Translations under genes and position numbers: made by a program
In this document: positions 1 to 64,000 of the stretch, in pieces
How the letters are laid out: the number at the start of each line of letters is the position of its first letter
Numbering within the stretch: the stretch's first letter is position 1
The notes under the pieces: model-generated
Databases searched by the model: none
What the model saw: only the letters and a program-made list of their open reading frames with translations
Told to the model about the DNA's origin: nothing
NCBI GenBank assembly: GCA_038064195.1
Contig: JBBTTO010000002.1
Span: 269,356 to 333,355 of the forward strand
Origin: Patescibacteria group bacterium
GTDB taxonomy: Bacteria > Patescibacteriota > Microgenomatia > Levybacterales > UBA12049
Direction of reading: 5' to 3'
Length of the DNA stretch: 64,000 bases

Positions 1-428
1 TGTTTACTCTCCCTGAGAAAAGCAAGCGGCCACTGGTTTTTTTAGCAGGCGGAATCGGGATTACGCCTTTTCATAGTATGCTTGTCTCCGCAGCTGCATC
101 AAATATAAAGCTACCCATCACACTTTTTGTTTCATTCAGTTCCCCAAGTGATGTTATATTTCATGACGAACTCATGAGGGTGTCACAAAACAATTCCCAT
201 ATTAAAGTTGTTTATACCATCACTCACCAAGAGTCTGCTGAGACTTCATGGAACGGGGAGACAGGAAGAATTAATGCTGAGCTTCTCAAAAAATACATAC
301 CTGATGTTTCAGCAGTTGAGTATTACGTCTGCGGACCATCAGTGATGGTCTCATCGATGCTTGATATGCTCCATGATATGAAAATCCCTTTTCAGCAAAT
401 ACGGGAGGAACAATTTACTGGATACTAG
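1..428 (+). CDS. FNR-type oxidoreductase FAD/NAD(P)-binding domain protein, C-terminal part (5' end outside window)
   Basis: The frame is open from position 3 (FTLPEKSKRPLVFLAGGIGITPFHSMLV...). GGIGITPF is a NAD(P)-binding motif, and the C-terminal YYVCGPxxM is typical of ferredoxin-NADP-reductase-like modules. It overlaps the stop of convergent rmuC by 4 nt. Confidence 0.55.
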   Translation, partial: FTLPEKSKRPLVFLAGGIGITPFHSMLVSAAASNIKLPITLFVSFSSPSDVIFHDELMRVSQNNSHIKVVYTITHQESAETSWNGETGRINAELLKKYIPDVSAVEYYVCGPSVMVSSMLDMLHDMKIPFQQIREEQFTGY

Positions 429-1468
429 TTGTCACCAAGGAGGGTAGGTTGTTTGCTGTCGTCCTCGATCTTTTCCTCCAGTGTACGGGTGGAGGAGAGT
501 TTGTTCCCGATATGGTTAAAGCCGGTTGAGACATTGGCAAATTGGCTACTTGCATTGCCGATATGTTTGCCTAGGACTCCCATACTGTCATTTACCTTGT
601 CATATTCAAGTTGAATAGCGCGGAGTAACCTGAAAACTTCTTTAGAGCGGGACTCGATTTTTTTACCTTCAAAGGAGAGAAGAATTGTTTGGAGATGTAC
701 GTAGAGTGTGCTGGGTGAGACCATGTAGACACGGCTCCGTCTGGCATACTCAAGCATGTCAGTCATATTACACAGTTCGTAGAAAACTGACTCGCTGGGA
801 ATATACATCAGCGCAAAATCCATCGTTCCCTCATCAGGCAGGATATATTTTCGAGCGATTGTATCAATATGTTTTTTGACGTCCCTGGAGAATTCTTTTT
901 GAAACTCACTTTTTTCTTTTGGATCTTCAGATTTAACCATTTTTTGATAATTTTCCATCGGGAATTTGGAGTCAATGGGGAGAATACCGGCATCGGTTTG
1001 GATTGCGGCATCGACTTTTTCTCCGGATTTGAATTGGTACTGCAGATGAAAACTGTTTTTGGGGAAAAGTTGAGCAATCAGATCCTTGAGAATTTCCTCT
1101 CCGATATTGCCGCGCATTTTAGGGCTTTTGAGAAAATCCTGCAGTTCCTTCATGCTTCGTCCTATCTCACTCATTTGGCCGACTTCTTTCCCGACCCCTG
1201 CGATCACCTGTGCTGCCTTGTCCAAACGATCATTTAGCTGTTTGGAGTTTTCTTGTAACGTACGGACCATGTGGTCAGTATTTGAGGATAAAGCGGTATT
1301 GAGAGTTTTATTAGTCGACTCAAGTGACGTCTGCATGCTTTTCAGCCATTCAAGCATAGTAGCGTCAGATGAAGTTTTTTGCAGATTGCTTAATTTTCGG
1401 TTGAGGATAAAAATGATTACCCCGAACCCAACAAGCAGGAGAAAAAGGATAGGCAGTAGGTCTTGCAT
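425..1468 (-). CDS. rmuC: DNA recombination protein RmuC family
   Basis: 347 aa with an N-terminal TM helix, a long coiled-coil and a conserved C-terminal RmuC-like region (..YIPSESVFYE.., ..YMVSPSTLY..). Confidence 0.75.
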   Translation of the reverse strand: MQDLLPILFLLLVGFGVIIFILNRKLSNLQKTSSDATMLEWLKSMQTSLESTNKTLNTALSSNTDHMVRTLQENSKQLNDRLDKAAQVIAGVGKEVGQMSEIGRSMKELQDFLKSPKMRGNIGEEILKDLIAQLFPKNSFHLQYQFKSGEKVDAAIQTDAGILPIDSKFPMENYQKMVKSEDPKEKSEFQKEFSRDVKKHIDTIARKYILPDEGTMDFALMYIPSESVFYELCNMTDMLEYARRSRVYMVSPSTLYVHLQTILLSFEGKKIESRSKEVFRLLRAIQLEYDKVNDSMGVLGKHIGNASSQFANVSTGFNHIGNKLSSTRTLEEKIEDDSKQPTLLGDN

Positions 1469-1620
1469 ACGTGGTCACCTATTGTAGCATATGTCTGCAA
1501 ATATGTTTTAGGGTTTAGGTATGGCAACCGGTAAAGATGTAGTTCTAGGTTTGGGGTAATTTCCCTATTACAAAACCTTATAACCAAACTGGCGGCTATA
1601 CCCACAACTTATGATTTGAT

Positions 1621-2688
1621 CTAGTAATACAGCTCGGGATCGGCATCGACGTCTTTCCACGAAAGAGCCGGCTTGGCAAAAAAGGCAGCTGATGCAATCA
1701 TTGCTCCGTTGTCTGTGCATAAATCTTTTCGGGGAACGAAAAGATTAGTCGGAAGTCGAAGGTCGGAAGTCGCCTCTTTAAGGGTGGTTTGGAGTTTGGC
1801 ATTAGCGGCAACTCCTCCACCGAGGAGTATTGATTTAACGTTATATTTGCCAGCTGCTTTTACTGTTTTGCGGACAAGAACATCCACTATTGCCTGTTCA
1901 ACACTCGCACAAAGATTAGCAAGGAGTTGTTCATTTTTTATTTTAAAATGTTGGTCAGCAAAGTCCCATTTGTTTTGTTTGACTAAGTTAAGAGTTGCAG
2001 TTTTCAGACCGCTAAAACTAAAATCGAAATCATCACTCCCGATCATAGGTCGGGGTAAAACAAACTTTTTAGGATTACCTTTTATTGCCAAGCGGGAAAT
2101 CGTTGATCCTGCAGGGTAAGGGAGACCTAAAAGTCGTCCAATTTTATCAAAAGCCTCCCCAGCTGCATCATCACGTGTCCCTCCCAGTACTTGAATATCG
2201 CTATGTGAATTCATAAGGAGTAGGTCAGTATGATTGCCGGAGACTATGAGTACAATTGCTGGAAAAGGAATAGTCGAAGGTCGAAAGTCTGAGGTCGTAA
2301 TCCAGTTGGCATAGAGATGTCCATACATATGATTGATAGGGATAAGCGGCTTATTCCATAACAGCGCGAGAGTTTTGGCTGTTTCAACTCCGACCAAAAG
2401 TGATCCGATCAAGCCCGGGCCGTACGTGACAGCAATAGCATCGATGTCAGGTGTTTGCTTAGACGCTATATCAAAATCCAGACCAGTCTTTAGTGCTTCT
2501 GTGAGTGTCGGGAGTATGAATTTTACCTGCTCACGGGCAGCGACTTCAGGAATAATACCGCCAGTTGTCGCATGAAGAGATAAGGATGAGGCGACTATGC
2601 TTGAGGATATTTGGATTGTGCCTTTTGCATTATCCAAAAGAGCGACTCCTGTCTCGTCACAGGAGGTCTCAATGCCTAAGATTTTCAT
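1621..2688 (-). CDS. tsaD: tRNA N6-adenosine threonylcarbamoyltransferase TsaD (Kae1/YgjD family)
   Basis: MKILGIETSCDETGVALL N-terminus, the HMxGHL metal-binding motif and an ASKH-fold C-terminus. 355 aa. Confidence 0.9.
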   Translation of the reverse strand: MKILGIETSCDETGVALLDNAKGTIQISSSIVASSLSLHATTGGIIPEVAAREQVKFILPTLTEALKTGLDFDIASKQTPDIDAIAVTYGPGLIGSLLVGVETAKTLALLWNKPLIPINHMYGHLYANWITTSDFRPSTIPFPAIVLIVSGNHTDLLLMNSHSDIQVLGGTRDDAAGEAFDKIGRLLGLPYPAGSTISRLAIKGNPKKFVLPRPMIGSDDFDFSFSGLKTATLNLVKQNKWDFADQHFKIKNEQLLANLCASVEQAIVDVLVRKTVKAAGKYNVKSILLGGGVAANAKLQTTLKEATSDLRLPTNLFVPRKDLCTDNGAMIASAAFFAKPALSWKDVDADPELYY

Positions 2689-3149
2689 AGAGATACTTTA
2701 ACAGTATCACCTTGGTGGAGGTTATAGGTATCGGCTGCTCCTGCTTTCAGCTCAATGACTTTATCTGCCGGGGCGGTGGGTTGATAATAAATATTCGGGA
2801 TCTCGGTAGTTGTTGCAGGTGCGGGAACATTTTTAAAAATAGTTACAATTTTGTCGTTATTTAAGAAAATAATATCTATTGGAAATTTCATCCCTTTCAT
2901 CCAAAATGACGGGATACCGGGTTCGTCAAAAAGAAAAAGCATTCCCTGCTTATCATTTAAAGAATTTCGTCCTGATAAACCTGTCTCTCTCTTTTGCTCG
3001 TTATCAGCCACATCGAGGGTAACAACCGTTTTATTGAAGGTGACTTTTGCTTTCTTGCCCAAAATACTATTACCATTCGCTCCGAAGAGAATGAGTGCTC
3101 CCAGAGCGATGATAATGAGTGCTACAAAACCGAGAATAAGTTTGTTCAT
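2685..3149 (-). CDS. DUF192 (COG1430) family secreted/membrane-anchored protein
   Basis: N-terminal TM/signal, then the typical DUF192 pattern (..MLFLFDEPGIPSFWMKGMKFPIDIIFL..). The start overlaps the tsaD stop by 4 nt (operon). Confidence 0.6.
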   Translation of the reverse strand: MNKLILGFVALIIIALGALILFGANGNSILGKKAKVTFNKTVVTLDVADNEQKRETGLSGRNSLNDKQGMLFLFDEPGIPSFWMKGMKFPIDIIFLNNDKIVTIFKNVPAPATTTEIPNIYYQPTAPADKVIELKAGAADTYNLHQGDTVKVSL

Positions 3150-3613
3150 AATGTATTAATTAGCTGTGTCGTTGAGTGGTTGGGCAGGCGGTCGATTACC
3201 TCAACAACCTGTGCCCCGATTTTTTTTGCCTGTCGTATCTTATGGTGAATGGACGGATCACCTTTTGTAGTTGCGATTATAGCAGGTTTGATTGAAGTTA
3301 CAAGCTGATCGTAGTCGTTGTCTTCAAAAGGGAATGGGAGAAGAATGACAAGTCCTGTTGGTGTTGATGATAAAAGGTTCTGTGCTCGCGTGAGTTGCGT
3401 ATTGACGGGGCGTTTTGGACCTTTGCGTTTTGACACTGCCTCATCTGACTCCAGAAGTACTACCAGAGAATCACCTTGTCCCTCAGCAGCTTTGAGAAAG
3501 CTACGATGTCCCGGATGCAGTACATCAAAGCATCCGCCAACAAGGACGATGGTTTTGTCTTCTAATTCTTTTTTAATTTGAGAGACTTGGTCGCTTTGAA
3601 TGATCTTTTTCAC
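3146..3613 (-). CDS. HxGH cytidylyl/adenylyltransferase, RfaE domain II (HldE C-terminal)-like
   Basis: GGCFDVLHPGH nucleotidyltransferase motif, and SDEAVSKRKGPKRPVN matches the heptose-1-phosphate adenylyltransferase / TagD-like pattern. 155 aa. Confidence 0.6.
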   Translation of the reverse strand: MKKIIQSDQVSQIKKELEDKTIVLVGGCFDVLHPGHRSFLKAAEGQGDSLVVLLESDEAVSKRKGPKRPVNTQLTRAQNLLSSTPTGLVILLPFPFEDNDYDQLVTSIKPAIIATTKGDPSIHHKIRQAKKIGAQVVEVIDRLPNHSTTQLINTL

Positions 3614-3676
3614 AATTTTTAATTATCAGTTTTCAATTTTCAATGAAAATTCAAAATTTTAAATTGAAAATTATAC
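3614..3676. promoter_or_regulatory. AT-rich spacer with nested inverted repeats (ttttcaattttca / tgaaaattcaaaa / aaattgaaaatt)
   Basis: Lies between the stop of the VanW-like gene and the start of the adenylyltransferase gene (both minus strand). Imperfect palindromes could form a terminator and/or promoter hairpin. Confidence 0.3.
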
Positions 3677-5110
3677 TTATTCTTGTTTGGTTCCCCGCAG
3701 GAAAACTGCTTGCCATGGCTGGTAATGAGATGAGTATTTATCCGAAATAATTTCTTTGCCGTCTCTTATAACACGATAAGTAAAATAGACATTGGCTCCC
3801 GGTGCAGCGAAATCTATTTGTTTGATCTGCCCGAGAGGCAAAGTTGGGTCGTCCTGATACAGCGGCTCTGGAGCGGGTGATTGTGATAAAATTACCGGTT
3901 TTGAAATCGTGGCAACTCTTCCATCCGATGTCCCGTATAGTTCAAAAGTTAATTGTTCACTGGCTTCGTCAACACTTGACTGGATCAGAATATAGTGACC
4001 AGTATCATTTTTGAATTTCAAGTCGACAGTTGGGACATAGACGGCTGCGTCAATCCCCGGGCCTAAATCTTCCTCGTAGTAATGAACCCGATAAGCATGC
4101 GGGTGTCTCTCAATAATAGGCAGACCCGCGTTGAGAATAGCCCTGAATAAGGTTGTGGAGACTTGGCAGACACCACCTCCGTCACCAAGTACTGTATGCC
4201 CGCCTTGGATAACGTATGCTTGCTTATAGCCTGTCAGTGAAGAAACATCACCGACCGCTTTATCAAAAGAAAAGACCTCATCAGGTTTGATAAGGATACC
4301 GTTGAGGCGGGAAGCGGCGAGGTGGATGTTAAAAATTCTATTGATAATTGAACCGTGATAGAGGGATGTTCCGATACCGATTCGCTCATTGATACCATAC
4401 CCGTTAACGGCTTTATCCACAGCGGGTTTGAGTGTGCGTACGGGGACGGTAACAAGGATTGTTGCCTGGTTACTGGCTAAAAGCTTAGGAGCTCCTTTTT
4501 CCCGGATATATAATGTTAATTGTTGTATATCTACCTGTTTGCCGTCCTTGGCGGTGCGAAATTCGGTAACTCTGCCGTTTGCGTAGGTAAATCGCGCGTC
4601 CACGGGTGCTACGTCAATTGCGGTCTGAAATTTCCTCATTATGCCTGCCAATTTTATGTCAGAGTAACGATATGCAGGAGATAGAGTAACGCCGTGGAGA
4701 TATGATTCAAAACTGAGATAACTATCTGAGAAGAAGTTGTTACTTCTGCCGATACTATATGCTTGTGACGCGAGCAGGTCAGCGTCAAATCCCAGGTCGA
4801 TTTGCCTGGCTGAGACTGTGGCAATAAGTTTACTAGACGTGAACTGAACATTTTTCTGCTGGATGATACGATTTTGACCAGCGAAATAATCCCTGACGGC
4901 GTCTTTAGTCTTACCGCCGAAATCGATACCTGTGATAGTTACTCCGGGATAGACTTTGTCTTTGTATGTTTCTTTATAGTAAATATAGACAAAGCTACTG
5001 AAAAAGAATAAGCCTATAGCCGCTCCCAGGAAAAACCAAAGAAGCGTCTTGAAAAAAGAAGCAAAATTAAATTTATTGATGAAAGACCTCAGGGATGATA
5101 ATAATTTCAT
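3677..5110 (-). CDS. VanW domain protein (YoaR-like) with N-terminal TM and C-terminal G5-like domain
   Basis: VanW core (..LKPDEVFSFDKAVGD....GGGVCQVSTTLFRAILNAGL..), N-terminal hydrophobic helix and a C-terminal G5-like segment. Confidence 0.75.
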   Translation of the reverse strand: MKLLSSLRSFINKFNFASFFKTLLWFFLGAAIGLFFFSSFVYIYYKETYKDKVYPGVTITGIDFGGKTKDAVRDYFAGQNRIIQQKNVQFTSSKLIATVSARQIDLGFDADLLASQAYSIGRSNNFFSDSYLSFESYLHGVTLSPAYRYSDIKLAGIMRKFQTAIDVAPVDARFTYANGRVTEFRTAKDGKQVDIQQLTLYIREKGAPKLLASNQATILVTVPVRTLKPAVDKAVNGYGINERIGIGTSLYHGSIINRIFNIHLAASRLNGILIKPDEVFSFDKAVGDVSSLTGYKQAYVIQGGHTVLGDGGGVCQVSTTLFRAILNAGLPIIERHPHAYRVHYYEEDLGPGIDAAVYVPTVDLKFKNDTGHYILIQSSVDEASEQLTFELYGTSDGRVATISKPVILSQSPAPEPLYQDDPTLPLGQIKQIDFAAPGANVYFTYRVIRDGKEIISDKYSSHYQPWQAVFLRGTKQE

Positions 5111-5153
5111 TGAGTAGAATTGCTATGCAGCTTCTAATCATATTATACTATAC

Positions 5154-6653
5154 TTGCCTATTTCTATGGACGAAAAAGTTATTTATTCAAGCAAACCAGC
5201 CCAAGCTAGGCCTGAAGCGGCACAACCAACCAATCCTGCTCCGGTCACCCCGCCCTTGTCAGTTCCTCCCTTGCCTCCTTCTTCAGCCTCACCGATAGCT
5301 CCTGCGCCGCCGGTATCACCCGGAACCGAGTTACTGCCTAAGCCGCCTAAAGGGTCTCCCTTAGGCGGTATTCTTAAAATCGGTGGTATTGGAGTGGTTT
5401 TTCTTCTTTTGATTTTCTTAGTGATTCGCTTTGTGGTACCTCTTTTTCATAAGGGACAGACAGAAGAGCTGGTTACTTTGACCTACTGGGGATTATTTGA
5501 AGACAAGAATGTGATGAGTACGATTGTTAATGATTTTCATCGGGAACACCCGTTGATTACGATAAATTATGTCCAAAAAGACATCAAGCAATACAGGCAA
5601 AGCCTGGTTACTCAAATTAATGCCGGCAGCGGTCCGGATATCTATCGCTTTCATAATTCATGGGTGGGGATGATGAAATCTTTCCTATCACCTATGACCT
5701 CAGACGTTATCTCCTCTGAGGAATTTAAGAAAAATTATTATCCCGTGATCCAACAGGATCTCATACGAAACGGAGCTCTTTACGGAATCCCTCTTGAGAT
5801 CGATACGCTCTCACTTTTTGTTAATACAGAACTGTTTGAAGCAGGAGGCAATGCCGTGCCGACTACCTGGGACGAATTTATCCGTGTCGCTAAAGACCGT
5901 GTTGTGAAAGACGGAGACGGAAAAATTCAGACAGCGGGGGCAGCATTAGGCACCTATGACAATATTACTCATGCTGCCGATATCGTTGCTTTACTCATGG
6001 CGCAAAACGGCACGAATTTCAGTAATTTTAGTTCTACCCTCGATAATACCAGTCAAACTCTTCAGTTCTATACTGCTTTTGCGAAAGATGAGGGTAGTGT
6101 TTGGGATAGTACACTTGATCCCTCAATTGTCGCTTTCTCAAAAGGCAACTTAGCGATGTATTTTGGTTACTCGTGGGACATTTTTGCGATTAAAGCCCTC
6201 AATCCTGACCTTAAATTCAGCATTCATCCGGTTCCTAATCTGCCTTCCCGCAAAACGGCAATGGCAAGTTATTGGGTAGAGGGAGTATCAAGTAAAAGCA
6301 AACATCAAAAGGAAGCCATGCTTTTCATGCAATACTTAACTAAGAAAGAAACTCTGCAGAAGCTTTATAGTGAAACAGCCAAAACCAGGCTTTTTGGTGA
6401 GCCGTATCCAAGAGCTGATTTGGCAGGTACTGTCAAAAATAATCCTCTTGTCGCGCCTTTTTTGGAGCAAGCTCCTTACGCAGTGTCTTCATATTTTGTA
6501 AGCGATACCTATGATGACGGAGTTAACTCGCAGATGGATGCGTATCTGGGAAATGCCGTAAGATCAACTCAGGGTAGTGATAGTTCTGTCAAGACAGCCG
6601 TTGATACTCTTGCCCAGGGTGTCAATCAGGTACTCGGAAAATATGGGCAGTAA
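5154..6653 (+). CDS. Extracellular solute-binding protein (ABC-type, family 1), membrane-anchored, Pro-rich N-terminal tail
   Basis: Pro/Ala-rich N-terminus, a single TM (IGGIGVVFLLLIFLVIRFVV), then an SBP-like fold (..LTYWGLFED.., ..AMYFGYSWD..). No permease or ATPase genes are adjacent (orphan). Confidence 0.65.
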   Translation: MPISMDEKVIYSSKPAQARPEAAQPTNPAPVTPPLSVPPLPPSSASPIAPAPPVSPGTELLPKPPKGSPLGGILKIGGIGVVFLLLIFLVIRFVVPLFHKGQTEELVTLTYWGLFEDKNVMSTIVNDFHREHPLITINYVQKDIKQYRQSLVTQINAGSGPDIYRFHNSWVGMMKSFLSPMTSDVISSEEFKKNYYPVIQQDLIRNGALYGIPLEIDTLSLFVNTELFEAGGNAVPTTWDEFIRVAKDRVVKDGDGKIQTAGAALGTYDNITHAADIVALLMAQNGTNFSNFSSTLDNTSQTLQFYTAFAKDEGSVWDSTLDPSIVAFSKGNLAMYFGYSWDIFAIKALNPDLKFSIHPVPNLPSRKTAMASYWVEGVSSKSKHQKEAMLFMQYLTKKETLQKLYSETAKTRLFGEPYPRADLAGTVKNNPLVAPFLEQAPYAVSSYFVSDTYDDGVNSQMDAYLGNAVRSTQGSDSSVKTAVDTLAQGVNQVLGKYGQ

Positions 6654-7518
6654 ACAAGAAGCAATTTTCAGAACTCTCCTCTATAGTGACCTCTTTAACT
6701 GTCCTTTACGTGAAGACGAGCTTTTTTATTATTTAAATACTAAGGAGAAAGTATTGCAAAAAGATATTAGTAAAATTGCCCTCCAAACACCAGGTGTCTA
6801 TAAATGGGAAAGCTGGTATTCGTTGAGGAGAAGTCATCAGGACATTCGAAAACGCCAAGAGAGGATGAGAATATCCCAAGCGAAAATTGCCCTCGCCCAA
6901 AGACTTATCAGGTGGATAACATGGATTCCTTCCCTGTTATTTGTCGGTATAAGCGGAAGTGTCGCAGCCGGGAACGCTCAGCTTAATGATGATATCGATT
7001 TTTTTGTTATTACCCAGAAAGGAAGTTTGTATACTACCCGTTTGTTATTGTTGCTTTTGCTTCAGATTCTTAGAAAGCGACGCAAGCCTCATGAGCAGGA
7101 GGCTAGGAACAAGATTTGCCTCAACATGCTTATTGATGAATCTTCTTTAGCCATACCTGAGAGTAAGCGTACTGTATATACTGCCAGAGAAATAGGTCAG
7201 CTTATGCCTTTATTTGAGCGCCGGGGAACCTATCAGCGCTTTCTGAAGGCCAATGCCTGGGCTAAATCATTTCTTCCTCATATTGGGCGTAAAGGAGATT
7301 GGATATCTTCCAAGGGTAAAGTTTCTCAGAGAAAGACCTTTTTCACTCTTGTGGAGCCACTTACGCGATTTATCGAAATTCGTTATATGAAGAAGCGTCA
7401 GACAGTCGAGCAGGTAAATACTCACTCCATTGCATTTCACCTTAATGATACTGCTGTACGAATTTTACGTCGATATGAGGCGAGACTAAAAACTCTTGAA
7501 TTAACTATGTCAAGGTAG
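6643..7518 (+). CDS. Pol-beta superfamily nucleotidyltransferase domain protein
   Basis: GISGSVAAGNAQLNDDIDFFVI fits the G[SG]x9-13Dh[DE]h NTase signature, with a later acidic LIDES. The internal ATG at 6643 was chosen because the 6577 start would overlap the SBP gene. Confidence 0.5.
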   Translation: MGSKQEAIFRTLLYSDLFNCPLREDELFYYLNTKEKVLQKDISKIALQTPGVYKWESWYSLRRSHQDIRKRQERMRISQAKIALAQRLIRWITWIPSLLFVGISGSVAAGNAQLNDDIDFFVITQKGSLYTTRLLLLLLLQILRKRRKPHEQEARNKICLNMLIDESSLAIPESKRTVYTAREIGQLMPLFERRGTYQRFLKANAWAKSFLPHIGRKGDWISSKGKVSQRKTFFTLVEPLTRFIEIRYMKKRQTVEQVNTHSIAFHLNDTAVRILRRYEARLKTLELTMSR

Positions 7519-7572
7519 CTGACGGAATGCATAAGACTAGGCAATCTGACTACAGGATCTAGTATCACCAGG

Positions 7573-7601
7573 TTGACAAATGTCGTTGTATTCTCTATAC
7601 T
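7573..7601 (+). promoter_or_regulatory. sigma70-like promoter (TTGACA-17 nt-TATACT) upstream of greA
   Basis: TTGACA at 7573-7578, a 17-nt spacer, TATACT at 7596-7601. Confidence 0.5.
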
Positions 7602-7630
7602 TTTTCTGAATTACTCGATAGAGTAGATCT

Positions 7631-7666
7631 CTCCAGATATGTATCAATACATGGAGATTTTTTTTT
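7631..7666 (+). terminator. Intrinsic terminator-like hairpin + T9 in greA leader
   Basis: ctccagatatgtatcaatacatggag forms a stem-loop (CTCCA...TGGAG with inner ATGTAT/ATACAT) followed by nine T's. It lies 12 nt upstream of the greA ATG and downstream of the promoter-like element. Confidence 0.55.
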
Positions 7667-7677
7667 AGAGAACAATT

Positions 7678-8151
7678 ATGGACAGTAAAAAAATTTATCT
7701 TACAAAAAGCGGCCTTGAAGACCTTAAAAAAGAGCATGAAGAATTGACTAAGGTCAAAAGGCCTGAGGTAGTTTCACGCGTATCCGACGCGCGCAACCAG
7801 GGTGATCTGTCGGAGAACGCGGAGTATGTGGCGGCACGTGAGGAGCTATCATTTATTGACGGCAGAATTGATGAGCTCGAAGAGCTGTTAAAACAGGTCT
7901 CACTTATTGAAGAAGGTGCGGGTACTAGGGGGGGGTATTTGGTCGAACTTGGTTCCAAAGTAACGTTGAAAATTGATGGTAAAGAAGAAGTCTATCGGGT
8001 TGTAGGGGAATGGGAAGCAGATCCGGCAGAAAAGAAAATCTCGCATGAATCTCCTTTAGGGAAAGCACTTTTGGGGAAGAAAATCGGCGAGAGTGTTGAG
8101 GTGGAAGCTCCGGCCGGTAAAATCAACTATACCATTGTCTCCCTTAACTAA
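7678..8151 (+). CDS. greA: Transcription elongation factor GreA
   Basis: 157 aa with an N-terminal coiled-coil bearing conserved acidic residues and a C-terminal FKBP-like domain (..VSLIEEGAGTRGGYLVELGSKVTL..). Confidence 0.9.
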   Translation: MDSKKIYLTKSGLEDLKKEHEELTKVKRPEVVSRVSDARNQGDLSENAEYVAAREELSFIDGRIDELEELLKQVSLIEEGAGTRGGYLVELGSKVTLKIDGKEEVYRVVGEWEADPAEKKISHESPLGKALLGKKIGESVEVEAPAGKINYTIVSLN

Positions 8152-8177
8152 TAGGCGTACAATAACGCTTATCATCC

Positions 8178-9137
8178 ATGATTGTCTTAGAAAACTCCCC
8201 TCTGTCCGAGATTACTTACTACCGCATCGGAGGAATTGCTGATTATATTCTCAAAATCGAATCTCTAGAGGAAGTTAAGGAAGCCCTTATCTTTTGTAGA
8301 CAAAAAAATATTACCAGGCCACTTGTTCTTGGCCTTGGGTCAAATGTTATTCTTCCGGATTCTCACGTTAAGGGAGCTATTCTTTGGCTGGAGGGGAATG
8401 GGTCGTCTTTTACTATTAAGGATACTTCTATAAAAGCTTTTGCAGGGGAGAGTATGGACTCACTTATCAAAGAGAGTCTGAGTGCATCACTTGTCGGTCT
8501 GGAATGGGCGGGAGGGCTTCCAAGCACTATCGGCGGAGCAGTACGCGGAAATGCCGGAGCGTTCGGACATGAAACGAAGGATACGTTTTTTGAGGCAGAA
8601 GTGATTGATATGGACGATCCTGCCTACGCGATAAAAACATTTGCTCACCAAGAGGCTCAATTTGGCTATAGGAATTCATTTTTCAAACAACATCCCAATC
8701 TTATTATTGTCTCGGTAACGTTTCAGCTAAAGATTGGAACGCTGCAAGAAATTGCAGAAGCAGAGGCGGTCTATAAGAAGAACATTAATTATCGTCAAAC
8801 ACACCACCCTATGGAGTATCCGTCATGCGGCTCTGTCTTTAAAAATATTGTTAAACCTGAGGAAGTAGAAAAGATCCTGAATGTCTGGCCGGATATCAGA
8901 GAATTATCGGAGAAGAAATGGCATAACAAAATCTCAATGGGGTATGTTATTAATCGTCTTGGCTTTAGTAATAAAAGAGTAGGCGGGGCTCAGGTTTCGA
9001 GCAAACATGCTAACTACATAAGCAACGTCGATCATGCAAAGGGTGAGGATGTAAAAGTTTTAATTAAAGAAATTCAGGCTACATTCAATGAAATATTCGG
9101 ATTTGTTCCTGAGCCGGAGGTAGTGGTAACTGCTTGA
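8178..9137 (+). CDS. murB: UDP-N-acetylenolpyruvoylglucosamine reductase MurB
   Basis: FAD-binding GLGSNVI, the GGLPSTIGGAVRGNAGAFG motif and the MurB C-terminal domain. Confidence 0.85.
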   Translation: MIVLENSPLSEITYYRIGGIADYILKIESLEEVKEALIFCRQKNITRPLVLGLGSNVILPDSHVKGAILWLEGNGSSFTIKDTSIKAFAGESMDSLIKESLSASLVGLEWAGGLPSTIGGAVRGNAGAFGHETKDTFFEAEVIDMDDPAYAIKTFAHQEAQFGYRNSFFKQHPNLIIVSVTFQLKIGTLQEIAEAEAVYKKNINYRQTHHPMEYPSCGSVFKNIVKPEEVEKILNVWPDIRELSEKKWHNKISMGYVINRLGFSNKRVGGAQVSSKHANYISNVDHAKGEDVKVLIKEIQATFNEIFGFVPEPEVVVTA

Positions 9138-9250
9138 CAACTTTTTATAAGTCAGCAATAATACAAATCATAATTTATGAAAACGAATTCTTTATCAATT
9201 GTTAGTAAGAAGGACAACTCGTAAGAGGGTCCTTTTCGTAGTTTGAAATA

Positions 9251-9274
9251 GACCCCTTACGAGAGGGGTTTTTT
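9251..9274 (+). terminator. Rho-independent terminator after murB
   Basis: gACCCCTtacgagAGGGGTtttttt forms a 6-bp GC stem plus a T-run. The upstream segment ctcgtaagagggtc (9218-9231) could alternatively pair with it. Confidence 0.55.
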
Positions 9275-9325
9275 CATGAGTAATACTTAATAGCTAACGA
9301 AGATCAACTATTATATAATACGCAT

Positions 9326-10849
9326 ATGTTCTGGGCAGATAAAGTAGCACAACAAATTATAGAATCCGGCAACTATAAACCATACTGGGTTGATGATATG
9401 AAAACTCCGTCCGGGAGGGTGCATGTGGGTGCTCTTTTGGGTGTGGTTATTCATGATTTGGTTTTTAGAGCCTTGACTGACGCCGGGGTGGAGGCAAAGT
9501 ATACGTATGTATTTGAGAATCACGATCCGATGGATGATATTCCTTCATATCTTCCCAGAGAAAAATTTGAGAAGTATCTGGGAATGCCACTTTTTGCCAT
9601 ACCGTCTCCTGTTGAAGGGTATAAAGACTTTGCAGAATACTATGCATTTGAGTTTAAAGAGGCTTTTAATGCGATCGGTAGTCACCCTGAAATACTCTGG
9701 ACAAAGGACCTTTATACAAGCGGTAAGATGAATGAGGGCATAAAAAAAGTTCTTGATAACGCTCAGGAAATCAGAAAAATATATCAGGAGATGTATAAAA
9801 AAGAGATTGCAGCAGATTGGTATGCGTTTCAGGTTTATTGTGAGTCCTGTGGAAAAGTCTCAACAACCCGTGTCTATAATTGGGATGGAGAAAATGTCCA
9901 TTATCGTTGTTTAACTGACGGGGTCAATTGGACAAAAGGTTGTGGCTACGAGGGCAAGACCTCACCTTTTAGTGATGAATCAGGCATGAATGGCAAAATG
10001 CCTTGGAAAGTCGAATGGGCAGCTAAATGGCAGGCAATCGGAGTAACGGTTGAGGGAGCAGGGAAAGACCATATGAGTCGTGGGGGATCACATGATTTGG
10101 CAAGTATGGTCGCAAAACGTGTTCTTAATTATCCGGTTCCCTATCCTGTCGGATACGAGTTCATGCTTATCGGAGGAAAAAAAATGTCTTCTTCAAAAGG
10201 GAGAGGTTTTGCCGCCTCAGATATGCTGACAATTCTTCCGCCTGAACTCGTCAGATTTTTAATAGTGAAGATGAATATTCAACAACAAACAAATTTTGAT
10301 CCCACTGAAGGGGATACTATCCCTCGTCTTTTTGATGAATATCAGGAGTACGCCAATCATTATTTTGCTGGAGAAAAAGATGATGAAGCACGCATTTTTG
10401 AGTTGTCACAAGTAAAAGAGGTCAAAAAGCCATTGGACGTGCGTTTTACAACGCTTGTTCAGTGGGTGCAGATGCCAAATATGGAAAAGGAGATTAAGGC
10501 GCAAGGTCTAGAAGAGTGGGCGAAATATGCACGCATTTGGGTGGAGAAATTTGCACCCGAGTCTGATAAATTCACAATCCAAGAACGGCTTCCCGATTCG
10601 GCACGCCTTCTCTCGCAAGCACAAAAAAAATATCTTGCAGCAGTTGCTGAGTTACTAAACAGGATCTCAGATCCTGAAGATCTGCAAAAAGCTATCTATG
10701 AAAAAGCAAAAGAGATGCAGATCCCATCAAAAGATGCATTCGGTGCTATTTATACGGTACTTTTAGACAAGAATTACGGACCAAAGGCCGGCTGGCTTAT
10801 TTTGTCCTTGGACAAAGATATGGTCCGGGAACGCTTCTCTTCGCTCTAG
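9326..10849 (+). CDS. lysK: Lysine--tRNA ligase, class I (LysK-type)
   Basis: Class I HIGH-like region (RVHVGALLG) and the class-I-LysRS-specific KMSSS motif (GGKKMSSSKGRG). 507 aa. Confidence 0.75.
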   Translation: MFWADKVAQQIIESGNYKPYWVDDMKTPSGRVHVGALLGVVIHDLVFRALTDAGVEAKYTYVFENHDPMDDIPSYLPREKFEKYLGMPLFAIPSPVEGYKDFAEYYAFEFKEAFNAIGSHPEILWTKDLYTSGKMNEGIKKVLDNAQEIRKIYQEMYKKEIAADWYAFQVYCESCGKVSTTRVYNWDGENVHYRCLTDGVNWTKGCGYEGKTSPFSDESGMNGKMPWKVEWAAKWQAIGVTVEGAGKDHMSRGGSHDLASMVAKRVLNYPVPYPVGYEFMLIGGKKMSSSKGRGFAASDMLTILPPELVRFLIVKMNIQQQTNFDPTEGDTIPRLFDEYQEYANHYFAGEKDDEARIFELSQVKEVKKPLDVRFTTLVQWVQMPNMEKEIKAQGLEEWAKYARIWVEKFAPESDKFTIQERLPDSARLLSQAQKKYLAAVAELLNRISDPEDLQKAIYEKAKEMQIPSKDAFGAIYTVLLDKNYGPKAGWLILSLDKDMVRERFSSL

Positions 10850-10915
10850 CCAAAATCATTCTCAATGTTTGTCAGGTAGCTAAGTTCATGCTATAGTATC
10901 AATCTATTTCCATTC

Positions 10916-11767
10916 ATGAAAAAGACATTAGTTATCCTTATCCCTTCAATTATTGTCGCAATTATCGTATTTTTTCTTGTCCAGTCATTGCTGCTTACGG
11001 GTAAGGATAAAGGCGCCCTACAGGTTACAGCAAGCCCTCAGAGTAAGGTTTACCTTAACAATAAATATATCGGTCAAACACCTCTCTGTCGGTGTAACAG
11101 TGATGAAATGGTCGCAACTGGTGACTACACCATACGGGTAGTTCCCAATACCGGAACTTTTAATGAGTTCCAGGAAAAAATTACCATTGGGAAATCAATC
11201 TTAACTGTAGTGGATCGTAAGTTTGGGAATGGTGCCACTTCTGAGGGAAGTATAATCACTCTTGAGCCGTTAAAAGACGGTGCTAAGCCACAGCTCCTTA
11301 TAACTTCAATTCCTGATAAGGCAGAGGTGCTTTTAGATAACTCTTCATCAGGTTTTACGCCGCTTTTTTTACAGAATCTAACGGATTCAGACCATGAGTT
11401 GATTCTCAGAAAGAGCGGCTATACGGACAAGAAAGTCAGGATACGCACTCCAAACGGTTATAAACTGATTGCTACGGTATTTTTAGGAATTGATGAGGGA
11501 GGTATCCCTTCCCCGACTCCGACACCAAGCGCTTCCCCGTCTGCAACCCCGACACCTGTTGTCAGTAAGATCGTGATTCTCCAGACACCAACAGGCTTTT
11601 TGCGGGTACGCGCAAGTAACAGTGTCGCTTCAACTGAGGTCGGACGGGTGACCCCCGGGCAAATTGTGGATCTGATCACTGAAAGTGAGGGATGGTATCA
11701 CATTAAGCTGGAGAGTGGAGTTGAAGGCTGGATCAGTAATCAGTATGCCAAGAAGCAAACTCCTTAA
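10916..11767 (+). CDS. PEGA domain / SH3b domain surface protein
   Basis: N-terminal TM, PEGA-like repeats (..VTASPQSKVYLNNKYIGQTPL..), a Pro/Ser/Thr linker and a C-terminal SH3b-like segment (..GQIVDLITESEGWYHIKLESGVEGWIS..). Confidence 0.6.
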   Translation: MKKTLVILIPSIIVAIIVFFLVQSLLLTGKDKGALQVTASPQSKVYLNNKYIGQTPLCRCNSDEMVATGDYTIRVVPNTGTFNEFQEKITIGKSILTVVDRKFGNGATSEGSIITLEPLKDGAKPQLLITSIPDKAEVLLDNSSSGFTPLFLQNLTDSDHELILRKSGYTDKKVRIRTPNGYKLIATVFLGIDEGGIPSPTPTPSASPSATPTPVVSKIVILQTPTGFLRVRASNSVASTEVGRVTPGQIVDLITESEGWYHIKLESGVEGWISNQYAKKQTP

Positions 11768-12708
11768 ACCTGAATGACATAGGTAATAATAATTACCAGA
11801 AATATCCAGAGAAGAACGGTTAGGAGGAGCGGCCGATCGGATAAAAGGACTTTTTCAGGGCTTTCTCCTTCGTGTTTTTCATAGATATCCTGGAGGTAGC
11901 GCATCAGTCCATAGACGACAGGGATGATTGTGATCATGAGCCATTTACGTTGGAGGTAGGCAGGGAGAAAATCAGGAAAGAAAAGATCATTGGTGATTGT
12001 AAAACGGCGTGAATTCTCAAGGAAAGTAAAGAATGAGTAGGTAATAAAGGTAGAGGTCGCAAAGATTGAGGCGTAGACATCAAGAAGTCTTTCTGAATAA
12101 TGAGAAAGCGTTTTGCGCATCGCCGCGATTTGAGCACTTGAGGATGTCGAAACAAGCGTTAGCTCTGAACGTCTTTTACCAATTGCCAGGAAAAGAGAGA
12201 GTGAGATAGCAGTCAGAAGCAACCAAACGGAAATATGATAGCTGGTCAAAAATTCTCCCGCGTAGACCCTCAGAATATACCCGCCAGCTAAAGCTAAGAT
12301 ATCTATGACAGCGATATTTTTCAAAAGCATAGAATAAGATATTTGTAAAAGGAGATAGACTATCGTCAGAAGAAAAAAGGCCGGGGAGATAACAAAACTC
12401 CCGGTCAGTGCTATAGCTGTTAAGATGCAGGCAACGATTATTCCTGAGGTAAGTGAAATATCTTTATTAGCTAAAGGTCTGAATCGTTTGAAGGGATGGA
12501 TGCGATCTTTTTTAACATCAAAGATATCATTGATCACATAAATTGCGGAAGAAAGGCAACAAAAAATAATAAATCCGAAAGCAACAGTGAGGAGGATCGA
12601 CGGAACAAAAAGCTGTCCACCAAAAGTGATGGCCGCAAAGACAGCTAAATTCTTTATCCATTGTCGCGGACGAAGGAGCCGCAGATAATTACGAAACACT
12701 TTTTTCAT
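11764..12708 (-). CDS. UbiA prenyltransferase family protein (decaprenyl-phosphate phosphoribosyltransferase-like)
   Basis: The N-terminus LRPRQWIKNLAVFAAITFGG is typical of UbiA/DPPR-synthase-like polytopic transferases, with conserved Asp-rich loops. Confidence 0.65.
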   Translation of the reverse strand: MKKVFRNYLRLLRPRQWIKNLAVFAAITFGGQLFVPSILLTVAFGFIIFCCLSSAIYVINDIFDVKKDRIHPFKRFRPLANKDISLTSGIIVACILTAIALTGSFVISPAFFLLTIVYLLLQISYSMLLKNIAVIDILALAGGYILRVYAGEFLTSYHISVWLLLTAISLSLFLAIGKRRSELTLVSTSSSAQIAAMRKTLSHYSERLLDVYASIFATSTFITYSFFTFLENSRRFTITNDLFFPDFLPAYLQRKWLMITIIPVVYGLMRYLQDIYEKHEGESPEKVLLSDRPLLLTVLLWIFLVIIITYVIQV

Positions 12709-13765
12709 GCTGATTTCTTACTATAAAGTGGAGGAAGAATATCGCTCCTCCAACAATTGCCAGTAACATGAGAAGTGCGAATAATTTGCCCTTACTATGG
12801 ATAGTAAGTGCAATTGTGCCAACTATAGCAGAGATAATCCAATAAAACAACGCAATTTGTCTTTGGGTATACCCGAGACGCAGGAGGAGGTGATGAAGAT
12901 GTTTGTTGTCATGCCAGAATGGTGAGCGCCCTGAGAGGATACGTCTTATTATGGTAAAAAGAGCATCAACTGTGGGTACTCCCATCACCAAAATAGCGGT
13001 TGCCAACTTGGCGCTTGAGAAGATCGAGACAACCGCAAGTAATAAATACATCGAGGTAGCACCATATCCGGGAAATATTTTCGCGGGGTAGAAATTAAAT
13101 ACCAAAAATCCCAGGGCTGCTCCGGTAATGATAAATGACAGCTTGGCATCTATAAGATTTGTCCCGCTGAGTACGGGGAACCGCAGACTGAGAATGCCGA
13201 TAACAAGAGCCGAAATGGCTACTATGCCGGGCATTTGTCCGTCTACTCCCTTACTCCAGTTAAGCATATTCATCACCCAGACAATCCATACGCCTGCCAT
13301 AACATCTCCGAAGGTGATTGGCAAAAAGGGTAAAATAAGCTGGTTGAGATGGAGAATCCCGCCGAGTGGATTGGTAATAAAGGGAATTGTTACACCAGAA
13401 CCAACTACAATCCCGGCACAAAGAATATTTGATAGAAAACGAAGGTAGGGAGAGATATCCCGTGACGAGGCATTGAACTTATCATCAATAACTCCTACAA
13501 CCAGTGCGATAAATGCAGCCAGAAAAATTGCCAGTGTACTTGGTGTTAAGGGAAGAAAAATAAGACTTGTTAAGAGAATTCCAATGAAGATGGGAATTCC
13601 TCCACCTCTGGGGATAGGCCTGGTATGAATTATTGCCGGATGTTTGTGAAGTTTGGGGTCATCAACCAGGCCGAGTTTTTTTATGACAGGTATTAACAAA
13701 TACGTACTTATGACAGTCAGTACTGTCGCGACAAAAAGAGGTAAAAGTATAAATAGAGCAATCAT
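12689..13765 (-). CDS. Glycosyltransferase family 4 polyprenyl-phosphate sugar-1-phosphate transferase (MraY/WecA-like)
   Basis: Polytopic protein with VDDKF and NMLNWSKGVDGQMPG motifs (NxxNxxDGxDGL pattern). 358 aa. Confidence 0.65.
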   Translation of the reverse strand: MIALFILLPLFVATVLTVISTYLLIPVIKKLGLVDDPKLHKHPAIIHTRPIPRGGGIPIFIGILLTSLIFLPLTPSTLAIFLAAFIALVVGVIDDKFNASSRDISPYLRFLSNILCAGIVVGSGVTIPFITNPLGGILHLNQLILPFLPITFGDVMAGVWIVWVMNMLNWSKGVDGQMPGIVAISALVIGILSLRFPVLSGTNLIDAKLSFIITGAALGFLVFNFYPAKIFPGYGATSMYLLLAVVSIFSSAKLATAILVMGVPTVDALFTIIRRILSGRSPFWHDNKHLHHLLLRLGYTQRQIALFYWIISAIVGTIALTIHSKGKLFALLMLLAIVGGAIFFLHFIVRNQHEKSVS

Positions 13766-13766
13766 C

Positions 13767-14120
13767 TTAAAGGACTAACTGAATAATTCTGAAAATAAAA
13801 ATAAGGGTAAGGGTACTTACTAAGAGTGTGGTGAAGGTCAGCATGCGGGCAGCAACCTGCATTTTTTCATAGACCATATTACTCACTATGCTGTTGCCGA
13901 CAACTATGCTGAAGGCTATTCCAACCGGAATAAGCAGAGCGAGTCTGCCGGCAAGTCTATCAGTACCCCAGGGAAGCTGATTAAATGCGGGAAGTACTGG
14001 AGGAAGTACTCGATAAAAGAGTGCAATAAGAACCAGACTGAAAAAGAGGATGATAAGTGAGAGAACGGTCCCCCAAAGAATGGTTTTGTCAGCGAACAAT
14101 TTATCAGTTAATTCTTTCAT
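13767..14120 (-). CDS. Hypothetical small membrane protein
   Basis: 117 aa with 3 predicted TM helices. It overlaps neighbouring genes within the glycan cluster. Confidence 0.4.
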   Translation of the reverse strand: MKELTDKLFADKTILWGTVLSLIILFFSLVLIALFYRVLPPVLPAFNQLPWGTDRLAGRLALLIPVGIAFSIVVGNSIVSNMVYEKMQVAARMLTFTTLLVSTLTLIFIFRIIQLVL

Positions 14121-15594
14121 AGATTGTTGCTTCTCTGGTGGTCAGGACTTGTCTGCCTTTGGTAAGAGGGAAGGTAAGATTCGGAGCATTTTTAAAAACA
14201 ATAGTGAAATCGGAAGGATTGTCCTTGAGTGCCCTAGCTGTTTCTTCTTCATGATTTTTTAATCCGGCAATATGATAGGCAACAGTGAATCTGCCTGGCG
14301 GCAATGTGCCTGTCTGGTAATAAATTTGAGCAGCGTTGCCCCAGATAAAGAGGGTTTTATTATCCTTCCCGTGAGTATTGAGATAGTGAACCAGCTCCAT
14401 ATCTTGCGGGACTCTCCTGTCAAAGAATGCTTCATACTCCGTAACCGATTTCTCACCTGTAATAAAACTCATAAAATTAGTATAATAACCGACCGTTTTC
14501 TGAACACTCCAATGATTAAAGAAAAATAACGACGTAAAAGATAGAAGAATACCTGTTAAGAGGCTCACTATCCGAAAACGGTTTTTAGTAATAAATATAG
14601 ATCCAATCACCAGAGAAAAACTCGGGAGGAGAACAAGAACATAATGTGTATAAGGCCGTTGAGAGAAGAAACTATTGAAAAGAGAGAATGCTACCCATAA
14701 AGAGATAAAAAGTGTTTGACGGGAGACGGACTGCCTTTTGCTGAATAAGTACAAGACAAATGCTGCCAGGACGAGTAGTTTGCTGATCAAGAGTCCCTGG
14801 GGGATAATAAAAGTATTGCCATACCCGACATAGCCGACAGTACTGAGAAAAACTGCCTGTATATATGCACCCAGAGCACCTTGACTGAGAAAGTAAAGCA
14901 CACTTATCAGAAAAGGCAAGACAAATCCCAACGTAAATAGAGATGCAGTTTGTAGGAATTTTGTAACGTAGGTGAAGATTGCCTTAGCCGTAAAAGAATT
15001 CGGAGAGGCGGTTATTAAGAGAAAAACAAAAAGCGCAGCAAAGTCAAAAATTCCGACAATTTTGTAGAGGAAGGCAATACCCAGCAGAAAGCCTGCGATC
15101 AGGAGTTGTCTGATACGGCCGTCTTTTTTTGGATAAGTATAAATAATATAAGCAGCAGTAATAATCGGGAGCAGCATGAAATTTTCGGCATTGGCAATAT
15201 TGCCCTCAATAAACGGGAGACCGAAAAGAATTGCAAACGTTGCCGTAGCTATAAACGTTGAACGTTTTTGGGCATTAAAAATTCTTTGACAGAGCGCAAA
15301 GAAAATAAGAATACAGCTGATACCTACGAAAAGAGAAAGGAGCCTAACAAGGAATTGATCTCCATGAAAGAGAGCATATGTATAGTAGAGGAGCGGGGGC
15401 TTGTTATCCCATATTTGGGTATAGAGTACCCGCCCGCGACTGATCGCTAGACCGAGTGTCTCATAGATGCCTTCGTCCCCATACCAGAATGGCTCAAAAA
15501 GTGAAGGCAGTCTAAGGAGAAAAAAAAGAAAAGAAATACCGAGTGCGTACCAAAAATGATGCGAGCTTTCAATTTGACGTAATTTATCTTTCAT
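14104..15594 (-). CDS. GT-C fold glycosyltransferase (ArnT/PMT family 39/83-like)
   Basis: N-terminal FEPFWYGDEGIYETLGLAI motif and a long polytopic membrane domain. 496 aa. Confidence 0.65.
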   Translation of the reverse strand: MKDKLRQIESSHHFWYALGISFLFFLLRLPSLFEPFWYGDEGIYETLGLAISRGRVLYTQIWDNKPPLLYYTYALFHGDQFLVRLLSLFVGISCILIFFALCQRIFNAQKRSTFIATATFAILFGLPFIEGNIANAENFMLLPIITAAYIIYTYPKKDGRIRQLLIAGFLLGIAFLYKIVGIFDFAALFVFLLITASPNSFTAKAIFTYVTKFLQTASLFTLGFVLPFLISVLYFLSQGALGAYIQAVFLSTVGYVGYGNTFIIPQGLLISKLLVLAAFVLYLFSKRQSVSRQTLFISLWVAFSLFNSFFSQRPYTHYVLVLLPSFSLVIGSIFITKNRFRIVSLLTGILLSFTSLFFFNHWSVQKTVGYYTNFMSFITGEKSVTEYEAFFDRRVPQDMELVHYLNTHGKDNKTLFIWGNAAQIYYQTGTLPPGRFTVAYHIAGLKNHEEETARALKDNPSDFTIVFKNAPNLTFPLTKGRQVLTTREATIYERIN

Positions 15595-17084
15595 GCTTTA
15601 TCCGTAACCTTGTATTCCATTCGTTTGCCAAGCATAAGCTGCGTATGTGAAATCAATGCCGGGAGTGCCGAGAGGAAAAACCCGACAATCGGCATAAGAA
15701 TAAATTCAAAGGGGAAAAAGATTTTACGTCTGAGAGGAAGAGGTGTATTCTCAGGTCTATTTTTATAGTCAATGAACATTAAGGCAAATAATGCCAAAAT
15801 CGTCGAGGTCAGGATAAGACCCGCAAGTCGGGGCAGGCTGTAGCCGAGAGCAGTCCGGGAGAAGGCGGGATTAATAAACGGCATGATGTTGGCGGCAATG
15901 GTCACGATAAACCAATTGACCGGCCACAGGAAATGATCAAGTAAGACATGGTAAACCATGACTGTTTTGCGCACAAAAGGAACTCCGGGAACAGTAAACC
16001 ACCATTTCAGAAAAAGCGGATCATCTGATACCCCCCATGACCAGCGTCTCTCCTGGTGATATTTATTTTTGAGACTATTGATATAGCCGCGTGAATAAGC
16101 GGCGTCCATCGAGGTTTTAAGAAATATAGGCTCGGTCCAGACCTGCCCTTTGAGTTTAAAAAATGCCTTGAAGAAAATGCGATAATCTTCAGGAATAACA
16201 TCAACATCCCAAAAGCCGATATCCCGCAGCATTTTGAATGAGAGAGAATAGGTAGACTGGGTAATGAGGCGGTCATGCTGCACAAGCATAGAGGTTCTCC
16301 AAAGACTACCAAAGAATGAGATGATACGCACAGGCGCGGGAACGACCCAGATATTGTTATAAAATACGGCTGCAGATTGCCAGAATTTGTGATAGTGTTT
16401 GGGATCAATCAGAAATTTATACGTCAGGCAGGCAAAAAACTGTCGGTCAAAGATCGAATCGACATCGACACTGGATACGGTTGCAAAGTCAATATCCATC
16501 TTGCCTTCAACGAATAATTTTTGATAGGCTGCTTTTCCCGCAAAAGCTTCATTTGAAGACTTGCCTTTAACTTCCCCCGGAGCGTCAATATGGTAGGTTG
16601 CAAAAAAGCTGCCAAAAGTATTTTTGTATTCTTTGATAAGTAGGTCGGCTTTCTCAGGGCCCTCTAGCTCTCTTTCTTCCATGGCGAGTACTATGTGGAG
16701 TTGATCAAGCGGGAGAGTCTGCAGGGCTAAGTGCTCAATTGTGGTCCTCATTTTAGTAAGACTTTCTTTGTAGCTGAGGAGTATGACAACATGCTGTACC
16801 TTTTTAAAATCAGGTAATGCTTTGGCTTTTTCAAGCCAGTTTTGTCGTTCGGCGTGTTTGATCCTTTTGGCTCCGCGATAGGCATTGATGACAAGTGAGT
16901 AGGATTTGTAAAACCAATAAATATCAAAAAAGAGGATAAAGTAGGCAAGAAGCATTGGCGCAAAAAGAGAGCCCCAAATAGGCGAGAGGATGACAGTCCA
17001 GGAAAGTAAGCCCGGCATTAACTCGAGGAAGCGTCTGGTCTTGATCGGGTAGCGGGTAAATACTTTGTCAAAAAAAAGTGTCAT
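15591..17084 (-). CDS. Membrane glycosyltransferase family 2, processive (cellulose-synthase-like)
   Basis: N- and C-terminal TM helices flank a GT-A domain. A QxxRW-like motif (HQERRWSWG) is present, and the start overlaps the preceding gene. Confidence 0.6.
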   Translation of the reverse strand: MTLFFDKVFTRYPIKTRRFLELMPGLLSWTVILSPIWGSLFAPMLLAYFILFFDIYWFYKSYSLVINAYRGAKRIKHAERQNWLEKAKALPDFKKVQHVVILLSYKESLTKMRTTIEHLALQTLPLDQLHIVLAMEERELEGPEKADLLIKEYKNTFGSFFATYHIDAPGEVKGKSSNEAFAGKAAYQKLFVEGKMDIDFATVSSVDVDSIFDRQFFACLTYKFLIDPKHYHKFWQSAAVFYNNIWVVPAPVRIISFFGSLWRTSMLVQHDRLITQSTYSLSFKMLRDIGFWDVDVIPEDYRIFFKAFFKLKGQVWTEPIFLKTSMDAAYSRGYINSLKNKYHQERRWSWGVSDDPLFLKWWFTVPGVPFVRKTVMVYHVLLDHFLWPVNWFIVTIAANIMPFINPAFSRTALGYSLPRLAGLILTSTILALFALMFIDYKNRPENTPLPLRRKIFFPFEFILMPIVGFFLSALPALISHTQLMLGKRMEYKVTDKA

Positions 17085-17089
17085 AGGGA

Positions 17090-17896
17090 TTAGCGCATGC
17101 GAGTGAATACAGTATAGACGTTTTGGGTCGTTTGTTCCACAATTGTCTCGAATGGAACATTTTTAATTTTTGCTATATGTTTGCCTACGTATAAAACATA
17201 TTCGGGCATATTACGCTCACCCCGATGAGGGATGGGCGTGAGATAGGGGCTGTCAGTCTCAGTCACGATTCGATCAAGAGGAGTAAGACTAATCAGCTCG
17301 CTCAGCTCGACTGTTTCTTTGGGTGCCAGTCCGGGATACGTACTATTCCCGTCAAAGCCGATAAAAAAGCCCATGTCGAGGGCGTCTTTAAGCACTTCTT
17401 TAGTCCCTGCAAAGCAATGAAACATCCCGGGGACAGGAAGCAGAAGATGCTGACGCTCCTTAAGCATAGCTATGACATCCTCCCCCGCCAGGCGATTGTG
17501 GATCTGGAGAGGAAGTTTGAGCTTATGAGCTAATTCAATTTGGGAAGCAAAAACTTCTTTCTGCACTGCAGGATCGACGATACCATTGGAGGCGTAGCTG
17601 AAATAATCAAGACCTATCTCCCCAATACCCACAACTTTGTCTTGTTTGGCAATCTTTTCTAAGTCTTTAAGCCAATCATTTCCCAGCTCAAGTTTATCTG
17701 CATGGTGAGGATGCACTCCTACAATTGCGTAAAGCTCAGGGTATTTTTGTGCCAGTTCAACGGCCCATGTTGATGAATCATGCTTGGTGCCGGTATTGAT
17801 AATGCGGGTTACGCCTTTGACAAGCGCACTTTTAATGACAGCATCATAGTCATCTTTGAAGGAATGGAAGTTGAGGTGACAGTGAACATCAATCAT
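17090..17896 (-). CDS. tatD: TatD family metal-dependent hydrolase
   Basis: MIDVHCHLNF start, conserved His/Asp metal ligands and a TIM-barrel length of 268 aa. Confidence 0.85.
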   Translation of the reverse strand: MIDVHCHLNFHSFKDDYDAVIKSALVKGVTRIINTGTKHDSSTWAVELAQKYPELYAIVGVHPHHADKLELGNDWLKDLEKIAKQDKVVGIGEIGLDYFSYASNGIVDPAVQKEVFASQIELAHKLKLPLQIHNRLAGEDVIAMLKERQHLLLPVPGMFHCFAGTKEVLKDALDMGFFIGFDGNSTYPGLAPKETVELSELISLTPLDRIVTETDSPYLTPIPHRGERNMPEYVLYVGKHIAKIKNVPFETIVEQTTQNVYTVFTRMR

Positions 17897-17936
17897 AACT
17901 CAGTGATTAGTAAATAGTTCATAGATAATAGTTGTA

Positions 17937-19358
17937 TTAACTTATCCTCGGGAAAAGCGGGGTTTGGCTTTTGATCTCGCCTGAGAATTGCTCAAGGATC
18001 TTTTCAGATGACTGCGGAAGAAAAGGTTGGAGGTTATGGGCCACAACCATAATTTGCGAGATCAGATCCAGCAGGACTTTTTTGGCCTCTTCGCCTTCGA
18101 GTTCCCATGGTTTGGCCTGATTGATTTGTTGATCAGCTAGAGTAATCCAGCTCCAAATCTCACTTAGAGCTTCATTAAACTTGAAATCCTGAAGAGACTG
18201 TTCGACTTTAGGATTAATGCTTTGTTCTTCAGGAGCGTGATATGAAAGGGCATGCTTCTCAGCGAGTTTGGCGACACGTGCTACTAAATTCCCAAGACCG
18301 TTAGCGAGATCGGAATTATACGCCTCAATAAGCTTTTCTTCAGAGAAGTCCCCATCCTGGAAAGGAGAGATTTTTGCCAGACAGTAATACCTAAGAGCAT
18401 CTGTGCCATATTTGGCAACAATATCCAAAGGGTTTACGACATTTCCAAGCGTTTTAGACATCTTTTGACCATTCACCGTAAAGTATTCATGCACAAAAAG
18501 TTTTTTGGGTGTTGCCAGCCCTGCAGAATGAAGGATAGCCGGCCAATAGACGGCGTGGAACCTGATAATGCCCTTACCTACCACATGCAAATCAGCCGGC
18601 CACCATTTGTTGTAGGATGTTTCATCAGCTCCAAAGCCAATGCCAGATTGGTAAATGTTGAGCGCATCGAACCAAACATAAATACGTTGTTCAGGATCAT
18701 TTGGTACCGGTACACCCCAGTTTTTAGCTCTTTTATTGCTGCGTGAAATGCTGAAATCTTCAAGACCGGATTTGATAAAAGAAATAATCTCATTTTTGCG
18801 GAATTCGGGAACGATTTGATACTCATTTGATTCAATCAGCTTGAGGAGAAAGTCTTGATACTTTGACAGCTTAAAAAAATAGTTTTCTTCTTCAACTTCT
18901 TCCAGCGGTTTGCCAGGGTGCTCGTGGCACTCCCCTTTTTCATTCAACTCACTCTTGGTTTTAAATTCCTCACAACCGACACAGTAGAGCCCTTTGTAGG
19001 ATTTCTTATAAATATCGCCATTTGCGTCACATAATTCCCAGAGTTTTTGACTTGCTTTGTGATGATTGTCGCTACTCCCCTTTTGGAAGACATCAAAGTG
19101 GATATTGAGCTCTTTGGCTAGTCTTTCAAATTCCTCTGCATGTTCGTCAATAAAGCTTTGAATTTCTTTGCCTTCTTTTTCAGCTGCCTGGACGTTTTTA
19201 ATCGCATTTTCATCAGATCCACAGAGATACCAGACATCACTTCCAACGAGGCGTTGATGACGATTAACCACGTCTGACTGGAGGAATTCCAAAGCATGAC
19301 CGATGTGTGGCTGTGCATTGACGTAAGGGATCGAATTGGTAATAAAAAATTTATTCAT
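17937..19358 (-). CDS. metG: Methionine--tRNA ligase (short form)
   Basis: PYVNAQPHIGH (HIGH), KMSKTLGNVV (KMSKS) and the zinc knuckle CVGCEEF...C..H. 473 aa with no C-terminal tRNA-binding extension. Confidence 0.85.
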   Translation of the reverse strand: MNKFFITNSIPYVNAQPHIGHALEFLQSDVVNRHQRLVGSDVWYLCGSDENAIKNVQAAEKEGKEIQSFIDEHAEEFERLAKELNIHFDVFQKGSSDNHHKASQKLWELCDANGDIYKKSYKGLYCVGCEEFKTKSELNEKGECHEHPGKPLEEVEEENYFFKLSKYQDFLLKLIESNEYQIVPEFRKNEIISFIKSGLEDFSISRSNKRAKNWGVPVPNDPEQRIYVWFDALNIYQSGIGFGADETSYNKWWPADLHVVGKGIIRFHAVYWPAILHSAGLATPKKLFVHEYFTVNGQKMSKTLGNVVNPLDIVAKYGTDALRYYCLAKISPFQDGDFSEEKLIEAYNSDLANGLGNLVARVAKLAEKHALSYHAPEEQSINPKVEQSLQDFKFNEALSEIWSWITLADQQINQAKPWELEGEEAKKVLLDLISQIMVVAHNLQPFLPQSSEKILEQFSGEIKSQTPLFPRIS

Positions 19359-19420
19359 GATAGAAGTCCACTAGTGGATTGCTAGATTGTACCAGAGTGA
19401 TTAGCCTCAAGCAACCAGAT

Positions 19421-19801
19421 TTAGACGTGTTTGCTGGTAAAAAGAAGTTCAAGGGTAAGAAAAAGTCCCAGGAGTAAGACTAAAAAAAGCGGGTGAGTGA
19501 GATGAAAAAGTCGAAAGAGAAAAAAACTTGTCACGAAAATCGCGATCAGGACACCGTGTTTTCTGCTTTTTAAGAGAAAGGATGGAGTTGAGAAAGCAAA
19601 AATGACAAGCGGTATAAAAAAAAGCCAAATGAACGGAATAGCCACAAATCCAAGCGATATAGTTGCTGTAGGCTTGAGAAAGACAACAATACCGATAAGA
19701 CTCAGCAAGGAGAGGGTACTCAGGATAAGATATAAAGGATTCCTTTTTTTGCGTCGCATTGTATCAAGCATAGAGATTTTTCCCCATTCTGACAACTCCA
19801 C
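19421..19801 (-). CDS. Hypothetical membrane protein
   Basis: 126 aa with 3 TM helices, downstream of metG. Confidence 0.4.
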   Translation of the reverse strand: MELSEWGKISMLDTMRRKKRNPLYLILSTLSLLSLIGIVVFLKPTATISLGFVAIPFIWLFFIPLVIFAFSTPSFLLKSRKHGVLIAIFVTSFFLFRLFHLTHPLFLVLLLGLFLTLELLFTSKHV

Positions 19802-19873
19802 CAGGATTTAGATTAAGCCCCGGGGTTGACTCCTTCGGTAGGCTCAAGGTCAATACTGAGTTAAATCGAAGTA

Positions 19874-19902
19874 TTGACAAAAAATAGCACTCTTGCTATC
19901 AT
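19874..19902 (+). promoter_or_regulatory. sigma70-like promoter of hrcA operon (TTGACA-17-TATCAT)
   Basis: TTGACA at 19874-19879, a 17-nt spacer, TATCAT at 19897-19902. It overlaps the CIRCE-like element. Confidence 0.5.
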
Positions 19903-19910
19903 ACTGCTAA
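19884..19910 (+). promoter_or_regulatory. CIRCE-like HrcA operator (imperfect)
   Basis: aTAGCACTC-N9-tACTGCTAA, compared with the consensus TTAGCACTC-N9-GAGTGCTAA. The left half matches 8/9 and the right half is imperfect. It lies immediately upstream of hrcA. Confidence 0.55.
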
Positions 19911-19927
19911 CTCTTTTCGGAGACGAT

Positions 19928-20662
19928 ATGCATAATCTCACACAGAGACAAATAGAGATCCTTAAAGCAATTATCGAAGAGTATATCGAGACTGCCGATC
20001 CTGTCGGTTCTGAAACGCTTGAGAAAAAATACAATTTAAGCGCGTCTCCCGCGACTATTCGTAATGAGATGGTACACCTTTCAGAGTCAGGATATCTAAA
20101 AAAGCCACATTCTTCAGCAGGGCGCATTCCTACGCCCCAAGGCATGAAATTCTATGTGACGCAGCTGATGAAGGAGAAAGAACTCTCAACCGTTGAGGAA
20201 GTTGCTCTTAAAGAAAAGGTTTGGGATTATCGTGAGAAGATGCAGCGCTTCCTTAAAGAAGCTACCCGTTCTTTAGCAAATAAAACAGGCGCCTTAGCAG
20301 TGGCTACGACAAATGAAGGAGAGATCTTTATTTCAGGCTATTCAAATATCCTTGAAATGCCCGAATTCTATGACATTGATATTACTAAGACACTCCTTGC
20401 GGCAGTTGATGAGGATGACTACCTTTTTGATCTTTGTCGTCGTATGGCAACTGAGGGTGAGGAAATTCATGTCGTTATGGGGGATGATCTCGGAGCACGA
20501 TTGCAAGGCCCATACAGCTTTGTCTATACTCATTATGAAACACCAATGCACGGAGCAGGTGAGATAGGCGTCATCGGTCCTGTCCGTCTGAATTACACAC
20601 TCGTTGTGCCGACAGTCCGTTATTTCGGCGGACTGATTGAGTCGGTAGCGAAGGGCTGGTAA
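19928..20662 (+). CDS. hrcA: Heat-inducible transcription repressor HrcA
   Basis: N-terminal winged helix (LTQRQIEILKAIIEEYIETADPVGSETL) and the HrcA C-terminal domain. The start was set at the ATG after the CIRCE-like element. Confidence 0.85.
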   Translation: MHNLTQRQIEILKAIIEEYIETADPVGSETLEKKYNLSASPATIRNEMVHLSESGYLKKPHSSAGRIPTPQGMKFYVTQLMKEKELSTVEEVALKEKVWDYREKMQRFLKEATRSLANKTGALAVATTNEGEIFISGYSNILEMPEFYDIDITKTLLAAVDEDDYLFDLCRRMATEGEEIHVVMGDDLGARLQGPYSFVYTHYETPMHGAGEIGVIGPVRLNYTLVVPTVRYFGGLIESVAKGW

Positions 20663-20698
20663 GCATAGTTTAGAATTAAGAATTCAGAGTTAAGAATT

Positions 20699-21199
20699 AT
20701 GGATAAGAAAAAGAAACAACAGGAAGAAGAAAGTTTGGATGTTTCAGAAGAGACAAAAGGGACAGAAGAAGTAGAGAATGATCGCTCGGAACTTGAACAA
20801 AAGTTGGAGGAATCTGAGAATAAGTATAAGAGAGCGTTAGCGGATTATCAGAACCTTGAAAAAAGAATGAAGGATGGACGCATTGAGCTCGTGACATCAG
20901 CCAACAGAGATTTGTTATTGAGATTTTTGCCGATATTAGATACATTAGTATTGGCGCAGCAGCATGCTGAGAATCCGGCATTTAAAGTAGTGATAACCCA
21001 GTTTGAGGAGACATTAAAATCAGAAGGTGCTGTAAAGATTAAGGCAATAGGAGAACAGTTTGACCCTAACTTTATGGAGGTAGTTACAACAGGAGAAGGT
21101 AGAGAAGGAATTGTTATACAAGAAGTACGCCCGGGCTACTTGCTGCATGACAGATTGCTTCGACCGGCACAGGTAATTGTGGGGAAGAAAGATAAGTAA
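20699..21199 (+). CDS. grpE: Nucleotide exchange factor GrpE
   Basis: Acidic N-terminus, coiled-coil (..YKRALADYQNLEKR..) and a GrpE C-terminal beta domain. Confidence 0.85.
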   Translation: MDKKKKQQEEESLDVSEETKGTEEVENDRSELEQKLEESENKYKRALADYQNLEKRMKDGRIELVTSANRDLLLRFLPILDTLVLAQQHAENPAFKVVITQFEETLKSEGAVKIKAIGEQFDPNFMEVVTTGEGREGIVIQEVRPGYLLHDRLLRPAQVIVGKKDK

Positions 21200-21305
21200 A
21201 TTCGAAATAAGAATTTCGAAGCTCGAAACAAATTTAAAATAATTAAATACAAAATAGTTTCGGATTTCGATATTAGATTTTCGAGTTTCTTTTGAAAAAA
21301 GTATT

Positions 21306-23195
21306 ATGGCTAAAATAATCGGTATTGATTTAGGTACAACTAACTCAGCAATGGCTGTTATGGAGGGTGGATCACCCAAAGTCATCCATTCGGCAGAAGG
21401 GCGTAATGTCGTCCCCTCAGTTGTCGATCCAAAGACTCACGTCGTAGGGGATGTCGCCAAGCGCCAGCTTGTCTTAAAGCCAAAAGAGACTGTCTTTTCA
21501 GTCAAGCGTCTTATGGGGAAGAAATTCCACGATGAGTCGGTGCAGCGTGACATGAAGTGGCTCCCATACACGGTTAAAGCAGGCAGAGACGACATGGCAG
21601 TAGTTGAGGTCAACGGGAAGACCTATACTCCTCAGGAGATTTCAGCCATGATCCTGCAAAAGATCAAGGCTGATGCAGAAGCATACTTGGGTGATAAGGT
21701 GACGGAAGCAGTGATCACGGTACCTGCTTATTTTGATGACAGTCAAAGGCAAGCGACCAAGCAGGCAGGAGAGATTGCCGGACTGGATGTTAAGCGTATT
21801 ATTAATGAGCCGACAGCTGCTGCTCTTGCTTACGGGCTTGACAAGAAAAATGCCCATATTATTGCTGTTTATGACTTGGGTGGAGGGACATTTGATGTCT
21901 CAATTTTGGAACTCGGAGAGGGAGTTTACGAGGTCAAATCAACAAACGGAGATACTCATTTGGGCGGAGACGACTTTGATCAGGTCATCATTGATTATTT
22001 AGCAGACGAATTTAATAAAGAGAATAATGTCGATCTGCGAAAAGATCCGCAGGCTCTTCAGCGTCTGAAAGAATCAGCTGAGAAGGCAAAAATCGAGCTT
22101 TCAAGCTCACAAGATGCACAAATTAACCAGCCGTTTATTACTCAAGGAGCTAACGGTCCCTTACACCTTACCCTGACACTCACCCGGGCGAAGCTTGAAC
22201 AGCTCGTTGATTCCCTTGTCCAAAAGACCCTCAAGCCGGTTGAAAAAGCACTCAAAGATGCGAATATGACAGCAAAAGACATCGATGAGATAGTTCTTGT
22301 CGGCGGTATGACACGCATGCCGAAAATCGTTGAAACAGTCTCCAAGTTTTTCGGGAAAGAGCCAAATAAATCAGTTAATCCGGATGAGGTAGTAGCAATC
22401 GGCGCAGCAGTACAGGGTGGTGTACTTTCAGGTGATGTAAAGGATGTCTTACTTCTTGATGTAACTCCTCTGACATTGGGTATTGAGACTATGGGTAGTG
22501 TGTCAACACCACTTATTACACGCAATACGACAATTCCTTCATCCAAGTCACAGGTTTTCTCAACTGCGGCTGACAACCAAACACAAGTAGAGATCAATAT
22601 CCTTCAAGGTGAACGTCCGATGGCAGCAGATAATAAGTCTCTGGGTCGCTTTATCCTGGACGGTATCCCGCCTGCACCGAGAGGCATGCCGCAAATTGAG
22701 GTAACTTTTGATATTGATGCGAGCGGAATTCTCAATGTCACTGCTAAGGACAAGGCAAGCGGGAAAGAACAGAGTATCAAAATTCAAGGGTCGACAGGAC
22801 TTTCAAAAGAGGAAGTTGAGAGAATGACTAAGGAGGCAGAACTTCATGCGGCAGAAGACGAAGAGAAAAAAGCAGCAGTTGAAGTACGAAATCAGGCTGA
22901 CTCACTCATTTTTACGGCTGAGAAATCCCTCAAAGACGCAGGGGATAAGGTCGGAGAAGATGTCAAAAAGGAAGTGGAAGAGAAAATAAAAGCTGTTAAA
23001 GATATTTTGGACTCAGGCAGTAAAGAAGATATTGAAGCAAAGACGAAAGATCTTTCGGATTCACTTATGAAAATCGGTGAAGCTATGAATAAGCAGGAAG
23101 AGACCGCGTCAGACGCGGCTGGCGCAAAAGGGACAGAAGGGGCAAAAGATTCAGACGAACCTGTTGAAGGAGAAGTAGTCGATGACGGAAAGTAG
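21306..23195 (+). CDS. dnaK: Chaperone DnaK (Hsp70)
   Basis: [10 protein letters not shown] start and full Hsp70 NBD/SBD signatures. The C-terminal tail carries the [13 protein letters not shown] element. Confidence 0.95.
23103..23141 (+). repeat. 39-nt element shared with clpC-like 3' end (copy 1, inside dnaK tail)
   Basis: ACCGCGTCAGACGCGGCTGGCGCAAAAGGGACAGAAGGG, with the internal palindrome CCGCGT-cag-ACGCGG. It encodes [13 protein letters not shown]. Confidence 0.7.
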
Positions 23196-23553
23196 TCTTG
23201 ATCAAAGCGAATATGATCGTAAGTTTGACGAATTAGATAAAACTGGCCAATTTGCTGCTGAGCAAATCAGAGCAAAATTAGGTGATCGTCCGAAGTCAAC
23301 TCCATTTGCTGTTGAGCCGACCTCAGAGGATACCCCCACTCCTATTATTGAAAAGCCTGCGATAGATCCTTTCAAAGATTATACGAGCGAGCAATTAGCT
23401 GCGGCTCATGAGGCTCTTGCAAGTGGGGAGATAGATAATTTTAATGGCCTCAATCAAGCTGATATTGCGCGTGAGGTCGATAGGCGGTATGAGAAAGAGC
23501 TTAAATCCAGCAGTACTCAAGCACAAGCTGACAGGGATGACGTTGTCCGCTAG
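23182..23553 (+). CDS. Hypothetical acidic protein inserted between dnaK and dnaJ
   Basis: 123 aa. The ATG overlaps the dnaK stop by 14 nt (possible coupling). No recognisable domain. Confidence 0.4.
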
Positions 23554-23575
23554 GTTAATTAGAAGTGATTTTAGT

Positions 23576-23600
23576 ACCTCGAGCTACTCGAGGTTTTTTT
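23576..23600 (+). terminator. Rho-independent terminator-like hairpin
   Basis: acCTCGAGctaCTCGAGGt followed by a T7 run. Confidence 0.55.
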
Positions 23601-23657
23601 AGCAACCAGCCTTCGCCTACACGTATCTAAATGGTATAATGATGAACTAAACTAATT

Positions 23658-24545
23658 ATGGCAGCTACAAATCAAGATTATTATTCCCTCTTAGGTATCA
23701 CCAAGTCAGCAACTGCGGATGAGATAAAAAAGGCGTATCGCAAGTTAGCACTTCAATATCATCCTGACCGTAACAAGACCACGGAAGGCGAGACAAAATT
23801 CAAAGAAATTACCAAGGCCTACGAAGTTCTCTCAGATCCGCAGAAGAAGCAGACATACGATCAGTTCGGTGCGGCTGCTTTTGAGCAAGGTGGAGCAGGG
23901 GCGGGTGGACCTTTCGGAGGACAAGGGAATCCTTTTGGTGGTTTTGGTGGCGGACAGTATACATATACAACCAATGGTCAGGGGTTTGACTTCGGAGGTT
24001 TTTCTGATCCTTTTGAGATCTTTGAGCAGTTTTTTGGAGGGGCATCGCCTTTCGGGCAGAGGGCAAGGCGTCCCGTCTACTCTTTAAGCCTGACATTTAT
24101 GGAAGCAGTAAAAGGAACTGAAAAAGAAATAACAATTGATAACAAAAAACAAAAAATAAAAATTCCCGCAGGTGTGGATAGCGGGACGAGGATGCGTTTT
24201 GATACGTATGATGTTCTCTTCGATGTTGCAACAGATAAGAATTTCCAGCGTGAAGGATCAGATGTCATCACGAGTGAGGAGATATCTTTCCCGCAAGCTG
24301 CTTTAGGCATGCAACTTGAGGTAAAGACTGTCGAAGGTCAGGTAACTGTCAAAATCCCCCCCGGTACCCAACCTGATACACTGATTCGTCTGCGGGGAAA
24401 GGGAATACAGAGATTGCGCAGTAGCAGTAAGGGTGATCACTATGTGCGTATTAGGGTCACGATTCCTAAGACGTTAAGCAAACGTCAGAAGGAACTTCTC
24501 ACAGAATTCGATCAGGATACCTCACAGAAAAAAAACTGGTTTTAG
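23658..24545 (+). CDS. dnaJ: J-domain co-chaperone (DnaJ/CbpA type II, no Zn-finger)
   Basis: J domain ([13 protein letters not shown]), a G/F-rich region and C-terminal CTD I/II. No CxxCxGxG repeats. Confidence 0.8.
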
Positions 24546-24607
24546 TAATTTTTCTGCTACTTTCTAATTGTATTTTTATTCTATTCTCCCTATACTTTTA
24601 TTAATAA

Positions 24608-24624
24608 GCACCGCTTAGCGGTGT
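24608..24624 (+). terminator. Short GC hairpin downstream of dnaJ / in leader of pilin-like gene
   Basis: gCACCGCttaGCGGTGt with a 6-bp stem, then tatttgtgtt. It lies 10 nt before the ATG at 24634. Confidence 0.35.
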
Positions 24625-24633
24625 ATTTGTGTT

Positions 24634-25047
24634 ATGAAAAATGTGCCTGCCCGCATATCCGGTTTTCGGAAAATAATCCAAGCAACTCTTCTTCTCGGGT
24701 TTGTGATTTTGTCTGTAGCTTCTCCCTATCAAGTTCAAGCTGACGCTCCTTCACCTTGTCCGCCGGATCAGGCCATAACAGAGGTTGGCTGTCTACCTAA
24801 AGACCCGATTCAATTCGTAAGCAGTTTTTATACAATCGGGCTGGGGCTTATCGGTGGTGTAGCGTTAATTTTTATAATCATCGGCGGCTATACGATTTTG
24901 ACCTCTCGTGGGAGCCCGACTCAAATTAATATCGGCAGAAGCTATATATTTTATGCAATTTTAGGTCTCCTCCTGGCAATTTTCGGTTATATCTTTATTG
25001 AGGTCTTTGCTATAGACATCTTGCATTTACCAGGCTTTAGTAATTAG
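24634..25047 (+). CDS. VirB2/TrbC-like two-helix pilin-type membrane protein (candidate)
   Basis: 137 aa. It has a long signal peptide ending ..VQA, then a Cys pair (CPPDQAITEVGC) and two hydrophobic helices separated by a short polar loop, which is the classical T4SS pilin architecture. The stop lies 2 nt before the next ATG. Confidence 0.45.
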   Translation: MKNVPARISGFRKIIQATLLLGFVILSVASPYQVQADAPSPCPPDQAITEVGCLPKDPIQFVSSFYTIGLGLIGGVALIFIIIGGYTILTSRGSPTQINIGRSYIFYAILGLLLAIFGYIFIEVFAIDILHLPGFSN

Positions 25048-25048
25048 T

Positions 25049-28000
25049 ATGAAAAAATTTATAGCTGGTTTAGTCTTCCTGGCAATTGTATGTTTGGCAG
25101 CGAGTTCTTCACCTATTGTTTTTGCGGCTGATCCAATTACTACAGGAGTAACCGGATTAGGCGTGGGAGCTGCCGCGACACTACCGGCCGACGGGTCGTG
25201 GATTACAGACCCTGAGGTAACTAAGGTTGGTAAGAACGCCGCCCGGGCAGGTATGTTACTCGATTGGACATTGCGGGACTATCAATGGTCTTTTGTTAAA
25301 AATGGAGATACCAATCCCTTAATTCCTTTTTGGTTGACGATGCAGCGAATTGTCTATGCACTCTTCCTTTTTGTCGTGCTGGTCACAGCTTTTATTTTAA
25401 TTGTCACAAGAGGCAGGAGCCTGTCAGCCAGACGTTTTCTTCCCCGCTTTTTCATGGTCGTTCTTCTGGTCACGTTTTCATTTTCGCTGGTTCAATTTCT
25501 CTATCAGATTATTGATATCTTCCAAGGGTTCTTCCTTAAAAATCCTCAGGGGAATATTATCTCCTCACGTGATCTTCTCTATGTCGGATTTGACTATCAA
25601 TCTTTTCAGGGGTTACGCGTATTCGGGCAGTCTTTTGATGAGTCAGCTTTAATCTCACTCCTTCTGGTCAAACTTACGTCATTTACGTACTACGTCATGG
25701 TCATACTGCTTATTTTCAGAAAAATCATTTTGTGGTTTTTTATCATTATTTCACCCGTTTTCCCGCTGCTGCTTCTTTTTTATCCTCTGCGTAATACTGC
25801 CAAAATTTGGGTGGGGGAATTCTTCCGTTGGCTGCTCTACGCTCCGCTTTTTGCAATTTTCCTGTCAGGACTTGTTAAGTTGTGGCAGACCAGCCTGCCT
25901 CTTCTTTTTAACTTTAGTAAGGTAAGTGATCCGAGTACTGTTGTTTATCCGACCGCTGTTAACATCCTGCTGGGTGGTCCGCAGCAGCATATTTCTCAGG
26001 TAAATTCGGTTAATCTCCCCGACACATTCGCGTTGTATGTAGTGGCACTCATTATGCTCTGGACAGTAATTATTTTGCCTTTTATTCTGCTGCAAATCTT
26101 TCTTGACTACTTTATGTCTGTAAATTATCGGGATAATCCACTCCTCAAACAAGTCTATACACTCATGAATAACAGGCCGCTTATTCCTCCGCCTCTTCCT
26201 CCGGGATCTCCCGCACCTGCCGGACAGGCCGGACTTGCGAGAACCTTACCGCTTGTAAGAAGGTTTGAAGGGCCTAGGACAACAGGTCTTATGCAGTCCA
26301 TTCCGACGAGTACAAGTATCTCACAGCAGCAACAAATTACTCGTCCGGTGACAACAACGATCAGTAACCAGACGCAAGTATCCCGTTTGACAAATCTATC
26401 TATCCCGACCATGCGGGATATTGCACGCTTTGAGAAAGAAAAATTAAGCAACCGATTGGCATCCCAACAGGAAATAGAGCGTGTTAAATCGACGTTACTC
26501 CAGATTGCTAATCCCCTGAGGACTTCGACTTCAAAAGAGCGTGAGCGATATCAAAGTGTGCGTGAGCGTCTTGTGATTGAGGGGCAAAAAGGCAATCAGA
26601 CAGCCACCAACATACTCAATGCGGCAACTACTTATAATACCTATCATTCAGTCTTTAAGCCAAGTCAGAGCAGTCAGTCAAGTCAACAGTTCATTCAAAA
26701 CCTGGCAAATCCCGAGAAAATCGTTGACAAGACAGAAAAAGAGAAGATTGTCCACATTCGTGAGCAGATACAGTCTGCAGCAACTACCGGCAATGAGCTG
26801 GCAAAAGTAGTACTCAATGCCATTACTCAGACCACGACGACCAGAGTTACAAGCCTGCAGGAGACTCTCAAGGAGCTTTCCCATCCTGAGAAAGTCGTTG
26901 ATGAAAAGCAAAGAGAACAATACACTTCACTTCGCGAGAAAATCAGTCAGGCCAGCACAGCAGGTAACCCGCTCGCACAGCTGGTAGTATCCTCACTTGA
27001 GAAATCAACCTCACCCGTTGAGGTAAAAATGATTCAAACAAAACTCCTTGAAGCACAGGCAGAGGGCAACCCCTTAGCAACAGAGATTCTGACAACAGTA
27101 ACGAGTAAAGAATCAACAAGTCAGGAGCAACTTAAAGAAGTTCAGACCAAATTAGAAGAAGCAAATAGAAAAGGAGATCCGTTAGCAGCTGTTTTGCTAC
27201 CTCTTCTCACCTCACAGAGCGTAAAGCAACAAGAAGCTCCTGTCTCGGCGGCTGCCAAACTCAAGACGGGTGCGTTCCCGGTCGTGAATCGTGTTCAGCA
27301 GGTCTCACTTGACGATTATGAAGCAGTAAAAAAGATGTGGAAAGAGAATTATCAGAATCTGGAAGTCCCCCAAGACATAACTGGACAAAAAACCCGTAAA
27401 CAATGGATCACCTCAGATATTGCAGATATAGAGCAGACAATCAGCCTGCTAACCTCATCAAATCCAACTGAGGTTGAAGAAGGCATGAAACAGGTCTCAG
27501 ATATTTTGCCCTTTCTGTTGATCGGAGGCTTTTCGCAAACCGAGATTATTGCTTATCTTAAAGCGAAGATGGAGGCGGGTAAGCAAGTTGCCGAAAGTAT
27601 CGGTTCCAGAGAGGAGGAAGAAGAGACTCTCCTCAATGCCGCACATGCTGCTAAAGCTGCCACATCACATATGACAACCAGTATGCAAGTAGACGAAGAA
27701 AGTTCGTCAAGCAGCTCAGTGTCTGAATCACCTACGATTACTAATAACTTTACGACTAATAATCATTATGCAACAACAGTTATACAGCCGGTGAGTTCCT
27801 CGACCGGTACGTCTCTTCTCCACTTAGCTCAGCTTCCGCTTATTACTATGCGGGATATTGTCCAATTTGAGACAACTCAGGGTTCGGCCAAAGAAACGAC
27901 TGAAGTAAAAAAGATTCAGGCGACACTCTCCGGGATATCAAATCCCGAGCAGCTGGCTTCAAAGGAGGAACGGGATCGTTTTGTCAAACTGCGACAAGAG

Positions 28001-29872
28001 ATCGTAGCGGAGAATCGCAAAGGTAATCCACTTGCCGAGATGATCCTGGCTGCATCACTCATGAGTGTCTCGGGTAAGAAGCCTAGTACACAACTGCTGC
28101 CCAAGGGTCGGGTCCCTGTTTTGCCTAAGCAGAACAGGCTTCAACAAGTCTCCCTTGAGGATTATGAAGTGGTCAAGAAAATGTGGGAAGACAATTACAG
28201 TTTACAATCTTCCCAAGCGGGCAAGACAAAGGAAGAATGGCTGAAGGATGATCTCAGATCGATAAGTGAGACTATTAATCTGCTTTCTTCAGAGAATGAG
28301 CAGGATATCTCCCTGGGGATGGAGAAAGTCGGTGAGATACTGCCTTTCCTGTTACTCGGAGGTTTTTCCAAGCAAGAGATTGTAGGCTATCTTAAAGCTA
28401 AAATGGAGGCCGGTAAAACAGTTTTGTCCCGTGTCGAGTCAGCAACTGAAGATAATGATCTCCAACAGGTTGTGACAGGCAAACAGGTTAAGACGGTCAA
28501 TGCTGAGGCAGTCGAGCTACCTACGCCTGAATCTGAGGACGCTACTTTTGAGACAAAAGATCTTTCTCAAGACAGGGGGAGTCTGCCTGCGCAAGTGAGA
28601 CTGCCGCTTCCTTCTCTTAAAGATATAGCCGTCCTTGAAACCCACCAAGCCTCAGGATCTCAATCACTGAATGAGTTACTCCAGACACTTAGCAATATCG
28701 TTTCTCCCGAGCGGATCAAAGATAAAGAGGAGAAGGAGAGGACTACTTTATTGCGGGAGTCTCTGGTCAAGCAAGCAAATAGTGGTGATGTGATTGCACA
28801 AACTATATTAAATGCAGCACGAGGGACGGGAAGCAGTGTCAAGCAGTCATCACGAGACGATGTCAGTCAATTTTTGCTTACTCTTCGTAGCGTTTTTGAT
28901 CCATCGCTGGTTGAAAATGTGACTACCCGTCAGGACTATACCACAACGCGGGATATGCTGGCCAAAGCAAGGCAAGCAGGTTCAGACATTGCAGTTACTC
29001 TTATGCGCCTGGTCGATACTGTTTCACATGAAGAAAATGAAGCAATTATGAATATGCTTCATTTGGTAGGCAATCCCGCACAAATCGTTGACGAGAAAGA
29101 AAGAGCAAGGTACACAGAATTTCGGGGAACACTTGAAAAAGAAGCATCCCGTAGTACATTGGCTGCGATGATACTGCAAGCGACAACAGGTGATATCTCA
29201 CCTGTGAGCGCGAATAAAATACGCGTCCAGCTTCTTGAAGCAAGTATGAAACAGGAGCCTCTTGCTACGAGTATTACTAATAATTTTATTACTCTCCCCC
29301 AGTCAACCATACTTGAAGCAAGAAGTACGTATAAAGAGGTGACTAAAAAAGGAAGCAAAGATCCGCTCGTCACAGCTCTTATCCGACTTCTCAATAAACA
29401 ACCGGTAAGTAGCAAAAATAGACGCACGCTTCAATTCCCCCAACAAAACAGAACACAAAAAACGTCAGTTGATGATTATGAAGCTATAAAAAAGCTGTGG
29501 TATGAAATGTACGTTCATGGTCAGGTACCAAAAGATAGTAGTGGGGAAGAACAGACACGGGAGGAGTGGGTCGCACTGGACAAGAAAGACGTTGAGGAAG
29601 TGATTAATTTATTGTCTTCTGATAACCTTGGTAACCAACAACTAGGCATGGAGCGGGTCGGGGACATCCTGCCTTTCCTTTTGATCGGAGGCTTTTCTCA
29701 AGCTGAGGTTATTGATTACTTGAAAGCCAAAAGGGAAGCAGCGGTGATCGCTCTCCAGACATTGACTGCCAGTCAACCCGAACTGGTTGATAGGCCTTCT
29801 GAAAAAAAAGGACCGGTATTGCAAAGCGCTCAGATACAACAATCTGATACGGTCTCAGACAAAGATGAATAA
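25049..29872 (+). CDS. Giant VirB6/TrbL-like polytopic membrane protein with 1250-aa nested-repeat C-terminal domain
   Basis: 1607 aa. A signal peptide is followed by 5-6 TM helices in the first ~350 aa. A hydrophilic region follows with three super-repeats, each containing ~40-aa NPExIVDxxE[KR]E..LRE..G[ND]PLA..IL modules and a ~95-aa [ST]V[SD]L[DE]DYE..KKMW...ILPFLLIGGFS..YLKAK domain. Confidence 0.5.
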   Translation: MKKFIAGLVFLAIVCLAASSSPIVFAADPITTGVTGLGVGAAATLPADGSWITDPEVTKVGKNAARAGMLLDWTLRDYQWSFVKNGDTNPLIPFWLTMQRIVYALFLFVVLVTAFILIVTRGRSLSARRFLPRFFMVVLLVTFSFSLVQFLYQIIDIFQGFFLKNPQGNIISSRDLLYVGFDYQSFQGLRVFGQSFDESALISLLLVKLTSFTYYVMVILLIFRKIILWFFIIISPVFPLLLLFYPLRNTAKIWVGEFFRWLLYAPLFAIFLSGLVKLWQTSLPLLFNFSKVSDPSTVVYPTAVNILLGGPQQHISQVNSVNLPDTFALYVVALIMLWTVIILPFILLQIFLDYFMSVNYRDNPLLKQVYTLMNNRPLIPPPLPPGSPAPAGQAGLARTLPLVRRFEGPRTTGLMQSIPTSTSISQQQQITRPVTTTISNQTQVSRLTNLSIPTMRDIARFEKEKLSNRLASQQEIERVKSTLLQIANPLRTSTSKERERYQSVRERLVIEGQKGNQTATNILNAATTYNTYHSVFKPSQSSQSSQQFIQNLANPEKIVDKTEKEKIVHIREQIQSAATTGNELAKVVLNAITQTTTTRVTSLQETLKELSHPEKVVDEKQREQYTSLREKISQASTAGNPLAQLVVSSLEKSTSPVEVKMIQTKLLEAQAEGNPLATEILTTVTSKESTSQEQLKEVQTKLEEANRKGDPLAAVLLPLLTSQSVKQQEAPVSAAAKLKTGAFPVVNRVQQVSLDDYEAVKKMWKENYQNLEVPQDITGQKTRKQWITSDIADIEQTISLLTSSNPTEVEEGMKQVSDILPFLLIGGFSQTEIIAYLKAKMEAGKQVAESIGSREEEEETLLNAAHAAKAATSHMTTSMQVDEESSSSSSVSESPTITNNFTTNNHYATTVIQPVSSSTGTSLLHLAQLPLITMRDIVQFETTQGSAKETTEVKKIQATLSGISNPEQLASKEERDRFVKLRQEIVAENRKGNPLAEMILAASLMSVSGKKPSTQLLPKGRVPVLPKQNRLQQVSLEDYEVVKKMWEDNYSLQSSQAGKTKEEWLKDDLRSISETINLLSSENEQDISLGMEKVGEILPFLLLGGFSKQEIVGYLKAKMEAGKTVLSRVESATEDNDLQQVVTGKQVKTVNAEAVELPTPESEDATFETKDLSQDRGSLPAQVRLPLPSLKDIAVLETHQASGSQSLNELLQTLSNIVSPERIKDKEEKERTTLLRESLVKQANSGDVIAQTILNAARGTGSSVKQSSRDDVSQFLLTLRSVFDPSLVENVTTRQDYTTTRDMLAKARQAGSDIAVTLMRLVDTVSHEENEAIMNMLHLVGNPAQIVDEKERARYTEFRGTLEKEASRSTLAAMILQATTGDISPVSANKIRVQLLEASMKQEPLATSITNNFITLPQSTILEARSTYKEVTKKGSKDPLVTALIRLLNKQPVSSKNRRTLQFPQQNRTQKTSVDDYEAIKKLWYEMYVHGQVPKDSSGEEQTREEWVALDKKDVEEVINLLSSDNLGNQQLGMERVGDILPFLLIGGFSQAEVIDYLKAKREAAVIALQTLTASQPELVDRPSEKKGPVLQSAQIQQSDTVSDKDE
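26390..29760 (+). repeat. In-frame coding super-repeats (3 units of ~1.2, 0.6 and 1.16 kb) within giant protein gene
   Basis: Repeated ~95-aa domains lie at ~27300-27590, 28148-28425 and 29465-29745. Nucleotide blocks are conserved (e.g. gattatgaagc/tggt..aaaatgtgg; ctgcctttcctgtt..tcggaggcttttc). The ~40-aa helical modules recur 8 or more times. Confidence 0.7.
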
Positions 29873-29947
29873 AGACTTGCTCTTTTTTGGGAATTTGTAT
29901 TAAATAAAAGTGTACCCATATCGGGTGGGGGATTTTATCTATAAAAT

Positions 29948-32734
29948 ATGTTAGGAAATTTATTCAGCTCCCATAAAGACGAGAGGTCAATGCCGACTGA
30001 TCAAGCTCAACCTATGAACGATGATTCAACAGCAACTAATTCTCCGTTCCCACAGGATACAAATACCTCCTCACGAATGGATCCTGTCTTTCGTCAAAAT
30101 ATGTCTGCTCTCTCGCATTTAGACGCGAGGACTACGCAAGTGCTTCATCATGCTCAGGATGAGACAAAAAAGATCAGACAGGCACAAATCGAACCGGAGC
30201 AGCTACTCCTCGGGCTCCTCTACGACGAGGAGGTATTTAAGCTCTTTGAAGGATTTAATGTGGATGTCGCAAAGCTTGCTAAGGAGATTCAGAGTAAAGA
30301 ACAACTCGGTAACAGCACGACGCAGCCAACACTCAGCAACGCGACAACTGAGATCTTTGAGGCAGCATATAGAGATTGTAGAAATAGAAATGTCAGCTTC
30401 ATTTCACCTGAGGATCTTGTCGTCGCTCTCTTTGGTAGTGGCGGAAGGCTCGCGCAAAATCTATCTGAGAAAGGTATTAAGAAAGAGGCAATTAGTGAAA
30501 AACTCTCCAAGTCTGCGACTTATACAACCGGTAAGAAATCTATCCTTCAGGAATACGGCATTGATCTCACTGAGGAAGCCAAAGCAGGTAAACTGGATCC
30601 GATTGCCGGCAGGGACAAAGAAATTGATCGACTTGTTCACATACTTCTCCGTCGAACAAAAAACAATCCGATTATCATCGGTGAGGCAGGAGTAGGTAAG
30701 ACAGCAATTGTTGAAGGACTTGCTGAAGCAATTGCATCAGGGAGTGTTCCCGGGGGTCTCAATGACAAAAAGATTTTTCAGCTCGATCTAGCAGCTCTTG
30801 TCGCGGGCGCAAGTCATCGGGGGGAATTTGAAGAACGCCTTAAGGGTGTTATTAATGAAACAATAGCCTCACAAGGTCAGATCATACTTTTTATCGATGA
30901 GATCCATACATTGATCGGTGCAGGAGACACCGACGGGACGCTTGATGCTTCCAATATTATAAAGCCTCACTTAGCAAGGGGGCATATGCAAATCATCGGT
31001 ACTACAACAACTGCTGAATATCGTAAGCATTTTGAGAAGGATAAAGCCTTTGAGCGGCGTTTTCAGCCAATCTTAGCTGATGAGCCGAGTGAAGAGGCAG
31101 CAGTCGAGATGCTTAAAGTGCTTCGTCCTAAGTATGAAAAATTCCACAGTGTCACCATCCCTGATGATACATTGGTAGCTGCGGTTAAGTTATCAAAGAA
31201 ATATATCGGTGAGCGCTACCTTCCCGACAAAGCTGTGGATCTTATTGATGAAGCTGCAGCTGATGTGAAATTAGGCAGGACTGTAGTTAAAGAACAAAAA
31301 TCAGAGAATAATGATCAAAAAAAAGATAGCAATCTGGACGGTAACGGAATATCTGACTCACAGCAATCATCTTCACGTGCTACCGGTAATGAGGTTGTGA
31401 AATCAGATATAGAGAAAGTGGTCAGCAACTGGACAGGGATTCCCATCACCAAATTGACTGAGGATGAAAGTCAAAAACTCTTAAAACTTGAGGATAAGAT
31501 CCATGAGCGGCTTATTGATCAGGAAGAAGCTGTGACTGCTGTTGCTGAGGCAGTGAGGCGGGGAAGAATCGGCTTGGCTCCTGCCAACAGACCGATTGCT
31601 TCATTTGTTTTCTTAGGGCCGACAGGGGTAGGTAAAACTGAGTTGGCAAAATCTTTAGCTGAGTTACTTTTCGGTCGTGATGATGCTCTTATCAGACTTG
31701 ATATGAGTGAGTATATGGAAAAACATGAAGTAGCTAAGCTCATCGGTGCACCTCCCGGGTATGTAGGATATGAGGAAGGTGGTCAGTTGACTGAGGCAGT
31801 TCGGGCTAAGCCTTACTCAATTGTCCTCCTTGATGAAGTCGAGAAAGCGCATCCTGATGTCTTTAATATCTTACTTCAGCTCCTTGAGGACGGTCGTCTG
31901 ACTGACAATAAAGGCAATACGATTTCTTTTAAAAATACGATTGTTATTTGTACATCAAATATCGGTAGTGCTTTAATCCAACAACAATTAAGCGAGAAGG
32001 ATACAGGAGCAGCAACTACGCAGGAAGCTTTCAATGAGCAATTTGCTGAGCTTGCAGGCATGGTGACGACTGAACTGCGAAAATTCTTCCGACCTGAACT
32101 TCTTAATCGCTTTGATGATGTGGTCATATTTAAGCCGCTTCGCAAAGCTGATATGAGTAAAATTGCTAAGTTAGGGATTGCCAAGACAGCCAAACTTTTG
32201 GAAGAACAGGGGTATCATGTCCAGACGACAGACGGAGCGCTCGCAGAGTTGGCAAAAGAGGGGTACGATCCTGTCTATGGCGCGAGACCTCTTCGCCGCC
32301 TCATCCAGACAGCAATCGAAAACCAAATTGCCATGCTCTTAATTGCCAAACAATTTGTCCCTGGGGACACTATCGTTATTGATTATGACGCTGCAAAAGG
32401 GGCTTTTGCTTTCAGTAAGGGGAGCGGACAAAGTTTGGAAGGGACCGCGTCAAACGCGGCTGGCGCAAAGGGGACAAATGGGAGTGAAGCGGAAGCTGTT
32501 TCAGACGGGATGAATTCAAGCGACGATGCTACCCCTCAGTCTCCCGTTGCCGGAGCTGGGGAAGCGATGGCGCTTCCTGAGGAGACAAATGAGACACAAG
32601 GATCAAATGGGGCTCAACAGTTTGCCACACCTGATTTCAGTCCACCCTTTATGAAAACTGATGATACACAAACGAACGGTAATATGAATGCAGCCTCAAA
32701 CGGTATGGCCTCATCCTCAACTGCGACAAATTAG
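29948..32734 (+). CDS. ClpC/ClpA-like double-AAA+ Clp ATPase (both modules intact) with low-complexity C-terminal tail
   Basis: Clp_N repeats; D1 Walker A GEAGVGKT and Walker B FIDEIH; D2 GPTGVGKT / LLDEVEKAH; a short middle region with no long ClpB M-domain. The C-terminal ~110 aa are Ser/Ala/Gly/Asn-rich. The start codon is uncertain (several in-frame ATGs). Confidence 0.8.
32444..32482 (+). repeat. 39-nt element shared with dnaK 3' end (copy 2, inside clpC-like tail)
   Basis: ACCGCGTCAAACGCGGCTGGCGCAAAGGGGACAAATGGG, 35/39 identical to the dnaK copy and in the same reading frame. It encodes [13 protein letters not shown]. Confidence 0.7.
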
Positions 32735-32938
32735 TCTTAAGCCTCTTATTTGAGTTTTGCCTCGTGAGTGCCTATACTAAAAGTATCTTTATTTTGACTT
32801 GCTTATCAGGGGTTTCACCCCTACTATTAGCTTGTTTGTAGGGTGAAACCCCTCGAGACTGAGGTTTCTGACCTCACCCCCTGCCTTGGCAGGTCCCCTC
32901 TCCTTTAAGGAGAGGGTTATAAGGAATTTGATTATTTT
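32735..32938 (+). other. Highly structured intergenic region with four or more consecutive hairpins
   Basis: AGGGGTTTCACCCCTAC..(12)..GTAGGGTGAAACCCCT (16-bp stem), GAGGTttctgACCTC, CCTGCCttGGCAGG and CCTCTCCtttaaGGAGAGG, between the clpC-like gene and the small membrane ORF. Confidence 0.45.
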
Positions 32939-33271
32939 ATGACTGCCTACCTTTTCTTGCCTATCTATTTTTTGGAGTTTTGGTTTGGTCAGGCTCCTTT
33001 ACGTCTTATCAGCCACTTTATAAAGATAAATCAGGCTTTTTTCCAGTTTTTCTCGGTGCCTTTACTTTTACGGACATTTTTCAGGCCAGCAAAGAACGAA
33101 TACAGAAAAGGTTTAATCGGTTTTTCAATCGGGATCGGCATTTTTTTGAAAAGTTGTGTTATTCTTACGGCTTTACTCCTATTTATCCCATTACTCCTGA
33201 GTGAAGTTATCCTGTTTTGTGGATTTTTGACCTTTCCGCTTATTACGTTAGCAGTCTTGCTTTGGAATTAA
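32939..33271 (+). CDS. Hypothetical small polytopic membrane protein
   Basis: 110 aa with 3-4 TM helices. The stop is 2 nt before the ATG of the membrane-anchored Clp paralog. Confidence 0.4.
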   Translation: MTAYLFLPIYFLEFWFGQAPLRLISHFIKINQAFFQFFSVPLLLRTFFRPAKNEYRKGLIGFSIGIGIFLKSCVILTALLLFIPLLLSEVILFCGFLTFPLITLAVLLWN

Positions 33272-33273
33272 CT

Positions 33274-35685
33274 ATGGATTATCATCTTTTAGCTTTTTAC
33301 AGTTTTTATAGGGCTTCGGGAGTTCGTCTTCTTCGCGCATTTGTTGCGAGTGGACTTTGCCTACTCATCGTCATTGGTATACTCGGGAGATTTTCTCCTT
33401 CATTTCCGCTTTTTCTTCTCAATATTCAAATCATGGTGGAAATTTTCTATCGCTACTATGTCTCAACCAGACAATCGACAAAGACAATTCAGGAAGTAGA
33501 TGAGTCAAATGTACTTCACGCAGTAACACTTCCTGCTATGGCAACACTCAGACAGAGTCGAACAAGTGCCGAGACGTTAAAGCGGCTTTTAACTTTTCCT
33601 CAGGTTGAATTTTTTCTCGCCCGATCAGGTATTAGCAGAAATGAATTGCCAATAAGTGAGATGGGAAATGCAGTTCTCCCGCAATTTGCTTACAAATTAG
33701 CTAAGGAATTGGGCGGTAAATATGTGACCACTATGGATCTTATGGCTGCCTATATATTACTTGAGGAAGAGAGAGCCCATTTACTTGTGAAGAAGAATCT
33801 GCAGGAAAAGGACATTTTGCAGATATTACGTTGGGCAAGATCAGCATATCCCGAGGAAGAACGACCCCGGTCTTTTGAAATAACAGTTGGCGGTGGAGGA
33901 ATTGGAGAATGGTTGGCAGTAGGTTGGACACCCGAGACGGCAGAATTTACTCGCAATTTTACCTATGAGATAACAAGTGATGATGTATCAATTGTCGGTC
34001 GTGAGGAAGAATATGAAAGACTGAAAGAAGAATTATTAAAGCTGGAGAATAATAACGTTGTTCTTATCGGAGAAGCAGGGGTCGGGAAAGAACAGCTGGT
34101 AAGAAAGCTGGCAATTGATTGTTATAAAAATGCTCTTGATCATGCTTTAGGTTATAAAACAATACTGGAGCTATTGGTCGGATCACTACTTGCAGGAGCG
34201 ACCTCTCAGGGAGAGCTTGAAGAACGGGTTAAGGCAATTATTGATGAGATATCTCATGCCGGTAATATTATCCTTTATATTCCCGAGTTCCAGGATATGA
34301 TCGGCGGTAGTAGCTTCTCACTTGATCTTTCAGGGGCACTTGCTCCCTATATGAAAGACGGTCAACTTCCGGTTATTGCCACCATGACTGAGGGGAACTA
34401 TAAAACCTATTTTGAGAAGAGTTCACTTCACGAACTCTTCTCACCCATTACTCTTAATGAGCCCACCCCTCAGCAGGCGGAAATAATGGTGATGGAAAAA
34501 ATAAGTGAGATTGAGAAAAACCAAAATTCGATTGTAACCTATGCTGCCCTTAAGATAGCTACTGAGTATGCCGGAAGATATACTCAAAACCTGTCACTTC
34601 CCGGGAGCGCGATTGAACTATTAGCTGATGCTATAAGTTCCTTACATGATACTAAAGACGCCGGTTTTTATGATAAAACACAAAAGCGTTTGCTGACAGA
34701 TACACTCGTCCTCAAAACAATTGAAGGAAGGACAAAGATAGCCTTATCTGAGCCCTCAGACAGCGAAAAAACATTATTACTGCATTTAGAAGATAGGCTC
34801 CATCAATCAATTATCGGACAGGATGAAGCCATCACTGTCATAGCTGAGGCTATGCGACGTCTCCGTTCAGGGGTTGAATCTGTGAACAGGCCAATTTCGT
34901 TTCTTTTTTTGGGACCGACAGGAGTCGGTAAGACAGAGACTGCCAAAACACTTTCCAAAGTCTACTTTGGCGGTGAGCAAAATATGATCAGACTCGACAT
35001 GAGTGAATATGCTGAACTAGATGGTCAAAAGCGTCTTTTGGGTGCACTTCCCGGGCAGGGGGAAGAACGAGGTGAGTTGACAGAAAAAGTTCGTGATCAT
35101 CCTTATTCATTGATATTGCTTGATGAATTTGAGAAAGCTCATCCTTCTATTTTGAGCTTGTTTCTTCAAATCCTTGATGACGGGCGAATCACCGATAACA
35201 AAGGCCGTACTATCTCATTTATAAATACAATTATTATCGCTACCTCCAATGCAGGATCTGAATATATTCGTGAGGCAGTAGAGAATGGCAAAGCAAGTAC
35301 CCCTACTTTTACCAAAGAGCTGTTAACGTACTTGCAGGAGCAAAATATTTTCAAACCGGAGTTACTCAACCGTTTTGACGGAGTCGTCACATTCCATCCT
35401 TTGACAGAACCTGAGATTGAAAAAGTGACCGCGATACTTCTTCGGGATCTGGCAGAAAAGATGCAGGAGAAGAATATTTCTCTTACCTATGCAAACAGTG
35501 TTTTCAAAAAAATTGCTCATGAGGCATATAATAAAGAGTTCGGTGCCCGTCCGATCAGGAGATACTTACAGGGGACGATAGAAGAACTTCTCGCGCAAGG
35601 TCTACTACAGAACAGTATTCACCATGGTGATCAAGTAACAGTTGACGTTGATAATAACAATAACTTTGTAATTGAGGGGAAATAA
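33274..35685 (+). CDS. Membrane-anchored Clp-family double-AAA+ ATPase with degenerate first AAA module
   Basis: Two N-terminal TM helices and a Clp_N-like domain. D1 Walker A is GEAGVGKE (Thr replaced by Glu) and Walker B is ILYIPEFQ (DE replaced by PE). D2 is intact ([12 protein letters not shown]; LLDEFEKAH; sensor region). The start was set at the ATG after the upstream ORF's stop. Confidence 0.7.
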   Translation: MDYHLLAFYSFYRASGVRLLRAFVASGLCLLIVIGILGRFSPSFPLFLLNIQIMVEIFYRYYVSTRQSTKTIQEVDESNVLHAVTLPAMATLRQSRTSAETLKRLLTFPQVEFFLARSGISRNELPISEMGNAVLPQFAYKLAKELGGKYVTTMDLMAAYILLEEERAHLLVKKNLQEKDILQILRWARSAYPEEERPRSFEITVGGGGIGEWLAVGWTPETAEFTRNFTYEITSDDVSIVGREEEYERLKEELLKLENNNVVLIGEAGVGKEQLVRKLAIDCYKNALDHALGYKTILELLVGSLLAGATSQGELEERVKAIIDEISHAGNIILYIPEFQDMIGGSSFSLDLSGALAPYMKDGQLPVIATMTEGNYKTYFEKSSLHELFSPITLNEPTPQQAEIMVMEKISEIEKNQNSIVTYAALKIATEYAGRYTQNLSLPGSAIELLADAISSLHDTKDAGFYDKTQKRLLTDTLVLKTIEGRTKIALSEPSDSEKTLLLHLEDRLHQSIIGQDEAITVIAEAMRRLRSGVESVNRPISFLFLGPTGVGKTETAKTLSKVYFGGEQNMIRLDMSEYAELDGQKRLLGALPGQGEERGELTEKVRDHPYSLILLDEFEKAHPSILSLFLQILDDGRITDNKGRTISFINTIIIATSNAGSEYIREAVENGKASTPTFTKELLTYLQEQNIFKPELLNRFDGVVTFHPLTEPEIEKVTAILLRDLAEKMQEKNISLTYANSVFKKIAHEAYNKEFGARPIRRYLQGTIEELLAQGLLQNSIHHGDQVTVDVDNNNNFVIEGK

Positions 35686-35735
35686 GGATTTCTTGACAAC
35701 ACGCCTAAATACTTTTAACCTATAACAAGCTAGCA

Positions 35736-36854
35736 ATGAAGAAAAAAAAATCCCAGAGAAAGCACATTAGCCATCGGGCAAAAAAACGATCTCCGCGTCG
35801 ACTCCATCACCGGGTAATATCCTTTTTTAGAGGAGATGGAGGAATATATGTGATCCTCCTTTTAGGAGTCACAATGGCCGGGGCGTTCGCACTTTCAGGT
35901 GGTATCCTGCCCCAACTCAACCCTAATCCATCAAGCGCAGATCAAGTGCAGATCGATGAAGACTCGGCCAAACGAAGCTCAGAAAGCGCATTACAACTGG
36001 TAGATATTAAAATAAAACCGACTGATACTCCTGTCCCCACCCCGACTGAAAATCCTACATCTTCGATTACGCCACTGCTTACCTCCTCAATCACTCCATC
36101 GCCATCAACAATTAAGGAATGTCTTGACAGGAGTGTTATTACTATGATGATTGATCTTTCGGCTTCAATGGGGAATGATCATAAAATTGATGCATTGAAT
36201 ACTGCGCTTGTAGACTTTACAGGCTCTCTTCAATCAACGAATGCTGTCGTAGGAGGTATTGCATTTGGCGCGCCATCCGCAGAATATACCCTGGATAATA
36301 TAGAAGGGGTAAAATTGCTGTCAAACTATACAAGTAATAAAACTAACGTTACCAGTAGGTTTACTAACCTCAAAGTAGGCCCTACAGGTGGTACCTACAT
36401 GCGTAACGGATATAAGGATTCAGTCAGTCGCCTTACGAGCTATAAATCAAACCATCAAACACAAAATAATCACTATATCTCAATTATTTTTTCTGATGGG
36501 GTACCTGAGATACTTGATGATCTTAATCCGACGTGTCTTGGCGGGGGAAAAGTTGATGGAGTTTGTTGGGCACGTCAACAGGATCCCCGTAAGACACCTT
36601 TCGGACTTAATTCAACTGATTATATTACTTTGATGGACGGGCTGGTTAATAAATCCTATGCAGTAGCAATTTATGACAGTAGGTCAGCAGCAAGAGGTGC
36701 GGGTTTGACTGATGAGTTAACAACGCTCCTCCACACTGCTGCGTCAAGTTCAAAAGCACCTTATTATCAAAGTGTTGATCTTAAAAACGGTCCGCTTGAT
36801 CAAGGAGAATTGAAAGGCTTCTTTAATTCCATTGTTAAAGATGCTTGCTCGTAA
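35736..36854 (+). CDS. Membrane-anchored von Willebrand factor type A (vWA) domain protein
   Basis: Basic N-terminus, a single TM, a Pro/Thr-rich linker, then a MIDAS motif (MIDLSASMG ... T ... IIFSDGVPE). Confidence 0.65.
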   Translation: MKKKKSQRKHISHRAKKRSPRRLHHRVISFFRGDGGIYVILLLGVTMAGAFALSGGILPQLNPNPSSADQVQIDEDSAKRSSESALQLVDIKIKPTDTPVPTPTENPTSSITPLLTSSITPSPSTIKECLDRSVITMMIDLSASMGNDHKIDALNTALVDFTGSLQSTNAVVGGIAFGAPSAEYTLDNIEGVKLLSNYTSNKTNVTSRFTNLKVGPTGGTYMRNGYKDSVSRLTSYKSNHQTQNNHYISIIFSDGVPEILDDLNPTCLGGGKVDGVCWARQQDPRKTPFGLNSTDYITLMDGLVNKSYAVAIYDSRSAARGAGLTDELTTLLHTAASSSKAPYYQSVDLKNGPLDQGELKGFFNSIVKDACS

Positions 36855-36912
36855 TTTTTTGCCTATCTGAGTGGTTGATAGCCTCGTTCTAATCTGGTAT
36901 ACTTAGCAAACT

Positions 36913-38136
36913 ATGCCAGCAGTACAACGCTCAGAATTTGCTCTTGCCCTCAATCAGGTCGCTACCGAACGCGGAGTGGATGTCGATGTCGTTTTGGACA
37001 CAGTCAAAAATGCAATCGTAGCTGCCTATCGTAAGGATCACCCGGGGGTTGAGGTAGAAGAATATACCGCCGATCTTAATCCCAATACCGGTGAGGCACG
37101 CATTCTCCATGAGGGGGAAGATGTTACCCCTCCTGGCTTTGGCCGTATTGCCGCTCAAACTGCCAAGCAAGTCATCCTCCAGAAAATTCGTGAGAAAGAA
37201 AAAGAAGCAATTATTACCGATTACCGTGACAAGATAGGACAGATTGTTAACGGGACTGTCTTACGTTTTGCAGGGTCAAATGTGATTGTTGATATCGGAA
37301 AGACCGAGGCAATGATGCCACCCCCTGAGCAAATTCAAAATGAAAAATATTATCAAAATCAACGTTTAGTCGTCTTCCTTAAAGATATTCGTGAAGGAAT
37401 TAAAGGCGAGGAAGTTATTGTATCAAGATCAGATAACGGACTTCTTGAAGGGCTTTTCCGTCGCGAGGTTCCTGAGGTAGCACAGGGAAGTGTTGTTATT
37501 AAGACAATTGTTCGTGAGCCGGGTAATCGCGCGAAAGTAGCTGTCTCATCAACCCAAAGCGGTATAGATCCGGTCGGTAGTTGTGTAGGCCAAAAAGGTG
37601 TCCGTGTCCAGGCAATTATTCAGGAAGTCGGCGGTATTGAGAAAATTGATATTATCCAGTGGCAGGATGATATAACAGCCTATATCGCAGCAGCCCTCTC
37701 ACCTGCCAAAAACGTTAATGTTCATCTTAATCAAGATGATAAAAGCGCAAAGGTTACTGTCCCTCAAGATGAATTATCTTTGGCAATCGGCAAAGACGGA
37801 CAGAATGTACGTTTGGCTTCGAAATTGACAGAGTACCGTATTGAAATTGAAGGTGACCAATTAGAGCCTAAACCAGTAGTAGCGGAAGAAAAGATCGAAG
37901 AGGCTAAAGAGACAAAAGAGCCGGAAGAGAAAGTCGAAAAGATTGAAGACGTTGTTGAAGAGGTTGAATCTAAAGAAGAAGCTGTTAAAGACAGTAAAGG
38001 TGAAGCCCCGACTGAAGCACAGCTTGCGGAAGAGACAAAAGAGATAGTAGACGCAACTGAGGGAGCGCAGGTGGCTATTACCCCTGAGGATGAGGCTCCA
38101 GATAAAGCTACTATCAAGACCGATACAACTGAGTAA
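36913..38136 (+). CDS. nusA: Transcription termination/antitermination factor NusA
   Basis: NusA N-terminal domain, S1 and KH1/KH2 (..GSCVGQKGVRVQAI..) and an acidic C-terminal tail. Confidence 0.9.
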   Translation: MPAVQRSEFALALNQVATERGVDVDVVLDTVKNAIVAAYRKDHPGVEVEEYTADLNPNTGEARILHEGEDVTPPGFGRIAAQTAKQVILQKIREKEKEAIITDYRDKIGQIVNGTVLRFAGSNVIVDIGKTEAMMPPPEQIQNEKYYQNQRLVVFLKDIREGIKGEEVIVSRSDNGLLEGLFRREVPEVAQGSVVIKTIVREPGNRAKVAVSSTQSGIDPVGSCVGQKGVRVQAIIQEVGGIEKIDIIQWQDDITAYIAAALSPAKNVNVHLNQDDKSAKVTVPQDELSLAIGKDGQNVRLASKLTEYRIEIEGDQLEPKPVVAEEKIEEAKETKEPEEKVEKIEDVVEEVESKEEAVKDSKGEAPTEAQLAEETKEIVDATEGAQVAITPEDEAPDKATIKTDTTE

Positions 38137-38175
38137 TCATATGCACTCACCGTTGTTTTTATCAAGAAAAATCAT

Positions 38176-39627
38176 ATGTCAAACGAAAATAAATCACAGC
38201 AGATTATCTATCCTCCTGTCGTAGCCGTTCTCGGTCACGTTGACCACGGTAAAACTTCACTTTTAGATGCAATTCGCAGTACATCTATTGCAGAGCGTGA
38301 GTCAGGTGGTATCACGCAAAAAATAGGTGCTTCCTCAGTTGAGATCATGCATGACGATAAGCCTCGAACTATTACCTTTATTGATACTCCCGGACATCAG
38401 GCCTTCTCACAAATGCGAAGTAGGGGCGCGATCGCTTCCGATATTGGCCTGCTTATTGTTTCATCAACTGACGGGGTGATGCCTCAAACTCGGGAAAGTA
38501 TTGAAGCCCTTAAAGCGTCCAAAATCCCCATCATCGTTGTCCTCACCAAAGCTGATTTGCCGACCAAAAATATCGAGAAAGCAAAAGGCCAGATCTTACG
38601 GGAAGGCATTATGCTTGAGGGGATGGGGGGTGACGTCCCTGTCATGGAAGTATCCGCAAAGACTAAAAGCAACGTCAAAGAATTGTTAGATCTTATTTTG
38701 TTAGTCCAGGAATTGCACGCCAGTAATACGACTGAAAAAGTTTCTTCCACTCACCCAATGAAAGCTATTGTGATTGAATCGCGCCTTGATCAAAAAGCCG
38801 GACCGAGAGCGACACTTATCATCAAGGACGGCACATTAAAAGTGCGTGAACCGGTCTTTATCGATGGGAGTTCATTTAAAGTTCGCTCAGTGATGGACAC
38901 CGAGGGTAAGATGCTCTCCGTTGCGACAATCGGTCAGGCTGTTGAAGTTTTAGGTTTTTTGAAAGTACCCTCTGTCGGCAGTCTAATGACGAGCGAGCCT
39001 ACTGTTCAAGAAGCTGAGTTACCACTCTCCAAAGAAAGTGTTTATTCGCCGGTTGCAAATCAAGAAGAATTGCCAATCATTCTTGCCGCTGACTCACAAG
39101 GGTCACTTGAGGCAATAACTAATGCATTCCCTGAAAAAGTTCATGTTTTGGAGCAAAAAACGGGTGAAATAACAGAAGGAGATGTCCTGCACGCCAAATC
39201 AACAGGCTCGCTTCTTATCGGTTTTAATACCAAGCTTCGACCTGATGTTGTGAAGCTGGCACGAACAGAGAAAGTGCTGATGAAGAATTATACGATTATC
39301 TATGAGCTTTTAGACGAAATAGCAGATGTTTTGGAGGGTAAAAGACTGGCGGGAATCGAGGAAATTTACGGAACAGCTAAGATATTGGCACAATTCCCCT
39401 TTGAGAAGACAGTGGTCCTCGGAGTATCAGTAACTGATGGCCGGGTAGCCAGAGGAGACAAAATACGCGTGATGCGTGGTGATAACGTCATTGGCGAGTC
39501 ACAAATTACCTCACTGAGAGTAGGAAAAGAGCCCACATCAAAAGTAGAAAAAGGCCATGAAGCCGGCATTGTGATCTCACCCATGCTTGACTTTGAGGTC
39601 GGAGATATGCTACTATCCCATGAATAA
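38176..39627 (+). CDS. infB: Translation initiation factor IF-2 (core-only, no N-terminal domain)
   Basis: G domain (AVLGHVDHGKTSLLD, DTPGH, TKAD) followed by domains II, C1 and C2. Only 483 aa. Confidence 0.85.
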   Translation: MSNENKSQQIIYPPVVAVLGHVDHGKTSLLDAIRSTSIAERESGGITQKIGASSVEIMHDDKPRTITFIDTPGHQAFSQMRSRGAIASDIGLLIVSSTDGVMPQTRESIEALKASKIPIIVVLTKADLPTKNIEKAKGQILREGIMLEGMGGDVPVMEVSAKTKSNVKELLDLILLVQELHASNTTEKVSSTHPMKAIVIESRLDQKAGPRATLIIKDGTLKVREPVFIDGSSFKVRSVMDTEGKMLSVATIGQAVEVLGFLKVPSVGSLMTSEPTVQEAELPLSKESVYSPVANQEELPIILAADSQGSLEAITNAFPEKVHVLEQKTGEITEGDVLHAKSTGSLLIGFNTKLRPDVVKLARTEKVLMKNYTIIYELLDEIADVLEGKRLAGIEEIYGTAKILAQFPFEKTVVLGVSVTDGRVARGDKIRVMRGDNVIGESQITSLRVGKEPTSKVEKGHEAGIVISPMLDFEVGDMLLSHE

Positions 39628-39638
39628 TATAGGATACT

Positions 39639-40736
39639 ATGGACAATCAAGCTCTACAAAAAATCCGCGAAACTATCAGTCGCAGCCAGCAGGTCAGCCT
39701 TGCTGTCGGTAAAAATCCGACTATCGATCAGATGGCCTCAGCTTTAGGTCTAGCTTTAACTCTGGAAGCACAAGGAAAAAAGGTCAGTGTTGTTTCCCCG
39801 ACCGCGCCAATTGTGGAAGTATCATCTCTTGTTGGTATTGATAAGGTCAAAACATCAAGTGAAGGATCAAGCGGAGACCTCGTCGTATCATTCCCTTATC
39901 GTGAAGGTGAAATTGAGAAAGTTTCCTACACAATTGATGACGGATTTCTCAACATCGTGGTTAAAGCAGGTGAGTCCGGTCTTACTTTCACTGAACGGGA
40001 TGTGACCTATAAACGTGGTACTGATAAGCCTGAACTTTTGATAACTATCGGTATTACAAGAATGGGTGATGTAACCGGACTTTTCTCAGAAGAGGCACTA
40101 AAAGACGTTATGATTATCAATATCGATAATAGTAATGATAACGAAGGTTATGGCGGTATGGTTTTGGTTTCACCTAAATTCTCATCTCTTTCAGAGCAAG
40201 TCGCTGACTTGATGCTCAACTTGGGATATGACATTGATATTGATGTTGCCCAAAATCTCCTTTCAGGTTTGACAACTGCAACAGATAATTTCCAGAGTCC
40301 CAATACTTCGTATCTGGCATTTGAGATAGCGGCAATTTTACTGAAGCGAGGAGCACGGAGAGATCGATCACGTGCCGTTGAAGCATCTCGACCGATGCAG
40401 CAGGCGCAACAACCAGCGCAGCAGCCCTTTCCCCGCCCGCAGCCACGACCTCAGCAGCAGGTTCAGCAACCACGACGTGAAGACAGACAGGATAGACGAG
40501 ATGTAATCCGCGATGCGTTGAGAGCTCAATCACAAGCACGGGGTACTGCGCAACCGCAAGTACAAGAACCGGTGCAACCATTAGAGCAAGACGTCCAGCC
40601 GATGCAGGTTCGTCAGGAACAACCACGTCCCGATCGGCCGGTAGCACAGCCTCAGGCCCAGAATAGATCCCAGGATCAAAAGCCGCCTTCTGATTGGTTA
40701 ACACCAAAGGTTTATAAGGGTTCTTCAAGCATCTAA
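39639..40736 (+). CDS. DHH-family phosphoesterase (NrnA-like) with Q/P-rich disordered C-terminal tail
   Basis: The N-terminal ~240 aa are DHH/DHHA1-like and sit in the usual nusA-infB neighbourhood. The C-terminal ~120 aa are Gln/Pro/Arg-rich low complexity. Confidence 0.5.
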   Translation: MDNQALQKIRETISRSQQVSLAVGKNPTIDQMASALGLALTLEAQGKKVSVVSPTAPIVEVSSLVGIDKVKTSSEGSSGDLVVSFPYREGEIEKVSYTIDDGFLNIVVKAGESGLTFTERDVTYKRGTDKPELLITIGITRMGDVTGLFSEEALKDVMIINIDNSNDNEGYGGMVLVSPKFSSLSEQVADLMLNLGYDIDIDVAQNLLSGLTTATDNFQSPNTSYLAFEIAAILLKRGARRDRSRAVEASRPMQQAQQPAQQPFPRPQPRPQQQVQQPRREDRQDRRDVIRDALRAQSQARGTAQPQVQEPVQPLEQDVQPMQVRQEQPRPDRPVAQPQAQNRSQDQKPPSDWLTPKVYKGSSSI

Positions 40737-40749
40737 GAGTATTAAGCGT

Positions 40750-40781
40750 CTTGTCATTTGCGAGGATCCGCTAGCTGGCGG
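40750..40781 (+). repeat. Left copy of ~32-bp imperfect inverted repeat flanking gene 40858..41979
   Basis: cttgtcatttgcgaggatccgctagctggcgg. The reverse complement of the right copy is cttgtcattgcgaggagtccgccagctggcgg (~29/32 identical). It contains the palindrome CCGC(C/T)AGCTGGCGG. Confidence 0.7.
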
Positions 40782-40857
40782 AGGCAAAGCAATCTGATAA
40801 AAACTTTTCCATATAACTCAATTTGACGAGTAGCTTCATTTCTGAAATACTAAACTT

Positions 40858-41979
40858 ATGGATCCGCAATCCTCACCACCACCAACACCTATCGCAAATA
40901 CTGAACACTCACCAGTTTCACAACAGCCACCAGTTTTACCTCCCTCAAATCCTCATTCCCGTAGAAAGCTAATAGTTTATGGTTTTATCGCTGTAGTAGG
41001 TTTAATCGCTCTCCTCGTGGGAGCCTATACTCTCGGAGTCCAAAAATCACCAAAAAACGTAATCCCAGCCACTCCCACACCGGTCAAGAAAGCCGCCGAA
41101 ATAGACCCCACAGCAAACTGGAAGAGATATACTAGTGGTCGTTATAGTTTCAAATATCCTCCTGCGGCAGAACTTGAGGAAAAGCTTGACGGTTCTGTAA
41201 AAGTTTCTATGTCCGGTGCTGATTTCAAATCCACGGCAACATTCAGTGAAGTAAAATACACCGGGAAAATTGGAGACTTTGTAAGAGAAAAAGCAAAAGA
41301 TACTTCAAAATACACATTCCAAGGACCAGCTCAACCGATTAATTTTAGAGAAGGGTATGCCTATTCTGAAAAAGATTCAACTGTAAATCATGCTTACATA
41401 TATTTAGACAATACAACCGCTTTGTATATAGAGTATAAAACTCAAGGAATTGATCGAACGCTTGATGACATATTCCTGTCATTAGAATTCACCAACCCAG
41501 ATGAGGCTGTTGATACATCAAATTGGAAAACCTACTCACCTCCAGACAAATATTTCTCAGTTAAATATCCAGCAAACTGGATTATTGAGAGCAATCTAGA
41601 AAAATACCCATCAATACAAGATGCTGAAGAAGTAAGTGGCAATCACTTCTCTGTCTGGAGTACAGACCAGTCAAAATTAGGTAGTCAATCTGTGCCTAGT
41701 GATGAGTTAAAAGTAGAAGCAAATGTATATACAAATATTACACAATCACTCGATAATTGGGCAAAAGCAGCAAATGGAGAAATTTTAAAGTCAGAAAATA
41801 TTACAATAAATTCAAAATCAGCTAAAAAAGTATGGAGGAAAGATGTCCTTGGATTCCAGCATTTATCTATTTATTATAAAGACGGAAATAAAGGTTTAAG
41901 TATTGATTCATGGCCATACAACTCTATATATTCAAAAGAATTCGACGCAATTGCAAAAAGCTTCAAATTCGCCGACTGA
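40858..41979 (+). CDS. Hypothetical membrane-anchored protein with Pro-rich N-tail and two internal repeat domains
   Basis: 373 aa. Pro-rich N-terminus, a TM (LIVYGFIAVVGLIALLVGAYTL) and two copies of an NWK.Y....YF..KYP-containing domain. It is flanked by inverted repeats. Confidence 0.45.
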   Translation: MDPQSSPPPTPIANTEHSPVSQQPPVLPPSNPHSRRKLIVYGFIAVVGLIALLVGAYTLGVQKSPKNVIPATPTPVKKAAEIDPTANWKRYTSGRYSFKYPPAAELEEKLDGSVKVSMSGADFKSTATFSEVKYTGKIGDFVREKAKDTSKYTFQGPAQPINFREGYAYSEKDSTVNHAYIYLDNTTALYIEYKTQGIDRTLDDIFLSLEFTNPDEAVDTSNWKTYSPPDKYFSVKYPANWIIESNLEKYPSIQDAEEVSGNHFSVWSTDQSKLGSQSVPSDELKVEANVYTNITQSLDNWAKAANGEILKSENITINSKSAKKVWRKDVLGFQHLSIYYKDGNKGLSIDSWPYNSIYSKEFDAIAKSFKFAD

Positions 41980-42001
41980 ATAACAGAGATTGCCACGTCG
42001 C

Positions 42002-42033
42002 CCGCCAGCTGGCGGACTCCTCGCAATGACAAG
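42002..42033 (+). repeat. Right copy of inverted repeat flanking gene 40858..41979
   Basis: ccgccagctggcggactcctcgcaatgacaag, the reverse complement of the left copy with 3 differences. Confidence 0.7.
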
Positions 42034-42098
42034 CTACGAGCCACACGCACCCCTTGATACTTGTGATACCCTCAATTATTATGCTATAATACACTCCT

Positions 42099-42368
42099 AT
42101 GCCACTTTCAGTGACACAAAAACAAGATATTATTAAAGAATTTCAGACAGTCGATGGTGATACAGGAAGTCCCGAAGTACAGATTGCACTTCTTACCCAT
42201 CGTATCACAAGACTTTCTGAGCACTTGAAAGATCATGCTCATGATGTCCACAGTCGTCGGGGATTACTCTCGATGATCGCAAAGAGACGCCGACTCCTTA
42301 ACTTTTTAGTTAAAGTTGATAAAACAAGGTCTTCTGATATAAAGAAAAAGATCGGATTGAAAGATTAA
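42099..42368 (+). CDS. rpsO: 30S ribosomal protein S15
   Basis: 89 aa with conserved S15 helices (..GSPEVQIALLTHRITRLSEHLKDHAHDVHSRRGLL..). Confidence 0.9.
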   Translation: MPLSVTQKQDIIKEFQTVDGDTGSPEVQIALLTHRITRLSEHLKDHAHDVHSRRGLLSMIAKRRRLLNFLVKVDKTRSSDIKKKIGLKD

Positions 42369-42371
42369 GAA

Positions 42372-44789
42372 ATGGAAAAAGCCTCCCTTACACTTGATTT
42401 TGCAGGTAAGATACTGACATTCTCAACAGGTCACCTTGCTCCTCAAGCTACGTCATCTGTCCTTGCCCAATTGGGCGATACAGTCGTGCTGGTAACTGTT
42501 GTTGCCGGTAAGATCCGTGATGATATTGATTATTTCCCACTTAGTGTCGAATACACAGAAAAGCTCTATGCAGGCGGACGTATTAAAGGCAGTAGATGGG
42601 TAAAACGAGAAGGCAGGCCGACAGATGATGCTATCCTTATCGGACGACTCATTGATCGTTCAATCCGTCCTCTTTTTCCTAAAGAATATAAAAATGAAGT
42701 TCAGGTAGTGGTGACTGTCTTATCAGTTGACGGTGAGCATGAGCCTGATATTTTAGCACTCAATGCAGTATCGGCTGCACTTGCTATGTCACCGATTCCG
42801 TGGAAAGGACCAATTGGTGCTATCCGTATGGGTACGGTTAAAGATATTGAGTCCGGTAAGTTAGGCCTTATCCACAACCCGACCTCACCTGAGAGTGCTG
42901 TCTCAGAACTTGATATTGTCGTTTCACAGAGTAAAGATTTGACAGTCATGCTCGAAGCAGGAGCACTCCAAGTCCCCGAAGAAACAGTCCATGAAGCAAT
43001 CGTCGCGGCTCACACTGAGACACAAAAAATGATTAAAGCTATCGAAGATCTTGTTAAAAAGTCAGGTCAGACAAAGCATGAAGTTAAGCCAAATACCAAA
43101 CAAAATGACGCCATCGCCATCATTGAGAAGGGGTACAAAAAAGAAGTTGAGGATTTGATTGCGGGCAGAGCTAACAAAGAAGGTTCGGGTTCAGAGACAG
43201 ATGAACTCATTGCTAAGATTTTGGAGCAGGAAAAAATTGATAATCCAGAGACAGAGATTGATAAAAAGATTTTAGGCAAAGCGCTTGAATATGTGATGTT
43301 TAAGATTATCCGTAACAACGTTGTCAAAAAACAGGCCAGACCTGACGGCCGCAAGGTAGATGAAATCCGCACCATTAATGTTGAGTCGGGTATTTTGCCT
43401 CGTACTCATGGCTCAGCGCTTTTTGAGCGTGGCCTCACACAGGCACTCACCATTGTAACGCTTGGTTCTCCCCGCATGGAGCAGCTCATTGAATCAGCCG
43501 AAGGTGAAGAATCCAAACGCTACATTCATCACTACTCAGGGCCACCCTATTCAGTCGGAGAAGCAGGCCGTATCGGTACTCCATCCAGGCGCGAAATCGG
43601 TCATGGGGCATTGGCTGAGCGTGCGCTACAGGCAGTTATCCCAACTCAGGATAAGTTTCCTTACACAATCAGGATTGTTTCTGAAGTCCTGTCACAGAAC
43701 GGCTCAAGTTCAATGGCTTCAACGTGCGGTTCAACGCTTGCCCTTATGGATGCCGGTGTGCCGATTCTTAAACCGGTCGCAGGTATTTCAATCGGTATGA
43801 TGTCAAATGACGAAGACTACGTATTGTTGACAGACATTATCGGCCTTGAGGATTTCTCAGGCGATATGGATTTCAAAGTAGCCGGGACAGATAGTGGCGT
43901 AACAGCAATTCAGCTGGATGTTAAGGTGCCTGGTCTGACTGATAAGCAAATTAAAGAAATTTTTGAGAGAGCTAAGTCTGCTCGTATGAGTATTTTGGAG
44001 AAAATGCTTGCGGTGATGCCTGAGACTCGCAAGGCTATCTCAACTTATGCTCCAAAGATTGAGCAAATTCAAATCCCGGTTGACAAGATCGGTGAGTTGA
44101 TCGGTCCGGGCGGAAAGAATATCAAAAATATCATCGCGACAACCGGCGCGCAGGTCGATGTCGAGGATGACGGTAAAGTTACCATCTCAGGCACTGATCA
44201 GGAAGCAGTCCAAAAAGCAGTTGACTGGATCACAGGTATTATGCGTGAGGTACAAGTCGGGGAAGAATTTGAAGGACCGGTCAAGCGTATCCTTCCTTTC
44301 GGAGCCTTCGTTGAAATACTTCCCGGTAAAGAAGGAATGGTTCATGTCTCAAAAATGGGGCAAGGATTTGTCAATAGTCCTGAAGACGTTGTCACACTTG
44401 GTCAAGTTGTCAAAGTTAAGGTTTATGAGATTGACGATCAGGGTAGAATTAATTTGACAATGAAATTCGGTGAGGCAGAGGGAACTAATGAGCCATCGGG
44501 CAGCGGTCCTGCGGGCGGGAGTGGCCCTCGTCGGGAGTACTCAGCCGCCGGTCCTAGTCGTGATCGCAGACCGGGCGGAAGTCGACCTTTTGAGCGTCGT
44601 TCTGACAGCAGACGTCCTTTTGAGCGTCGTCCCGAAGGCAGTACCTATAATCGTGAACCACGTCCTTTTTCAGCTCCAGCTGCTGAAGGTCCGGGAGCAC
44701 CTGCCAGGCATCCATTATCAGCTCAATTTGAAAGAGAGAGACGCGAGAAGGCTCGAACATCAGGTCCCCGACGTCGAACGCACTATTAA
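42372..44789 (+). CDS. pnp: Polyribonucleotide nucleotidyltransferase (PNPase) with Arg/Pro/Gly-rich C-terminal extension
   Basis: Two RNase PH domains, KH and S1 (..GMVHVSKMG..), plus a ~100-aa basic tail containing the tandem SRPFERR / SRRPFERR repeat. Confidence 0.9.
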   Translation: MEKASLTLDFAGKILTFSTGHLAPQATSSVLAQLGDTVVLVTVVAGKIRDDIDYFPLSVEYTEKLYAGGRIKGSRWVKREGRPTDDAILIGRLIDRSIRPLFPKEYKNEVQVVVTVLSVDGEHEPDILALNAVSAALAMSPIPWKGPIGAIRMGTVKDIESGKLGLIHNPTSPESAVSELDIVVSQSKDLTVMLEAGALQVPEETVHEAIVAAHTETQKMIKAIEDLVKKSGQTKHEVKPNTKQNDAIAIIEKGYKKEVEDLIAGRANKEGSGSETDELIAKILEQEKIDNPETEIDKKILGKALEYVMFKIIRNNVVKKQARPDGRKVDEIRTINVESGILPRTHGSALFERGLTQALTIVTLGSPRMEQLIESAEGEESKRYIHHYSGPPYSVGEAGRIGTPSRREIGHGALAERALQAVIPTQDKFPYTIRIVSEVLSQNGSSSMASTCGSTLALMDAGVPILKPVAGISIGMMSNDEDYVLLTDIIGLEDFSGDMDFKVAGTDSGVTAIQLDVKVPGLTDKQIKEIFERAKSARMSILEKMLAVMPETRKAISTYAPKIEQIQIPVDKIGELIGPGGKNIKNIIATTGAQVDVEDDGKVTISGTDQEAVQKAVDWITGIMREVQVGEEFEGPVKRILPFGAFVEILPGKEGMVHVSKMGQGFVNSPEDVVTLGQVVKVKVYEIDDQGRINLTMKFGEAEGTNEPSGSGPAGGSGPRREYSAAGPSRDRRPGGSRPFERRSDSRRPFERRPEGSTYNREPRPFSAPAAEGPGAPARHPLSAQFERERREKARTSGPRRRTHY

Positions 44790-44869
44790 ATTTACTTTTC
44801 CTTTTGGTTGTATTTTTTTCTCGCTACCTAGTTTTGCTTTAAGCTAAATTGGTGTAAGATAGTACTACT

Positions 44870-45985
44870 ATGCTTGATACTGCCCTACCGACGTCTACTG
44901 TGCCGGCTACTACCGGAACTCCGGCCCAGTCGAGTGATCAGATCCGTAAATTAGGCGAGCGGGTTGAAAAAGCCCAACTGCCTGAAATTCTTAAACAAAA
45001 TCTGCTTGAGCGTATCTCACGTCTTGCTCTTATCCGCGCGAGCGCTGGCTTTATGAGTGCTAATTATATTCTGGAATATGAAAATACGGCAACCTATGTT
45101 AACTGGATTGTCGGGCTTCCCTGGCATCAGGCAACAACTGATCTACTGGATCTTGCTAAGGCCAAACAGATAATGGATCAAAATCATTATGGTTTGGTAC
45201 CCATTAAGGAGCGGATTCTTGATTATTTGGCAACAATTATTCTCAATATGAAAAATCAACGACAGGACATTATTCATCGGGCACCGATTCTTTGTCTTGT
45301 CGGTCTTGCGGGTACAGGTAAAACAACGCTTGCCCATTCCATAGCTGATGCGCTCGGTAAGCATTTTGAGAGGATTCCTTTCGGAGGTATGGCTGATTCA
45401 CGGGCACTTCGCGGTCAATCGAAAGCGTTTCCGGATGCGGAGCCAGGATATGTTGTTAAAAAGTTATTTCATGCCCAGGCGAATAACTCGGTAGTACTGC
45501 TTGATGAATTGGATCGTGTCACCGAGTCGTCGAGAGCTGACATTATGGGTGTTTTGGTCGAACTTCTCGATCCTGAGCAGAATTTTGCCTTTACGGATCA
45601 TTATGTCGACTTTCCTTTTGATCTTTCCAATGTGCTTTTTATAGCAACGGCTAACAACACCAGCAATATCTCAACAGCTGTCCTTGATCGTTTGGAGATT
45701 ATCCAGATGCCTTCCTATACGGATGAGGAAAAAATCGTGATTGCTAAAAAATACCTATTTGGAAAAATCCGAACCGAGACGGGTTTGACTGATCAACAGG
45801 TCATCATTGATGAGACCGTGTGGCCTAATATCATAAGGCCTTTGGGATTTGATTCGGGGATCAGGTCACTTGAGCGAACAATTGAGGGTGTTTGCCGGAA
45901 AGTAGCCAGACAAATTGTCGAGGGCAAAGTCCAGGCAGTTCGCGTGACTGATGCCAATTTTAAAGAATATCTGCCCACCTGGTAA
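44870..45985 (+). CDS. Lon-like AAA+ ATPase module only (no LON N-domain, no protease domain)
   Basis: Matches the Lon segment from the pre-AAA helix (..YVNWIVGLPW..) through Walker A (GLAGTGKTTL), Walker B (VLLDELDR), the sensor and the alpha-helical lid. It ends where the protease domain would begin. The next gene, rnj, starts 20 nt later. Confidence 0.65.
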   Translation: MLDTALPTSTVPATTGTPAQSSDQIRKLGERVEKAQLPEILKQNLLERISRLALIRASAGFMSANYILEYENTATYVNWIVGLPWHQATTDLLDLAKAKQIMDQNHYGLVPIKERILDYLATIILNMKNQRQDIIHRAPILCLVGLAGTGKTTLAHSIADALGKHFERIPFGGMADSRALRGQSKAFPDAEPGYVVKKLFHAQANNSVVLLDELDRVTESSRADIMGVLVELLDPEQNFAFTDHYVDFPFDLSNVLFIATANNTSNISTAVLDRLEIIQMPSYTDEEKIVIAKKYLFGKIRTETGLTDQQVIIDETVWPNIIRPLGFDSGIRSLERTIEGVCRKVARQIVEGKVQAVRVTDANFKEYLPTW

Positions 45986-46004
45986 CAGGTATCACTAACA
46001 ACAT

Positions 46005-47720
46005 ATGGATACAAAGCCAAAAAATTTACCACAGCCTATTTTCATTCAGGACACCTTGTCTGTTATTCCGCTTGGCGGGATAGAGGATGTCACAAAAAAT
46101 ATGTATGTTTATGAGTATAAGGACGAAATACTCATTGTTGACTGCGGTATCGGTTTTGCCGATGCTTCAGCCATCGGAGTCGATCTCCTGCTGCCTGATA
46201 TAACCTATCTGTTGCAGACCTGTCTGCCGGCAGGCACGGCGAAGAAGAAAATCGTCGGGCTTTTCCTCAGTCATGGCCATGAGGATCACATAGGCGCACT
46301 GCCTTTTATCCTCCCGCAACTCCCGAAATTTCCTGTCTTTGCTACCCCTTTCACTGCAGCTCTTGCTAACGCCAAATTAAAAGACTTTGAATTACCGGCA
46401 AATATTCAGTCGGTGTCATTTACCGACAGACCGATAACGCTGGGAAAATTCAGCGTCAATTTTATTCAGGTTACTCACTCAGTGCCTGATACAGCTCATA
46501 TTTTTATCAAGACACCGGTCGGGAATATCTACCATGGCAGTGATTTTAAGATCGATCTGACACCCTATGATAACAAACGGATGGATTTTAAAAGTATTGT
46601 TAACGCTTCACGTGAGGGTGTCCTCATCCAGATGACCGATTCCTTGGGCTCTGATCGACCGGGTCAGACGCCGTCTGAGAACGGTCTTGATCGCACTTTC
46701 GAGCGTATTATGAAGGAGTGCAGTGGAAAATGTATTGTTACGACCTATTCCTCCAATGTCTCACGTATCAATCAAGTCATCGCTGCTGCTCAGAAGTCGA
46801 AAAGAAAAGTATGCTTTGTCGGACGGTCACTGATCAAAGTAACAGATGTCGCACGTCGCTTGGGATATCTCCAAGTTGAAGAAGGGACAATTATTGAGTT
46901 AGCACATGTTCCCAATTATCCTGAAAATCAGATTGTACTTGTGGTTGCGGGGAGTCAAGGTCAGGAGAATTCAGCCATGACACGTATTGCCGAAGGAGAG
47001 CATCGGGAGATCCACTTAGGCTCCAAAGACGTAGTCGTCTTTTCAGCCGATCCTATCCCAGGGAATGAGGAAGCAGTCAATGAGTTGATTGATAGTATTG
47101 CCAAAACGGGGGCAAAGGCCTTCACCTCAGAGAGCGGTCTTTTGCTGCATGTTTCAGGGCATGGCTCCCAGCAGGATCATCTCCTGATGATGTCACTTCT
47201 TAAGGCCAAATATATCATCCCCATCAGCGGTAACTACAAGCACTTAGTGGGGTATAAAGAATTGTCTCGCAAACTTGATTATACCGATAAACAAGTTCTC
47301 ATTCTTGAAAATGGTCAGGAGGTCATCTTCAGCAGCAGCAGCTATAAATTAGGTCGTAAAATCCCGACCAAAAATGTGTATGTCGATCAAATGTCCGGTG
47401 AGGAAGTCGAAGGATTTGTCCTGCGAGACCGTGAGAAATTAGCTAAAGACGGAATCGTTATTCTTATGGTGGAAGTCAGCGCAAATGATGGACAGCTGAC
47501 TAATAACCCGATTATCATCGGTCGGGGCTTACTTCCTAAAGACGCAAAAGCTTTGGAGGTATCTCTCACCCATGAAATTAAGAAAACACTTTCGCAGAAA
47601 AGGGGGCGAATCAGTAACTGGGTACATATCCGTAAGCAACTTGAAGAAACCTCAAGTAAGCATATTTTCAATAAGTTGCGTCGTCGTCCACTCGTTTTGC
47701 CGATTGTTATTGAAGTATAG
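46005..47720 (+). CDS. rnj: Ribonuclease J (metallo-beta-lactamase / beta-CASP)
   Basis: HxHxDH motif (LSHGHEDHIG), beta-CASP motifs and a C-terminal domain. 571 aa. Confidence 0.85.
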   Translation: MDTKPKNLPQPIFIQDTLSVIPLGGIEDVTKNMYVYEYKDEILIVDCGIGFADASAIGVDLLLPDITYLLQTCLPAGTAKKKIVGLFLSHGHEDHIGALPFILPQLPKFPVFATPFTAALANAKLKDFELPANIQSVSFTDRPITLGKFSVNFIQVTHSVPDTAHIFIKTPVGNIYHGSDFKIDLTPYDNKRMDFKSIVNASREGVLIQMTDSLGSDRPGQTPSENGLDRTFERIMKECSGKCIVTTYSSNVSRINQVIAAAQKSKRKVCFVGRSLIKVTDVARRLGYLQVEEGTIIELAHVPNYPENQIVLVVAGSQGQENSAMTRIAEGEHREIHLGSKDVVVFSADPIPGNEEAVNELIDSIAKTGAKAFTSESGLLLHVSGHGSQQDHLLMMSLLKAKYIIPISGNYKHLVGYKELSRKLDYTDKQVLILENGQEVIFSSSSYKLGRKIPTKNVYVDQMSGEEVEGFVLRDREKLAKDGIVILMVEVSANDGQLTNNPIIIGRGLLPKDAKALEVSLTHEIKKTLSQKRGRISNWVHIRKQLEETSSKHIFNKLRRRPLVLPIVIEV

Positions 47721-47784
47721 CCATGCGGTCCAGCGCAGTGAATAGCTATTTGCGCTATGCTTTTTGAACTCCTATAATAGTCTT

Positions 47785-49917
47785 ATGAAGTCGCGGCGTG
47801 GTCACTACCGGAAAAAAGGTAAACTCAAACTCAAAAAAAATACCGTTTATACCCTCTTTGCAGTCGGACTCTTTTTGGCCACCGGACTTGTGTTCCTGTC
47901 ATTTATGGGTAATGGTCCGTCTTCGGATCGTATCAATGAAGTGTTGAGTACAAAATTCGGCGGTCTTTCTATCCTTTTTCCCTTTGTCCTCTTTTTCTTT
48001 GCTTTCCTGATGCTTCGTCTTAAGAAGTTTTTTTTGTCCCGGGCAAATGTAGCCTTTGGGTTTTTGGTCTTTTTTGCCTCCTTACTCGGTCTGACACGGG
48101 CAGGTACGGTTGGAGAGGGAATGTTCAGAATTTTTGAGGAGATCCTGACGACAATAGGTGCGGATCTGGTCTTTTTGGCAGGATTTGTCATCGGAATTAT
48201 CGTCTTTTTTGATACCTCAGTTGACGATATAGTCAATGGGGTTAAGGCGTTAGCTGCTAATGCTCATCGTTTGGTGCCTTTAAGCATCTTCAGGAGAGGA
48301 AGCAAAGATGACAAATCACAACTGGATCGCTCCAAGCCGATTACGATTAAAGGCGGGCAGAAAGATATGGCAATAGCAACGAGTAAAGATGGAAATCAGA
48401 CGCCACTTATTAATAAAAAAGAACCTGAAGAGCTGATATCTGCCAAATTAGTCACCAATGTCTTGGGGGATACCGGGAATGGCATCTGGGAGTATCCGTC
48501 ACTCTCACTTCTCAATGAGTCCCCCGGTGCTAAAGCGGAGCGTGGGGATATCAATAAAATTGCCCGTAAGATTGAGGAGACACTGCAGAGTTTTGGCGTT
48601 GAAGCACGTGTGGCTGAGGTGAATTTGGGTCCGGCTGTCACACAGTATGCGCTCGAGCTGGCTCTCGGAACCAAGGTCTCCAAGATCACCTCTCTTGCCA
48701 ATGACCTGGCGTTGGCAACGGAGGCGCCGACAGGGCAGATTCGTATCGAGGCTCCGATCCCGGGGCGCAATTTAGTCGGTATTGAAATACCTAACCGCTC
48801 CCTTGAAGTAGTAACGCTTAGGACCATGCTGGCTTCAAGCGCCATGCAGAAAAGCAAATCCAAACTAGTTATTTCAATGGGACTTGATGTCTCAGGAAAT
48901 CCAATTATTGCTGATATCGCCAAAATGCCTCACGTTTTGGTCGCAGGTACTACCGGGTCAGGTAAATCGGTGCTGGTTAACTCATTTATCTGCTCACTCC
49001 TTTTCCGTGCGTCCCCACAGGAGGTAAAATTAATCCTGATTGATCCGAAGCGTGTCGAGTTCACTTCGTTTAACGGTATTCCTCACTTATTGACACCGGT
49101 TATTGTGGAAGTCGAGAAGATCCTGTCTGCCCTGAAATGGGCGATGGGCGAGATGGACAGGCGTTACAGGCTCTTTGCCGAGCGGGGAGTGCGCAATATC
49201 GAAAGCTACAATGAGCTCTCAGGCTTTCAGGCCCTCCCATATATTGTTATCGTGGTTGATGAGTTGGCAGATTTGATGATGTTTGCCCCGGTTGAGGTTG
49301 AGGATGCTATTGCCAGAATTGCTCAGATGGCCCGTGCTACGGGAATTCATCTGGTCATCGCTACTCAGAGGCCTTCAGTCAATGTCATTACCGGTCTTAT
49401 CAAAGCCAACATCCCGGCTCGTATTGCCTTTAATGTGTCGTCAATGATTGATTCACGGGTCATTATCGATAGTCCGGGAGCTGAGAAGTTACTCGGAAGG
49501 GGAGACATGTTATATATCCCACCGGATCAAGCCAAGCCAACCCGTATCCAGGGAGCATTCGTCTCTGAGAAAGAAGTAAAGAAGTTAGTTGATTTTCTGA
49601 AATCCAACAATTACCCTGTGGAATACACAGAGGAAGTGACCAATCAGCCATTACCTCTTAAAGGGAGAGGGGTTGGGGGAGCATCAGATGGCGGAAAAGA
49701 TCCGATGTTTGAGGAAGTAGTAAGGCTTGTCTGTCAATTTGATACGGCCAGCGCGTCATTCCTGCAGCGTAAGATGTCGATCGGCTACTCACGGGCTGCC
49801 AGGATACTTGATCAACTGGAAGAGGCGGGAATTGTTGGCCATGCTGAAGGGTCCAAGCCACGAGATGTCTTGGTACGTAACGCTGAAGAGTTCCTTACCG
49901 CCTCCCAGCAACAATAA
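47785..49917 (+). CDS. ftsK: DNA translocase FtsK/SpoIIIE
   Basis: N-terminal TM helices, Walker A (AGTTGSGKS), Walker B (IVVVDELAD) and a gamma domain (winged helix). The start was taken at ATG 47785, after TATAAT at 47773; the ORF track begins at TTG 47764. Confidence 0.85.
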   Translation: MKSRRGHYRKKGKLKLKKNTVYTLFAVGLFLATGLVFLSFMGNGPSSDRINEVLSTKFGGLSILFPFVLFFFAFLMLRLKKFFLSRANVAFGFLVFFASLLGLTRAGTVGEGMFRIFEEILTTIGADLVFLAGFVIGIIVFFDTSVDDIVNGVKALAANAHRLVPLSIFRRGSKDDKSQLDRSKPITIKGGQKDMAIATSKDGNQTPLINKKEPEELISAKLVTNVLGDTGNGIWEYPSLSLLNESPGAKAERGDINKIARKIEETLQSFGVEARVAEVNLGPAVTQYALELALGTKVSKITSLANDLALATEAPTGQIRIEAPIPGRNLVGIEIPNRSLEVVTLRTMLASSAMQKSKSKLVISMGLDVSGNPIIADIAKMPHVLVAGTTGSGKSVLVNSFICSLLFRASPQEVKLILIDPKRVEFTSFNGIPHLLTPVIVEVEKILSALKWAMGEMDRRYRLFAERGVRNIESYNELSGFQALPYIVIVVDELADLMMFAPVEVEDAIARIAQMARATGIHLVIATQRPSVNVITGLIKANIPARIAFNVSSMIDSRVIIDSPGAEKLLGRGDMLYIPPDQAKPTRIQGAFVSEKEVKKLVDFLKSNNYPVEYTEEVTNQPLPLKGRGVGGASDGGKDPMFEEVVRLVCQFDTASASFLQRKMSIGYSRAARILDQLEEAGIVGHAEGSKPRDVLVRNAEEFLTASQQQ

Positions 49918-49932
49918 AGGAAAACACCATGT

Positions 49933-49953
49933 CATGCTGAACTCGTTTCAGCA
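49933..49953 (+). terminator. Hairpin downstream of ftsK (ATGCTGAActcgtTTCAGCAT)
   Basis: 8-bp perfect stem and a 5-nt loop. No strong T-tract follows. Confidence 0.3.
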
Positions 49954-50032
49954 TCTCATTCAAGTAGATCCTGAAATCCGCTAAAGGGACTACCTTTGCA
50001 AGGGGCGTAAATTCAGGATGACATTAATTTTT

Positions 50033-50671
50033 ATGATTAGACTCGGACAGAAACTCAGAGAAGCTCGAATGGCAAAAGGCCTTTCGCTTGAGGAAGTTGC
50101 TCAGGCAACTAAGATCAGGTCCTCATTCTTGGCATCAATTGAACGCAGTGATTACCATAAATTGCCTTCAAGCTCGTACGCGCTTGGCTTTGTGCAAAAC
50201 TACGCAGAATATCTGGGTTTGCCGCGAAAAGAGACTCTGGCTCTTTTCAGGCGGGAATTTGATACTGAAAAAGCGTATAAAGTCCTCCCTGAAGGCTTTG
50301 TCAAAGATGAGTCCATGCCAAAAAGGCGCTTTAAGATACAGCAGGCTTTTTTTCTGGTAGTTGTCGCACTCGTGTTCCTTGGTGGGTTTTTGCTCTATCA
50401 ATATCGGGCAGCTTTTATTAATCCTCCTTTAACTGTGACCTCGCCTAAAGAAGGGAATACAGTCGGTGCAGATGTCTTAGTCAGCGGGAAGACAGATCCC
50501 AATGTAAGTCTGAGTATCAACAATACGCCTGTTGCGGTAAGTGATGACGGAGAATTTTCAAAAACCATCACGACTTTCCCCGGCAAAGCGGCAATTACGG
50601 TGCGTGCACTGAATAGCTTTGGCAAAGAGACAGTCATCATCAGACAAATTCAGGTGCGATCCAGTCCCTGA
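50033..50671 (+). CDS. rodZ: RodZ-like cytoskeleton protein (XRE HTH + TM + C-terminal domain)
   Basis: HTH (LGQKLREARMAKGLSLEEVAQATKI), a basic juxtamembrane segment, a single TM and a C-terminal beta-rich domain. Confidence 0.6.
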   Translation: MIRLGQKLREARMAKGLSLEEVAQATKIRSSFLASIERSDYHKLPSSSYALGFVQNYAEYLGLPRKETLALFRREFDTEKAYKVLPEGFVKDESMPKRRFKIQQAFFLVVVALVFLGGFLLYQYRAAFINPPLTVTSPKEGNTVGADVLVSGKTDPNVSLSINNTPVAVSDDGEFSKTITTFPGKAAITVRALNSFGKETVIIRQIQVRSSP

Positions 50672-50760
50672 CCTGCTTAATCCGGATTTGATCGGGTAAA
50701 TCAGAGTTGACACTCATGTATATTTTGGAGTAATCTAGTCTATATCCTGGAAATAGCAAT

Positions 50761-51051
50761 ATGATTGATTCGGTACAGCTTATCCTTTTTATCGTTATCG
50801 TCGTTCTGACTGTCTTACTGGTTGTGCTTGGCTTTCAAGTCTATTTCATCCTTAAAGAACTTCGCAGAACTCTGCAAAAGGCGAATAAAGTACTTGATGA
50901 TACAGGCACTATCACTGAGGGTATCTCCAAACCCATTTCTTCACTCTCCTCACTGAGTTTGGGTGGGCTGAAGGCAGGGTCGATACTCAGTGTGGCAAAA
51001 GTTATCAAAGGACTGCTCGCAAAAGATGATGACGATAAGCACAAGGAGTAA
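50761..51051 (+). CDS. Hypothetical small membrane protein (DUF948-like)
   Basis: 96 aa with an N-terminal TM, a coiled-coil and an acidic C-terminus. Confidence 0.4.
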   Translation: MIDSVQLILFIVIVVLTVLLVVLGFQVYFILKELRRTLQKANKVLDDTGTITEGISKPISSLSSLSLGGLKAGSILSVAKVIKGLLAKDDDDKHKE

Positions 51052-51054
51052 TAT

Positions 51055-51510
51055 ATGCACGATCGACAAGAGCAAAACGGTAGCTCTTTTAACACGTTCC
51101 TTTTCGGTATCCTCATAGGTGTTCTCGCGACTCTGCTTTTTACGACCAAAAAAGGCCGTAGACTTTTAAAAGTTATCACTGATGAGAGTGTCGATCGCCT
51201 CAGTAAATGGGAAGATATGGTTAAGACCATGCAGGAGCATATTGATGAAGACGTTGAAGATGAATCAGTGATGGGGGAGGAAGTGCCAAAGATAGCTCCT
51301 CCGTCACATACTGAGAAAATCGAAATAGATGACGAAGAACCTACCTCAGAGATGCCGGATGTTGATGAGCTGCCGCACATCAAAATCGATAAGTTAGAAA
51401 CCTCACTTCGCTCAAAGAGCTCCGAGGGGCAAGAAGAAGAAAAAGTTGAGGAAGCATCCGTGAAAAAGCCTCGCCGCCTGTTCAAAGGCATCCGCAAGAA
51501 GTCTGCTTAA
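51055..51510 (+). CDS. YtxH-like membrane-anchored protein
   Basis: 151 aa with an N-terminal TM (FLFGILIGVLATLLF) and an acidic helical C-terminus. Confidence 0.4.
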   Translation: MHDRQEQNGSSFNTFLFGILIGVLATLLFTTKKGRRLLKVITDESVDRLSKWEDMVKTMQEHIDEDVEDESVMGEEVPKIAPPSHTEKIEIDDEEPTSEMPDVDELPHIKIDKLETSLRSKSSEGQEEEKVEEASVKKPRRLFKGIRKKSA

Positions 51511-51521
51511 TTTAAGATTTT

Positions 51522-52013
51522 TCACCATCCACTTGTAGAAAATGCAGTATGTGAATTGTAATTATTTAATGCTTCCTTAATATGTGGTAAGAGATTGTCG
51601 GGTAGATTCTTGAGTGAAAACCAGCTTAAATCGTCACATTTATCAGGCTCACCGATAGACGGCTCACCCTCCCATTCCCTAGTTACATAAAAGAAATCAA
51701 CATATTCGCTATCGGTAGATTTTCTATGAAGAACTGTTGCCGGTATTAGTTGATGGTTATCAATCTTTATATTTGCTTCTTCAAAAGCTTCACGAATCAT
51801 TGCTTCATTTACAGTCTCATTACCATCCAGATGCCCGGATATAAGACTGTACATGCCGTCCATCCAGCCCGTGTTTTTTCTCCTTGCTAGTAGTATCTCC
51901 TGACCCCGCATCGGCATTAGATAGACAGCTGATCTTAGTTCAAATCGAGAAGACTGCATAATCGGAATTATACTACTTAATTCATCCAAAAGCTCACATA
52001 ACTCGGATCTCAA
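51522..52013 (-). CDS. NUDIX hydrolase
   Basis: Nudix box GHLDGNETVNEAMIREAFEEANI. Confidence 0.8.
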   Translation of the reverse strand: MRSELCELLDELSSIIPIMQSSRFELRSAVYLMPMRGQEILLARRKNTGWMDGMYSLISGHLDGNETVNEAMIREAFEEANIKIDNHQLIPATVLHRKSTDSEYVDFFYVTREWEGEPSIGEPDKCDDLSWFSLKNLPDNLLPHIKEALNNYNSHTAFSTSGW

Positions 52014-52016
52014 TAA

Positions 52017-52235
52017 TTACTTTTTACTGATAAATTTAAAACGAGTAACTTTTTCTCCATTAACCACTACTTCTTCTAAAAACATTTTTTTTGGTCTTAC
52101 CCATAGCTTACTTCTTGGATTCTCATAGAGACATTCATAGACAACCAGATCTTCCAGAGTTTCTGAGTGCTTTGCTATTCCAATTACTTTATAAAAGTTC
52201 CTGGTTTTGGAATGCTGATATTTGCCAAGTTTCAT
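52017..52235 (-). CDS. DUF1653 family protein
   Basis: 72 aa matching the DUF1653 pattern (KLGKYQHSKTRNFYKVIGIAKHSETLEDLVVYECLY...WVRP). Confidence 0.6.
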   Translation of the reverse strand: MKLGKYQHSKTRNFYKVIGIAKHSETLEDLVVYECLYENPRSKLWVRPKKMFLEEVVVNGEKVTRFKFISKK

Positions 52236-53188
52236 AGGCCGTATTTGCGGATGTTGGCGTTGTGTTGCTCAAGCGTTGTAGCGTAATGATTGATGAGATT
52301 TTTATCCGTAATGTAATAGAGATAGTTGGTATCAGACGGATTGGCAGCTGCCTGGAGAGAAGACAGACCGGGACTGGCGATAGGGCCAGGCGGGAGGCCC
52401 GGCTGGCGATAGGTATTATACGGAGACGACACTTGGACCTCAGCTAAAGTCAGATTATTTCTCCACCACGTTCCCTGGGATTGATCATAGCCTAAAGCGT
52501 ATTGCACTGTCGCATCGATCTGGAGTGCCATACCCAGATCAAGTCTGTTATGGAGCACGCTTGAGATAAGCGGTCTATCCTGAGGGTGGCGAGCCTCGCG
52601 CTCGATAAGTGACGCGAGTGTCACGATCTGGTTTTGTGACAGGGTAGTGCGCGAAGTATCTACCTGTTCGTATTTCTGGTCAAAGGTAGTTGTCAGGATT
52701 TTAACAATTGTTGCGATATCGGCATCATGGGGTATCTGATAAGTATCAGGGAAGAGATAGCCTTCATGCTGATCCAACTCTGCCTGCCAGGACGGGTCAT
52801 AGTTACTCAACTTGTCTTTAAGAATTTCCGCAACTTCTTCAGCTCTTTTGCCCTCAGGGATCGTGACCCAGGCATCCTCAGTCCCCTTCGTCAGACTTTC
52901 GGCAATTTGCCTGCTTGAGAGTGAAGGAGATAAGCGGAACTGACCTGCCTGGATTTTCTTCTCAAGACCCAGCTGCTTGACCATCAGGGTAAATACCAGC
53001 GTATTTTTGATGAGATGTTGTTTTTTGAGCTCTGTCGCAATGGCTTTGATACCGCTTCCGGGTTGGATGGTAAAAGTGACAGCCTGCGTATTACTGGGGT
53101 CTACGGGAGAGAGGGTATACCCCCACCAGAAAAAGGCGGCAACTCCTAAGATGATAAGTACGATGACCAGACCGCTTACTTTACGCAT
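52232..53188 (-). CDS. mltG: Endolytic murein transglycosylase MltG (YceG family)
   Basis: N-terminal TM and YceG-like domain. An internal ATG was chosen to avoid overlap with the upstream gene; the ORF track extends to 53272. Confidence 0.65.
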   Translation of the reverse strand: MRKVSGLVIVLIILGVAAFFWWGYTLSPVDPSNTQAVTFTIQPGSGIKAIATELKKQHLIKNTLVFTLMVKQLGLEKKIQAGQFRLSPSLSSRQIAESLTKGTEDAWVTIPEGKRAEEVAEILKDKLSNYDPSWQAELDQHEGYLFPDTYQIPHDADIATIVKILTTTFDQKYEQVDTSRTTLSQNQIVTLASLIEREARHPQDRPLISSVLHNRLDLGMALQIDATVQYALGYDQSQGTWWRNNLTLAEVQVSSPYNTYRQPGLPPGPIASPGLSSLQAAANPSDTNYLYYITDKNLINHYATTLEQHNANIRKYGL

Positions 53189-54455
53189 AGTAGAGAAGGG
53201 GGAAGTTAGTCGTTGAGTCTTTTGCTTCCTTGAGTGCATATTCCGACGTCGTATGGAGTGTATAGAGCGCATGGCCTTTCGTCACCTTCTCTCCGATTTT
53301 TTTATCTAAGTAAATACCGGCTTTTTTGTTATCAGGCGCACCTAATATCTTAGCAATAACGGTGGCATTTTTGCTATTGATTTTTTTGACAGTACCGTTT
53401 TTCTTGGCAATCACCTGATACGTATATTTGCCGGGGTGTAGCCTTTCACTGGTGATCGTAGGGTCGCCGTTTTGGGCTTTGATAATCCCCTGCATTTTAT
53501 CAAGTGCCTTACCTGTAGCCAGGAGACTGCGAGCCCATTCATGTCCCCCGCCATATTCTTTCATGATATGATCACGAACTGTCCTGGACGCATCTTCCAG
53601 ACACAGGTTAAGCAAAGTTCCGGCTAAATTAAGGGCGCGCTCCTCAAGGTCAAAGGGTCGATTGGGTTTTTGTTCGAGGACCATAAGGGACTCTCGTGAT
53701 TCAAGCAGTGGGCCTATCCCCCGCCCTGCTGGTTCGTCAGTTTTATGCATAAGTACTCGCAATTTAATCTTAAAACGCTTAGCTAATTTCTCAAATTTCT
53801 CTTTAAGAATTGCCGCGTCAGCTTCCTTGTGCACTTTGACCATCTCACCATACGGCAGATCGATAACGACATGAGTAGCACCAAAAGCGACCTTTTTGGC
53901 CATAATCGAGACAAGGATTTTATCATAACTTTCAAAGGATAGCGGCTCTTCTACTTTAATGATAATGTCATCAGCCGGCGCGATATTGAAGCTGCCTCCC
54001 CAGACAATACAGCCTTTGGTTTTGTCGATGATTTTATAAATCTCTTCTTTAGTAAATTCAACATCAGCTAAGACTTCCATATCATCAGCTGTGCCGCCGG
54101 GAGTAGTTATAGCACGACTGGAGCTTTTAGGTATGGTAAAGCCGGCCGCGGCGATGATGGGGACTACGATCATCGTTGTACGGGTGCCGGGGACACCGCC
54201 TATGGAGTGCTTATCAGCCACAATCCCTTTGAAATGGAGTCGCTCTCCTGTCTCGACCATTGCCTTGGTCAGAAAAAAAATTTCCTCCCCAGAAAAGCCC
54301 TTGGAGTAGCCTGAAGCGGCAAAGTAGGTCGTCAATACATCCCCAAGTCTTTTGTGGGAAATTTCATCCATGATCGCGTAAATCTCTTTGTAGGTGAGGC
54401 TTTTACCGACTAATTTTTTTTGAATTGCCTGTAAGGCAAGTGCCATTTCATCCAT
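53181..54455 (-). CDS. Thymidine/AMP phosphorylase family (glycosyltransferase family 3)
   Basis: ..DKHSIGGVPGTRTT.. phosphate-binding motif. 424 aa. Confidence 0.7.
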   Translation of the reverse strand: MDEMALALQAIQKKLVGKSLTYKEIYAIMDEISHKRLGDVLTTYFAASGYSKGFSGEEIFFLTKAMVETGERLHFKGIVADKHSIGGVPGTRTTMIVVPIIAAAGFTIPKSSSRAITTPGGTADDMEVLADVEFTKEEIYKIIDKTKGCIVWGGSFNIAPADDIIIKVEEPLSFESYDKILVSIMAKKVAFGATHVVIDLPYGEMVKVHKEADAAILKEKFEKLAKRFKIKLRVLMHKTDEPAGRGIGPLLESRESLMVLEQKPNRPFDLEERALNLAGTLLNLCLEDASRTVRDHIMKEYGGGHEWARSLLATGKALDKMQGIIKAQNGDPTITSERLHPGKYTYQVIAKKNGTVKKINSKNATVIAKILGAPDNKKAGIYLDKKIGEKVTKGHALYTLHTTSEYALKEAKDSTTNFPLLYYA

Positions 54456-54621
54456 AATCAGAAAGTTCCTTTAATTTGTTCGATGCTCATTTTGACAATT
54501 GTTTTGACGAGGTTGATGAGAAAATAAACTCCACCATTGATTATCCGGTAGACAGTCGGCCAGATTAATTTGAGTAAGGCGTAAAGTTTTTCTTTCGTCA
54601 TTTGTTTTTAGTCATTGGTCA

Positions 54622-55356
54622 TTAGTTACCGGTTGGCCTTACAATCCGTGCTTTGATAAGCAACCTCTTCCAGGTAGTACCCGGAGGTGTACATGTAACT
54701 AATGTCAGATAATTATCATCGTAATTTTGTTCGAAAACTGTCGTATCTAAGGGACTTGTGATCGTGATAGCGTACACTTTGTAGGTATATTTGAGATGAT
54801 CCACTGTTAACTCAACCTCATCGCCTACCTCCATAGTATGAGCATAAGCAAATATCGTACGATAGTCTCTTTCTTTGTAAAGTTGAGGAAGTGTCGAATG
54901 TCCGAAAATCACCGCGTTGCCTTTGCTCGGCGGTACGGCAGTACCCCCATACTGGACCAGATGAGTCGATAAGTCGTTATCAATCGTTGAGACTTCAGCA
55001 TCAATAATTTTTAATCGGGGGATTGTGATTGCGTAATGAGTAACCGCTACATCAGTATGTGCTTGCTGGATACTGGGGTACCAGTTTTTGGCGTTAGTGT
55101 AATCTACGCCGGTGAGTGAATCAGTCGTGGCCTGGAGAAGATCCCGGAATGAGGATTCATTGAGCATACTTGTCTTAGGGATAGGTGCTGCTATATTAGC
55201 TGAGGCAAAGACCGGCCTAAGATAGATTTGAAAGGCAAGGAGAGGGAACGCGAAGTACGCTACCATCACGAAGCCTATAGCACACATGATAAGTCCAAGC
55301 AACCGGAAATACTTCCGAGCCGAACGGTTATGTCTTTTAGTATAGATTTTACTCAT
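54622..55356 (-). CDS. Sortase family transpeptidase
   Basis: N-terminal TM, catalytic His (AVIFGHS), the TLVTCTP Cys motif and a downstream Arg. The start was set at MSKIYTK. Confidence 0.75.
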   Translation of the reverse strand: MSKIYTKRHNRSARKYFRLLGLIMCAIGFVMVAYFAFPLLAFQIYLRPVFASANIAAPIPKTSMLNESSFRDLLQATTDSLTGVDYTNAKNWYPSIQQAHTDVAVTHYAITIPRLKIIDAEVSTIDNDLSTHLVQYGGTAVPPSKGNAVIFGHSTLPQLYKERDYRTIFAYAHTMEVGDEVELTVDHLKYTYKVYAITITSPLDTTVFEQNYDDNYLTLVTCTPPGTTWKRLLIKARIVRPTGN

Positions 55357-57703
55357 TGGTTTCCAGGACGATAGTGATATTCCTGGCAAAGCGCGGAAGA
55401 AGTGAGGGGAGGAAAGGAATACGGGGCGAGAGAACAATATCTGCACTTGTCACCTGCGGTATGGTCTTTAAGTAATCCTCTGCGTCTGTGAAGGATTTAC
55501 CGACAAGGCTTTCGACAAGAGTGTCTTTTTCAAGTTTGGGCAATAGTCCTGCTTTCATCACTAATGTGGCTGAGGCATCGTTATTTTTGCCCGGTTTTAT
55601 ATCAGTAAGTTCTGCCTGAATGCCTTTATCAGAGATAGCTAAGTCCTGATCATATTTGCCGTTAAGAGCTCCTTTGGCAATTTCATTAAGATCTGACGTG
55701 TCATATTCGATTGTCGTAAAGACGACAGTCCCTTTTATCGTCACTTTTTTGGCTTCTTCTCCTACATCCTTATCAATCGATTTTTTGCTGATCGTGACAC
55801 TCGTAAAGCCCGGGATAATAGTTTGAGTCGAGTCAGCTTTCTCTTTCAGTGCATCGCGTGCCTTATCCTGAAGATCTTTTGGGAGATTGGTGGTGAGTGT
55901 GTCGATATCTTTTTTGGCAACGACTGTAACTGTTTTTTTCGTACCGCCTGAGAATGCACTGTCATTTTTACCCGCCACGCCACTTACGCCCGTAACAGTA
56001 AATTTGGTGTTTGAAGGTAAATTGGATTCGGTTCCGATAGCTTTGGCTGTCACGCCTACCTGTGTAGTTCCTGGTTTGGTACCTGAGAAAATATCCCCTG
56101 ATGCAGATGCGATAATTGCCTCTTTATCTGTTGTAAAATCAAGATTATTAGATGAGGTGAGTACAGTTCCTGCAGGGACTGTGCGTTTGCCATCACTGTT
56201 GTTATAAAGAGTAATTGTTCCTTTGGCTTTGTCGCCAACATCTTTTTTACCGGTAGCATCAGTTGATGCGCTACCGTCGAGTGAAGTCTCGACTTCTTTA
56301 GCTGCCAGAATTTTTTGTGAGAGATCATTGGAAGAATCGGTACGAAGCGTAATCTCAGTTGACTCATCCAGGTCTTTGGTCTGCATATGCAGTGTGACTG
56401 TGGCTTTGAGTGAGTAAAGATAAAAGGCTCCCGCTCCGAGTATGATGATAATGATCAGCGGAATAATGACGAGCCATTTATTAAAACTCATGCCTGCAGT
56501 TTTTTTGAGGGGATTAAGCGATCCGATTACTGACATGACTGATCCTAGGATAGCACTAAATTTGGAATCTCCGGTCTTTTCCTCAGCATTTTCCTCCTGT
56601 CGGACATGAGTAAAGTTATCTATACGGGGAGTATGCGGTGTGTGATGGCTAAAGGAGGCTGTTGCTTCCTCAGTGTTTTTAGTAAGAATGGGGCCGGATT
56701 TTGAAGTTGAGGGAACCGATGAGATATCTTTACCCATCACAAAACCGAAATTGTCTCCATCCCTGGTAATCTCTGCTTCGTCATTTTCTGCCTTCGTAGC
56801 TTTATTATCCTCGCTTTTCTCTCCGTTAGCTTTTTCATCTAAGTCTTTACTCTCTTTTTTTGTCGGATGTTTCCCCCCCTCCGGAACTGATGATGATTTT
56901 TCTTCGTCACCTTCAAGCGTGACGACTTTAATATCGCCAAGCTCCCTTAGTACTGAAAAGCCCATTTGTTCGGCTGCGCCGTAGACCATAGCTTTGTTGT
57001 CAAATCCTTCGGGCAAGACTGAGACTTGGGGTACATGCAGGAAGGGAATACTTTTACTCCAGTGGTGCGCGATAAATTCCTGAGCCTCTTTGTCGACACT
57101 TCCGCCGTTAAAAAGAATAAGGCGTGAAGGCAGGACATCGATTGAGAAATGGTGGAGCAGCCGGTCAACTGTCTTTGGCAGTGATTCTTCGATCGGACTG
57201 CTGTATGTCTCAAGTATTTTCCCGGCGCGGAAGAGGCTGAGGGTGACCTCAGTCTTGCCGAGTTCTGCCAGGATGGCTGAGAGGGGAGCGCCCTCTTCTT
57301 CAGTCAATAAGTGAGAGATTGCCTCACTGATGACCATAAAGCCGATCGGCTCCAGGGAAAGTGAATCACAAATCTTTTTGAGCTTAGAGAGATAGTCTTT
57401 TTTGATTTTTTTCTCTTCAACCCAGCTTTCTTTGACGCCGAAGACTGTTTTTTCAGTCTCAATATTAGGCGGAAGACTGTTCTCAGCTTTACTGATTGTT
57501 TTATCTAGCGTATCGAGTAACTCGTCTAAATCGATTTCCTCAAGTGGAGTTGAAAACGCAGTCTCGTTTTGTCCGACAATTTCGAGCTTGCCCCCTCCTT
57601 CTTTAAGAATCACAGCTGCAGCCTTATCATCTCTCAGGAGGAGAGCTAAATAGTAATTAGACGGACTCTTTTTGCTGAAAAGTGAGGGTACTGGCAGCTT
57701 CAT
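55349..57703 (-). CDS. PilM/FtsA-like actin-fold N-domain fused to TM and large extracellular Thr/Lys-rich domain
   Basis: The N-terminus (LPVPSLFSKKSPSNYYLALLLRDDKAAAVILKEGGGKLEIVG) resembles the PilM/FtsA start. A Ser/Lys-rich linker, a single TM (LVIIPLIIIIILGAGAFYLY) and a ~400-aa extracellular region follow. The stop overlaps the sortase start. Confidence 0.4.
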   Translation of the reverse strand: MKLPVPSLFSKKSPSNYYLALLLRDDKAAAVILKEGGGKLEIVGQNETAFSTPLEEIDLDELLDTLDKTISKAENSLPPNIETEKTVFGVKESWVEEKKIKKDYLSKLKKICDSLSLEPIGFMVISEAISHLLTEEEGAPLSAILAELGKTEVTLSLFRAGKILETYSSPIEESLPKTVDRLLHHFSIDVLPSRLILFNGGSVDKEAQEFIAHHWSKSIPFLHVPQVSVLPEGFDNKAMVYGAAEQMGFSVLRELGDIKVVTLEGDEEKSSSVPEGGKHPTKKESKDLDEKANGEKSEDNKATKAENDEAEITRDGDNFGFVMGKDISSVPSTSKSGPILTKNTEEATASFSHHTPHTPRIDNFTHVRQEENAEEKTGDSKFSAILGSVMSVIGSLNPLKKTAGMSFNKWLVIIPLIIIIILGAGAFYLYSLKATVTLHMQTKDLDESTEITLRTDSSNDLSQKILAAKEVETSLDGSASTDATGKKDVGDKAKGTITLYNNSDGKRTVPAGTVLTSSNNLDFTTDKEAIIASASGDIFSGTKPGTTQVGVTAKAIGTESNLPSNTKFTVTGVSGVAGKNDSAFSGGTKKTVTVVAKKDIDTLTTNLPKDLQDKARDALKEKADSTQTIIPGFTSVTISKKSIDKDVGEEAKKVTIKGTVVFTTIEYDTSDLNEIAKGALNGKYDQDLAISDKGIQAELTDIKPGKNNDASATLVMKAGLLPKLEKDTLVESLVGKSFTDAEDYLKTIPQVTSADIVLSPRIPFLPSLLPRFARNITIVLETNE

Positions 57704-57771
57704 AATATTTGCATAGTGCAAAGCGCGTAGCGCAGAGCGAAAGACCACGCTTTGCTCTTTGCGCTTAGCGA

Positions 57772-59679
57772 TTAACCAACGATTCCATAAAGGCGTTTCA
57801 GGCCTTTACCAAGGTTATCCTGTTTTATTATCTTAAACGATTTCAGCTCGCCTGTAAAATCGACATGCGGTCCGCCGCAAAACTCAATTGAATAAGGCTT
57901 GTCATTACTTCCTTCTTTAGGGCCGATAAAGTAGATTTTGGATTTTTCACCATAGGTATCCATGAAGAGTCCGATAGCTCCCATATCATGCGCTTCTTTG
58001 GTCGGGATGAGTTCAAAATGGACTGGGAGATTGGCCTTAATTTTCTCATTGACGATAGCTTCGACCTGCTTTATCTCCTCCTCAGTCAATTTGCGATCGA
58101 AGTTGAAGTCAAAGCGTACACGCTCAGATGTAATGTTAGACCCACTCTGATGGACATGACTGCCCAGGACATCACGTAGCGCCTGGTGGAGGAGGTGAGT
58201 GGCAGTGTGGCCCATGATAGTTGCTTCCGATTGATCAGCCAGTCCTCCCTTGAACATGCCGCTACTTGCGGTCTTTGAAAGCTCTTTATGTTTGCTGTAC
58301 TCAGCGTTAAATTCTTCAAAACTTACCGATTTACCTTTTTGCTTGACGAGCTCCTCAGTAATCTCAAATGGAAATCCATATGTCTGAAAAAGATCAAATG
58401 CCACCTTACCTGAGATACTTTCTGTTTTTTCCAGGATTTTCAAACCCATATCTAAGCTTTTGGCAAATTTACTGAGTTCTTCATCAAGGAGCGGGGAGAT
58501 ATGCTCACGCTCTTTGTCCTGATTGATTCGTTCATCAAGTCTTACTTCAGTCTCTAAAACTGCATCAATAATTGTTTGAAAGGCCGAGACAGGAGGGAGT
58601 GACCCTTTAAGTTGATGCATTTTGACGGCTGCCCGGCGGAGCAAACGCCTTAGTACATAGCCTTGTTCCTTATTGGAAGGCACGACTCCATCAATCATCA
58701 GGAATGTAGCAGCTTTGAGATGATCGGCGATAACGCGCATATGGGCTTGAACCTTATGATCAGCATAAGATTTACCAGTGACTTCCTCAATCGTGGCAAC
58801 TATATTACTATAGAGATCGGTCGTAAAGACATCCGGATTGTGATTTTTGGCAGCAGCCAGGCGTTCCAGTCCCCCACCAAAGTCCACATTTTTTTGCGGT
58901 AACTCCTTAAACGAACCATCAGACTGTTTTTGGTACTGCATGAAAACTGAATTACCGATCTCCATGAACCTGCCACAATCACAGTTGGGATGGCAGTGTT
59001 CACCAAATGCCTCATCATGGGGAGTACCGAAGTCATAAAAAACTTCAGAATCAGGGCCGCCCGGTTCGCCAACAGGCATATTGTCAGGTACGCCTGACCT
59101 GCTCCACCAGTTTTTAGTAACACCATAAGTAAAGATACGGCCGTCCTGCATACCATTGCTTTCTGCGTCATCAATTACTTCTGCTGTTATTTCCTGCTCA
59201 TTAAAAAGATTTTTCCAGATCCTGATGCTTTCTTCGTCCCTTGGCACCTGATCATTACCGGCAAAGACTGTCACATACAGGCGCTGCGGGTCCAGACCAA
59301 GACCTTTTTCATTGTCGGTTAAGAACTCAAAGAACCAGGGGAGTTGCTTTTCTTTAAAGTACCCGCCTGCATCGCTATGCGAAGCATTGCGGGCAGGGTC
59401 TCCCAGACTCCAGTTCCCAAGCATGCGGAAAAATGTAGTATGGCGATTGTCGCCGACTTCTTCTATATCCTGGGAGCGAATACAATTTTGGACATTGACA
59501 AGACGATTACCCGCAGGGTGAACCTCTCCCAAAAGATAAGGAATAAGGGCCTGCATGCCACTACTGGTAAAAAGAGTTGTTGGGTCGTTGACTAAAACAA
59601 GCGGGGAATTGGCTATGCGGTGGTGGCCTTTTTCTTCAAAAAAAGTAATGTAGCGATTTAAAATTTGTTCAGCTTTCAT
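57772..59679 (-). CDS. alaS: Alanine--tRNA ligase lacking C-Ala domain
   Basis: Class II catalytic core (..NDPTTLFTSSGMQ..) and an editing domain with HTATHLLH and CGGPHV motifs. It ends right after the editing domain, using the internal ATG at MKAEQ. Confidence 0.8.
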   Translation of the reverse strand: MKAEQILNRYITFFEEKGHHRIANSPLVLVNDPTTLFTSSGMQALIPYLLGEVHPAGNRLVNVQNCIRSQDIEEVGDNRHTTFFRMLGNWSLGDPARNASHSDAGGYFKEKQLPWFFEFLTDNEKGLGLDPQRLYVTVFAGNDQVPRDEESIRIWKNLFNEQEITAEVIDDAESNGMQDGRIFTYGVTKNWWSRSGVPDNMPVGEPGGPDSEVFYDFGTPHDEAFGEHCHPNCDCGRFMEIGNSVFMQYQKQSDGSFKELPQKNVDFGGGLERLAAAKNHNPDVFTTDLYSNIVATIEEVTGKSYADHKVQAHMRVIADHLKAATFLMIDGVVPSNKEQGYVLRRLLRRAAVKMHQLKGSLPPVSAFQTIIDAVLETEVRLDERINQDKEREHISPLLDEELSKFAKSLDMGLKILEKTESISGKVAFDLFQTYGFPFEITEELVKQKGKSVSFEEFNAEYSKHKELSKTASSGMFKGGLADQSEATIMGHTATHLLHQALRDVLGSHVHQSGSNITSERVRFDFNFDRKLTEEEIKQVEAIVNEKIKANLPVHFELIPTKEAHDMGAIGLFMDTYGEKSKIYFIGPKEGSNDKPYSIEFCGGPHVDFTGELKSFKIIKQDNLGKGLKRLYGIVG

Positions 59680-59942
59680 CGTGCGTATTATTATAGCACG
59701 AGAGTCAGGTTTTAGGGCATGGGTGTAGCAGCCAGTAAAGGTTAAAGGCATAGTTGTTGGGCTTTTTCCTTTCAACTACACCTTCACCGGAAGCCATAAC
59801 CAAACCCTTGCTTGTTTAGCCTCTTGACAGCCTTAGCTACCTATGATATAAAAGACAAAGTAAATCCCGTTTGAAGATGCAAGGGTATCCCCTCTGCGTC
59901 TTTTGTTTGTTTATTTTAGCTGCCCTGCTGTAAGAGAGTCCG

Positions 59943-62900
59943 ATGCCTAAAAATAGTAAAGAAACCAACATTATACGCCACAACTGGGGCAAGCAATACA
60001 CCACATTGCCTGAGCTAGATCTCCTTGCAGTTCAACGTGCCTCATATCAAAGTTTTCTTGATAAGCAGATCGGCGACATCCTCCAGGAAATTTCCCCTAT
60101 TGATGATTTTACCGGTAAGAACTGGAGTCTGGCTTTCCGCGAATACCGTATGGGACAGCCCACCAATACCCCTGAGATCGCGCTTACTAAAGGCCTCACT
60201 TTCGATTCCCCCCTCTACGTCAAAGTAACACTCACCAATCTTCGCACCAACGCTACCCATGATGCAGAAGTCTTTTTGGGAGATATTCCTCAGATGACTG
60301 ATCGCGGGACCTTTATCGTCAACGGTATTGAGCGTGCAGTCGTCAGTCAGATTGTAAGATCTCCCGGTGTTTTCTTCACTGCGACTCATGATCCTGCCAC
60401 AGGCAAGACTATCTATTCAGCTGAAATTCGTCCGACACACGGCTCATGGCTGGAATTCTCAACTACCCGCTACGGCACTATCACAGTCAAGATCGATCGT
60501 CGTCGTAAGTTCTTAGCAACGACCTTCCTGCGAGCTATCGGTATTTCAGCCAATGAAACTATCAAAGAGCGTCTCGCTAACAGTGAGTCAGGTGAGACTG
60601 ATCCGCTCATTGAAGCCACTTTGCAAAAAGACGAGACAGGTTCAGAGACTGAGGCAGTTATTGAGATCTTCAAGAAAATGCATCCGGGAGAGCCTATCGT
60701 TTATGACAAAGTTCGCGAGAATTTCATGAATCTCTTCTTCAATAATCGCCGCTATGATCTTGGTGCTGTCGGTCGCTATAAAATGAATAAAAAGCTTTCA
60801 GAAATTGAAGGCTTTAGGTCAACAGAAGAGCGCGTTTTGACAGTTGAGGACATTGTGGCAGCTATCAGTTACCTGATCCAGTTAAATCATGGAAAAGGCA
60901 TGGTTGATGATATTGATAGTTTGGCAAATCGTCGTATCAGAAGTGTCGGTGAGCTGGTCGCAACGAATGCTTTCCGTGTCGGATGTCTGAGGCTTGAGCG
61001 CTCAATTAAAGAGCGTATGAGTCTTATGCAGCCTGATTTGCCGATATCTGTTGCCAACCTTATTAATGCCCGCCCGATCATGGCAGCGATTAACGAATTC
61101 TTCCGCACCTCTCAGCTTTCAACTATCCTTGACCAGACCAATCCACTTTCAGAAATTGACAACCTTAACCGTCTGACGGTCATGGGAGCCGGCGGTATCT
61201 CACGGGAACGTGCAGCCTTCTCAATCCGTGATATTAACAGTTCACAGTATGGCCGTATTGATCCTATCCGCAGTCCTGAAGGACCGAATATCGGCCTGGT
61301 CACCTATATGGCTCTCTATTCTCATGTTAATGGTTATGGCTTTTTAGAGGCTCCTTATCGTAAAGTCGTCAAGGAATCCCGTGGGGGTAAGACTAAGGTC
61401 CGTGTTACTGATGAGATTGAGTATCTGGATGCGGATGATGAGCGGGTAAAATATATTACCCATGCCTCACTCGCTATCAGTGATGAGGGAGAGATCATGG
61501 ACGCGCGCGTCCCTGTCCGTTACAAAGGTGAATTTATCGAGGTAGATCGTGATAAGGTAGATTATATTGATGTCGTACCTCGTCAGGTAGTCGGAACCAG
61601 TGCCTCACTTATCCCCTTTGTCGCTCATGATGAGGCTAACCGCGCGCTGATGGGAACTCACATGCAGTGTCAGGCTGTGCCTCTTGTTAAGCCTGACAGC
61701 CCGATTGTCGGAACGGGTATGGAATCAGTTGTGTCTGAGGTCATGAATCGGGTGGTCAAGGCTCCCTTTGACGGCAAAGTTACCTTGGTTGATGCCAATA
61801 AAGTTATTCTGGAAGGTAAGAAAAATGAAAAAGCAAGTTTTGCTATCAGTTCATTCAGACGTACATCTAACGCTACTTCATACACCCAGCGTGCAGTCGT
61901 TTCTGACGGAGATATCGTTAAAAAGGGTGATCTGTTAATTGACGGACCATCATCTCAGAATGGAGAACTCGCATTAGGTCAGAATCTGCTCATTGCCTAT
62001 GCCTCACTTGACGGTCTTGGCTATGAGGACGCTATCGTGATCTCAGATCGCCTTGTGAAAGAGGATATCCTTTCAAGTATTCATATTGAAAAATATGAAG
62101 CCGCAGTTGTGGAGACCAAGCTCGGGCCTGAGGAGATAACACCTGATATCCCCAATGTCAGTGAGGAAGAACTGGCACACCTTGACGCTGAGGGTATTAT
62201 CGTCGTCGGATCTGAAGTAAGTCCTGGTGATATCCTAGTCGGTAAGATCGCACCAAAAGGTGAGACTGAGCTTACGGCTGAGGAGAGATTGCTTCGGGCA
62301 ATTTTTGGTGAACAGGCCCGTGAAGTTCGTGATACCTCTTTGAGAATGCCGCACGGAGAGCGCGGAACAGTCATCAGTGTTCAGATTTTGGATCGTAAAA
62401 AAGGTGATGAACTCGAGCCCGGTACACTCAAGAAAATCCTCGTTGAAGTTGCTCAGTTCCGTCACGTAGTAGTCGGAGATAAGTTAGCAGGCCGTCATGG
62501 TAACAAAGGGATTATTTCACGCATTTTACCGGCTGCCGACATGCCTCATTTGGAAGACGGAACACCTGTTGATATCATCATCTCTCCGATGTCTATCCTT
62601 GCCCGTATGAATTTGGGTCAGATCTTAGAAGCGCATCTCGGCTTTGCGGCTCAGAAATTGGGCATGAAAATCGGAGTACCGGTTTTTGAGTCAATCCATG
62701 AGGATCGAATTGTCGACCTTCTCAAGCAGGCGGGGCTGCCGGTGAACGGGAAAGTACAGCTTTTTGACGGTCGTACCGGTATGGCTTATGAGAATACGGT
62801 AGTAGTCGGTATTGAATACATGATGAAGCTGATTCATATGGTTGAGGATAAGACCCATGCCCGCTCGACAGGTCCTTACTCACTTGTCACCCAACAGCCA

Positions 62901-63362
62901 CTCGGTGGAAAAGCGCAAATGGGAGGTCAGAGGTTAGGTGAAATGGAAGTCTGGGCTTTGGAGTCACATCGTGCGCGACATATCCTGCAGGAAATGTTGA
63001 CTATCAAAGCTGATGATGTCATCGGTCGGGCTAAAGCATTTGAGGCAATCGTTAAGGGTACCGATATCCCGACACCGAAAGTTCCTGAATCATTTAAGGT
63101 GCTTATCAAAGAACTTCAGTCTCTCGGACTCAATGTTGTACCGGTTGGGGCTACCGTCTATAATGAGGTCTCGGAAAATAAAGACGATATAGCCAGTGAA
63201 GAGGTCAAAAAAGAGGTTGCTGAATTGAAAGAAGAATTAGAGGCAGACAAAGAAGTCATGGAGCCGGTTGAGGCAGCAGCTACAGGCCTTGAAATAGCTG
63301 ACAGCGGCGTTGATGTGGCAACGCCTGAAGCAATGGTTGCAGAAGGAGCAAATAATGAATAA
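59943..63362 (+). CDS. rpoB: DNA-directed RNA polymerase subunit beta
   Basis: 1139 aa with all conserved RpoB blocks (..GRHGNKGI.., ..MNLGQILE..) and an acidic C-terminal tail. Confidence 0.95.
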
Positions 63363-63378
63363 TAACGGTAAAAAACAT

Positions 63379-64000
63379 ATGCGTGATTTAACAATTACTG
63401 ACTTTAAGGCACTCAAGTTACTGCTGGCAAGTAAGAGTGATATTCAGGACTGGTCTTATGGTGAGATCACTAAGCCTGAGACGATCAACTATCGTACCCT
63501 TCGCCCTGAGAAGGACGGTCTTTTTGATGAGCGAATTTTTGGCCCAACGAAGGACTGGGAATGCTATTGCGGAAAGTATAAGAGGATTCGCTATCGGGGC
63601 ATTATTTGTGACAAGTGCGGCGTTGAAGTGACTCTTTCAAGAGTTCGACGTGAGCGTCTCGGTCATATCAATCTTGCCTCCCCTGTCTCACATGTCTGGT
63701 ACTTCAAAGGCGCGTCCAGCGCGATGTCCCTTCTTTTGGATATCCCGCAGAAGAATCTGGAGTCAGTTATCTACTATGCTTCGTACTTAGTAGTCGGAGT
63801 TGACGAACAGAAGAAAAAAGATGCTATGGATGTCCTCATGGAGAATATCGATAAACGTAAGAATTTACTTAAAGAGAAGATGCAGACTGAAGAGTCTGAG
63901 ATTAAAGATGAAGCCAAAGACAAGAAAGAAGATACACAGGGGTTAAAAAGAGAACAAAAGCAGCTTATCTCAGATGAGTTAAATCTGGCAAAGCGTCAGC
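63379..64000 (+). CDS. rpoC: DNA-directed RNA polymerase subunit beta' (N-terminal part, continues beyond window)
   Basis: [30 protein letters not shown]... with the zinc-binding [23 protein letters not shown] motif. An alternative upstream in-frame ATG at 63355 would overlap the rpoB stop. Confidence 0.85.

Follow-up and report, generated by a model that had tools for sequence, protein, structure and literature searches.

Two almost identical stretches of DNA in the C-terminal tails of a dnaK and a clp gene, referred to as copies A and B, are probably (we estimate the chance at about 60%) copies of a miniature REP/RPE-like palindromic repeat which forms a family in Levybacteria-like Patescibacteria and is tolerated in frame. 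The relevant features lie as follows in the window, i.e. the entire stretch of 64 kb that was analysed:

20747..20768, + strand: "empty-site" paralogue in the N-terminal region of grpE, GAAGAGACAAAAGGGACAGAAG (EETKGTE)
21306..23195, + strand: dnaK, 629 aa, Pfam HSP70 E = 3e-256, with copy A in its low-complexity C-terminal tail
23096..23141, + strand: copy A of the 46-nt direct repeat, GGAAGAGACCGCGTCAGACGCGGCTGGCGCAAAAGGGACAGAAGGG, in the dnaK tail
23104..23118, + strand: hairpin core of copy A, CCGCGT-CAG-ACGCGG, with a perfect 6-bp stem
23104..23124, + strand: 21-nt unit of copy A, hairpin plus CTGGCG, missing from dnaK of the sister genome L185; borders ambiguous by 1 nt
29948..32734, + strand: Clp-family AAA+ ATPase, 928 aa, with copy B in its long C-terminal tail
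32437..32482, + strand: copy B of the 46-nt direct repeat, GGAAGGGACCGCGTCAAACGCGGCTGGCGCAAAGGGGACAAATGGG, in the clp tail
32445..32459, + strand: hairpin core of copy B, CCGCGT-CAA-ACGCGG, which equals the family consensus
32445..32465, + strand: 21-nt unit of copy B, missing from clp of L185

A preliminary description of this DNA had reported a near-identity over 39 nt with four mismatches. Direct reading bears this out (35 of 39 positions, 23103-23141 versus 32444-32482) and extends the match to 46 nt, 41 of which are identical, while none of 100 dinucleotide shuffles yielded a match of this quality. Translation of dnaK and of the Clp ATPase, whose Pfam domains are Clp_N, AAA, AAA_lid_9, AAA_2 and ClpB_D2-small, confirms that each copy is in the reading frame of its host gene. 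The perfect hairpin CCGCGT-N3-ACGCGG is indeed present in both copies, with CAG and CAA as loops, and the copies are, as had been stated, GC-rich compared to their surroundings (0.64-0.67 versus 0.44 for the window). Folded as DNA, the 46-mer of copy A reaches -10.7 kcal/mol (z = -3.8). Both copies are unchanged in five assemblies originating from several samples (L001-L005), and a sixth, L006, which reaches the dnaK copy alone, is identical there as well, so that copy A is invariant in six assemblies. A and B are the only two copies of the element in the window, and its 7-12-mers occur there at the counts expected under a second-order Markov model. This low density, i.e. two copies per 64 kb and no sub-word enrichment, counts against a mobile repeat. 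A template/variable pair of a diversity-generating retroelement was considered and rejected, as the differences between the copies (G/A, A/G, G/A, A/T) split the adenines between both and the match is too short.

Comparison with relatives reveals how the unit is gained or lost. The sister genome L185 lacks it in both genes: its dnaK runs uninterrupted through the site (GAGA^CAAAAGGG) and its clp reads GAGACAAAAGGGACAGATGAG at the corresponding position. In a further pair, P0117 and P0068, the DnaK cores share 96.8% identity and the difference consists of exactly the 15-nt hairpin. All three filled/empty comparisons accordingly display clean in-frame insertions (21, 21 and 15 nt), located in each case at an A^CA site, where the coding sequence is purine-rich and of low complexity. 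The element is missing from the closest DnaK and Clp orthologues, and DnaKs bearing it are interspersed among relatives without it.

The tails concerned have more in common than the hairpin. An EETKGT module is shared by grpE, dnaK and clp of the cluster, which indicates that copying between such tails does occur. After removal of the 21-nt unit the dnaK tail matches the N-terminal region of grpE exactly over 22 nt; this stretch is missing from grpE of L185, and its 17-mer is found in the clp tail of that genome. Furthermore, the 3' flank of copy A resembles the native clp tail and not dnaK of L185. Judged from these alignments, the likeness of the two copies beyond the hairpin core probably stems from copying between low-complexity tails. 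Gene conversion between the tails, one of the explanations offered earlier, is thus probably correct for the similarity outside the core (3' flank, 22-nt grpE match); the origin of the hairpin itself cannot be accounted for by conversion alone.

At its smallest the unit measures 15 nt and forms a hairpin of a GC-rich 6-bp stem and a 3-nt loop. The family consensus is nCCGCGTCAAACGCGGCTG, in which CGTC sits within stem and loop. The inner CGT/ACG pairs and the loop, CAA or CAG, are constant, while the outer three base pairs covary. The tail of the hairpin is CTG or CAG; normally CTG follows, often with a second, inverted hairpin next to it. When sites with the CGTCARACG core but a stem other than the searched CCG/CGG were inspected, 17 of 28 were found to possess different, fully complementary outer stems, and variants with two mismatches carry exact compensatory pairs in four of six cases. 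The doublets of the form hairpin(CAA)-CTG-hairpin(TTG), 34 in number if both strands are counted, have stems which covary independently of one another. In their alignment both sides change in seven of 12 pairs and 96% of the cells are paired, and none of 500 shuffles attained either the paired fraction or the covariation score of the real alignment. In a genome scan, positions that the pattern did not constrain proved constant: in all 13 low-GC hits the unconstrained loop bases are AA and the unconstrained base before CAAA is G, and in 12 of them the two bases 5' of the scan pattern are CC, constant though the codon to which they belong differs (ACC/CCC/TCC/GCC). About 40 high-GC chance hits, in contrast, vary at these same positions. 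Rfam holds no family matching the hairpin.

The core 15-mer of copy B is found at more than 100 low-GC public loci; as the majority of copies came from searches for exact matches, their apparent conservation is biased. The sequence records assign the hosts to Levybacteria/Microgenomates (Patescibacteria), across whose genomes the hairpin recurs as a dispersed repeat. Of 84 low-GC metagenome copies about 77% fall within ORFs; 46 are sense and in frame, 13 antisense (AAFDA), six lie in another frame and 19 are non-coding. Translated in the sense frame, the unit contributes (T/S/P/A)-ASNAA-(x-A), and the bias of coding copies towards this frame is weak evidence as it could largely reflect codon compatibility. 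Protein hosts are DnaK, the tails of which are strongly over-represented, SSB, the ribosomal proteins S2, L3, L4 and L17, and NusA; in SSB, S2, L3, L4, L17 and NusA the copy resides outside Pfam domains in every case. Other copies adjoin tRNA ends or are situated inside tRNA-like genes or in a 23S rRNA insertion. The search for the element also exposed probable mis-binned contigs.

That nucleotides rather than amino acids are conserved becomes evident from the DnaK tails of L007, L008 and L009. Chosen by peptide likeness alone, they use the same codons GCG TCA AAC/AGC GCG GCT; given local codon usage, an ASNAA peptide would be encoded in this way with a chance of ~7e-4. Four-fold sites of these genes are only 29-33% identical to those of the dnaK in the window, and identical codons in the face of saturated synonymous sites argue for conservation of the nucleotides and not of the peptide. 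The same nucleotides recurring across genomes and genes, together with stem covariation and the non-coding and antisense copies, support the earlier suggestion of a structured nucleic-acid element tolerated in frame. The competing suggestion of a shared recognition or sorting peptide finds no support: inspection of dnaK and clpC orthologues, proposed as a check, finds the peptide absent from the closest ones, codon identity exceeds any constraint imposed by the peptide, stem variants alter the peptide while the hairpin is kept, some copies replace helix residues in folded enzymes, and the AAGAKGT peptide occurs in this genome only.

Among known systems, Rickettsia palindromic elements (RPEs) are small palindromic repeats inserted in frame inside ORFs which likely still encode functional proteins, and RPE-4 and RPE-6 are classed as CGTC-type REPs (PMC3733652). 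The element described here resembles them in its in-frame insertions leaving ORFs intact (21, 21 and 15 nt), in its presence inside tRNA-like genes and a 23S rRNA insertion, in occurring as single units and dimers, and in populating the reduced genome of a host-dependent bacterium. It differs in size (15-21 nt with a 6-bp stem and a 3-nt loop, whereas RPE-1 measures about 100-150 bp), in lacking sequence similarity, in belonging to another phylum than Rickettsia and in that most of the retrieved copies are intragenic. To our knowledge, precise abutment to tRNA ends is unreported for RPEs. REP sequences and REPINs have been divided into GTAG and CGTC super-families, with stems of 5-13 bp and 8-9 bp, respectively (Di Nocera et al. 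2013, PMC3733652), and a stem-loop of 15-21 nt with a 6-bp stem is shorter than the usual REP size given there, REP units being of 20-40 bp. As in REPs, we observe a short GC-rich stem-loop, intragenic copies, which are occasional in REPs, and stems which differ between subfamilies while a short motif stays constant; as in REPINs, head-to-head doublets (34 here) form a larger foldable structure. Unlike REPs, the present unit possesses neither an unpaired terminal GTAG/CGTC tag nor a CCA-like tail, is shorter, has a low local density (two copies in the 64-kb window) and is not mainly extragenic or downstream of ORFs (~77% of 84 copies lie in ORFs). No description of a REP-like element in this phylum was found in the literature searchable to us. 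The GC clusters of yeast mitochondria are likewise GC-rich palindromic mini-elements of an AT-rich genome, which are found in intergenic DNA, in rRNA genes and in frame in VAR1 and show presence/absence polymorphism. These clusters of a eukaryotic organelle are, however, longer (about 30-50 bp), unrelated in sequence and of another proposed mobility.

If A and B are copies of such a repeat, copies would persist where the added peptide does no harm, that is, where proteins such as DnaK, Clp, SSB, NusA or ribosomal proteins have disordered tails and linkers or, outside coding DNA, beside tRNAs and within the rRNA insertion. The genome studied here would have acquired the unit, within the EETKGT module that its chaperone tails share, once it had diverged from the sister genome. 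Spread to the second gene may have occurred via a short ectopic gene-conversion tract, with clp as the probable donor and dnaK as the recipient, or through another insertion at an identical target sequence. Our guess is that a HUH/RAYT-type enzyme which recognises hairpins mobilises the unit in single-stranded form. In the ~10-kb flanks of copies neither a mobilising enzyme nor a gene for a RAYT (Y1/HUH) transposase, with which REPs are associated, was found, a point against a mobile repeat as far as these flanks go, and the ORFs between nearby copies in L028, L053, L092 and L102 are ribosomal and housekeeping genes.

Clearly less probable is the explanation that the hairpin is a functional stem-loop of RNA or single-stranded DNA with a fixed UCAAA/CAA loop kept by selection. 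A putative protein of Patescibacteria would recognise this loop in transcript processing, stabilisation or pausing, for instance in setting tRNA 5'/3' ends or in segmenting operon mRNAs, and the stem-loop would be written into coding DNA wherever ASNAA is tolerated. Invariance of loop and inner stem alongside a covarying outer stem is in line with this, as is the positioning of copies adjoining tRNAs, which begin exactly at CC after the discriminator or finish at tRNA position +1. Some variants even draw the encoded CCA into the stem (CCACGT...ACGTGG), and these stems together with the precise junctions are a hint of function rather than of pure selfishness. One doublet is placed between rpsS and rplV within a ribosomal-protein operon, and the hosts are mainly housekeeping genes for which high expression is expected. 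In PyrB and DprA an 18-mer takes the place of native helix residues so that no unit codons are added, and diverged orthologue pairs retain the copy in both members; homogenisation or selection fits these two observations better than simple insertion and decay. With only tentative confidence, one may think of a lineage-wide signal in Levybacteria-like Patescibacteria tied to tRNA ends and to genes for which high expression is expected, the CAA/UCAAA loop of which is read, on RNA or single-stranded DNA, by a putative dedicated protein. Such a signal could conceivably serve as a tRNA 5'/3' processing mark or in recombination or priming and be actively copied into genes, which in PyrB, DprA and other enzymes would mean that helix residues were overwritten in place. 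Presence of the element is, however, patchy even among very close relatives, a copy in L009 has decayed, 13 copies are antisense within ORFs, non-coding copies follow no orientation rule, an Rfam match is lacking, and a location ~80-250 nt before the stop codons of dnaK and clp makes no obvious regulatory sense.

A double-stranded DNA recognition motif, for instance an uptake sequence or a parS/NBS-like site of chromosome organisation, spread by molecular drive or maintained by protein binding, appears improbable. DUS of Neisseria and USS of Pasteurellaceae are fixed oligonucleotides of an entire lineage which accumulate in place in genes, in frames encoding tolerable peptides, and often form hairpins as inverted pairs. 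The in-place copies in the conserved enzymes PyrB and DprA, the occurrence of DprA itself among the hosts, conservation across a lineage and the presence of both orientations with no tie to GC skew are reminiscent of such motifs, and so is the variant loop CGTCTGA, which we take to resemble the Neisseria uptake-sequence core. Yet DUS/USS reach a density of about one per kb, compared to ~1 per 30 kb here with no over-representation of the element's 7-12-mers, which is far too sparse for an uptake sequence. Compensatory stem changes, for which DUS/USS have no need, imply intrastrand pairing and not two protein half-sites; loop and CTG tail are asymmetric and conserved, and clean 15- and 21-nt insertions are foreign to DUS/USS.

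Still less probable is a private accident of this genome, in which a stretch devoid of wider meaning was copied from one low-complexity chaperone tail to the other by one event of ectopic gene conversion or by slippage during replication. It would agree with the absence of the element from both genes of the closest relatives and with the EETKGT module common to grpE, dnaK and clp, but it leaves the origin of the hairpin unexplained, and scans of public collections, which reveal the identical 15-18-mer at more than 100 low-GC loci of other organisms and genes and the element in DnaK tails of distant relatives, largely refute it. Finally, a peptide tag or short linear motif (T)AS(D/N)AAGAKGT bound by a partner common to DnaK and Clp is scarcely credible: chaperone hosts, an in-frame motif in disordered tails, the ASNAA frame of most coding copies and the over-represented DnaK tails would suit it, whereas the closest orthologues lack the motif, its AAGAKGT part is limited to this genome, codon conservation goes beyond the peptide, the preceding residue changes between T, P, S and A while its CC bases hold, compensated stems alter the peptide (for example, changes A>T and A>V in CCACGT...ACGTGG), and copies are antisense (AAFDA), non-coding, tRNA-flanking, located in rRNA or buried within the folds of PyrB and DprA.

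Taken as a palindromic repeat tolerated in frame, the 15-nt hairpin has repeatedly furnished DnaK, Clp, SSB, NusA and ribosomal proteins with peptides of the ASNAA type. It thereby accounts for a class of puzzling shared "motifs" in proteins of candidate phyla which could otherwise be mistaken for functional tags or taken to indicate homology, and it provides a compact sequence marker of this lineage. The junctions at tRNA ends and the copies in tRNA-like and 23S rRNA genes point to an unexplored biology of RNA processing or mobile DNA, and the element illustrates how the proteomes of ultra-small, host-dependent bacteria are shaped by elements acting at the nucleotide level.

Direct reading of the window confirms the near-identical pair of the preliminary description, in that positions 23103-23141 and 32444-32482 are the same except for 4 of 39 nt. 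The similarity extends further, to 41 of 46 nt between 23096-23141 (copy A) and 32437-32482 (copy B), a match of which none is expected by chance; the window harbours only two copies. The hosts of both, assigned by translation and Pfam, lie in a region with the gene order hrcA, grpE, dnaK, orf123, dnaJ, T4SS-pilin-like, TrbL-like, clp and second Clp-like, in which the following features are of relevance.

21306-23195: dnaK, carrying copy A in its C-terminal tail
23182-23553, + strand: 123-aa ORF (orf123), 14-nt overlap with the dnaK stop codon, no Pfam match
24634-25047: T4SS-pilin-like ORF
25049-29872, + strand: 1607-aa ORF between dnaJ and clp, with merely a weak TrbL/VirB6 Pfam match
29948-32734: clp, a double-AAA+ Clp-family ATPase gene, carrying copy B in its long tail
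33217-35685, + strand: second Clp-like ATPase of 822 aa with a TTG start codon, 0.5 kb 3' of clp

An ORF is called at the position of orf123 in the dnaK-dnaJ interval of the sister genome L185 (134 aa) and of locus L009 (244 aa). The 1607-aa ORF contains three diverged 96-nt coding repeats (27481-27576, 28315-28410 and 29644-29739; 70-75% identity), and its pairing with the pilin-like gene is also present in the relatives L185 and L187. The Clp gene pair recurs in L187; in the second Clp-like ATPase Pfam matches are strong for the second AAA+ module only (AAA_2, ClpB_D2-small), the N-terminal half giving weak P-loop matches.

The perfect hairpin CCGCGT-CAR-ACGCGG is present in both copies, which are, as initially described, GC-rich compared to their surroundings (0.64-0.67 versus 0.44 for the window). 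Both are invariant across five assemblies (L001-L005), and L006, which covers the dnaK copy only, is likewise identical. The divergence between copy A and copy B amounts to 11%, which is below the four-fold-site divergence from L185. A hairpin-like sequence at 61164-61181 (AACCGTCTGACGGTC), within the rpoB motif NRLTV, shares the core CGTCTGACG with the hairpin; it is best explained by chance and not as a third copy, since a window of this size should contain a 9-mer core about once by chance.

Scanning the genome collection with GCGTCANNCGCGGCTGNNNCAAA yielded 55 loci. About 40 of these stem from high-GC genomes and are random at the free positions, so that they were set aside as chance matches. 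All 13 loci from low-GC genomes (GC 0.36-0.46), by comparison, have the free positions of the loop occupied by AA and the one preceding CAAA by G, and 12 of them carry CC immediately 5' of the pattern; these fixed bases at unsearched positions restore the full palindrome. The residue preceding the motif varies (T, P, S or A), yet its CC bases are constant. Six of the 13 loci are titled Levybacteria or Levyibacteriota, three Microgenomates or Patescibacteria, and four gammaproteobacterial, titles which the composition of these four contradicts. In the latter (L034, L041, L045 and L047; titled Lysobacterales or Gammaproteobacteria, GC 0.38-0.40), the hairpin of the Levybacteria type is found in tails rich in K and E, in L047 that of ribosomal protein L17; these contigs probably belong to Patescibacteria and were mis-binned.

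The 18-mer, when scanned against metagenomes, gave at least 120 matches, at least 87 of them low-GC; the 33 high-GC matches among the 120 listed are scattered across all frames and were set aside as chance. Among the matches listed, 84 distinct low-GC sites, each counted once, comprise 46 in long ORFs in the frame encoding ASNAA, 13 in the antisense frame (AAFDA), 6 in other frames and 19 non-coding ones. An orientation dictated by the replication strand is dismissed because antisense copies occur on the C-rich strand; orientation thus tracks coding compatibility and not GC skew.

The repeat is a structured element. Among 28 sites with a CGTCARACG core, from which the scan-selected CCG/CGG stem had been left out, 17 possess a different but fully complementary outer stem (CCA/TGG, ACA/TGT, TCG/CGA, GCA/TGC, GGA/TCC or AAA/TTT), compared to a chance level of about 1.6%. 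Exact compensatory pairs are found in four of six two-mismatch variants of the 18-mer. Many non-coding copies are doublets in which a hairpin (CAA) is joined via CTG to an inverted hairpin (TTG). When 16 doublets are aligned, both sides have changed in 7 of 12 pairs and 96% of the cells are paired; none of 500 shuffles matched this paired fraction or the covariation score, and all slid controls remained below. The covarying stem, together with non-coding and antisense copies, supports the initial proposal of a small structured nucleic-acid element tolerated in frame.

Coding copies mostly reside in disordered extensions of housekeeping proteins, each outside Pfam domains. Their hosts include some ten different DnaK tails, the SSB linker (three loci), ribosomal proteins S2, L3, L4 and L17, NusA and an IS66 transposase. 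In a minority the copy is in place, native helix residues being replaced rather than the codons of the unit added, as in DprA (TARRAADQ to TASNAAEQ) and PyrB and, by inspection, in Rpe, CarA, transketolase and mevalonate-diphosphate decarboxylase. Several copies lie within or beside structural RNA genes or in an operon spacer:

L074, 2022-6023, - strand: 23S rRNA gene of 4002 nt, aligned to a model of 2925 nt with a break at about model position 1945; the insertion of about 1.1 kb, with the same flanks in L182, holds a hairpin doublet (3353-3370)
L134, about 676-930, and L174, around tRNA-Pro 772-847: outer tRNA-Pro(TGG)-like gene, split just 3' of the anticodon by about 110 nt, with a hairpin doublet between D-arm and anticodon stem; the insert contains a whole inner tRNA-Pro(TGG) between complementary GAAATGA/TCATTTC arms, an arrangement kept in two different metagenomes
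L080, about 200-270: second, partial tRNA-Ile(GAT) lacking the 5' acceptor strand, right after the intact tRNA-Ile (270-342, - strand), with a 35-nt hairpin doublet between D-arm and anticodon stem
L028, about 6455-6490: hairpin doublet CCACGTCAAACGTGG-CAG-TCGCGTTTGACCCGA in the rpsS (6111-6395)/rplV (6513-6863) spacer of a ribosomal-protein operon; a lone unit is found at this locus as well, in the C-terminal L3 extension

Some non-coding copies start precisely at the CC following the tRNA discriminator, some reverse-complement copies finish at tRNA position +1, and others lie between D-arm and anticodon stem of tRNA-like genes; two CCACGT...ACGTGG variants draw the encoded tRNA CCA into their stem. 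According to the main rival explanation, which we consider rather improbable, the exactness of these tRNA junctions and the constancy of the loop would be due to a function at the RNA level. As DNA, the 46-mers of the window fold into the hairpin with -9 to -11 kcal/mol (z = -2.6 to -3.8); in their sense-strand RNA the hairpin faces competing alternative pairings.

Gene conversion between the two tails, initially offered as an explanation of the pair, survives in part, as it probably accounts for the similarity beyond the hairpin core. In L185, whose DnaK is 96% identical to that of the window while four-fold sites agree at 65%, both dnaK and clp are devoid of the unit, the empty sites (^) reading CAGGAAGAGA^CAAAAGGGGCT and GAGGAGA^CAAAAGGGACAGATGAG, respectively. 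Hence, 21 nt (CCGCGTCARACGCGGCTGGCG) were added in the window to each gene, at a target-like sequence common to both. A second pair of DnaKs, P0117 and P0068 (96.8% core identity), is distinguished at AAGA^CAGATGAT by exactly the 15-nt hairpin, and element-bearing DnaKs are interspersed among element-free relatives. Once the unit is removed, the dnaK tail of the window exactly matches 22 nt of the N-terminal region of grpE (20747-20768, GAAGAGACAAAAGGGACAGAAG), a module which is missing from L185 grpE and present in the L185 clp tail. Moreover, on its 3' side the dnaK copy is flanked by sequence closer to the clp tail than to L185 dnaK. Short ectopic copying may have spread the EETKGT module among chaperone tails, and, once the lineage had diverged from L185, either such copying or another insertion into the identical target would have brought the hairpin unit to the second gene.

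A shared C-terminal peptide tag, also proposed initially, is not supported. Neither the DnaK orthologues closest to that of the window, at 95% and about 90% identity, nor any of the 39 closest Clp orthologues with tails that were examined carry the motif; it is seen in some more distant DnaK tails, which read ETASNAADANG, EPASNAADAK or ETASSAADTNG. These tails, chosen by peptide only and compared in their codons afterwards, share ACC/CCC GCG TCA AAC(AGC) GCG GCT GA. The four-fold degenerate sites of these dnaK genes are merely 29-33% identical to the window, indicating saturation of synonymous sites, and the probability of ASNAA being encoded in this way is about 7e-4 (local codon usage GCG 0.15, TCA 0.34, AAC 0.29, GCT 0.31). 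As judged from these codons, conservation acts on the nucleotides, not on the peptide.

The remaining candidates are dismissed: differences between copies A and B are not adenine-specific as in a DGR template/variable pair; a CIRCE/HrcA operator or other known RNA finds no Rfam match in the window (20 element-bearing loci gave tRNA and rRNA only); sub-words of the element occur in the window at expected counts, without the enrichment of an uptake sequence; and the two viral-contig matches, with a GC content of 0.63 and random frames, are due to chance and do not indicate a phage origin. No transposase was found between neighbouring copies, where the ORFs are exclusively ribosomal and housekeeping ones.

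The best-supported reading, to which we assign a probability of about 0.6, is a very small palindromic repeat tolerated in frame and resembling repetitive extragenic palindromes (REPs) or Rickettsia palindromic elements (RPEs), for both of which in-frame intragenic examples are known (PMC3733652). Unlike REPs, however, the Levybacteria-type hairpin bears no terminal GTAG or CGTC tag, its unit is shorter and its copies are mostly intragenic; because of these three differences we do not count it as a REP/RPE family member. The searchable literature yielded no relevant description of REP-like elements or uptake sequences in Patescibacteria. Beside this repeat, recurrent peptides such as SSGQA, LRQAQGQ, ARNASQSDAGG and IRNPKHE...NSKSK (from L077, L161 (Rpe), L045, L057 and the Clp tails P0122/P0157), the last of which surrounds the hairpin in L057, resemble translated GC-rich repeats typical of candidate-phyla genomes and suggest the existence of several small in-frame repeat families.

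Follow-up and report, generated by a model that had tools for sequence, protein, structure and literature searches.

T4SS pilin and extended VirB6-like genes lie with two lineage-specific Hsp100 ATPase genes in a Patescibacteria dnaK-dnaJ cluster

Why would a pilin gene and a VirB6-like gene sit among chaperone genes, next to two Hsp100 ATPases? The locus that raises this question lies in a 64-kb window (the whole stretch of DNA analysed, 64,000 nucleotides). It comprises six co-oriented ORFs, all present as described in an earlier note and flanked by hrcA-grpE-dnaK-orf123-dnaJ and nusA-infB. The features are as follows:

19874..19910, + strand, sigma-70-like promoter TTGACA-17-TATCAT with an overlapping CIRCE-like inverted repeat (HrcA operator)
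19874..24545, + strand, hrcA-grpE-dnaK-123-aa ORF-dnaJ chaperone operon (Pfam HrcA, GrpE, HSP70, DnaJ, DnaJ_C)
24608..24624, + strand, GC-rich hairpin with a poor T-run in the dnaJ/pilin gap, weak terminator or attenuator candidate
24634..25047, + strand, VirB2-like T4SS pilin, 137 aa (PF18895 [T4SS_pilin], hydropathy, orthologue alignment)
25049-29872, + strand, ORF of the 1607-aa VirB6-like protein
25049..26188, + strand, N-terminal VirB6/TrbL-like polytopic domain of the 1607-aa protein (PF04610, AF2, Foldseek)
26309..29788, + strand, hydrophilic ~1,250-aa tail of the same protein, three super-repeats (self-comparison, alignment)
29948..32734, + strand, Clp1, soluble double-ring Hsp100, 928 aa (Clp_N domain, Walker A/B motifs)
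32790..32930, + strand, intergenic region 3' of Clp1 with three GC-rich hairpins, possible terminator or processing site
32939..33271, + strand, 110-aa ORF, conserved ~109-aa membrane protein (orthologue alignment)
33274..35685, + strand, TM-Clp, Hsp100 paralogue, 803 aa (start ATG 33274)
35736..36854, + strand, signal-anchored extracellular vWA/MIDAS protein, 372 aa (translation, Pfam)
36913..39627, + strand, nusA-infB housekeeping operon, downstream bound of the cluster (Pfam)

The cluster is embedded in the chaperone operon, whose dnaJ is short, with no Pfam match to the Zn-finger domain. The promoter at the operon head was the best found in a promoter scan (11/12 match), and the CIRCE-like site, with 3 mismatches, is the sole one in the window (0.03 expected by chance). 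Downstream, the nusA-infB boundary is found likewise in L001, L002, L004, L006, L007, L088 and L089. The promoter scan also returned a weak promoter-like site at 32750-32778 and further sites 5' of the 110-aa ORF, the vWA gene and nusA, while the intergenic region after Clp1 gave no Rfam match. Since hairpins follow dnaJ and Clp1 and promoter-like sites lie between genes, the sequence suggests several transcription units. The Pfam scan of the window covered 35 of the 45 larger ORFs (>=90 aa), including every ORF at 11.8-49.9 kb; the ten outside it lie near the window ends (0.1-11.8 and 50-52 kb).

The first protein of the cluster has a signal-peptide-like N-terminus and, according to its hydropathy, two TM helices. 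The window copy matches PF18895 with an E value of 7e-4, under the Pfam gathering cut-off, and 21 of 22 orthologues match the family (best E 2.5e-8), one of them also matching TrbC/VirB2. In the alignment, the orthologues share two invariant Cys, and a conserved basic loop, SxGNPxxLNxGKSYI, joins the TM helices. The profile check thus bears out the VirB2/TrbC-type pilin call of the earlier note, and by sequence the 137-aa protein is a member of the T4SS_pilin family. Its stop is separated from the VirB6-like start by a 1-nt spacer, and the two genes are predicted to be translationally coupled.

The N-terminal domain of the large protein contains a signal peptide, an extracellular helix and five long hydrophobic helices. 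PF04610 (TrbL/VirB6) matches the window copy under the Pfam gathering cut-off (E=9e-5 to 7e-4) and matches 14 of 33 homologues of the large protein (best E 1e-6). With an AF2 model of residues 1-380 (pLDDT 83), Foldseek returned TrwI/VirB6 chains of the R388 stalk complex at ranks 1-6 and 8-9, and DotA at rank 7. The best match has a probability of 0.97 and an E value of 0.027, although the TM-score is modest (0.3-0.4). By profile and predicted fold, the N-terminal 380 aa are VirB6/TrbL-like, in agreement with the earlier call. The best structural match, the R388 TrwI/VirB6-VirB2 platform (PDB 7O3V, 8RT9), likewise has long hydrophobic helices, yet shares only 13-14% identity with the domain. 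R388 VirB6, proposed to recruit pilin in the membrane and to form an assembly base, differs in being tail-free (~340 aa) and in working with VirB3, VirB4, VirB5, VirB8 and VirB11 in a diderm envelope.

The tail of the 1607-aa protein contains three super-repeats (aa 421-860, 888-1140 and 1160-1580; internal similarity E down to 1e-34). Each is built of ~60-aa helical repeats, NPxx[IV]xDxxERxxY...GNxLAxxIL, followed by a ~110-aa module, VSLDDYExVKKxW...ILPFLLIGGFSxxEVIAYLKAK, and an acidic stretch. The AF2 model of the module (pLDDT 84) had no fold match in the PDB, and its sequence had none there either; the module family forms 348 representative clusters, most often as a single C-terminal copy in proteins of 720-1000 aa. 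The 1,250-aa tail is a triplicated helical-repeat unit specific to the VirB6-like family. In L004, L006 and L007, Clp1 has a C-terminal extension with the same helical repeats (E down to 4e-30). Local recombination could be a source of repeats shared by adjacent VirB6 and Clp1 genes. Rickettsiales VirB6 paralogues, F-plasmid TraG and Clostridium TcpH also combine a polytopic VirB6 domain with a large hydrophilic extension (PMC12857230), but the tail described here consists of a family-specific repeat and module without a match to theirs, and an adjacent Hsp100 carries the repeat as well. A cytoplasmic position of the tail is tentative, since the TraG extension is periplasmic and R388 VirB6 has just two helices inserted in the membrane.

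Do these two genes belong to a known type of system? No VirB4, VirD4 or VirB11 was found among the 35 Pfam-scanned ORFs, including all those at 11.8-49.9 kb. The earlier note concluded that this is not a canonical T4SS and suggested a surface-filament or adhesion apparatus driven or remodelled by the AAA+ proteins, with an adhesin-like vWA protein. Spelled out, this would be a self-contained, VirB4-independent envelope machine, in which the Hsp100s replace VirB4/VirB11 as pilin-extracting motors of a filament or adhesion organelle and the vWA protein is an adhesin. The absence itself stands among the scanned ORFs, but VirB4-independence does not follow: VirB4 was reported in 2,417 of 3,035 Patescibacteria assemblies (about 80%), usually near dnaA (PMC12102498), and because nearly all members of the phylum have it, as a rule encoded elsewhere, its absence from a 64-kb window is uninformative. 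A VirB4-independent machine would agree with the missing ATPase genes, with the need of canonical pilin extraction for cytoplasmic ATPases (PMC9259494), with secreted or surface proteins recurring within the cluster and with L088, where the cluster stands alone with its own upstream region. We nonetheless consider it improbable, given the distribution of VirB4 and the lack of any known precedent for Hsp100-driven pilus assembly.

Nor does the locus as a whole lack a described counterpart, as had been claimed. A pilin with an extended VirB6 is already known from Patescibacteria T4SS (PMC10633639, PMC12102498, PMC12857230); it is the Hsp100 association that is undescribed. In the T4SS of Southlakia epibionticum (SEML1_0006-0019; Quinonero-Coronel et al. 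2025), as here, PF18895 pilins adjoin an extended VirB6/TrbL (~1,000 aa) with a helical (ARM-like) hydrophilic tail comparable to that of the VirB6-like protein, in a monoderm host and with no relaxase; the Southlakia pilins and VirB6 scored essential by Tn-seq. In contrast, the Southlakia genes, among them six pilin paralogues, accompany virB4, prgI and trsD close to the replication origin, whereas here one pilin gene and one VirB6 gene are the sole T4SS genes of a dnaK-dnaJ cluster that also contains two Hsp100 genes. Southlakia has no TM-Clp and no such cluster, only one canonical, non-essential ClpC. VirB6 has been called "scarce" in the T4SS loci of Microgenomatia, as one would expect if its gene resides in the dnaK-dnaJ cluster instead. 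Our preferred reading, to which we give about an even chance, is that the locus provides the pilin and extended VirB6 platform of a Patescibacteria-type (monoderm, MPF-FATA-like) T4SS, functionally joined with two Hsp100 ATPases. Here, the pilin and VirB6 genes are found not beside virB4 but within an HrcA/CIRCE-controlled dnaK-dnaJ cluster, together with two lineage-specific Hsp100 ATPases. That the T4SS parts and the Clps are functionally coupled is what we infer from sequence.

The neighbourhood check found the gene order conserved in relatives. The order pilin-VirB6-Clp1-(secreted protein)-small membrane protein-TM-Clp occurs in about 60 species-level genomes, mostly Levybacteria/Microgenomatia. 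Its usual place is 3' of dnaK-dnaJ; in some genomes it is inserted between these two genes, and one locus has neither. The pilin gene is directly 5' of VirB6 in 75/78 loci and Clp1 directly 3' of it in 59/63, dnaK precedes the pilin and VirB6 genes in 62/68 related loci, and all seven loci reached from TM-Clp have VirB6 and Clp1 upstream (7/7). However, conserved gene order is weak proof of function because background synteny is high: the unrelated metG adjoins hrcA in 36/46 loci, the order nusA-infB-pnp is also kept, and nusA-infB-rpsO-pnp-lon-rnj is retained. The neighbourhood may therefore involve no partnership at all, with the pilin and VirB6 serving only a T4SS whose VirB4 and other parts are encoded elsewhere, Clp1 and TM-Clp acting as general proteostasis ATPases beside dnaK/dnaJ, and the gene order persisting because small genomes rearrange slowly. 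Besides the synteny of unrelated neighbours, this explanation draws on the candidate terminators and promoters between units, on VirB4 being present in about 80% of Patescibacteria genomes and on clpB adjoining dnaK operons in other bacteria. It is harder to reconcile with the adjacency within the block (94-96%, vs 78% for the metG control) and with the VirB6-tail repeats on Clp1 in three loci. Moreover, the pilin-VirB6-Clp1 block is unbroken when dnaJ lies on its other side, as seen in 11 full and 8 partial loci, and likewise in L088, which has no dnaK/dnaJ upstream. We regard the absence of a partnership as somewhat unlikely, though a serious contender.

The two ATPases themselves bear on these alternatives. 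Both resemble ClpB, ClpC and ClpA in having a Clp_N domain, two AAA+ rings and a D2-small domain, and in the PDB they match ClpC and ClpB best (for Clp1, E down to 1e-208). Clp1 had been described as a complete ClpC-like ATPase. Its Walker A/B motifs are indeed intact in both D1 and D2, and the D2 pore loop GYVGY is kept; yet it differs from those proteins in D1, where SHRG replaces KYRG and the pore tyrosine is lost, and no coiled-coil M-domain (a low-complexity linker is in its place) or ClpP-binding [LIV]-G-[FL] loop was found. Its NCBIfam scores are under every equivalog cut-off (ClpB 907 vs 1232, ClpA 709 vs 993, ClpV 694 vs 885). Clp1 could be the general disaggregase of the lineage adjoining dnaK, like clpB in some bacteria.

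TM-Clp most likely starts at ATG 33274, which gives an 803-aa product identical to database protein P0001; a TTG at 33217 was set aside for it. This ATG is 2 nt past the stop of the 110-aa ORF (33271), a spacing that points to translational coupling. The ~109-aa protein encoded there carries the motif FLKFWYxEAP...KNEYRxGLVGFS and two C-terminal TM helices, has orthologues directly 5' of TM-Clp in 50 loci and matched no Pfam or NCBIfam family. As the earlier note had described, TM-Clp is membrane-tethered, through an N-terminal two-helix hairpin, and its D1 is dead (Walker A GEAGVGKE, Walker B IPE). Its pore loops have no aromatic residue in either ring (D1 KYRG to TSQG; D2 GYVGY to GQGEE). 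Hairpin, dead D1 and aromatic-free pore loops are conserved across 120 homologues, with D2 Walker A/B intact in 119 of them. The hairpin, the dead D1 and the acidic, non-aromatic loops set TM-Clp apart from ClpB, ClpC and ClpA, and it missed every NCBIfam equivalog cut-off. Motifs and scores thus make neither Clp canonical, which disposes of a housekeeping clpC/clpB pair. The label "unfoldase", applied earlier to both, is doubtful for TM-Clp because the aromatic pore loops are missing. Such a membrane-anchored ATPase seems ill suited to general proteostasis, and the missing threading loops also argue against a VirB4-independent motor.

The vWA protein is, as claimed, membrane-anchored with a MIDAS signature (DxSxS...SDG, here DLSAS...SDG, read from the translation), while its Pfam VWA_2 match (E=4e-4) is under the cut-off. 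It has a very basic N-terminus, a single TM helix and a Pro/Thr linker, which places the vWA domain outside the cell. Orthologues are restricted to the closest relatives (L001-3 and L009-12; weak matches in L016 and L031), and other lineages have vWA+SdrD_B, beta-helix, subtilase or M4 peptidase genes in or adjoining the cluster. The vWA gene therefore fills a slot in which the encoded secreted protein varies, and it lies outside the conserved core, contrary to its proposed role in a VirB4-independent machine. A vWA-Clp complex is unlikely because the vWA domain is extracellular and the gene limited to the closest relatives.

The HrcA/CIRCE operon around the cluster, the membrane-anchored AAA+ protein with its small membrane partner and the lack of further T4SS genes nearby would also suit an envelope stress or membrane-protein quality-control module, in which the VirB6-like and pilin-like proteins were exapted as a platform or sensor for extraction or repair by DnaK/DnaJ/Hsp100, without a secretion or pilus role. 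But the pilin retains the Cys pair, two-helix hairpin and loop of its family, its gene still appears coupled to VirB6 as in T4SS loci, genes for a secreted protease and adhesins are embedded in the cluster, and an extractase would be expected to have the pore loops that TM-Clp is missing. We consider this module very improbable.

Clp/Hsp100 AAA+ proteins work at other membrane export or import apparatus, namely Plasmodium PTEX (HSP101-EXP2), chloroplast TIC (Hsp93/ClpC, Ycf2-FtsHi) and the T6SS (ClpV), and FtsHi complexes mix active and catalytically degenerate membrane-anchored paralogues. To our knowledge, none of these Hsp100-coupled systems contains T4SS parts. The pore loops of HSP101 and ClpV are canonical, and the Hsp100s are here associated with T4SS parts through gene neighbourhood and, in three loci, shared repeats. 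In the platform reading that we prefer, the VirB6-like oligomer would recruit the two-helix pilin from the membrane, by analogy with R388 VirB6 and VirB2, and its long helical-repeat tail would be a cytoplasmic docking scaffold. Clp1, through its intact D2 pore loop, may work at this platform as a ClpP-independent threading motor that extracts or remodels pilin or unfolds secretion substrates. TM-Clp and its 109-aa partner could bind ATP without threading substrate and serve as an anchor or a regulatory ring in the membrane, where they would hold Clp1 or gate it, and DnaK/DnaJ might give clients to the platform or take them from it. The secreted proteins that vary from cluster to cluster, represented here by the vWA protein, may be surface cargo or adhesins, and VirB4 and the remaining T4SS parts would be expected elsewhere in the genome. 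The association of T4SS pilin and VirB6 genes with Hsp100 ATPases is previously undescribed and recurs in dozens of related species.

Six co-oriented ORFs lie between hrcA-grpE-dnaK-orf123-dnaJ and nusA-infB, at the positions that the earlier note had reported, in a window of about 44% GC whose genes are typical for Patescibacteria/CPR (short DnaJ, short IF-2, PsbP_2, and similar). The coordinates were correct except for the start of the second Clp gene, for which ATG 33274 is most likely, giving a protein of 803 aa that is identical to database protein P0001. This ATG is located 2 nt past the stop of the 110-aa ORF, and the giant VirB6-like ORF begins 1 nt after the end of the pilin ORF; on the basis of these spacings, pilin/giant and small gene/TM-Clp form two translationally coupled pairs. 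The cluster and its parts are as follows.

24634-36854, + strand: entire cluster (pilin, VirB6-like giant of 1607 aa, Clp1, small protein, TM-Clp, vWA protein)
26309-29788, + strand: tail, the hydrophilic extension of the VirB6-like giant
29948-32734, + strand: Clp1, a soluble Hsp100
32790-32930: three consecutive GC-rich hairpins in the 204 nt that separate Clp1 from the small gene, GGGGTTTCACCCC...GGGTGAAACCCC; CCTGCCTTGGCAGG; CCCTCTCC-TTTAA-GGAGAGGG
32939-33271, + strand: small protein
33274-35685, + strand: TM-Clp, a second, membrane-anchored Hsp100

A tRNA scan and an Rfam search at the gathering threshold over the entire 64 kb (1-64000) returned zero tRNA genes and zero Rfam families. 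The three hairpins, which lack a T-run and have no Rfam match, could serve as a terminator or a processing site or constitute a repeat element. Elsewhere in the window, a 123-aa ORF without a Pfam family (23182-23553) overlaps the dnaK end by 14 nt, lies between dnaK and dnaJ, and could be a chaperone-operon member not yet characterised; L002, one of the related loci from other genomes (L001 to L089), carries a 145-aa gene in this slot. Directly 3′ of infB, where the nusA-infB operon would normally have rbfA/truB, is a 365-aa ORF (39639-40736) without a Pfam match, and genes of 342-375 aa at the same position in L001, L002, L006, L007, and L088 resemble it in size and position only. The 371-aa protein at 44870-45985, which combines an AAA domain with a Lon lid and lacks the Lon protease domain, is a stand-alone Lon-like ATPase conserved after pnp and before RNase J (also L001 20201-21322 and L002 20176-21303). 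A protein of ~790 aa conserved beside alaS (55349-57748; L053 5425-7761) weakly matches a Baseplate_J/GlxA beta-barrel.

The 137-aa protein had been called a VirB2-like pilin from its architecture. By itself it falls below the T4SS_pilin cut-off (PF18895; E of 7e-4, 20 bits against 26.6), while 21 of its 22 orthologues from related loci match this family at an E of ≤0.01 (best, 2.5e-8) and one matches TrbC/VirB2 as well. The call thus holds for the orthologue group, and the protein is accepted at that level as a predicted pilin of the T4SS_pilin family. Hydropathy indicates a signal-like N-terminus and transmembrane helices at ~65-83 and ~109-127 separated by a basic loop. This pattern, which fits the N-out/C-out two-helix hairpin with a short cytoplasmic loop of such pilins, is kept in the pilin alignment, and two invariant cysteines precede helix 1. 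Searched as a profile against PDB sequences, the pilin alignment retrieved only GPCR noise.

The VirB6/TrbL-like assignment of the giant's N-terminus was sustained at the same level. Its first 380 residues score 19.8-22.8 bits against TrbL/VirB6 (PF04610), just under the 25.9 cut-off, and 14/33 homologues match this family at an E of ≤0.01 (best, 1e-6); some database homologues carry precomputed PF04610 or PF19590 matches. A profile search against PDB sequences returned zero matches. An AlphaFold (AF2) model built from the homologue alignment (pLDDT of 83) shows five long hydrophobic helices, in keeping with the VirB6 fold, a bundle of long and mostly hydrophobic helices. A Foldseek search with this model placed TrwI/VirB6 chains from the R388 stalk complex at ranks 1-6 and 8-9 and DotA at rank 7, with modest statistics (probability up to 0.97, E of 0.027, TM of 0.3-0.41). 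The region is accepted as VirB6/TrbL-like, as predicted from the profiles and the modeled fold. Some genomes also encode a second, 1126-aa VirB6-like paralogue without pilin or Clp genes (region L053 9932-16687; also L054). The genes alaS and lepA lie on either side of it, and after it come two subtilases, of which one has an SdrD_B domain; they echo the secreted-protease genes found within the main cluster. A T4SS context was considered for this paralogue and rejected, as none was found and its neighbors are alaS and the two subtilases.

Residues 421-1580 of the giant consist of three super-repeats, each made of ~60-aa helical repeats (NPxx[IV]xDxxERxxY...GNxLAxxIL), then a ~110-aa module (...ILPFLLIGGFSxxEVIAYLKAK...), then an acidic stretch. 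An exhaustive profile search of 1.84 billion proteins found the module in only 348 representative clusters, nearly always as a single C-terminal copy in proteins of 720-1000 aa, with some proteins reaching five copies; since one copy per protein is usual, the window giant is a triplicated version. The module was modeled confidently as a helical bundle (pLDDT of 84). A fold search with it against the PDB gave no significant match (best E, 1.2), and its profile yielded only E values of >0.2 against PDB sequences and no Pfam family match. The same helical repeats recur in Clp1: in L004, L006, and L007 this protein is 1250-1430 aa long and bears a C-terminal extension of VirB6-tail repeats, with blastp E values down to 4e-30 and the motif visible by eye. 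As Clp1 has neither a signal peptide nor a transmembrane segment, carriage of these repeats argues for a cytoplasmic site of action and, probably, for a cytoplasmic VirB6 tail as well, a topology that we infer. The C-terminus of Agrobacterium tumefaciens VirB6 is likewise reported to be cytoplasmic.

Over its full length Clp1 aligns with ClpC; its Walker motifs are intact, and the pore loop of its second AAA+ ring (D2) carries GYVGY. Its earlier description as a complete ClpC-like ATPase stands for the Walker motifs but not for the M-domain, the ClpP loop, or the KYRG of the first ring (D1). The last is replaced by SHRG, as in 62/68 orthologues. A low-complexity linker of ~45 aa occupies the M-domain position, where ClpB would have its M-domain, and the ClpP-docking [LIV]-G-[FL] loop is missing from D2 when the protein is aligned with Staphylococcus aureus ClpC, as it is from all orthologues (0/59). 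Clp1 falls under every NCBIfam equivalog cut-off, with scores of 907 in two pieces for ClpB (TIGR03346; cut-off, 1232), 709 for ClpA/ClpC (TIGR02639; cut-off, 993), and 694 for the T6SS ClpV, TssH (TIGR03345; cut-off, 885). Neither the window nor the related loci showed any T6SS genes.

The membrane-anchored TM-Clp was confirmed as a second Clp-family protein with N-terminal transmembrane helices, in the form of a two-helix hairpin, and a degenerate D1, features that are conserved in 120 homologues. In these, D1 has a GxGKE Walker A, a P[DE]F Walker B (IPE in the window), and a TSQG pore loop without the D1 tyrosine, and the D2 pore loop reads PG[EQ]G[ED]ERGE; the D2 Walker A and B motifs are intact in 119/120. 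Judging from this alignment, the changes are conserved specialisations and not decay. TM-Clp falls outside the Hsp100 threading motors, which combine aromatic pore loops with hydrolysis-competent sites. Because aromatic pore loops are absent, its ring is unlikely to thread substrates, so that of the two proteins previously termed Clp unfoldases, the label suits Clp1 but probably not TM-Clp.

Recurrence of the gene order in relatives, which the earlier note had proposed as a check, was borne out. A search seeded with TM-Clp found pilin-VirB6-Clp1 upstream and nusA-infB downstream in 7/7 loci (45-59% identity). A scan seeded with the VirB6 domain, restricted to one genome per species, yielded 157 relatives, whose record titles are mostly Levybacteria/Microgenomates or unclassified Patescibacteria. 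Among the best 80 of these 157, the pilin is directly upstream of VirB6 in 75/78, dnaK is upstream in 62/68, Clp1 is directly downstream of VirB6 in 59/63, and the small gene or TM-Clp is within the examined flank in 43/56, the flank ending sooner for most of the others. Two orders occur, dnaK-dnaJ-pilin-VirB6-Clp1-small-TM-Clp and dnaK-pilin-VirB6-Clp1-dnaJ-small-TM-Clp, the second having the block placed between dnaK and dnaJ. Many CPR-like contigs among L008-L087 are titled “uncultured Gammaproteobacteria bacterium,” and others Limnocylindrales, Sulfotelmatobacter, or Rhabdochlamydiaceae; such titles are evidently wrong or default values and unfit for taxonomy.

Our preferred reading, at about even odds, couples a T4SS pilin/VirB6 platform functionally to a dedicated pair of Hsp100 proteins encoded in the chaperone cluster. 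Its chief rival, which we consider possible if rather unlikely, is a conserved neighborhood without partnership. Such a neighborhood would fit the control synteny, as the unrelated, divergently transcribed metG adjoins hrcA in 36/46 loci and the nusA-infB-rpsO-pnp-lon-rnj order is also preserved. The adjacency of the pilin and Clp1 to VirB6 (94-96%) speaks against it, but is only moderately over the 78% metG background, synteny being generally high here.

Hairpins 3′ of dnaJ and of Clp1, together with promoter-like sites, suggest that there are several transcription units. The sole CIRCE-like site (HrcA operator) in the window is at the hrcA promoter. None was found either in L088, whose cluster is separated from dnaK/dnaJ and has a 550-bp upstream region of its own. 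These results lend no support to direct control by HrcA of the pilin or Clp genes.

The vWA protein had been proposed as an adhesin-like part of the machine, but its gene is not conserved in the cluster, and its orthologues are restricted to the closest relatives. It fills a slot, located within the cluster or immediately past its end, that in many lineages holds a single variable protein, either secreted or anchored: a subtilase, an SdrD_B protein, an M4 peptidase, a vWA+SdrD_B protein, or a beta-helix protein. Since it is preceded by a signal anchor and a Pro/Thr linker, the vWA domain is extracellular. A MoxR-vWA-style partnership with the AAA+ proteins was rejected on this topology and on poor conservation; MoxR systems pair a single-ring AAA+ protein with a cytoplasmic vWA partner, and the ATPases here are of the Clp/Hsp100 class. 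The ~600-aa gene found in Levybacteria between Clp1 and dnaJ/small was considered as a detached piece of the VirB6 tail and rejected, having zero tail similarity; it encodes a secreted subtilase or SdrD_B protein. In L018 (14736-16598) and L047 (14966-16759), the secreted proteins between Clp1 and the small gene differ in their N-terminal domain and have in common a C-terminal region with an SdrD_B Ig-like domain, a Pro/Thr linker, and a Cys-rich end (C..DP.C......SIQIC.LKC), which could be an anchoring or recognition tag. The same slot in L088 (7525-9606) holds an M4 peptidase, and the C-terminal likeness refers to L018 and L047 only.

Of the 45 larger ORFs of the window, 35 were scanned, among them all those lying from 11.8 to 49.9 kb. 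VirB4, VirD4, and VirB11 domains were found neither in these nor among the called genes of L001-L007, L088, and L089, and the regions scanned thus differ from a canonical T4SS locus, in which VirB4 is encoded with other components. The observation itself was confirmed and extended, but the earlier note's interpretation of the block as an undescribed VirB4-free machine with a vWA adhesin found support only in part. No VirB4 was found locally, but VirB4 is present in 2,417/3,035 Patescibacteria assemblies, so its absence from the window says little and the VirB4-free reading is improbable. Nor is the machine wholly undescribed. Described Patescibacteria T4SS parts are VirB4, TrsD, PrgI, VirB6, and VirB2-like pilins (PMC12102498), and the literature recognises an “extended VirB6” class, in which the extension has an unknown function (PMC12857230). 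Tn-seq of Southlakia scored as essential both the pilins and a 1088-aa VirB6 that has a helical tail, all of them encoded beside virB4 (PMC10633639). On these grounds the pilin-VirB6 half counts as a novel member of an already known kind, whereas its Hsp100 association is unreported in the literature found: among accounts of Patescibacteria/CPR with T4SS, Clp, or DnaK, none links Hsp100 genes to Patescibacteria T4SS parts or describes a membrane-anchored Hsp100 of the TM-Clp type. Southlakia differs in lacking a cluster of the window type and in having a single canonical ClpC. A 2025 survey called VirB6 “scarce” in Microgenomatia, and neither Clp nor dnaK is mentioned in it; the window VirB6-like gene is a good candidate for the VirB6 missing from this group.

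A more specific reading, which we regard as improbable, is that Microgenomatia-type Patescibacteria have a type IV-like pilus/secretion module whose motor would be the dedicated Hsp100 pair and not, or not only, VirB4, under HrcA heat-shock control. A soluble, ClpP-independent threading ring would be docked via the helical-repeat scaffold of the VirB6 tail to a membrane-anchored, catalytically asymmetric, nonthreading ring. This arrangement would be analogous to HSP101-EXP2 in Plasmodium. If true, Clp/Hsp100 unfoldases acting at a VirB6 platform would here, for the first time, drive a secretion or pilus apparatus of a bacterium.

Among T4SSs, this type was the first found to be required by its own bacterium for survival, in the sole Patescibacterium tested, and its VirB6 component had been reported to be missing from Microgenomatia. 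The present locus puts a candidate VirB6 and a pilin inside a heat-shock chaperone cluster, and gene order and a common repeat family link this candidate VirB6 to two previously uncharacterised Hsp100 variants. If the coupling is not real, the T4SS annotation of a major uncultured lineage would still be refined; if it is, it would show how these minimal cells power their host-contact machinery or control its quality and would reveal a new class of membrane-bound AAA+ regulator.

Follow-up and report, generated by a model that had tools for sequence, protein, structure and literature searches.

A candidate extended VirB6 protein of a Levybacteria-type Patescibacterium with an appendage of repeated helical units

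The window analysed here is a stretch of 64,000 nucleotides from an uncultivated Levybacteria-type (candidate phyla radiation) bacterium, and positions 25049-29872 of its forward strand contain a single uninterrupted ORF of 1607 amino acids. A sequence-only reading of this ORF had described a giant surface protein with nested repeats, whose short conserved nucleotide blocks might permit recombinational variation. The locus raises the question of which system such a protein belongs to, how its repeats are built, how old they are and on which side of the membrane they stand.

A divergent VirB6/TrbL-like domain beside a pilin gene

The protein begins with a signal peptide (aa 1-26, ...PIVFA/AD; 25049..25126, this and all following features being on the forward strand), recognised by a hydrophobic N-terminus followed by an AxA-like site and kept throughout the family. 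It continues with a polytopic domain (aa 27-355; 25127..26113), a Pro-rich and then Ser/Thr/Gln-rich linker (aa 356-443; 26114..26377) and three repeated units. The signal peptide and six hydrophobic segments are conserved in 67 homologues, and in the window protein hydropathy places the helices at aa 95-120 (H1), 134-157 (H2), 200-223 (H3), 227-247 (H4), 258-280 (H5) and 326-355 (H6), with a conserved outside loop of the form WxxDPEVTxVGKNAAR.... The Pfam profile TrbL (PF04610) aligns with aa 111-281 over its positions 5-182 of 215 at 19.8-22.1 bits (E 1.5e-4 to 7e-4), compared with a gathering score of 25.9 bits. Across the family, this profile matches at E<=0.01 in 40 of the 61 N-terminal domains, with a best value of 8e-6, and it is the only one to recur. 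In every family member the TrbL match lies under the gathering score, and a profile of the 61 N-terminal domains retrieved no VirB6 chain from PDB sequences, both of which weigh against an assignment to VirB6. Few VirB6 homologues have been reported from Microgenomatia, 'suggesting extreme sequence divergence' (PMC12102498), and the sub-threshold TrbL match fits such divergence.

The neighbouring gene adds a second line of evidence. A VirB2-like T4SS pilin gene (24634..25047), assigned by Pfam PF18895, NCBIfam and orthologue matches, ends 1 nt upstream of the virB6ext start, and its small product carries a signal peptide and two TM helices according to the topology read from its sequence. The window pilin matches PF18895 (T4SS_pilin) below threshold, with E 7e-4, and the NCBIfam Mbov_0395 pilin-like model with E 0.006, while 57 of 61 pilin orthologues match PF18895 (best E 2.5e-8). 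Of the 67 loci that encode a complete protein, 64 have such a pilin-like ORF adjoining the virB6 start, at a median gap of 4 nt. VirB2-like genes are known as close neighbours of virB6, and a pentamer of VirB6 is the base on which VirB2 assembles (bioRxiv 10.64898/2025.12.18.695078; PMC12857230).

The pairing of a VirB6/TrbL-like domain with a VirB2-like pilin therefore points to an 'extended VirB6' T4SS subunit, a known category defined by at least five hydrophobic helices and at least one large hydrophilic domain in a central or C-proximal position (PMC12857230). The window protein has at least five such helices and a large C-proximal hydrophilic domain. It thus appears reasonably likely that the gene encodes an extended VirB6/TrbL-like T4SS (pilus) subunit of a Levybacteria-type Patescibacterium, made together with a VirB2-like pilin, and the TrbL matches and the adjacent pilin make this a better description than that of a generic giant surface protein. 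Genes for VirB4, VirD4, VirB3 or VirB8 were found within about 10 kb neither in the window nor in related loci, and the absence of virB4, virD4 and virB8 speaks against the extended VirB6 assignment. The lack of other T4SS genes nearby, the position of both profile matches of the window proteins below their gathering scores and the constant linkage to chaperone genes described below would suit another envelope complex of the heat-shock regulon, for example one acting in membrane protein quality control, with the profile matches reflecting generic hydrophobicity. We consider such a complex very improbable: two independent profiles, TrbL and T4SS_pilin, match adjacent genes across approximately 60 orthologues with no competing family recurring, and a large proportion of the patescibacterial genes for VirB2-like pilins and VirB6 homologues lie at a distance from virB4 (PMC12102498).

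Architecture and age of the repeated units

The hydrophilic C-terminal region of the window protein comprises 1,252 residues, and hydropathy finds no hydrophobic segment in it after aa 359. Each of its three units consists of a Head (IPTMRDIARYE-like), one to five 31-residue helical hairpin modules (…KGNPLAxxIL) and a CTD, an all-helical end domain of about 110 residues with the motif ILPFLLxGGFSxxExxxYLKAK. Unit 1 (aa 444-862; 26378..27634) contains a Head at aa 444-467, five modules within 494-717 and CTD1 at 742-862, and is joined by an acidic, Ser/Thr-rich low-complexity linker (27635..27814) to unit 2 (aa 923-1140; 27815..28468), the minimal unit, with a Head at 923-946, a single module at 971-1001 and CTD2 at 1022-1140. 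Unit 3 (aa 1181-1580; 28589..29788) has a Head at 1181-1202, three scored modules with about two further degenerate copies recognised by eye, and CTD3 at 1461-1580, followed by a short acidic C-terminal tail and the stop codon (29789..29872). Heads were located with an HMM (ILRLANLSIPTMRDIARYETS) that matches once per unit, and the five, one and three module copies with an HMM built on the family, whose 31-aa consensus is PTEREKYTKLKEKLVKESQKGNPLATSILS. Segment-wise self-BLASTP places the three CTDs at aa ~731-844, 1017-1126 and 1452-1569 with pairwise identities of 50-52% (E 1e-31 to 5e-36), and the module zones at aa 450-720, 928-1015 and 1184-1450, where the repeats are weaker (26-39% identity, E down to 4e-14). 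The nested architecture originally proposed, with super-repeats containing short modules and an end domain, is real, and the sequence patterns given for it are approximately right, except that the second Head reads LPLITMRDI, with I replacing the P of the pattern.

Structure prediction with AlphaFold2, carried out for one complete super-repeat, gave an all-helical model of unit 2 (mean pLDDT 83), and the CTD was also modelled with confidence as all-helical (pLDDT 87, pTM 0.78). The earlier statement that neither repeat type resembles a named family was borne out. Pfam searches with each super-repeat and with a CTD alone (E<=10), like an NCBIfam scan of the full-length protein (E<=1), returned noise only, CTD and N-terminal profiles found nothing below E 0.16 among PDB sequences, and Foldseek comparison of the unit and CTD models with the PDB gave nothing below E 0.9 and no TM>0.4. 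A cluster look-up of ten full-length relatives retrieved no name for any of them from any source. The roughly 31-residue helix-turn-helix hairpins, whose turn reads G(N/D)PLAxxIL, recall HEAT/ARM/PBS-lyase alpha-solenoids, the insignificant Foldseek matches (E 1.5-4.5) include the alpha-solenoid proteins TOG, PUF and SF3b, and the CTD segment INLLSSxNxxxVxxGMxxVxxILP is faintly like designed armadillo repeats (E 0.16). However, this resemblance is generic, and membership in the HEAT/ARM/TPR families is not supported, because no Pfam HEAT, ARM or TPR model matches even at E<=10 and no structural match is significant.

The family was enumerated by a GTDB genome scan and an exhaustive HMMER search, since a word-indexed protein search gave only fragments of <=389 aa. 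All 67 complete homologues show the order Head-modules-CTD with one to three units each, and the wider search found up to five CTDs per protein (range 1-5). The CTD is present in 343 of 1.84 billion cluster representatives, and the named genomes that carry it are nearly all Levybacteria or other Patescibacteria. The one-unit protein is the ancestral and commonest form, common single-unit members being about 720-850 aa long, and the three units of the window protein go back to ancient duplication of the complete unit. CTD1 shares 73-79% identity with the first CTD of loci L003, L004, L005 and L007 and CTD3 59-63% with their last CTD, while CTD2 has its sole positional orthologue in copy 2 of 3 of L005 (59%). 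The copies thus have positional orthologues in other species, and the duplications are therefore old. Relative to L005, identity amounts to 85% in the TM domain, 79% in Head1, 75% in CTD1, 58-59% in CTD2 and CTD3, 34-48% in the modules and about 30% in the linkers (32% in that between units 1 and 2). The membrane-proximal unit 1 is the best conserved unit and nearly matches the membrane domain, the later units have diverged, and few regions of the protein are conserved as strongly as the CTD. This strong CTD conservation is unusual for a surface element in contact with a host, and in that respect counts against the extended VirB6 interpretation. A mobile-element origin is not supported, as tblastn found no match to the N-terminal domain in plasmids and none to the repeats in phages. 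An Rfam scan of the whole window gave no match. Locus L002 encodes a neighbouring protein of 816 aa that was considered as a potential paralogue of VirB6; it is a secreted protein of the HExxH type and unrelated. In distant relatives, HTH/HeH-like repeat arrays occupy the same position as the units.

The same data bear on the suggestion that the protein is a surface adhesin or antigen encoded by a contingency locus, in which recombination between the repeats would vary length and sequence. Consistent with it are the differences in CTD copy number between species, from 1 to 5, the presence of two homologous loci broken by assembly gaps within the repeat region, and the strain-dependent variation of the C-terminal repeats of Anaplasma VirB6-3 and VirB6-4 (PMC3556328). 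However, the CTD copies share 51-56% nucleotide identity, and the longest exact runs between them are 13, 17 and 11 nt, compared with 9-12 nt in codon-shuffled controls; the conserved short blocks noted earlier barely exceed chance, and no repeat is long enough for efficient homologous recombination. Tandem Repeats Finder reported no array in the repeat region, each copy has an orthologue at the corresponding position in other species, the strongly conserved CTD shows the reverse of what diversifying selection would produce, and the only independent assembly found shares the same junction. Variation of this kind is accordingly a most improbable role for the repeats; copy-number variation does hold between species, in the form of 1-5 CTDs and occasional unit duplications. 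The independent assembly, Logan contig L083, aligns with window positions 26742-28073 with 0 mismatches and 5 indels, and spans the unit 1-2 junction with its linker. Since this contig confirms the junction and the ORF is continuous in 67 loci, assembly collapse or chimerism was rejected.

Heat-shock gene context and orientation of the appendage

In the window, the genes are arranged as hrcA-grpE-dnaK-orf123-dnaJ-pilin-virB6ext-clpB, and 58 of 64 loci have the pilin-virB6 pair inside an hrcA-grpE-dnaK-(dnaJ)-pilin-virB6-clpB cluster, where the gaps have medians of 85, 4 and 50 nt. Loci L002 and L082 show another chaperone context, clpB...pilins-virB6ext-groES-groEL. A CIRCE-like HrcA operator (19884..19910), with 3 mismatches relative to TTAGCACTC-N9-GAGTGCTAA, stands at the head of the hrcA gene string and overlaps the best sigma-70-like promoter (TTGACA-17-TATCAT). 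Similar elements with 2-3 mismatches precede hrcA in 35 related loci, and one precedes groES in L002. In the clade of the window, the dnaJ-pilin gap also contains a hairpin and a possible -10 box; the GC-rich hairpin (24608..24624) follows TATACTTTT and lies 10 nt upstream of the pilin ATG, and its stem shows compensatory substitutions in L003, L004 and L005. Given the synteny and the short gaps, the pair is probably expressed in connection with the HrcA/CIRCE heat-shock operon. ClpB has the full canonical domain set, and its gene is placed with the dnaK operon like an ordinary heat-shock gene.

Signals for the side of the membrane that the C-terminal region faces conflict when the positive-inside rule is applied to the 67 homologues. 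Family-wide, the first 55 aa after H6 are net positive (5.5 K/R vs 1.6 D/E) and the H5-H6 loop is K/R-poor, which together favour a cytoplasmic C-terminus if H5 does not span the membrane. In classical A. tumefaciens VirB6, the C-terminus was reportedly found to be cytoplasmic by Jakubowski et al. in 2004. In the R388 structure the bulk of VirB6 lies outside the membrane (PMC12857230), and hence also its C-terminus. Surface exposure of the repeats, as originally asserted, is thus not established, the charge bias and the two published topologies being at variance. By analogy with R388 and with proposals for other extended VirB6 proteins, placement of the appendage on the outer face has a slightly better than even chance, and placement in the cytoplasm a chance somewhat short of even.

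A cytoplasmic position would also permit the units to act as a chaperone-coupled scaffold, docking at the channel the flanking DnaK/GrpE/DnaJ and ClpB machinery, the VirB4 ATPase or substrates in unfolded form, with the pilin-virB6ext pair forming a stress-regulated, chaperone-fed export module. The placement of the pair in the chaperone cluster with short gaps, the second chaperone context, the CIRCE-like operators upstream of hrcA and groES, the positive charge after H6 and the topology reported for A. tumefaciens VirB6 agree with such a scaffold, as do the high conservation of the CTD, expected of an interface for an intracellular partner, and the HTH/HeH-like arrays of distant relatives. 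However, all loci come from one lineage, so that their synteny may reflect shared ancestry and not function, ClpB and DnaK look like ordinary housekeeping copies, and no known chaperone-binding motif was found in the protein. Furthermore, Pro-rich and Ser/Thr-rich linkers typify segments that cross the wall or lie outside the cell, and R388 VirB6 has its bulk and C-terminus outside the membrane (PMC12857230). The scaffold is hence doubtful, and a more specific version, in which the pair would act in concert with the heat-shock operon and the units would be cytoplasmic landing pads that deliver either the disaggregase itself or unfolded proteins processed by DnaK/ClpB to a minimal VirB2/VirB6 conduit, is improbable. 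If true, the landing pads would constitute a stress-induced, chaperone-powered export or pilus module in ultrasmall bacteria, functionally comparable to the ClpB paralogue ClpV, which is dedicated to the type VI secretion machine. The likeness consists of a ClpB-type AAA+ gene directly downstream of a secretion gene and serves as an analogy for the landing pads only; ClpB here differs by its full canonical domain set and its location in the dnaK operon, and it shows no sign of specialisation.

Returning to the extended VirB6 reading, the hydrophobic N-terminal domain may, by analogy with R388 TrwI and pCF10 PrgH, form a membrane-anchored platform that recruits and polymerises the pilin, and the hydrophilic C-terminal 1,250 residues are a lineage-specific appendage built from a fixed unit. 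In each unit, the Head motif is followed by a rod of variable length, made of 31-residue helix-turn-helix hairpins, and by the CTD, a compact knob of 4-5 helices. Conservation suggests that this knob binds a conserved partner and is held at a distance by the hairpin rod, and extra units could provide added reach or further, diverging binding sites.

Significance and comparison with known secretion systems

The family is a candidate for the missing VirB6 of Microgenomatia. What such hydrophilic appendages contribute to extended VirB6 proteins is recognised in the literature as unsettled (PMC12857230), and for its study this family provides a cleanly defined, foldable unit, with two undescribed domain types in strict order, and a natural series of 1-5 unit copies. 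The T4SS with its pilin array is essential for the epibiotic life of the one Patescibacterium tested (PMC12857230), and a conserved appendage on a pilus platform could therefore bear on host engagement. That the pair stands almost everywhere between dnaK/dnaJ and clpB links a secretion or pilus component to the heat-shock regulon in a way that calls for explanation.

The arrangement of a small pilin gene beside virB6 is shared with R388 TrwL/TrwI and pCF10 PrgF/PrgH, for which polymerisation of the pilin on a pentamer of VirB6 has been proposed (bioRxiv 10.64898/2025.12.18.695078). Common to both is the VirB2 pilin topology of signal peptide, outside segment, TM helix, short inside loop, TM helix and outside segment. 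Unlike the protein described here, TrwI and PrgH are VirB6 proteins of about 300 aa without an appendage, encoded together with VirB4 and other T4SS genes.

A second comparison is with the MPF_FA-type VirB6 homologues of Gram-positive conjugative elements, such as TcpH of pCW3 and ConG of ICEBs1, with which this family shares a monoderm setting and an N-terminal VirB6 domain followed by an extra C-terminal region. Those homologues have 700-900 residues and additional unstructured domains (PMC12857230), a length comparable to the ~720-850 aa of single-unit members here. Their extensions are described as largely unstructured, whereas the extension here is confidently predicted to form folded helical domains (pLDDT 87-95) and bears an invariant motif; they also reside on conjugative elements, while the present family is chromosomal, with no plasmid or phage match.

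The extended VirB6 proteins of Rickettsiales (the RvhB6 paralogues of Rickettsia and VirB6-3 and VirB6-4 of Anaplasma phagocytophilum) likewise combine a polytopic VirB6 domain with a very large, repeat-bearing hydrophilic C-terminal extension, and their repeat number also differs between lineages. The function of the Rickettsiales extensions is unknown, and surface exposure has been proposed for them (PMC3556328, PMC2653234, PMC12857230). They share no sequence similarity with the extension described here, and the Anaplasma repeats are near-identical tandem DNA and vary by strain, whereas the units here are old and diverged (~50% aa and 51-56% nt identity) and follow the order Head-hairpins-CTD. 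The bacterium itself differs as well, being a monoderm member of the CPR that encodes its candidate extended VirB6 in a chaperone operon rather than in a vir locus.

Architecture and distribution of the repeat appendage

The window comes from the chromosome of a bacterium with a small genome and carries housekeeping genes for class-I LysRS, MetRS, AlaRS, NusA, PNPase, RNase J, FtsK, RpoB and a short IF-2 (483 aa). Its virB6ext ORF (25049-29872, plus strand) extends without interruption for 1607 aa, with an N-terminal signal peptide followed by six hydrophobic segments, and no hydrophobic stretches were found beyond aa 359. Elsewhere, at 54622-57748 on the minus strand, a 274-aa sortase is encoded in overlap with the end of an ORF of 799 aa that gives a weak Baseplate_J-like/GlxA beta-barrel match, and the two may constitute a sortase-substrate surface protein pair.

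Segment-wise self-BLASTP of the window protein located three copies of an end domain (CTD) of ~110 aa at aa ~731-844, 1017-1126 and 1452-1569, with mutual identity of 50-52% (E 1e-31 to 5e-36), and the stretches aa 450-720, 928-1015 and 1184-1450 are connected by many weaker self-BLASTP matches (26-39% identity, lowest E 4e-14). These repeats are real and well above chance level. Three HMMs, trained on the window protein and its relatives, describe a Head (H) motif with the consensus ILRLANLSIPTMRDIARYETS, a 31-aa module (m) with the consensus PTEREKYTKLKEKLVKESQKGNPLATSILS and the CTD (C), whose invariant motif is ILPFLLxGGFSxxExxxYLKAK. With these HMMs the layout is H-mmmmm-C / H-m-C / H-mmm-C, with about two additional degenerate modules in unit 3. 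Given the self-BLASTP and HMM results, the nested repeat architecture described by the sequence-only reading is correct in substance. Its statement that the repeat types fall outside named families was also borne out, as searches of Pfam, NCBIfam and PDB sequence profiles were negative and Foldseek of the repeat-unit and CTD models against PDB gave a best E of 0.9 and a best TM of 0.38. The only hints, all weak, are 27 residues that resemble designed armadillo repeats (E 0.16) and Foldseek matches short of significance, which include the alpha-solenoid proteins TOG, PUF and SF3b. The AlphaFold2 model of unit 2, built from 66 aligned sequences (mean pLDDT 83), opens with a short helix for the Head. 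A module of three helices follows (pLDDT >90), and about 28 disordered residues link it to a CTD made up of four to five helices at a pLDDT of about 95; modelled alone, the CTD reached pLDDT 87 and pTM 0.78.

A GTDB scan with one genome per species revealed at least 103 CTD-encoding genomes, from which 80 loci were fetched. Across the window and 82 loci, about 60 ORFs have one CTD, 18 have two and five have three (the window, L005, L043, L051 and L064). The order (H m{1-11} C) x1-3 holds in each of the 67 complete proteins, with one unit in 50, typically of 720-850 aa, two in 13 and three in four. The appendage consists of two undescribed domain types in strict order. Among 1.84 billion cluster representatives, searched exhaustively with HMMER, only 343 proteins have a CTD at E<=1e-3, with at most five CTD copies per protein. 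None of the ten full-length relatives looked up is named in any source, and further database matches are labelled 'hypothetical protein'. Where record titles in the GTDB scan are informative, most name Candidatus Levybacteria/Levyibacteriota or 'Patescibacteria group' and one each names Gottesmanbacteria and Parcubacteria, and the appendage is confined to Levybacteria-type and related Patescibacteria. Many MAG records with this locus, itself typical of Patescibacteria, bear the title 'uncultured Gammaproteobacteria bacterium', which, since the gene content is the same, looks like a submitter placeholder or mislabel. In two distant family proteins, P0123 (2283 aa) and P0090 (3266 aa), the Head-to-CTD interval holds a third kind of repeat that the window protein lacks: ~35-aa units (IAEKTGVSxEKVxxVL) in long arrays, which weakly match several Pfam models for HTH and winged-helix domains; P0090 has an additional N-terminal region ahead of the VirB6-like domain.

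Divergence of the units

The sequence-only reading had proposed recombinational length or sequence variation among units with highly conserved nucleotide blocks, which was not upheld. The three window CTD copies share 51-56% DNA identity and use the same codon at only 40-50% of identical residues; the longest exact runs between units (13, 17 and 11 nt, as against 9-12 nt in codon-shuffled controls) coincide with the invariant MRDI and LIGGFS motifs, and Tandem Repeats Finder found no array in the repeat region. Moreover, every window CTD has a positional orthologue in another locus: CTD1 is nearest to the first CTD of L003, L004, L005 and L007 (73-79% identity), CTD2 to copy 2 of 3 in L005 (59%) and CTD3 to the last CTD of the same four loci (59-63%). 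Separate, younger duplications are seen elsewhere (copies 1/2 are 80% identical in L051 and 72% in L064). Such sequence comparisons indicate that copy number shifts through occasional whole-unit duplication over species-level time rather than by ongoing recombination. Identity to L005 is 85% in the TM domain, 79% in Head1 and 75% in CTD1, 58-59% in CTD2 and CTD3, 34-48% in modules and about 30% in linkers, pointing to the membrane-proximal unit as the one under constraint.

An independent Logan contig matches window 26742-28073, from unit 1 into unit 2, with 0 mismatches and 5 indels. Repeats of this kind trouble some assemblies, because two related loci have N-gaps in the repeat region (L001 9733-9832, L002 9885-9894), and these N-interrupted homologous genes are annotated in the public assemblies as separate short proteins. 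Fragments of this sort make up most of the database 'proteins' that have a CTD.

Location within the heat-shock gene cluster

The most surprising feature of virB6ext, and one open to direct test, is its embedding in a chaperone operon. The window order is CIRCE-like operator/promoter (19874-19910), hrcA, grpE, dnaK, orf123, dnaJ, pilin, virB6ext, clpB, orf110 and a clpB-like gene. The order hrcA-grpE-dnaK-(dnaJ)-pilin-virB6ext-clpB (window 19874-32734) recurs in 58 of 64 related loci on one strand and closely spaced, the median gaps being 85 nt for dnaK/J-pilin and 50 nt for virB6-clpB; the position of dnaJ varies and the pilin-virB6-clpB adjacency is kept. In L002 and L082 the pilin-virB6ext pair adjoins groES-groEL instead; in L082, clpB immediately precedes the pilin genes. 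The embedding could reflect synteny inherited within a single lineage, hitch-hiking on an operon with strong expression, or a real functional tie to chaperones.

The CIRCE-like HrcA operator at 19884-19910 differs from ATAGCACTC-N9-ATACTGCTAA by 3 mismatches and overlaps the best promoter-like site ahead of hrcA, and hence the TTG annotated as the hrcA start (19874) probably lies too far upstream. CIRCE-like elements precede hrcA in 35 related loci, and L002 has such a site before groES (L002 10461). The dnaJ-pilin gap (24590-24633) contains, in this order, a conserved TATACTTTT, a GC-rich hairpin and a T-run that closely precedes the ATG of the pilin gene, as also at L003 about 7190-7232, L004 about 7455-7504 and L005 about 7350-7394. 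The hairpin stem exhibits compensatory substitutions between species, and Rfam gave no match. The element may be the terminator of dnaJ, or else an internal promoter followed by a hairpin or attenuator in the 5'-UTR. Two ClpB-type genes follow in succession, the first (29948-32734) canonical, of 928 aa with Clp_N, and the second (32939-35685) a paralogue of 822 aa that lacks Clp_N and whose first AAA domain is weak; orf110 between them (110 aa) belongs to no family, and its pairing with the second ClpB is kept in many related loci.

Topology and relation to VirB6

Family-wide charge counts place the mature N-terminus (71 aa; K/R 4.3, D/E 7.4) and the loop between hydrophobic segments H2 and H3 (45 aa; K/R 3.9, D/E 5.6) outside, and the H1-H2 (13 aa; K/R 3.9, D/E 0) and H3-H4 (3 aa; K/R 2, D/E 0) loops inside. 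The H5-H6 loop is K/R-poor (47 aa; K/R 2.0, D/E 3.1), the segment after H6 is net positive (55 aa; K/R 5.5, D/E 1.6) and H5 is weakly hydrophobic. If all six segments are true TM helices, the appendage lies outside; if H5 does not span the membrane, five TM helices follow the signal peptide and the appendage is cytoplasmic. In the classical topology of A. tumefaciens VirB6 the C-terminus is cytoplasmic. In the R388 structure the membrane part of VirB6 is only two N-proximal helices with the bulk outside (PMC12857230), which would place the C-terminus outside. Linkers rich in Pro and in Ser/Thr/Gln resemble wall-spanning segments. We lean slightly towards an appendage outside, with a cytoplasmic one a serious possibility that is only a little less likely, and the earlier designation 'surface protein' is plausible.

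Over aa 111-281 the N-terminal domain matches Pfam TrbL/VirB6 at a sub-threshold E of 1.5e-4, and TrbL is the only recurring family in the Pfam scan of 61 orthologous N-terminal domains, matched by 40 (best 8e-6). Counting against membership, no TrbL match reaches the gathering score, no VirB6 chains came up in a PDB profile search with the N-terminal domain, and no VirB4/VirD4 genes were found near virB6ext. The pilin gene (24634-25047, plus strand) ends 1 nt before the virB6ext start codon (median gap 4 nt in 64 loci) and encodes 137 aa with a signal peptide, two conserved Cys and two TM helices; PF18895 T4SS_pilin is matched by 57 of 61 orthologues (best 2.5e-8). In L035, L041, L044 and L064, long minus-strand ORFs (about 240-460 aa) similar to pilin, on the opposite strand directly upstream of hrcA, may be pilin-domain fusion proteins beside the hrcA operon.

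An 'extended VirB6' has at least five hydrophobic helices and large C-proximal hydrophilic domains, extra domains whose role is 'not yet known' (PMC12857230). The window protein is probably an extended VirB6-like subunit, a variant within a known category. VirB6 homologues are scarce in Microgenomatia in a Patescibacteria survey, which put this down to extreme divergence (PMC12102498), and the virB6ext family is a good candidate for the missing subunit. In Gram-positive T4SSs a VirB2-like pilin gene adjoins a VirB6-like gene and the pilin is modelled to polymerise on a VirB6 pentamer (bioRxiv 10.64898/2025.12.18.695078); the arrangement of a VirB2-like pilin beside a VirB6-like neighbour is common to these systems and the window.
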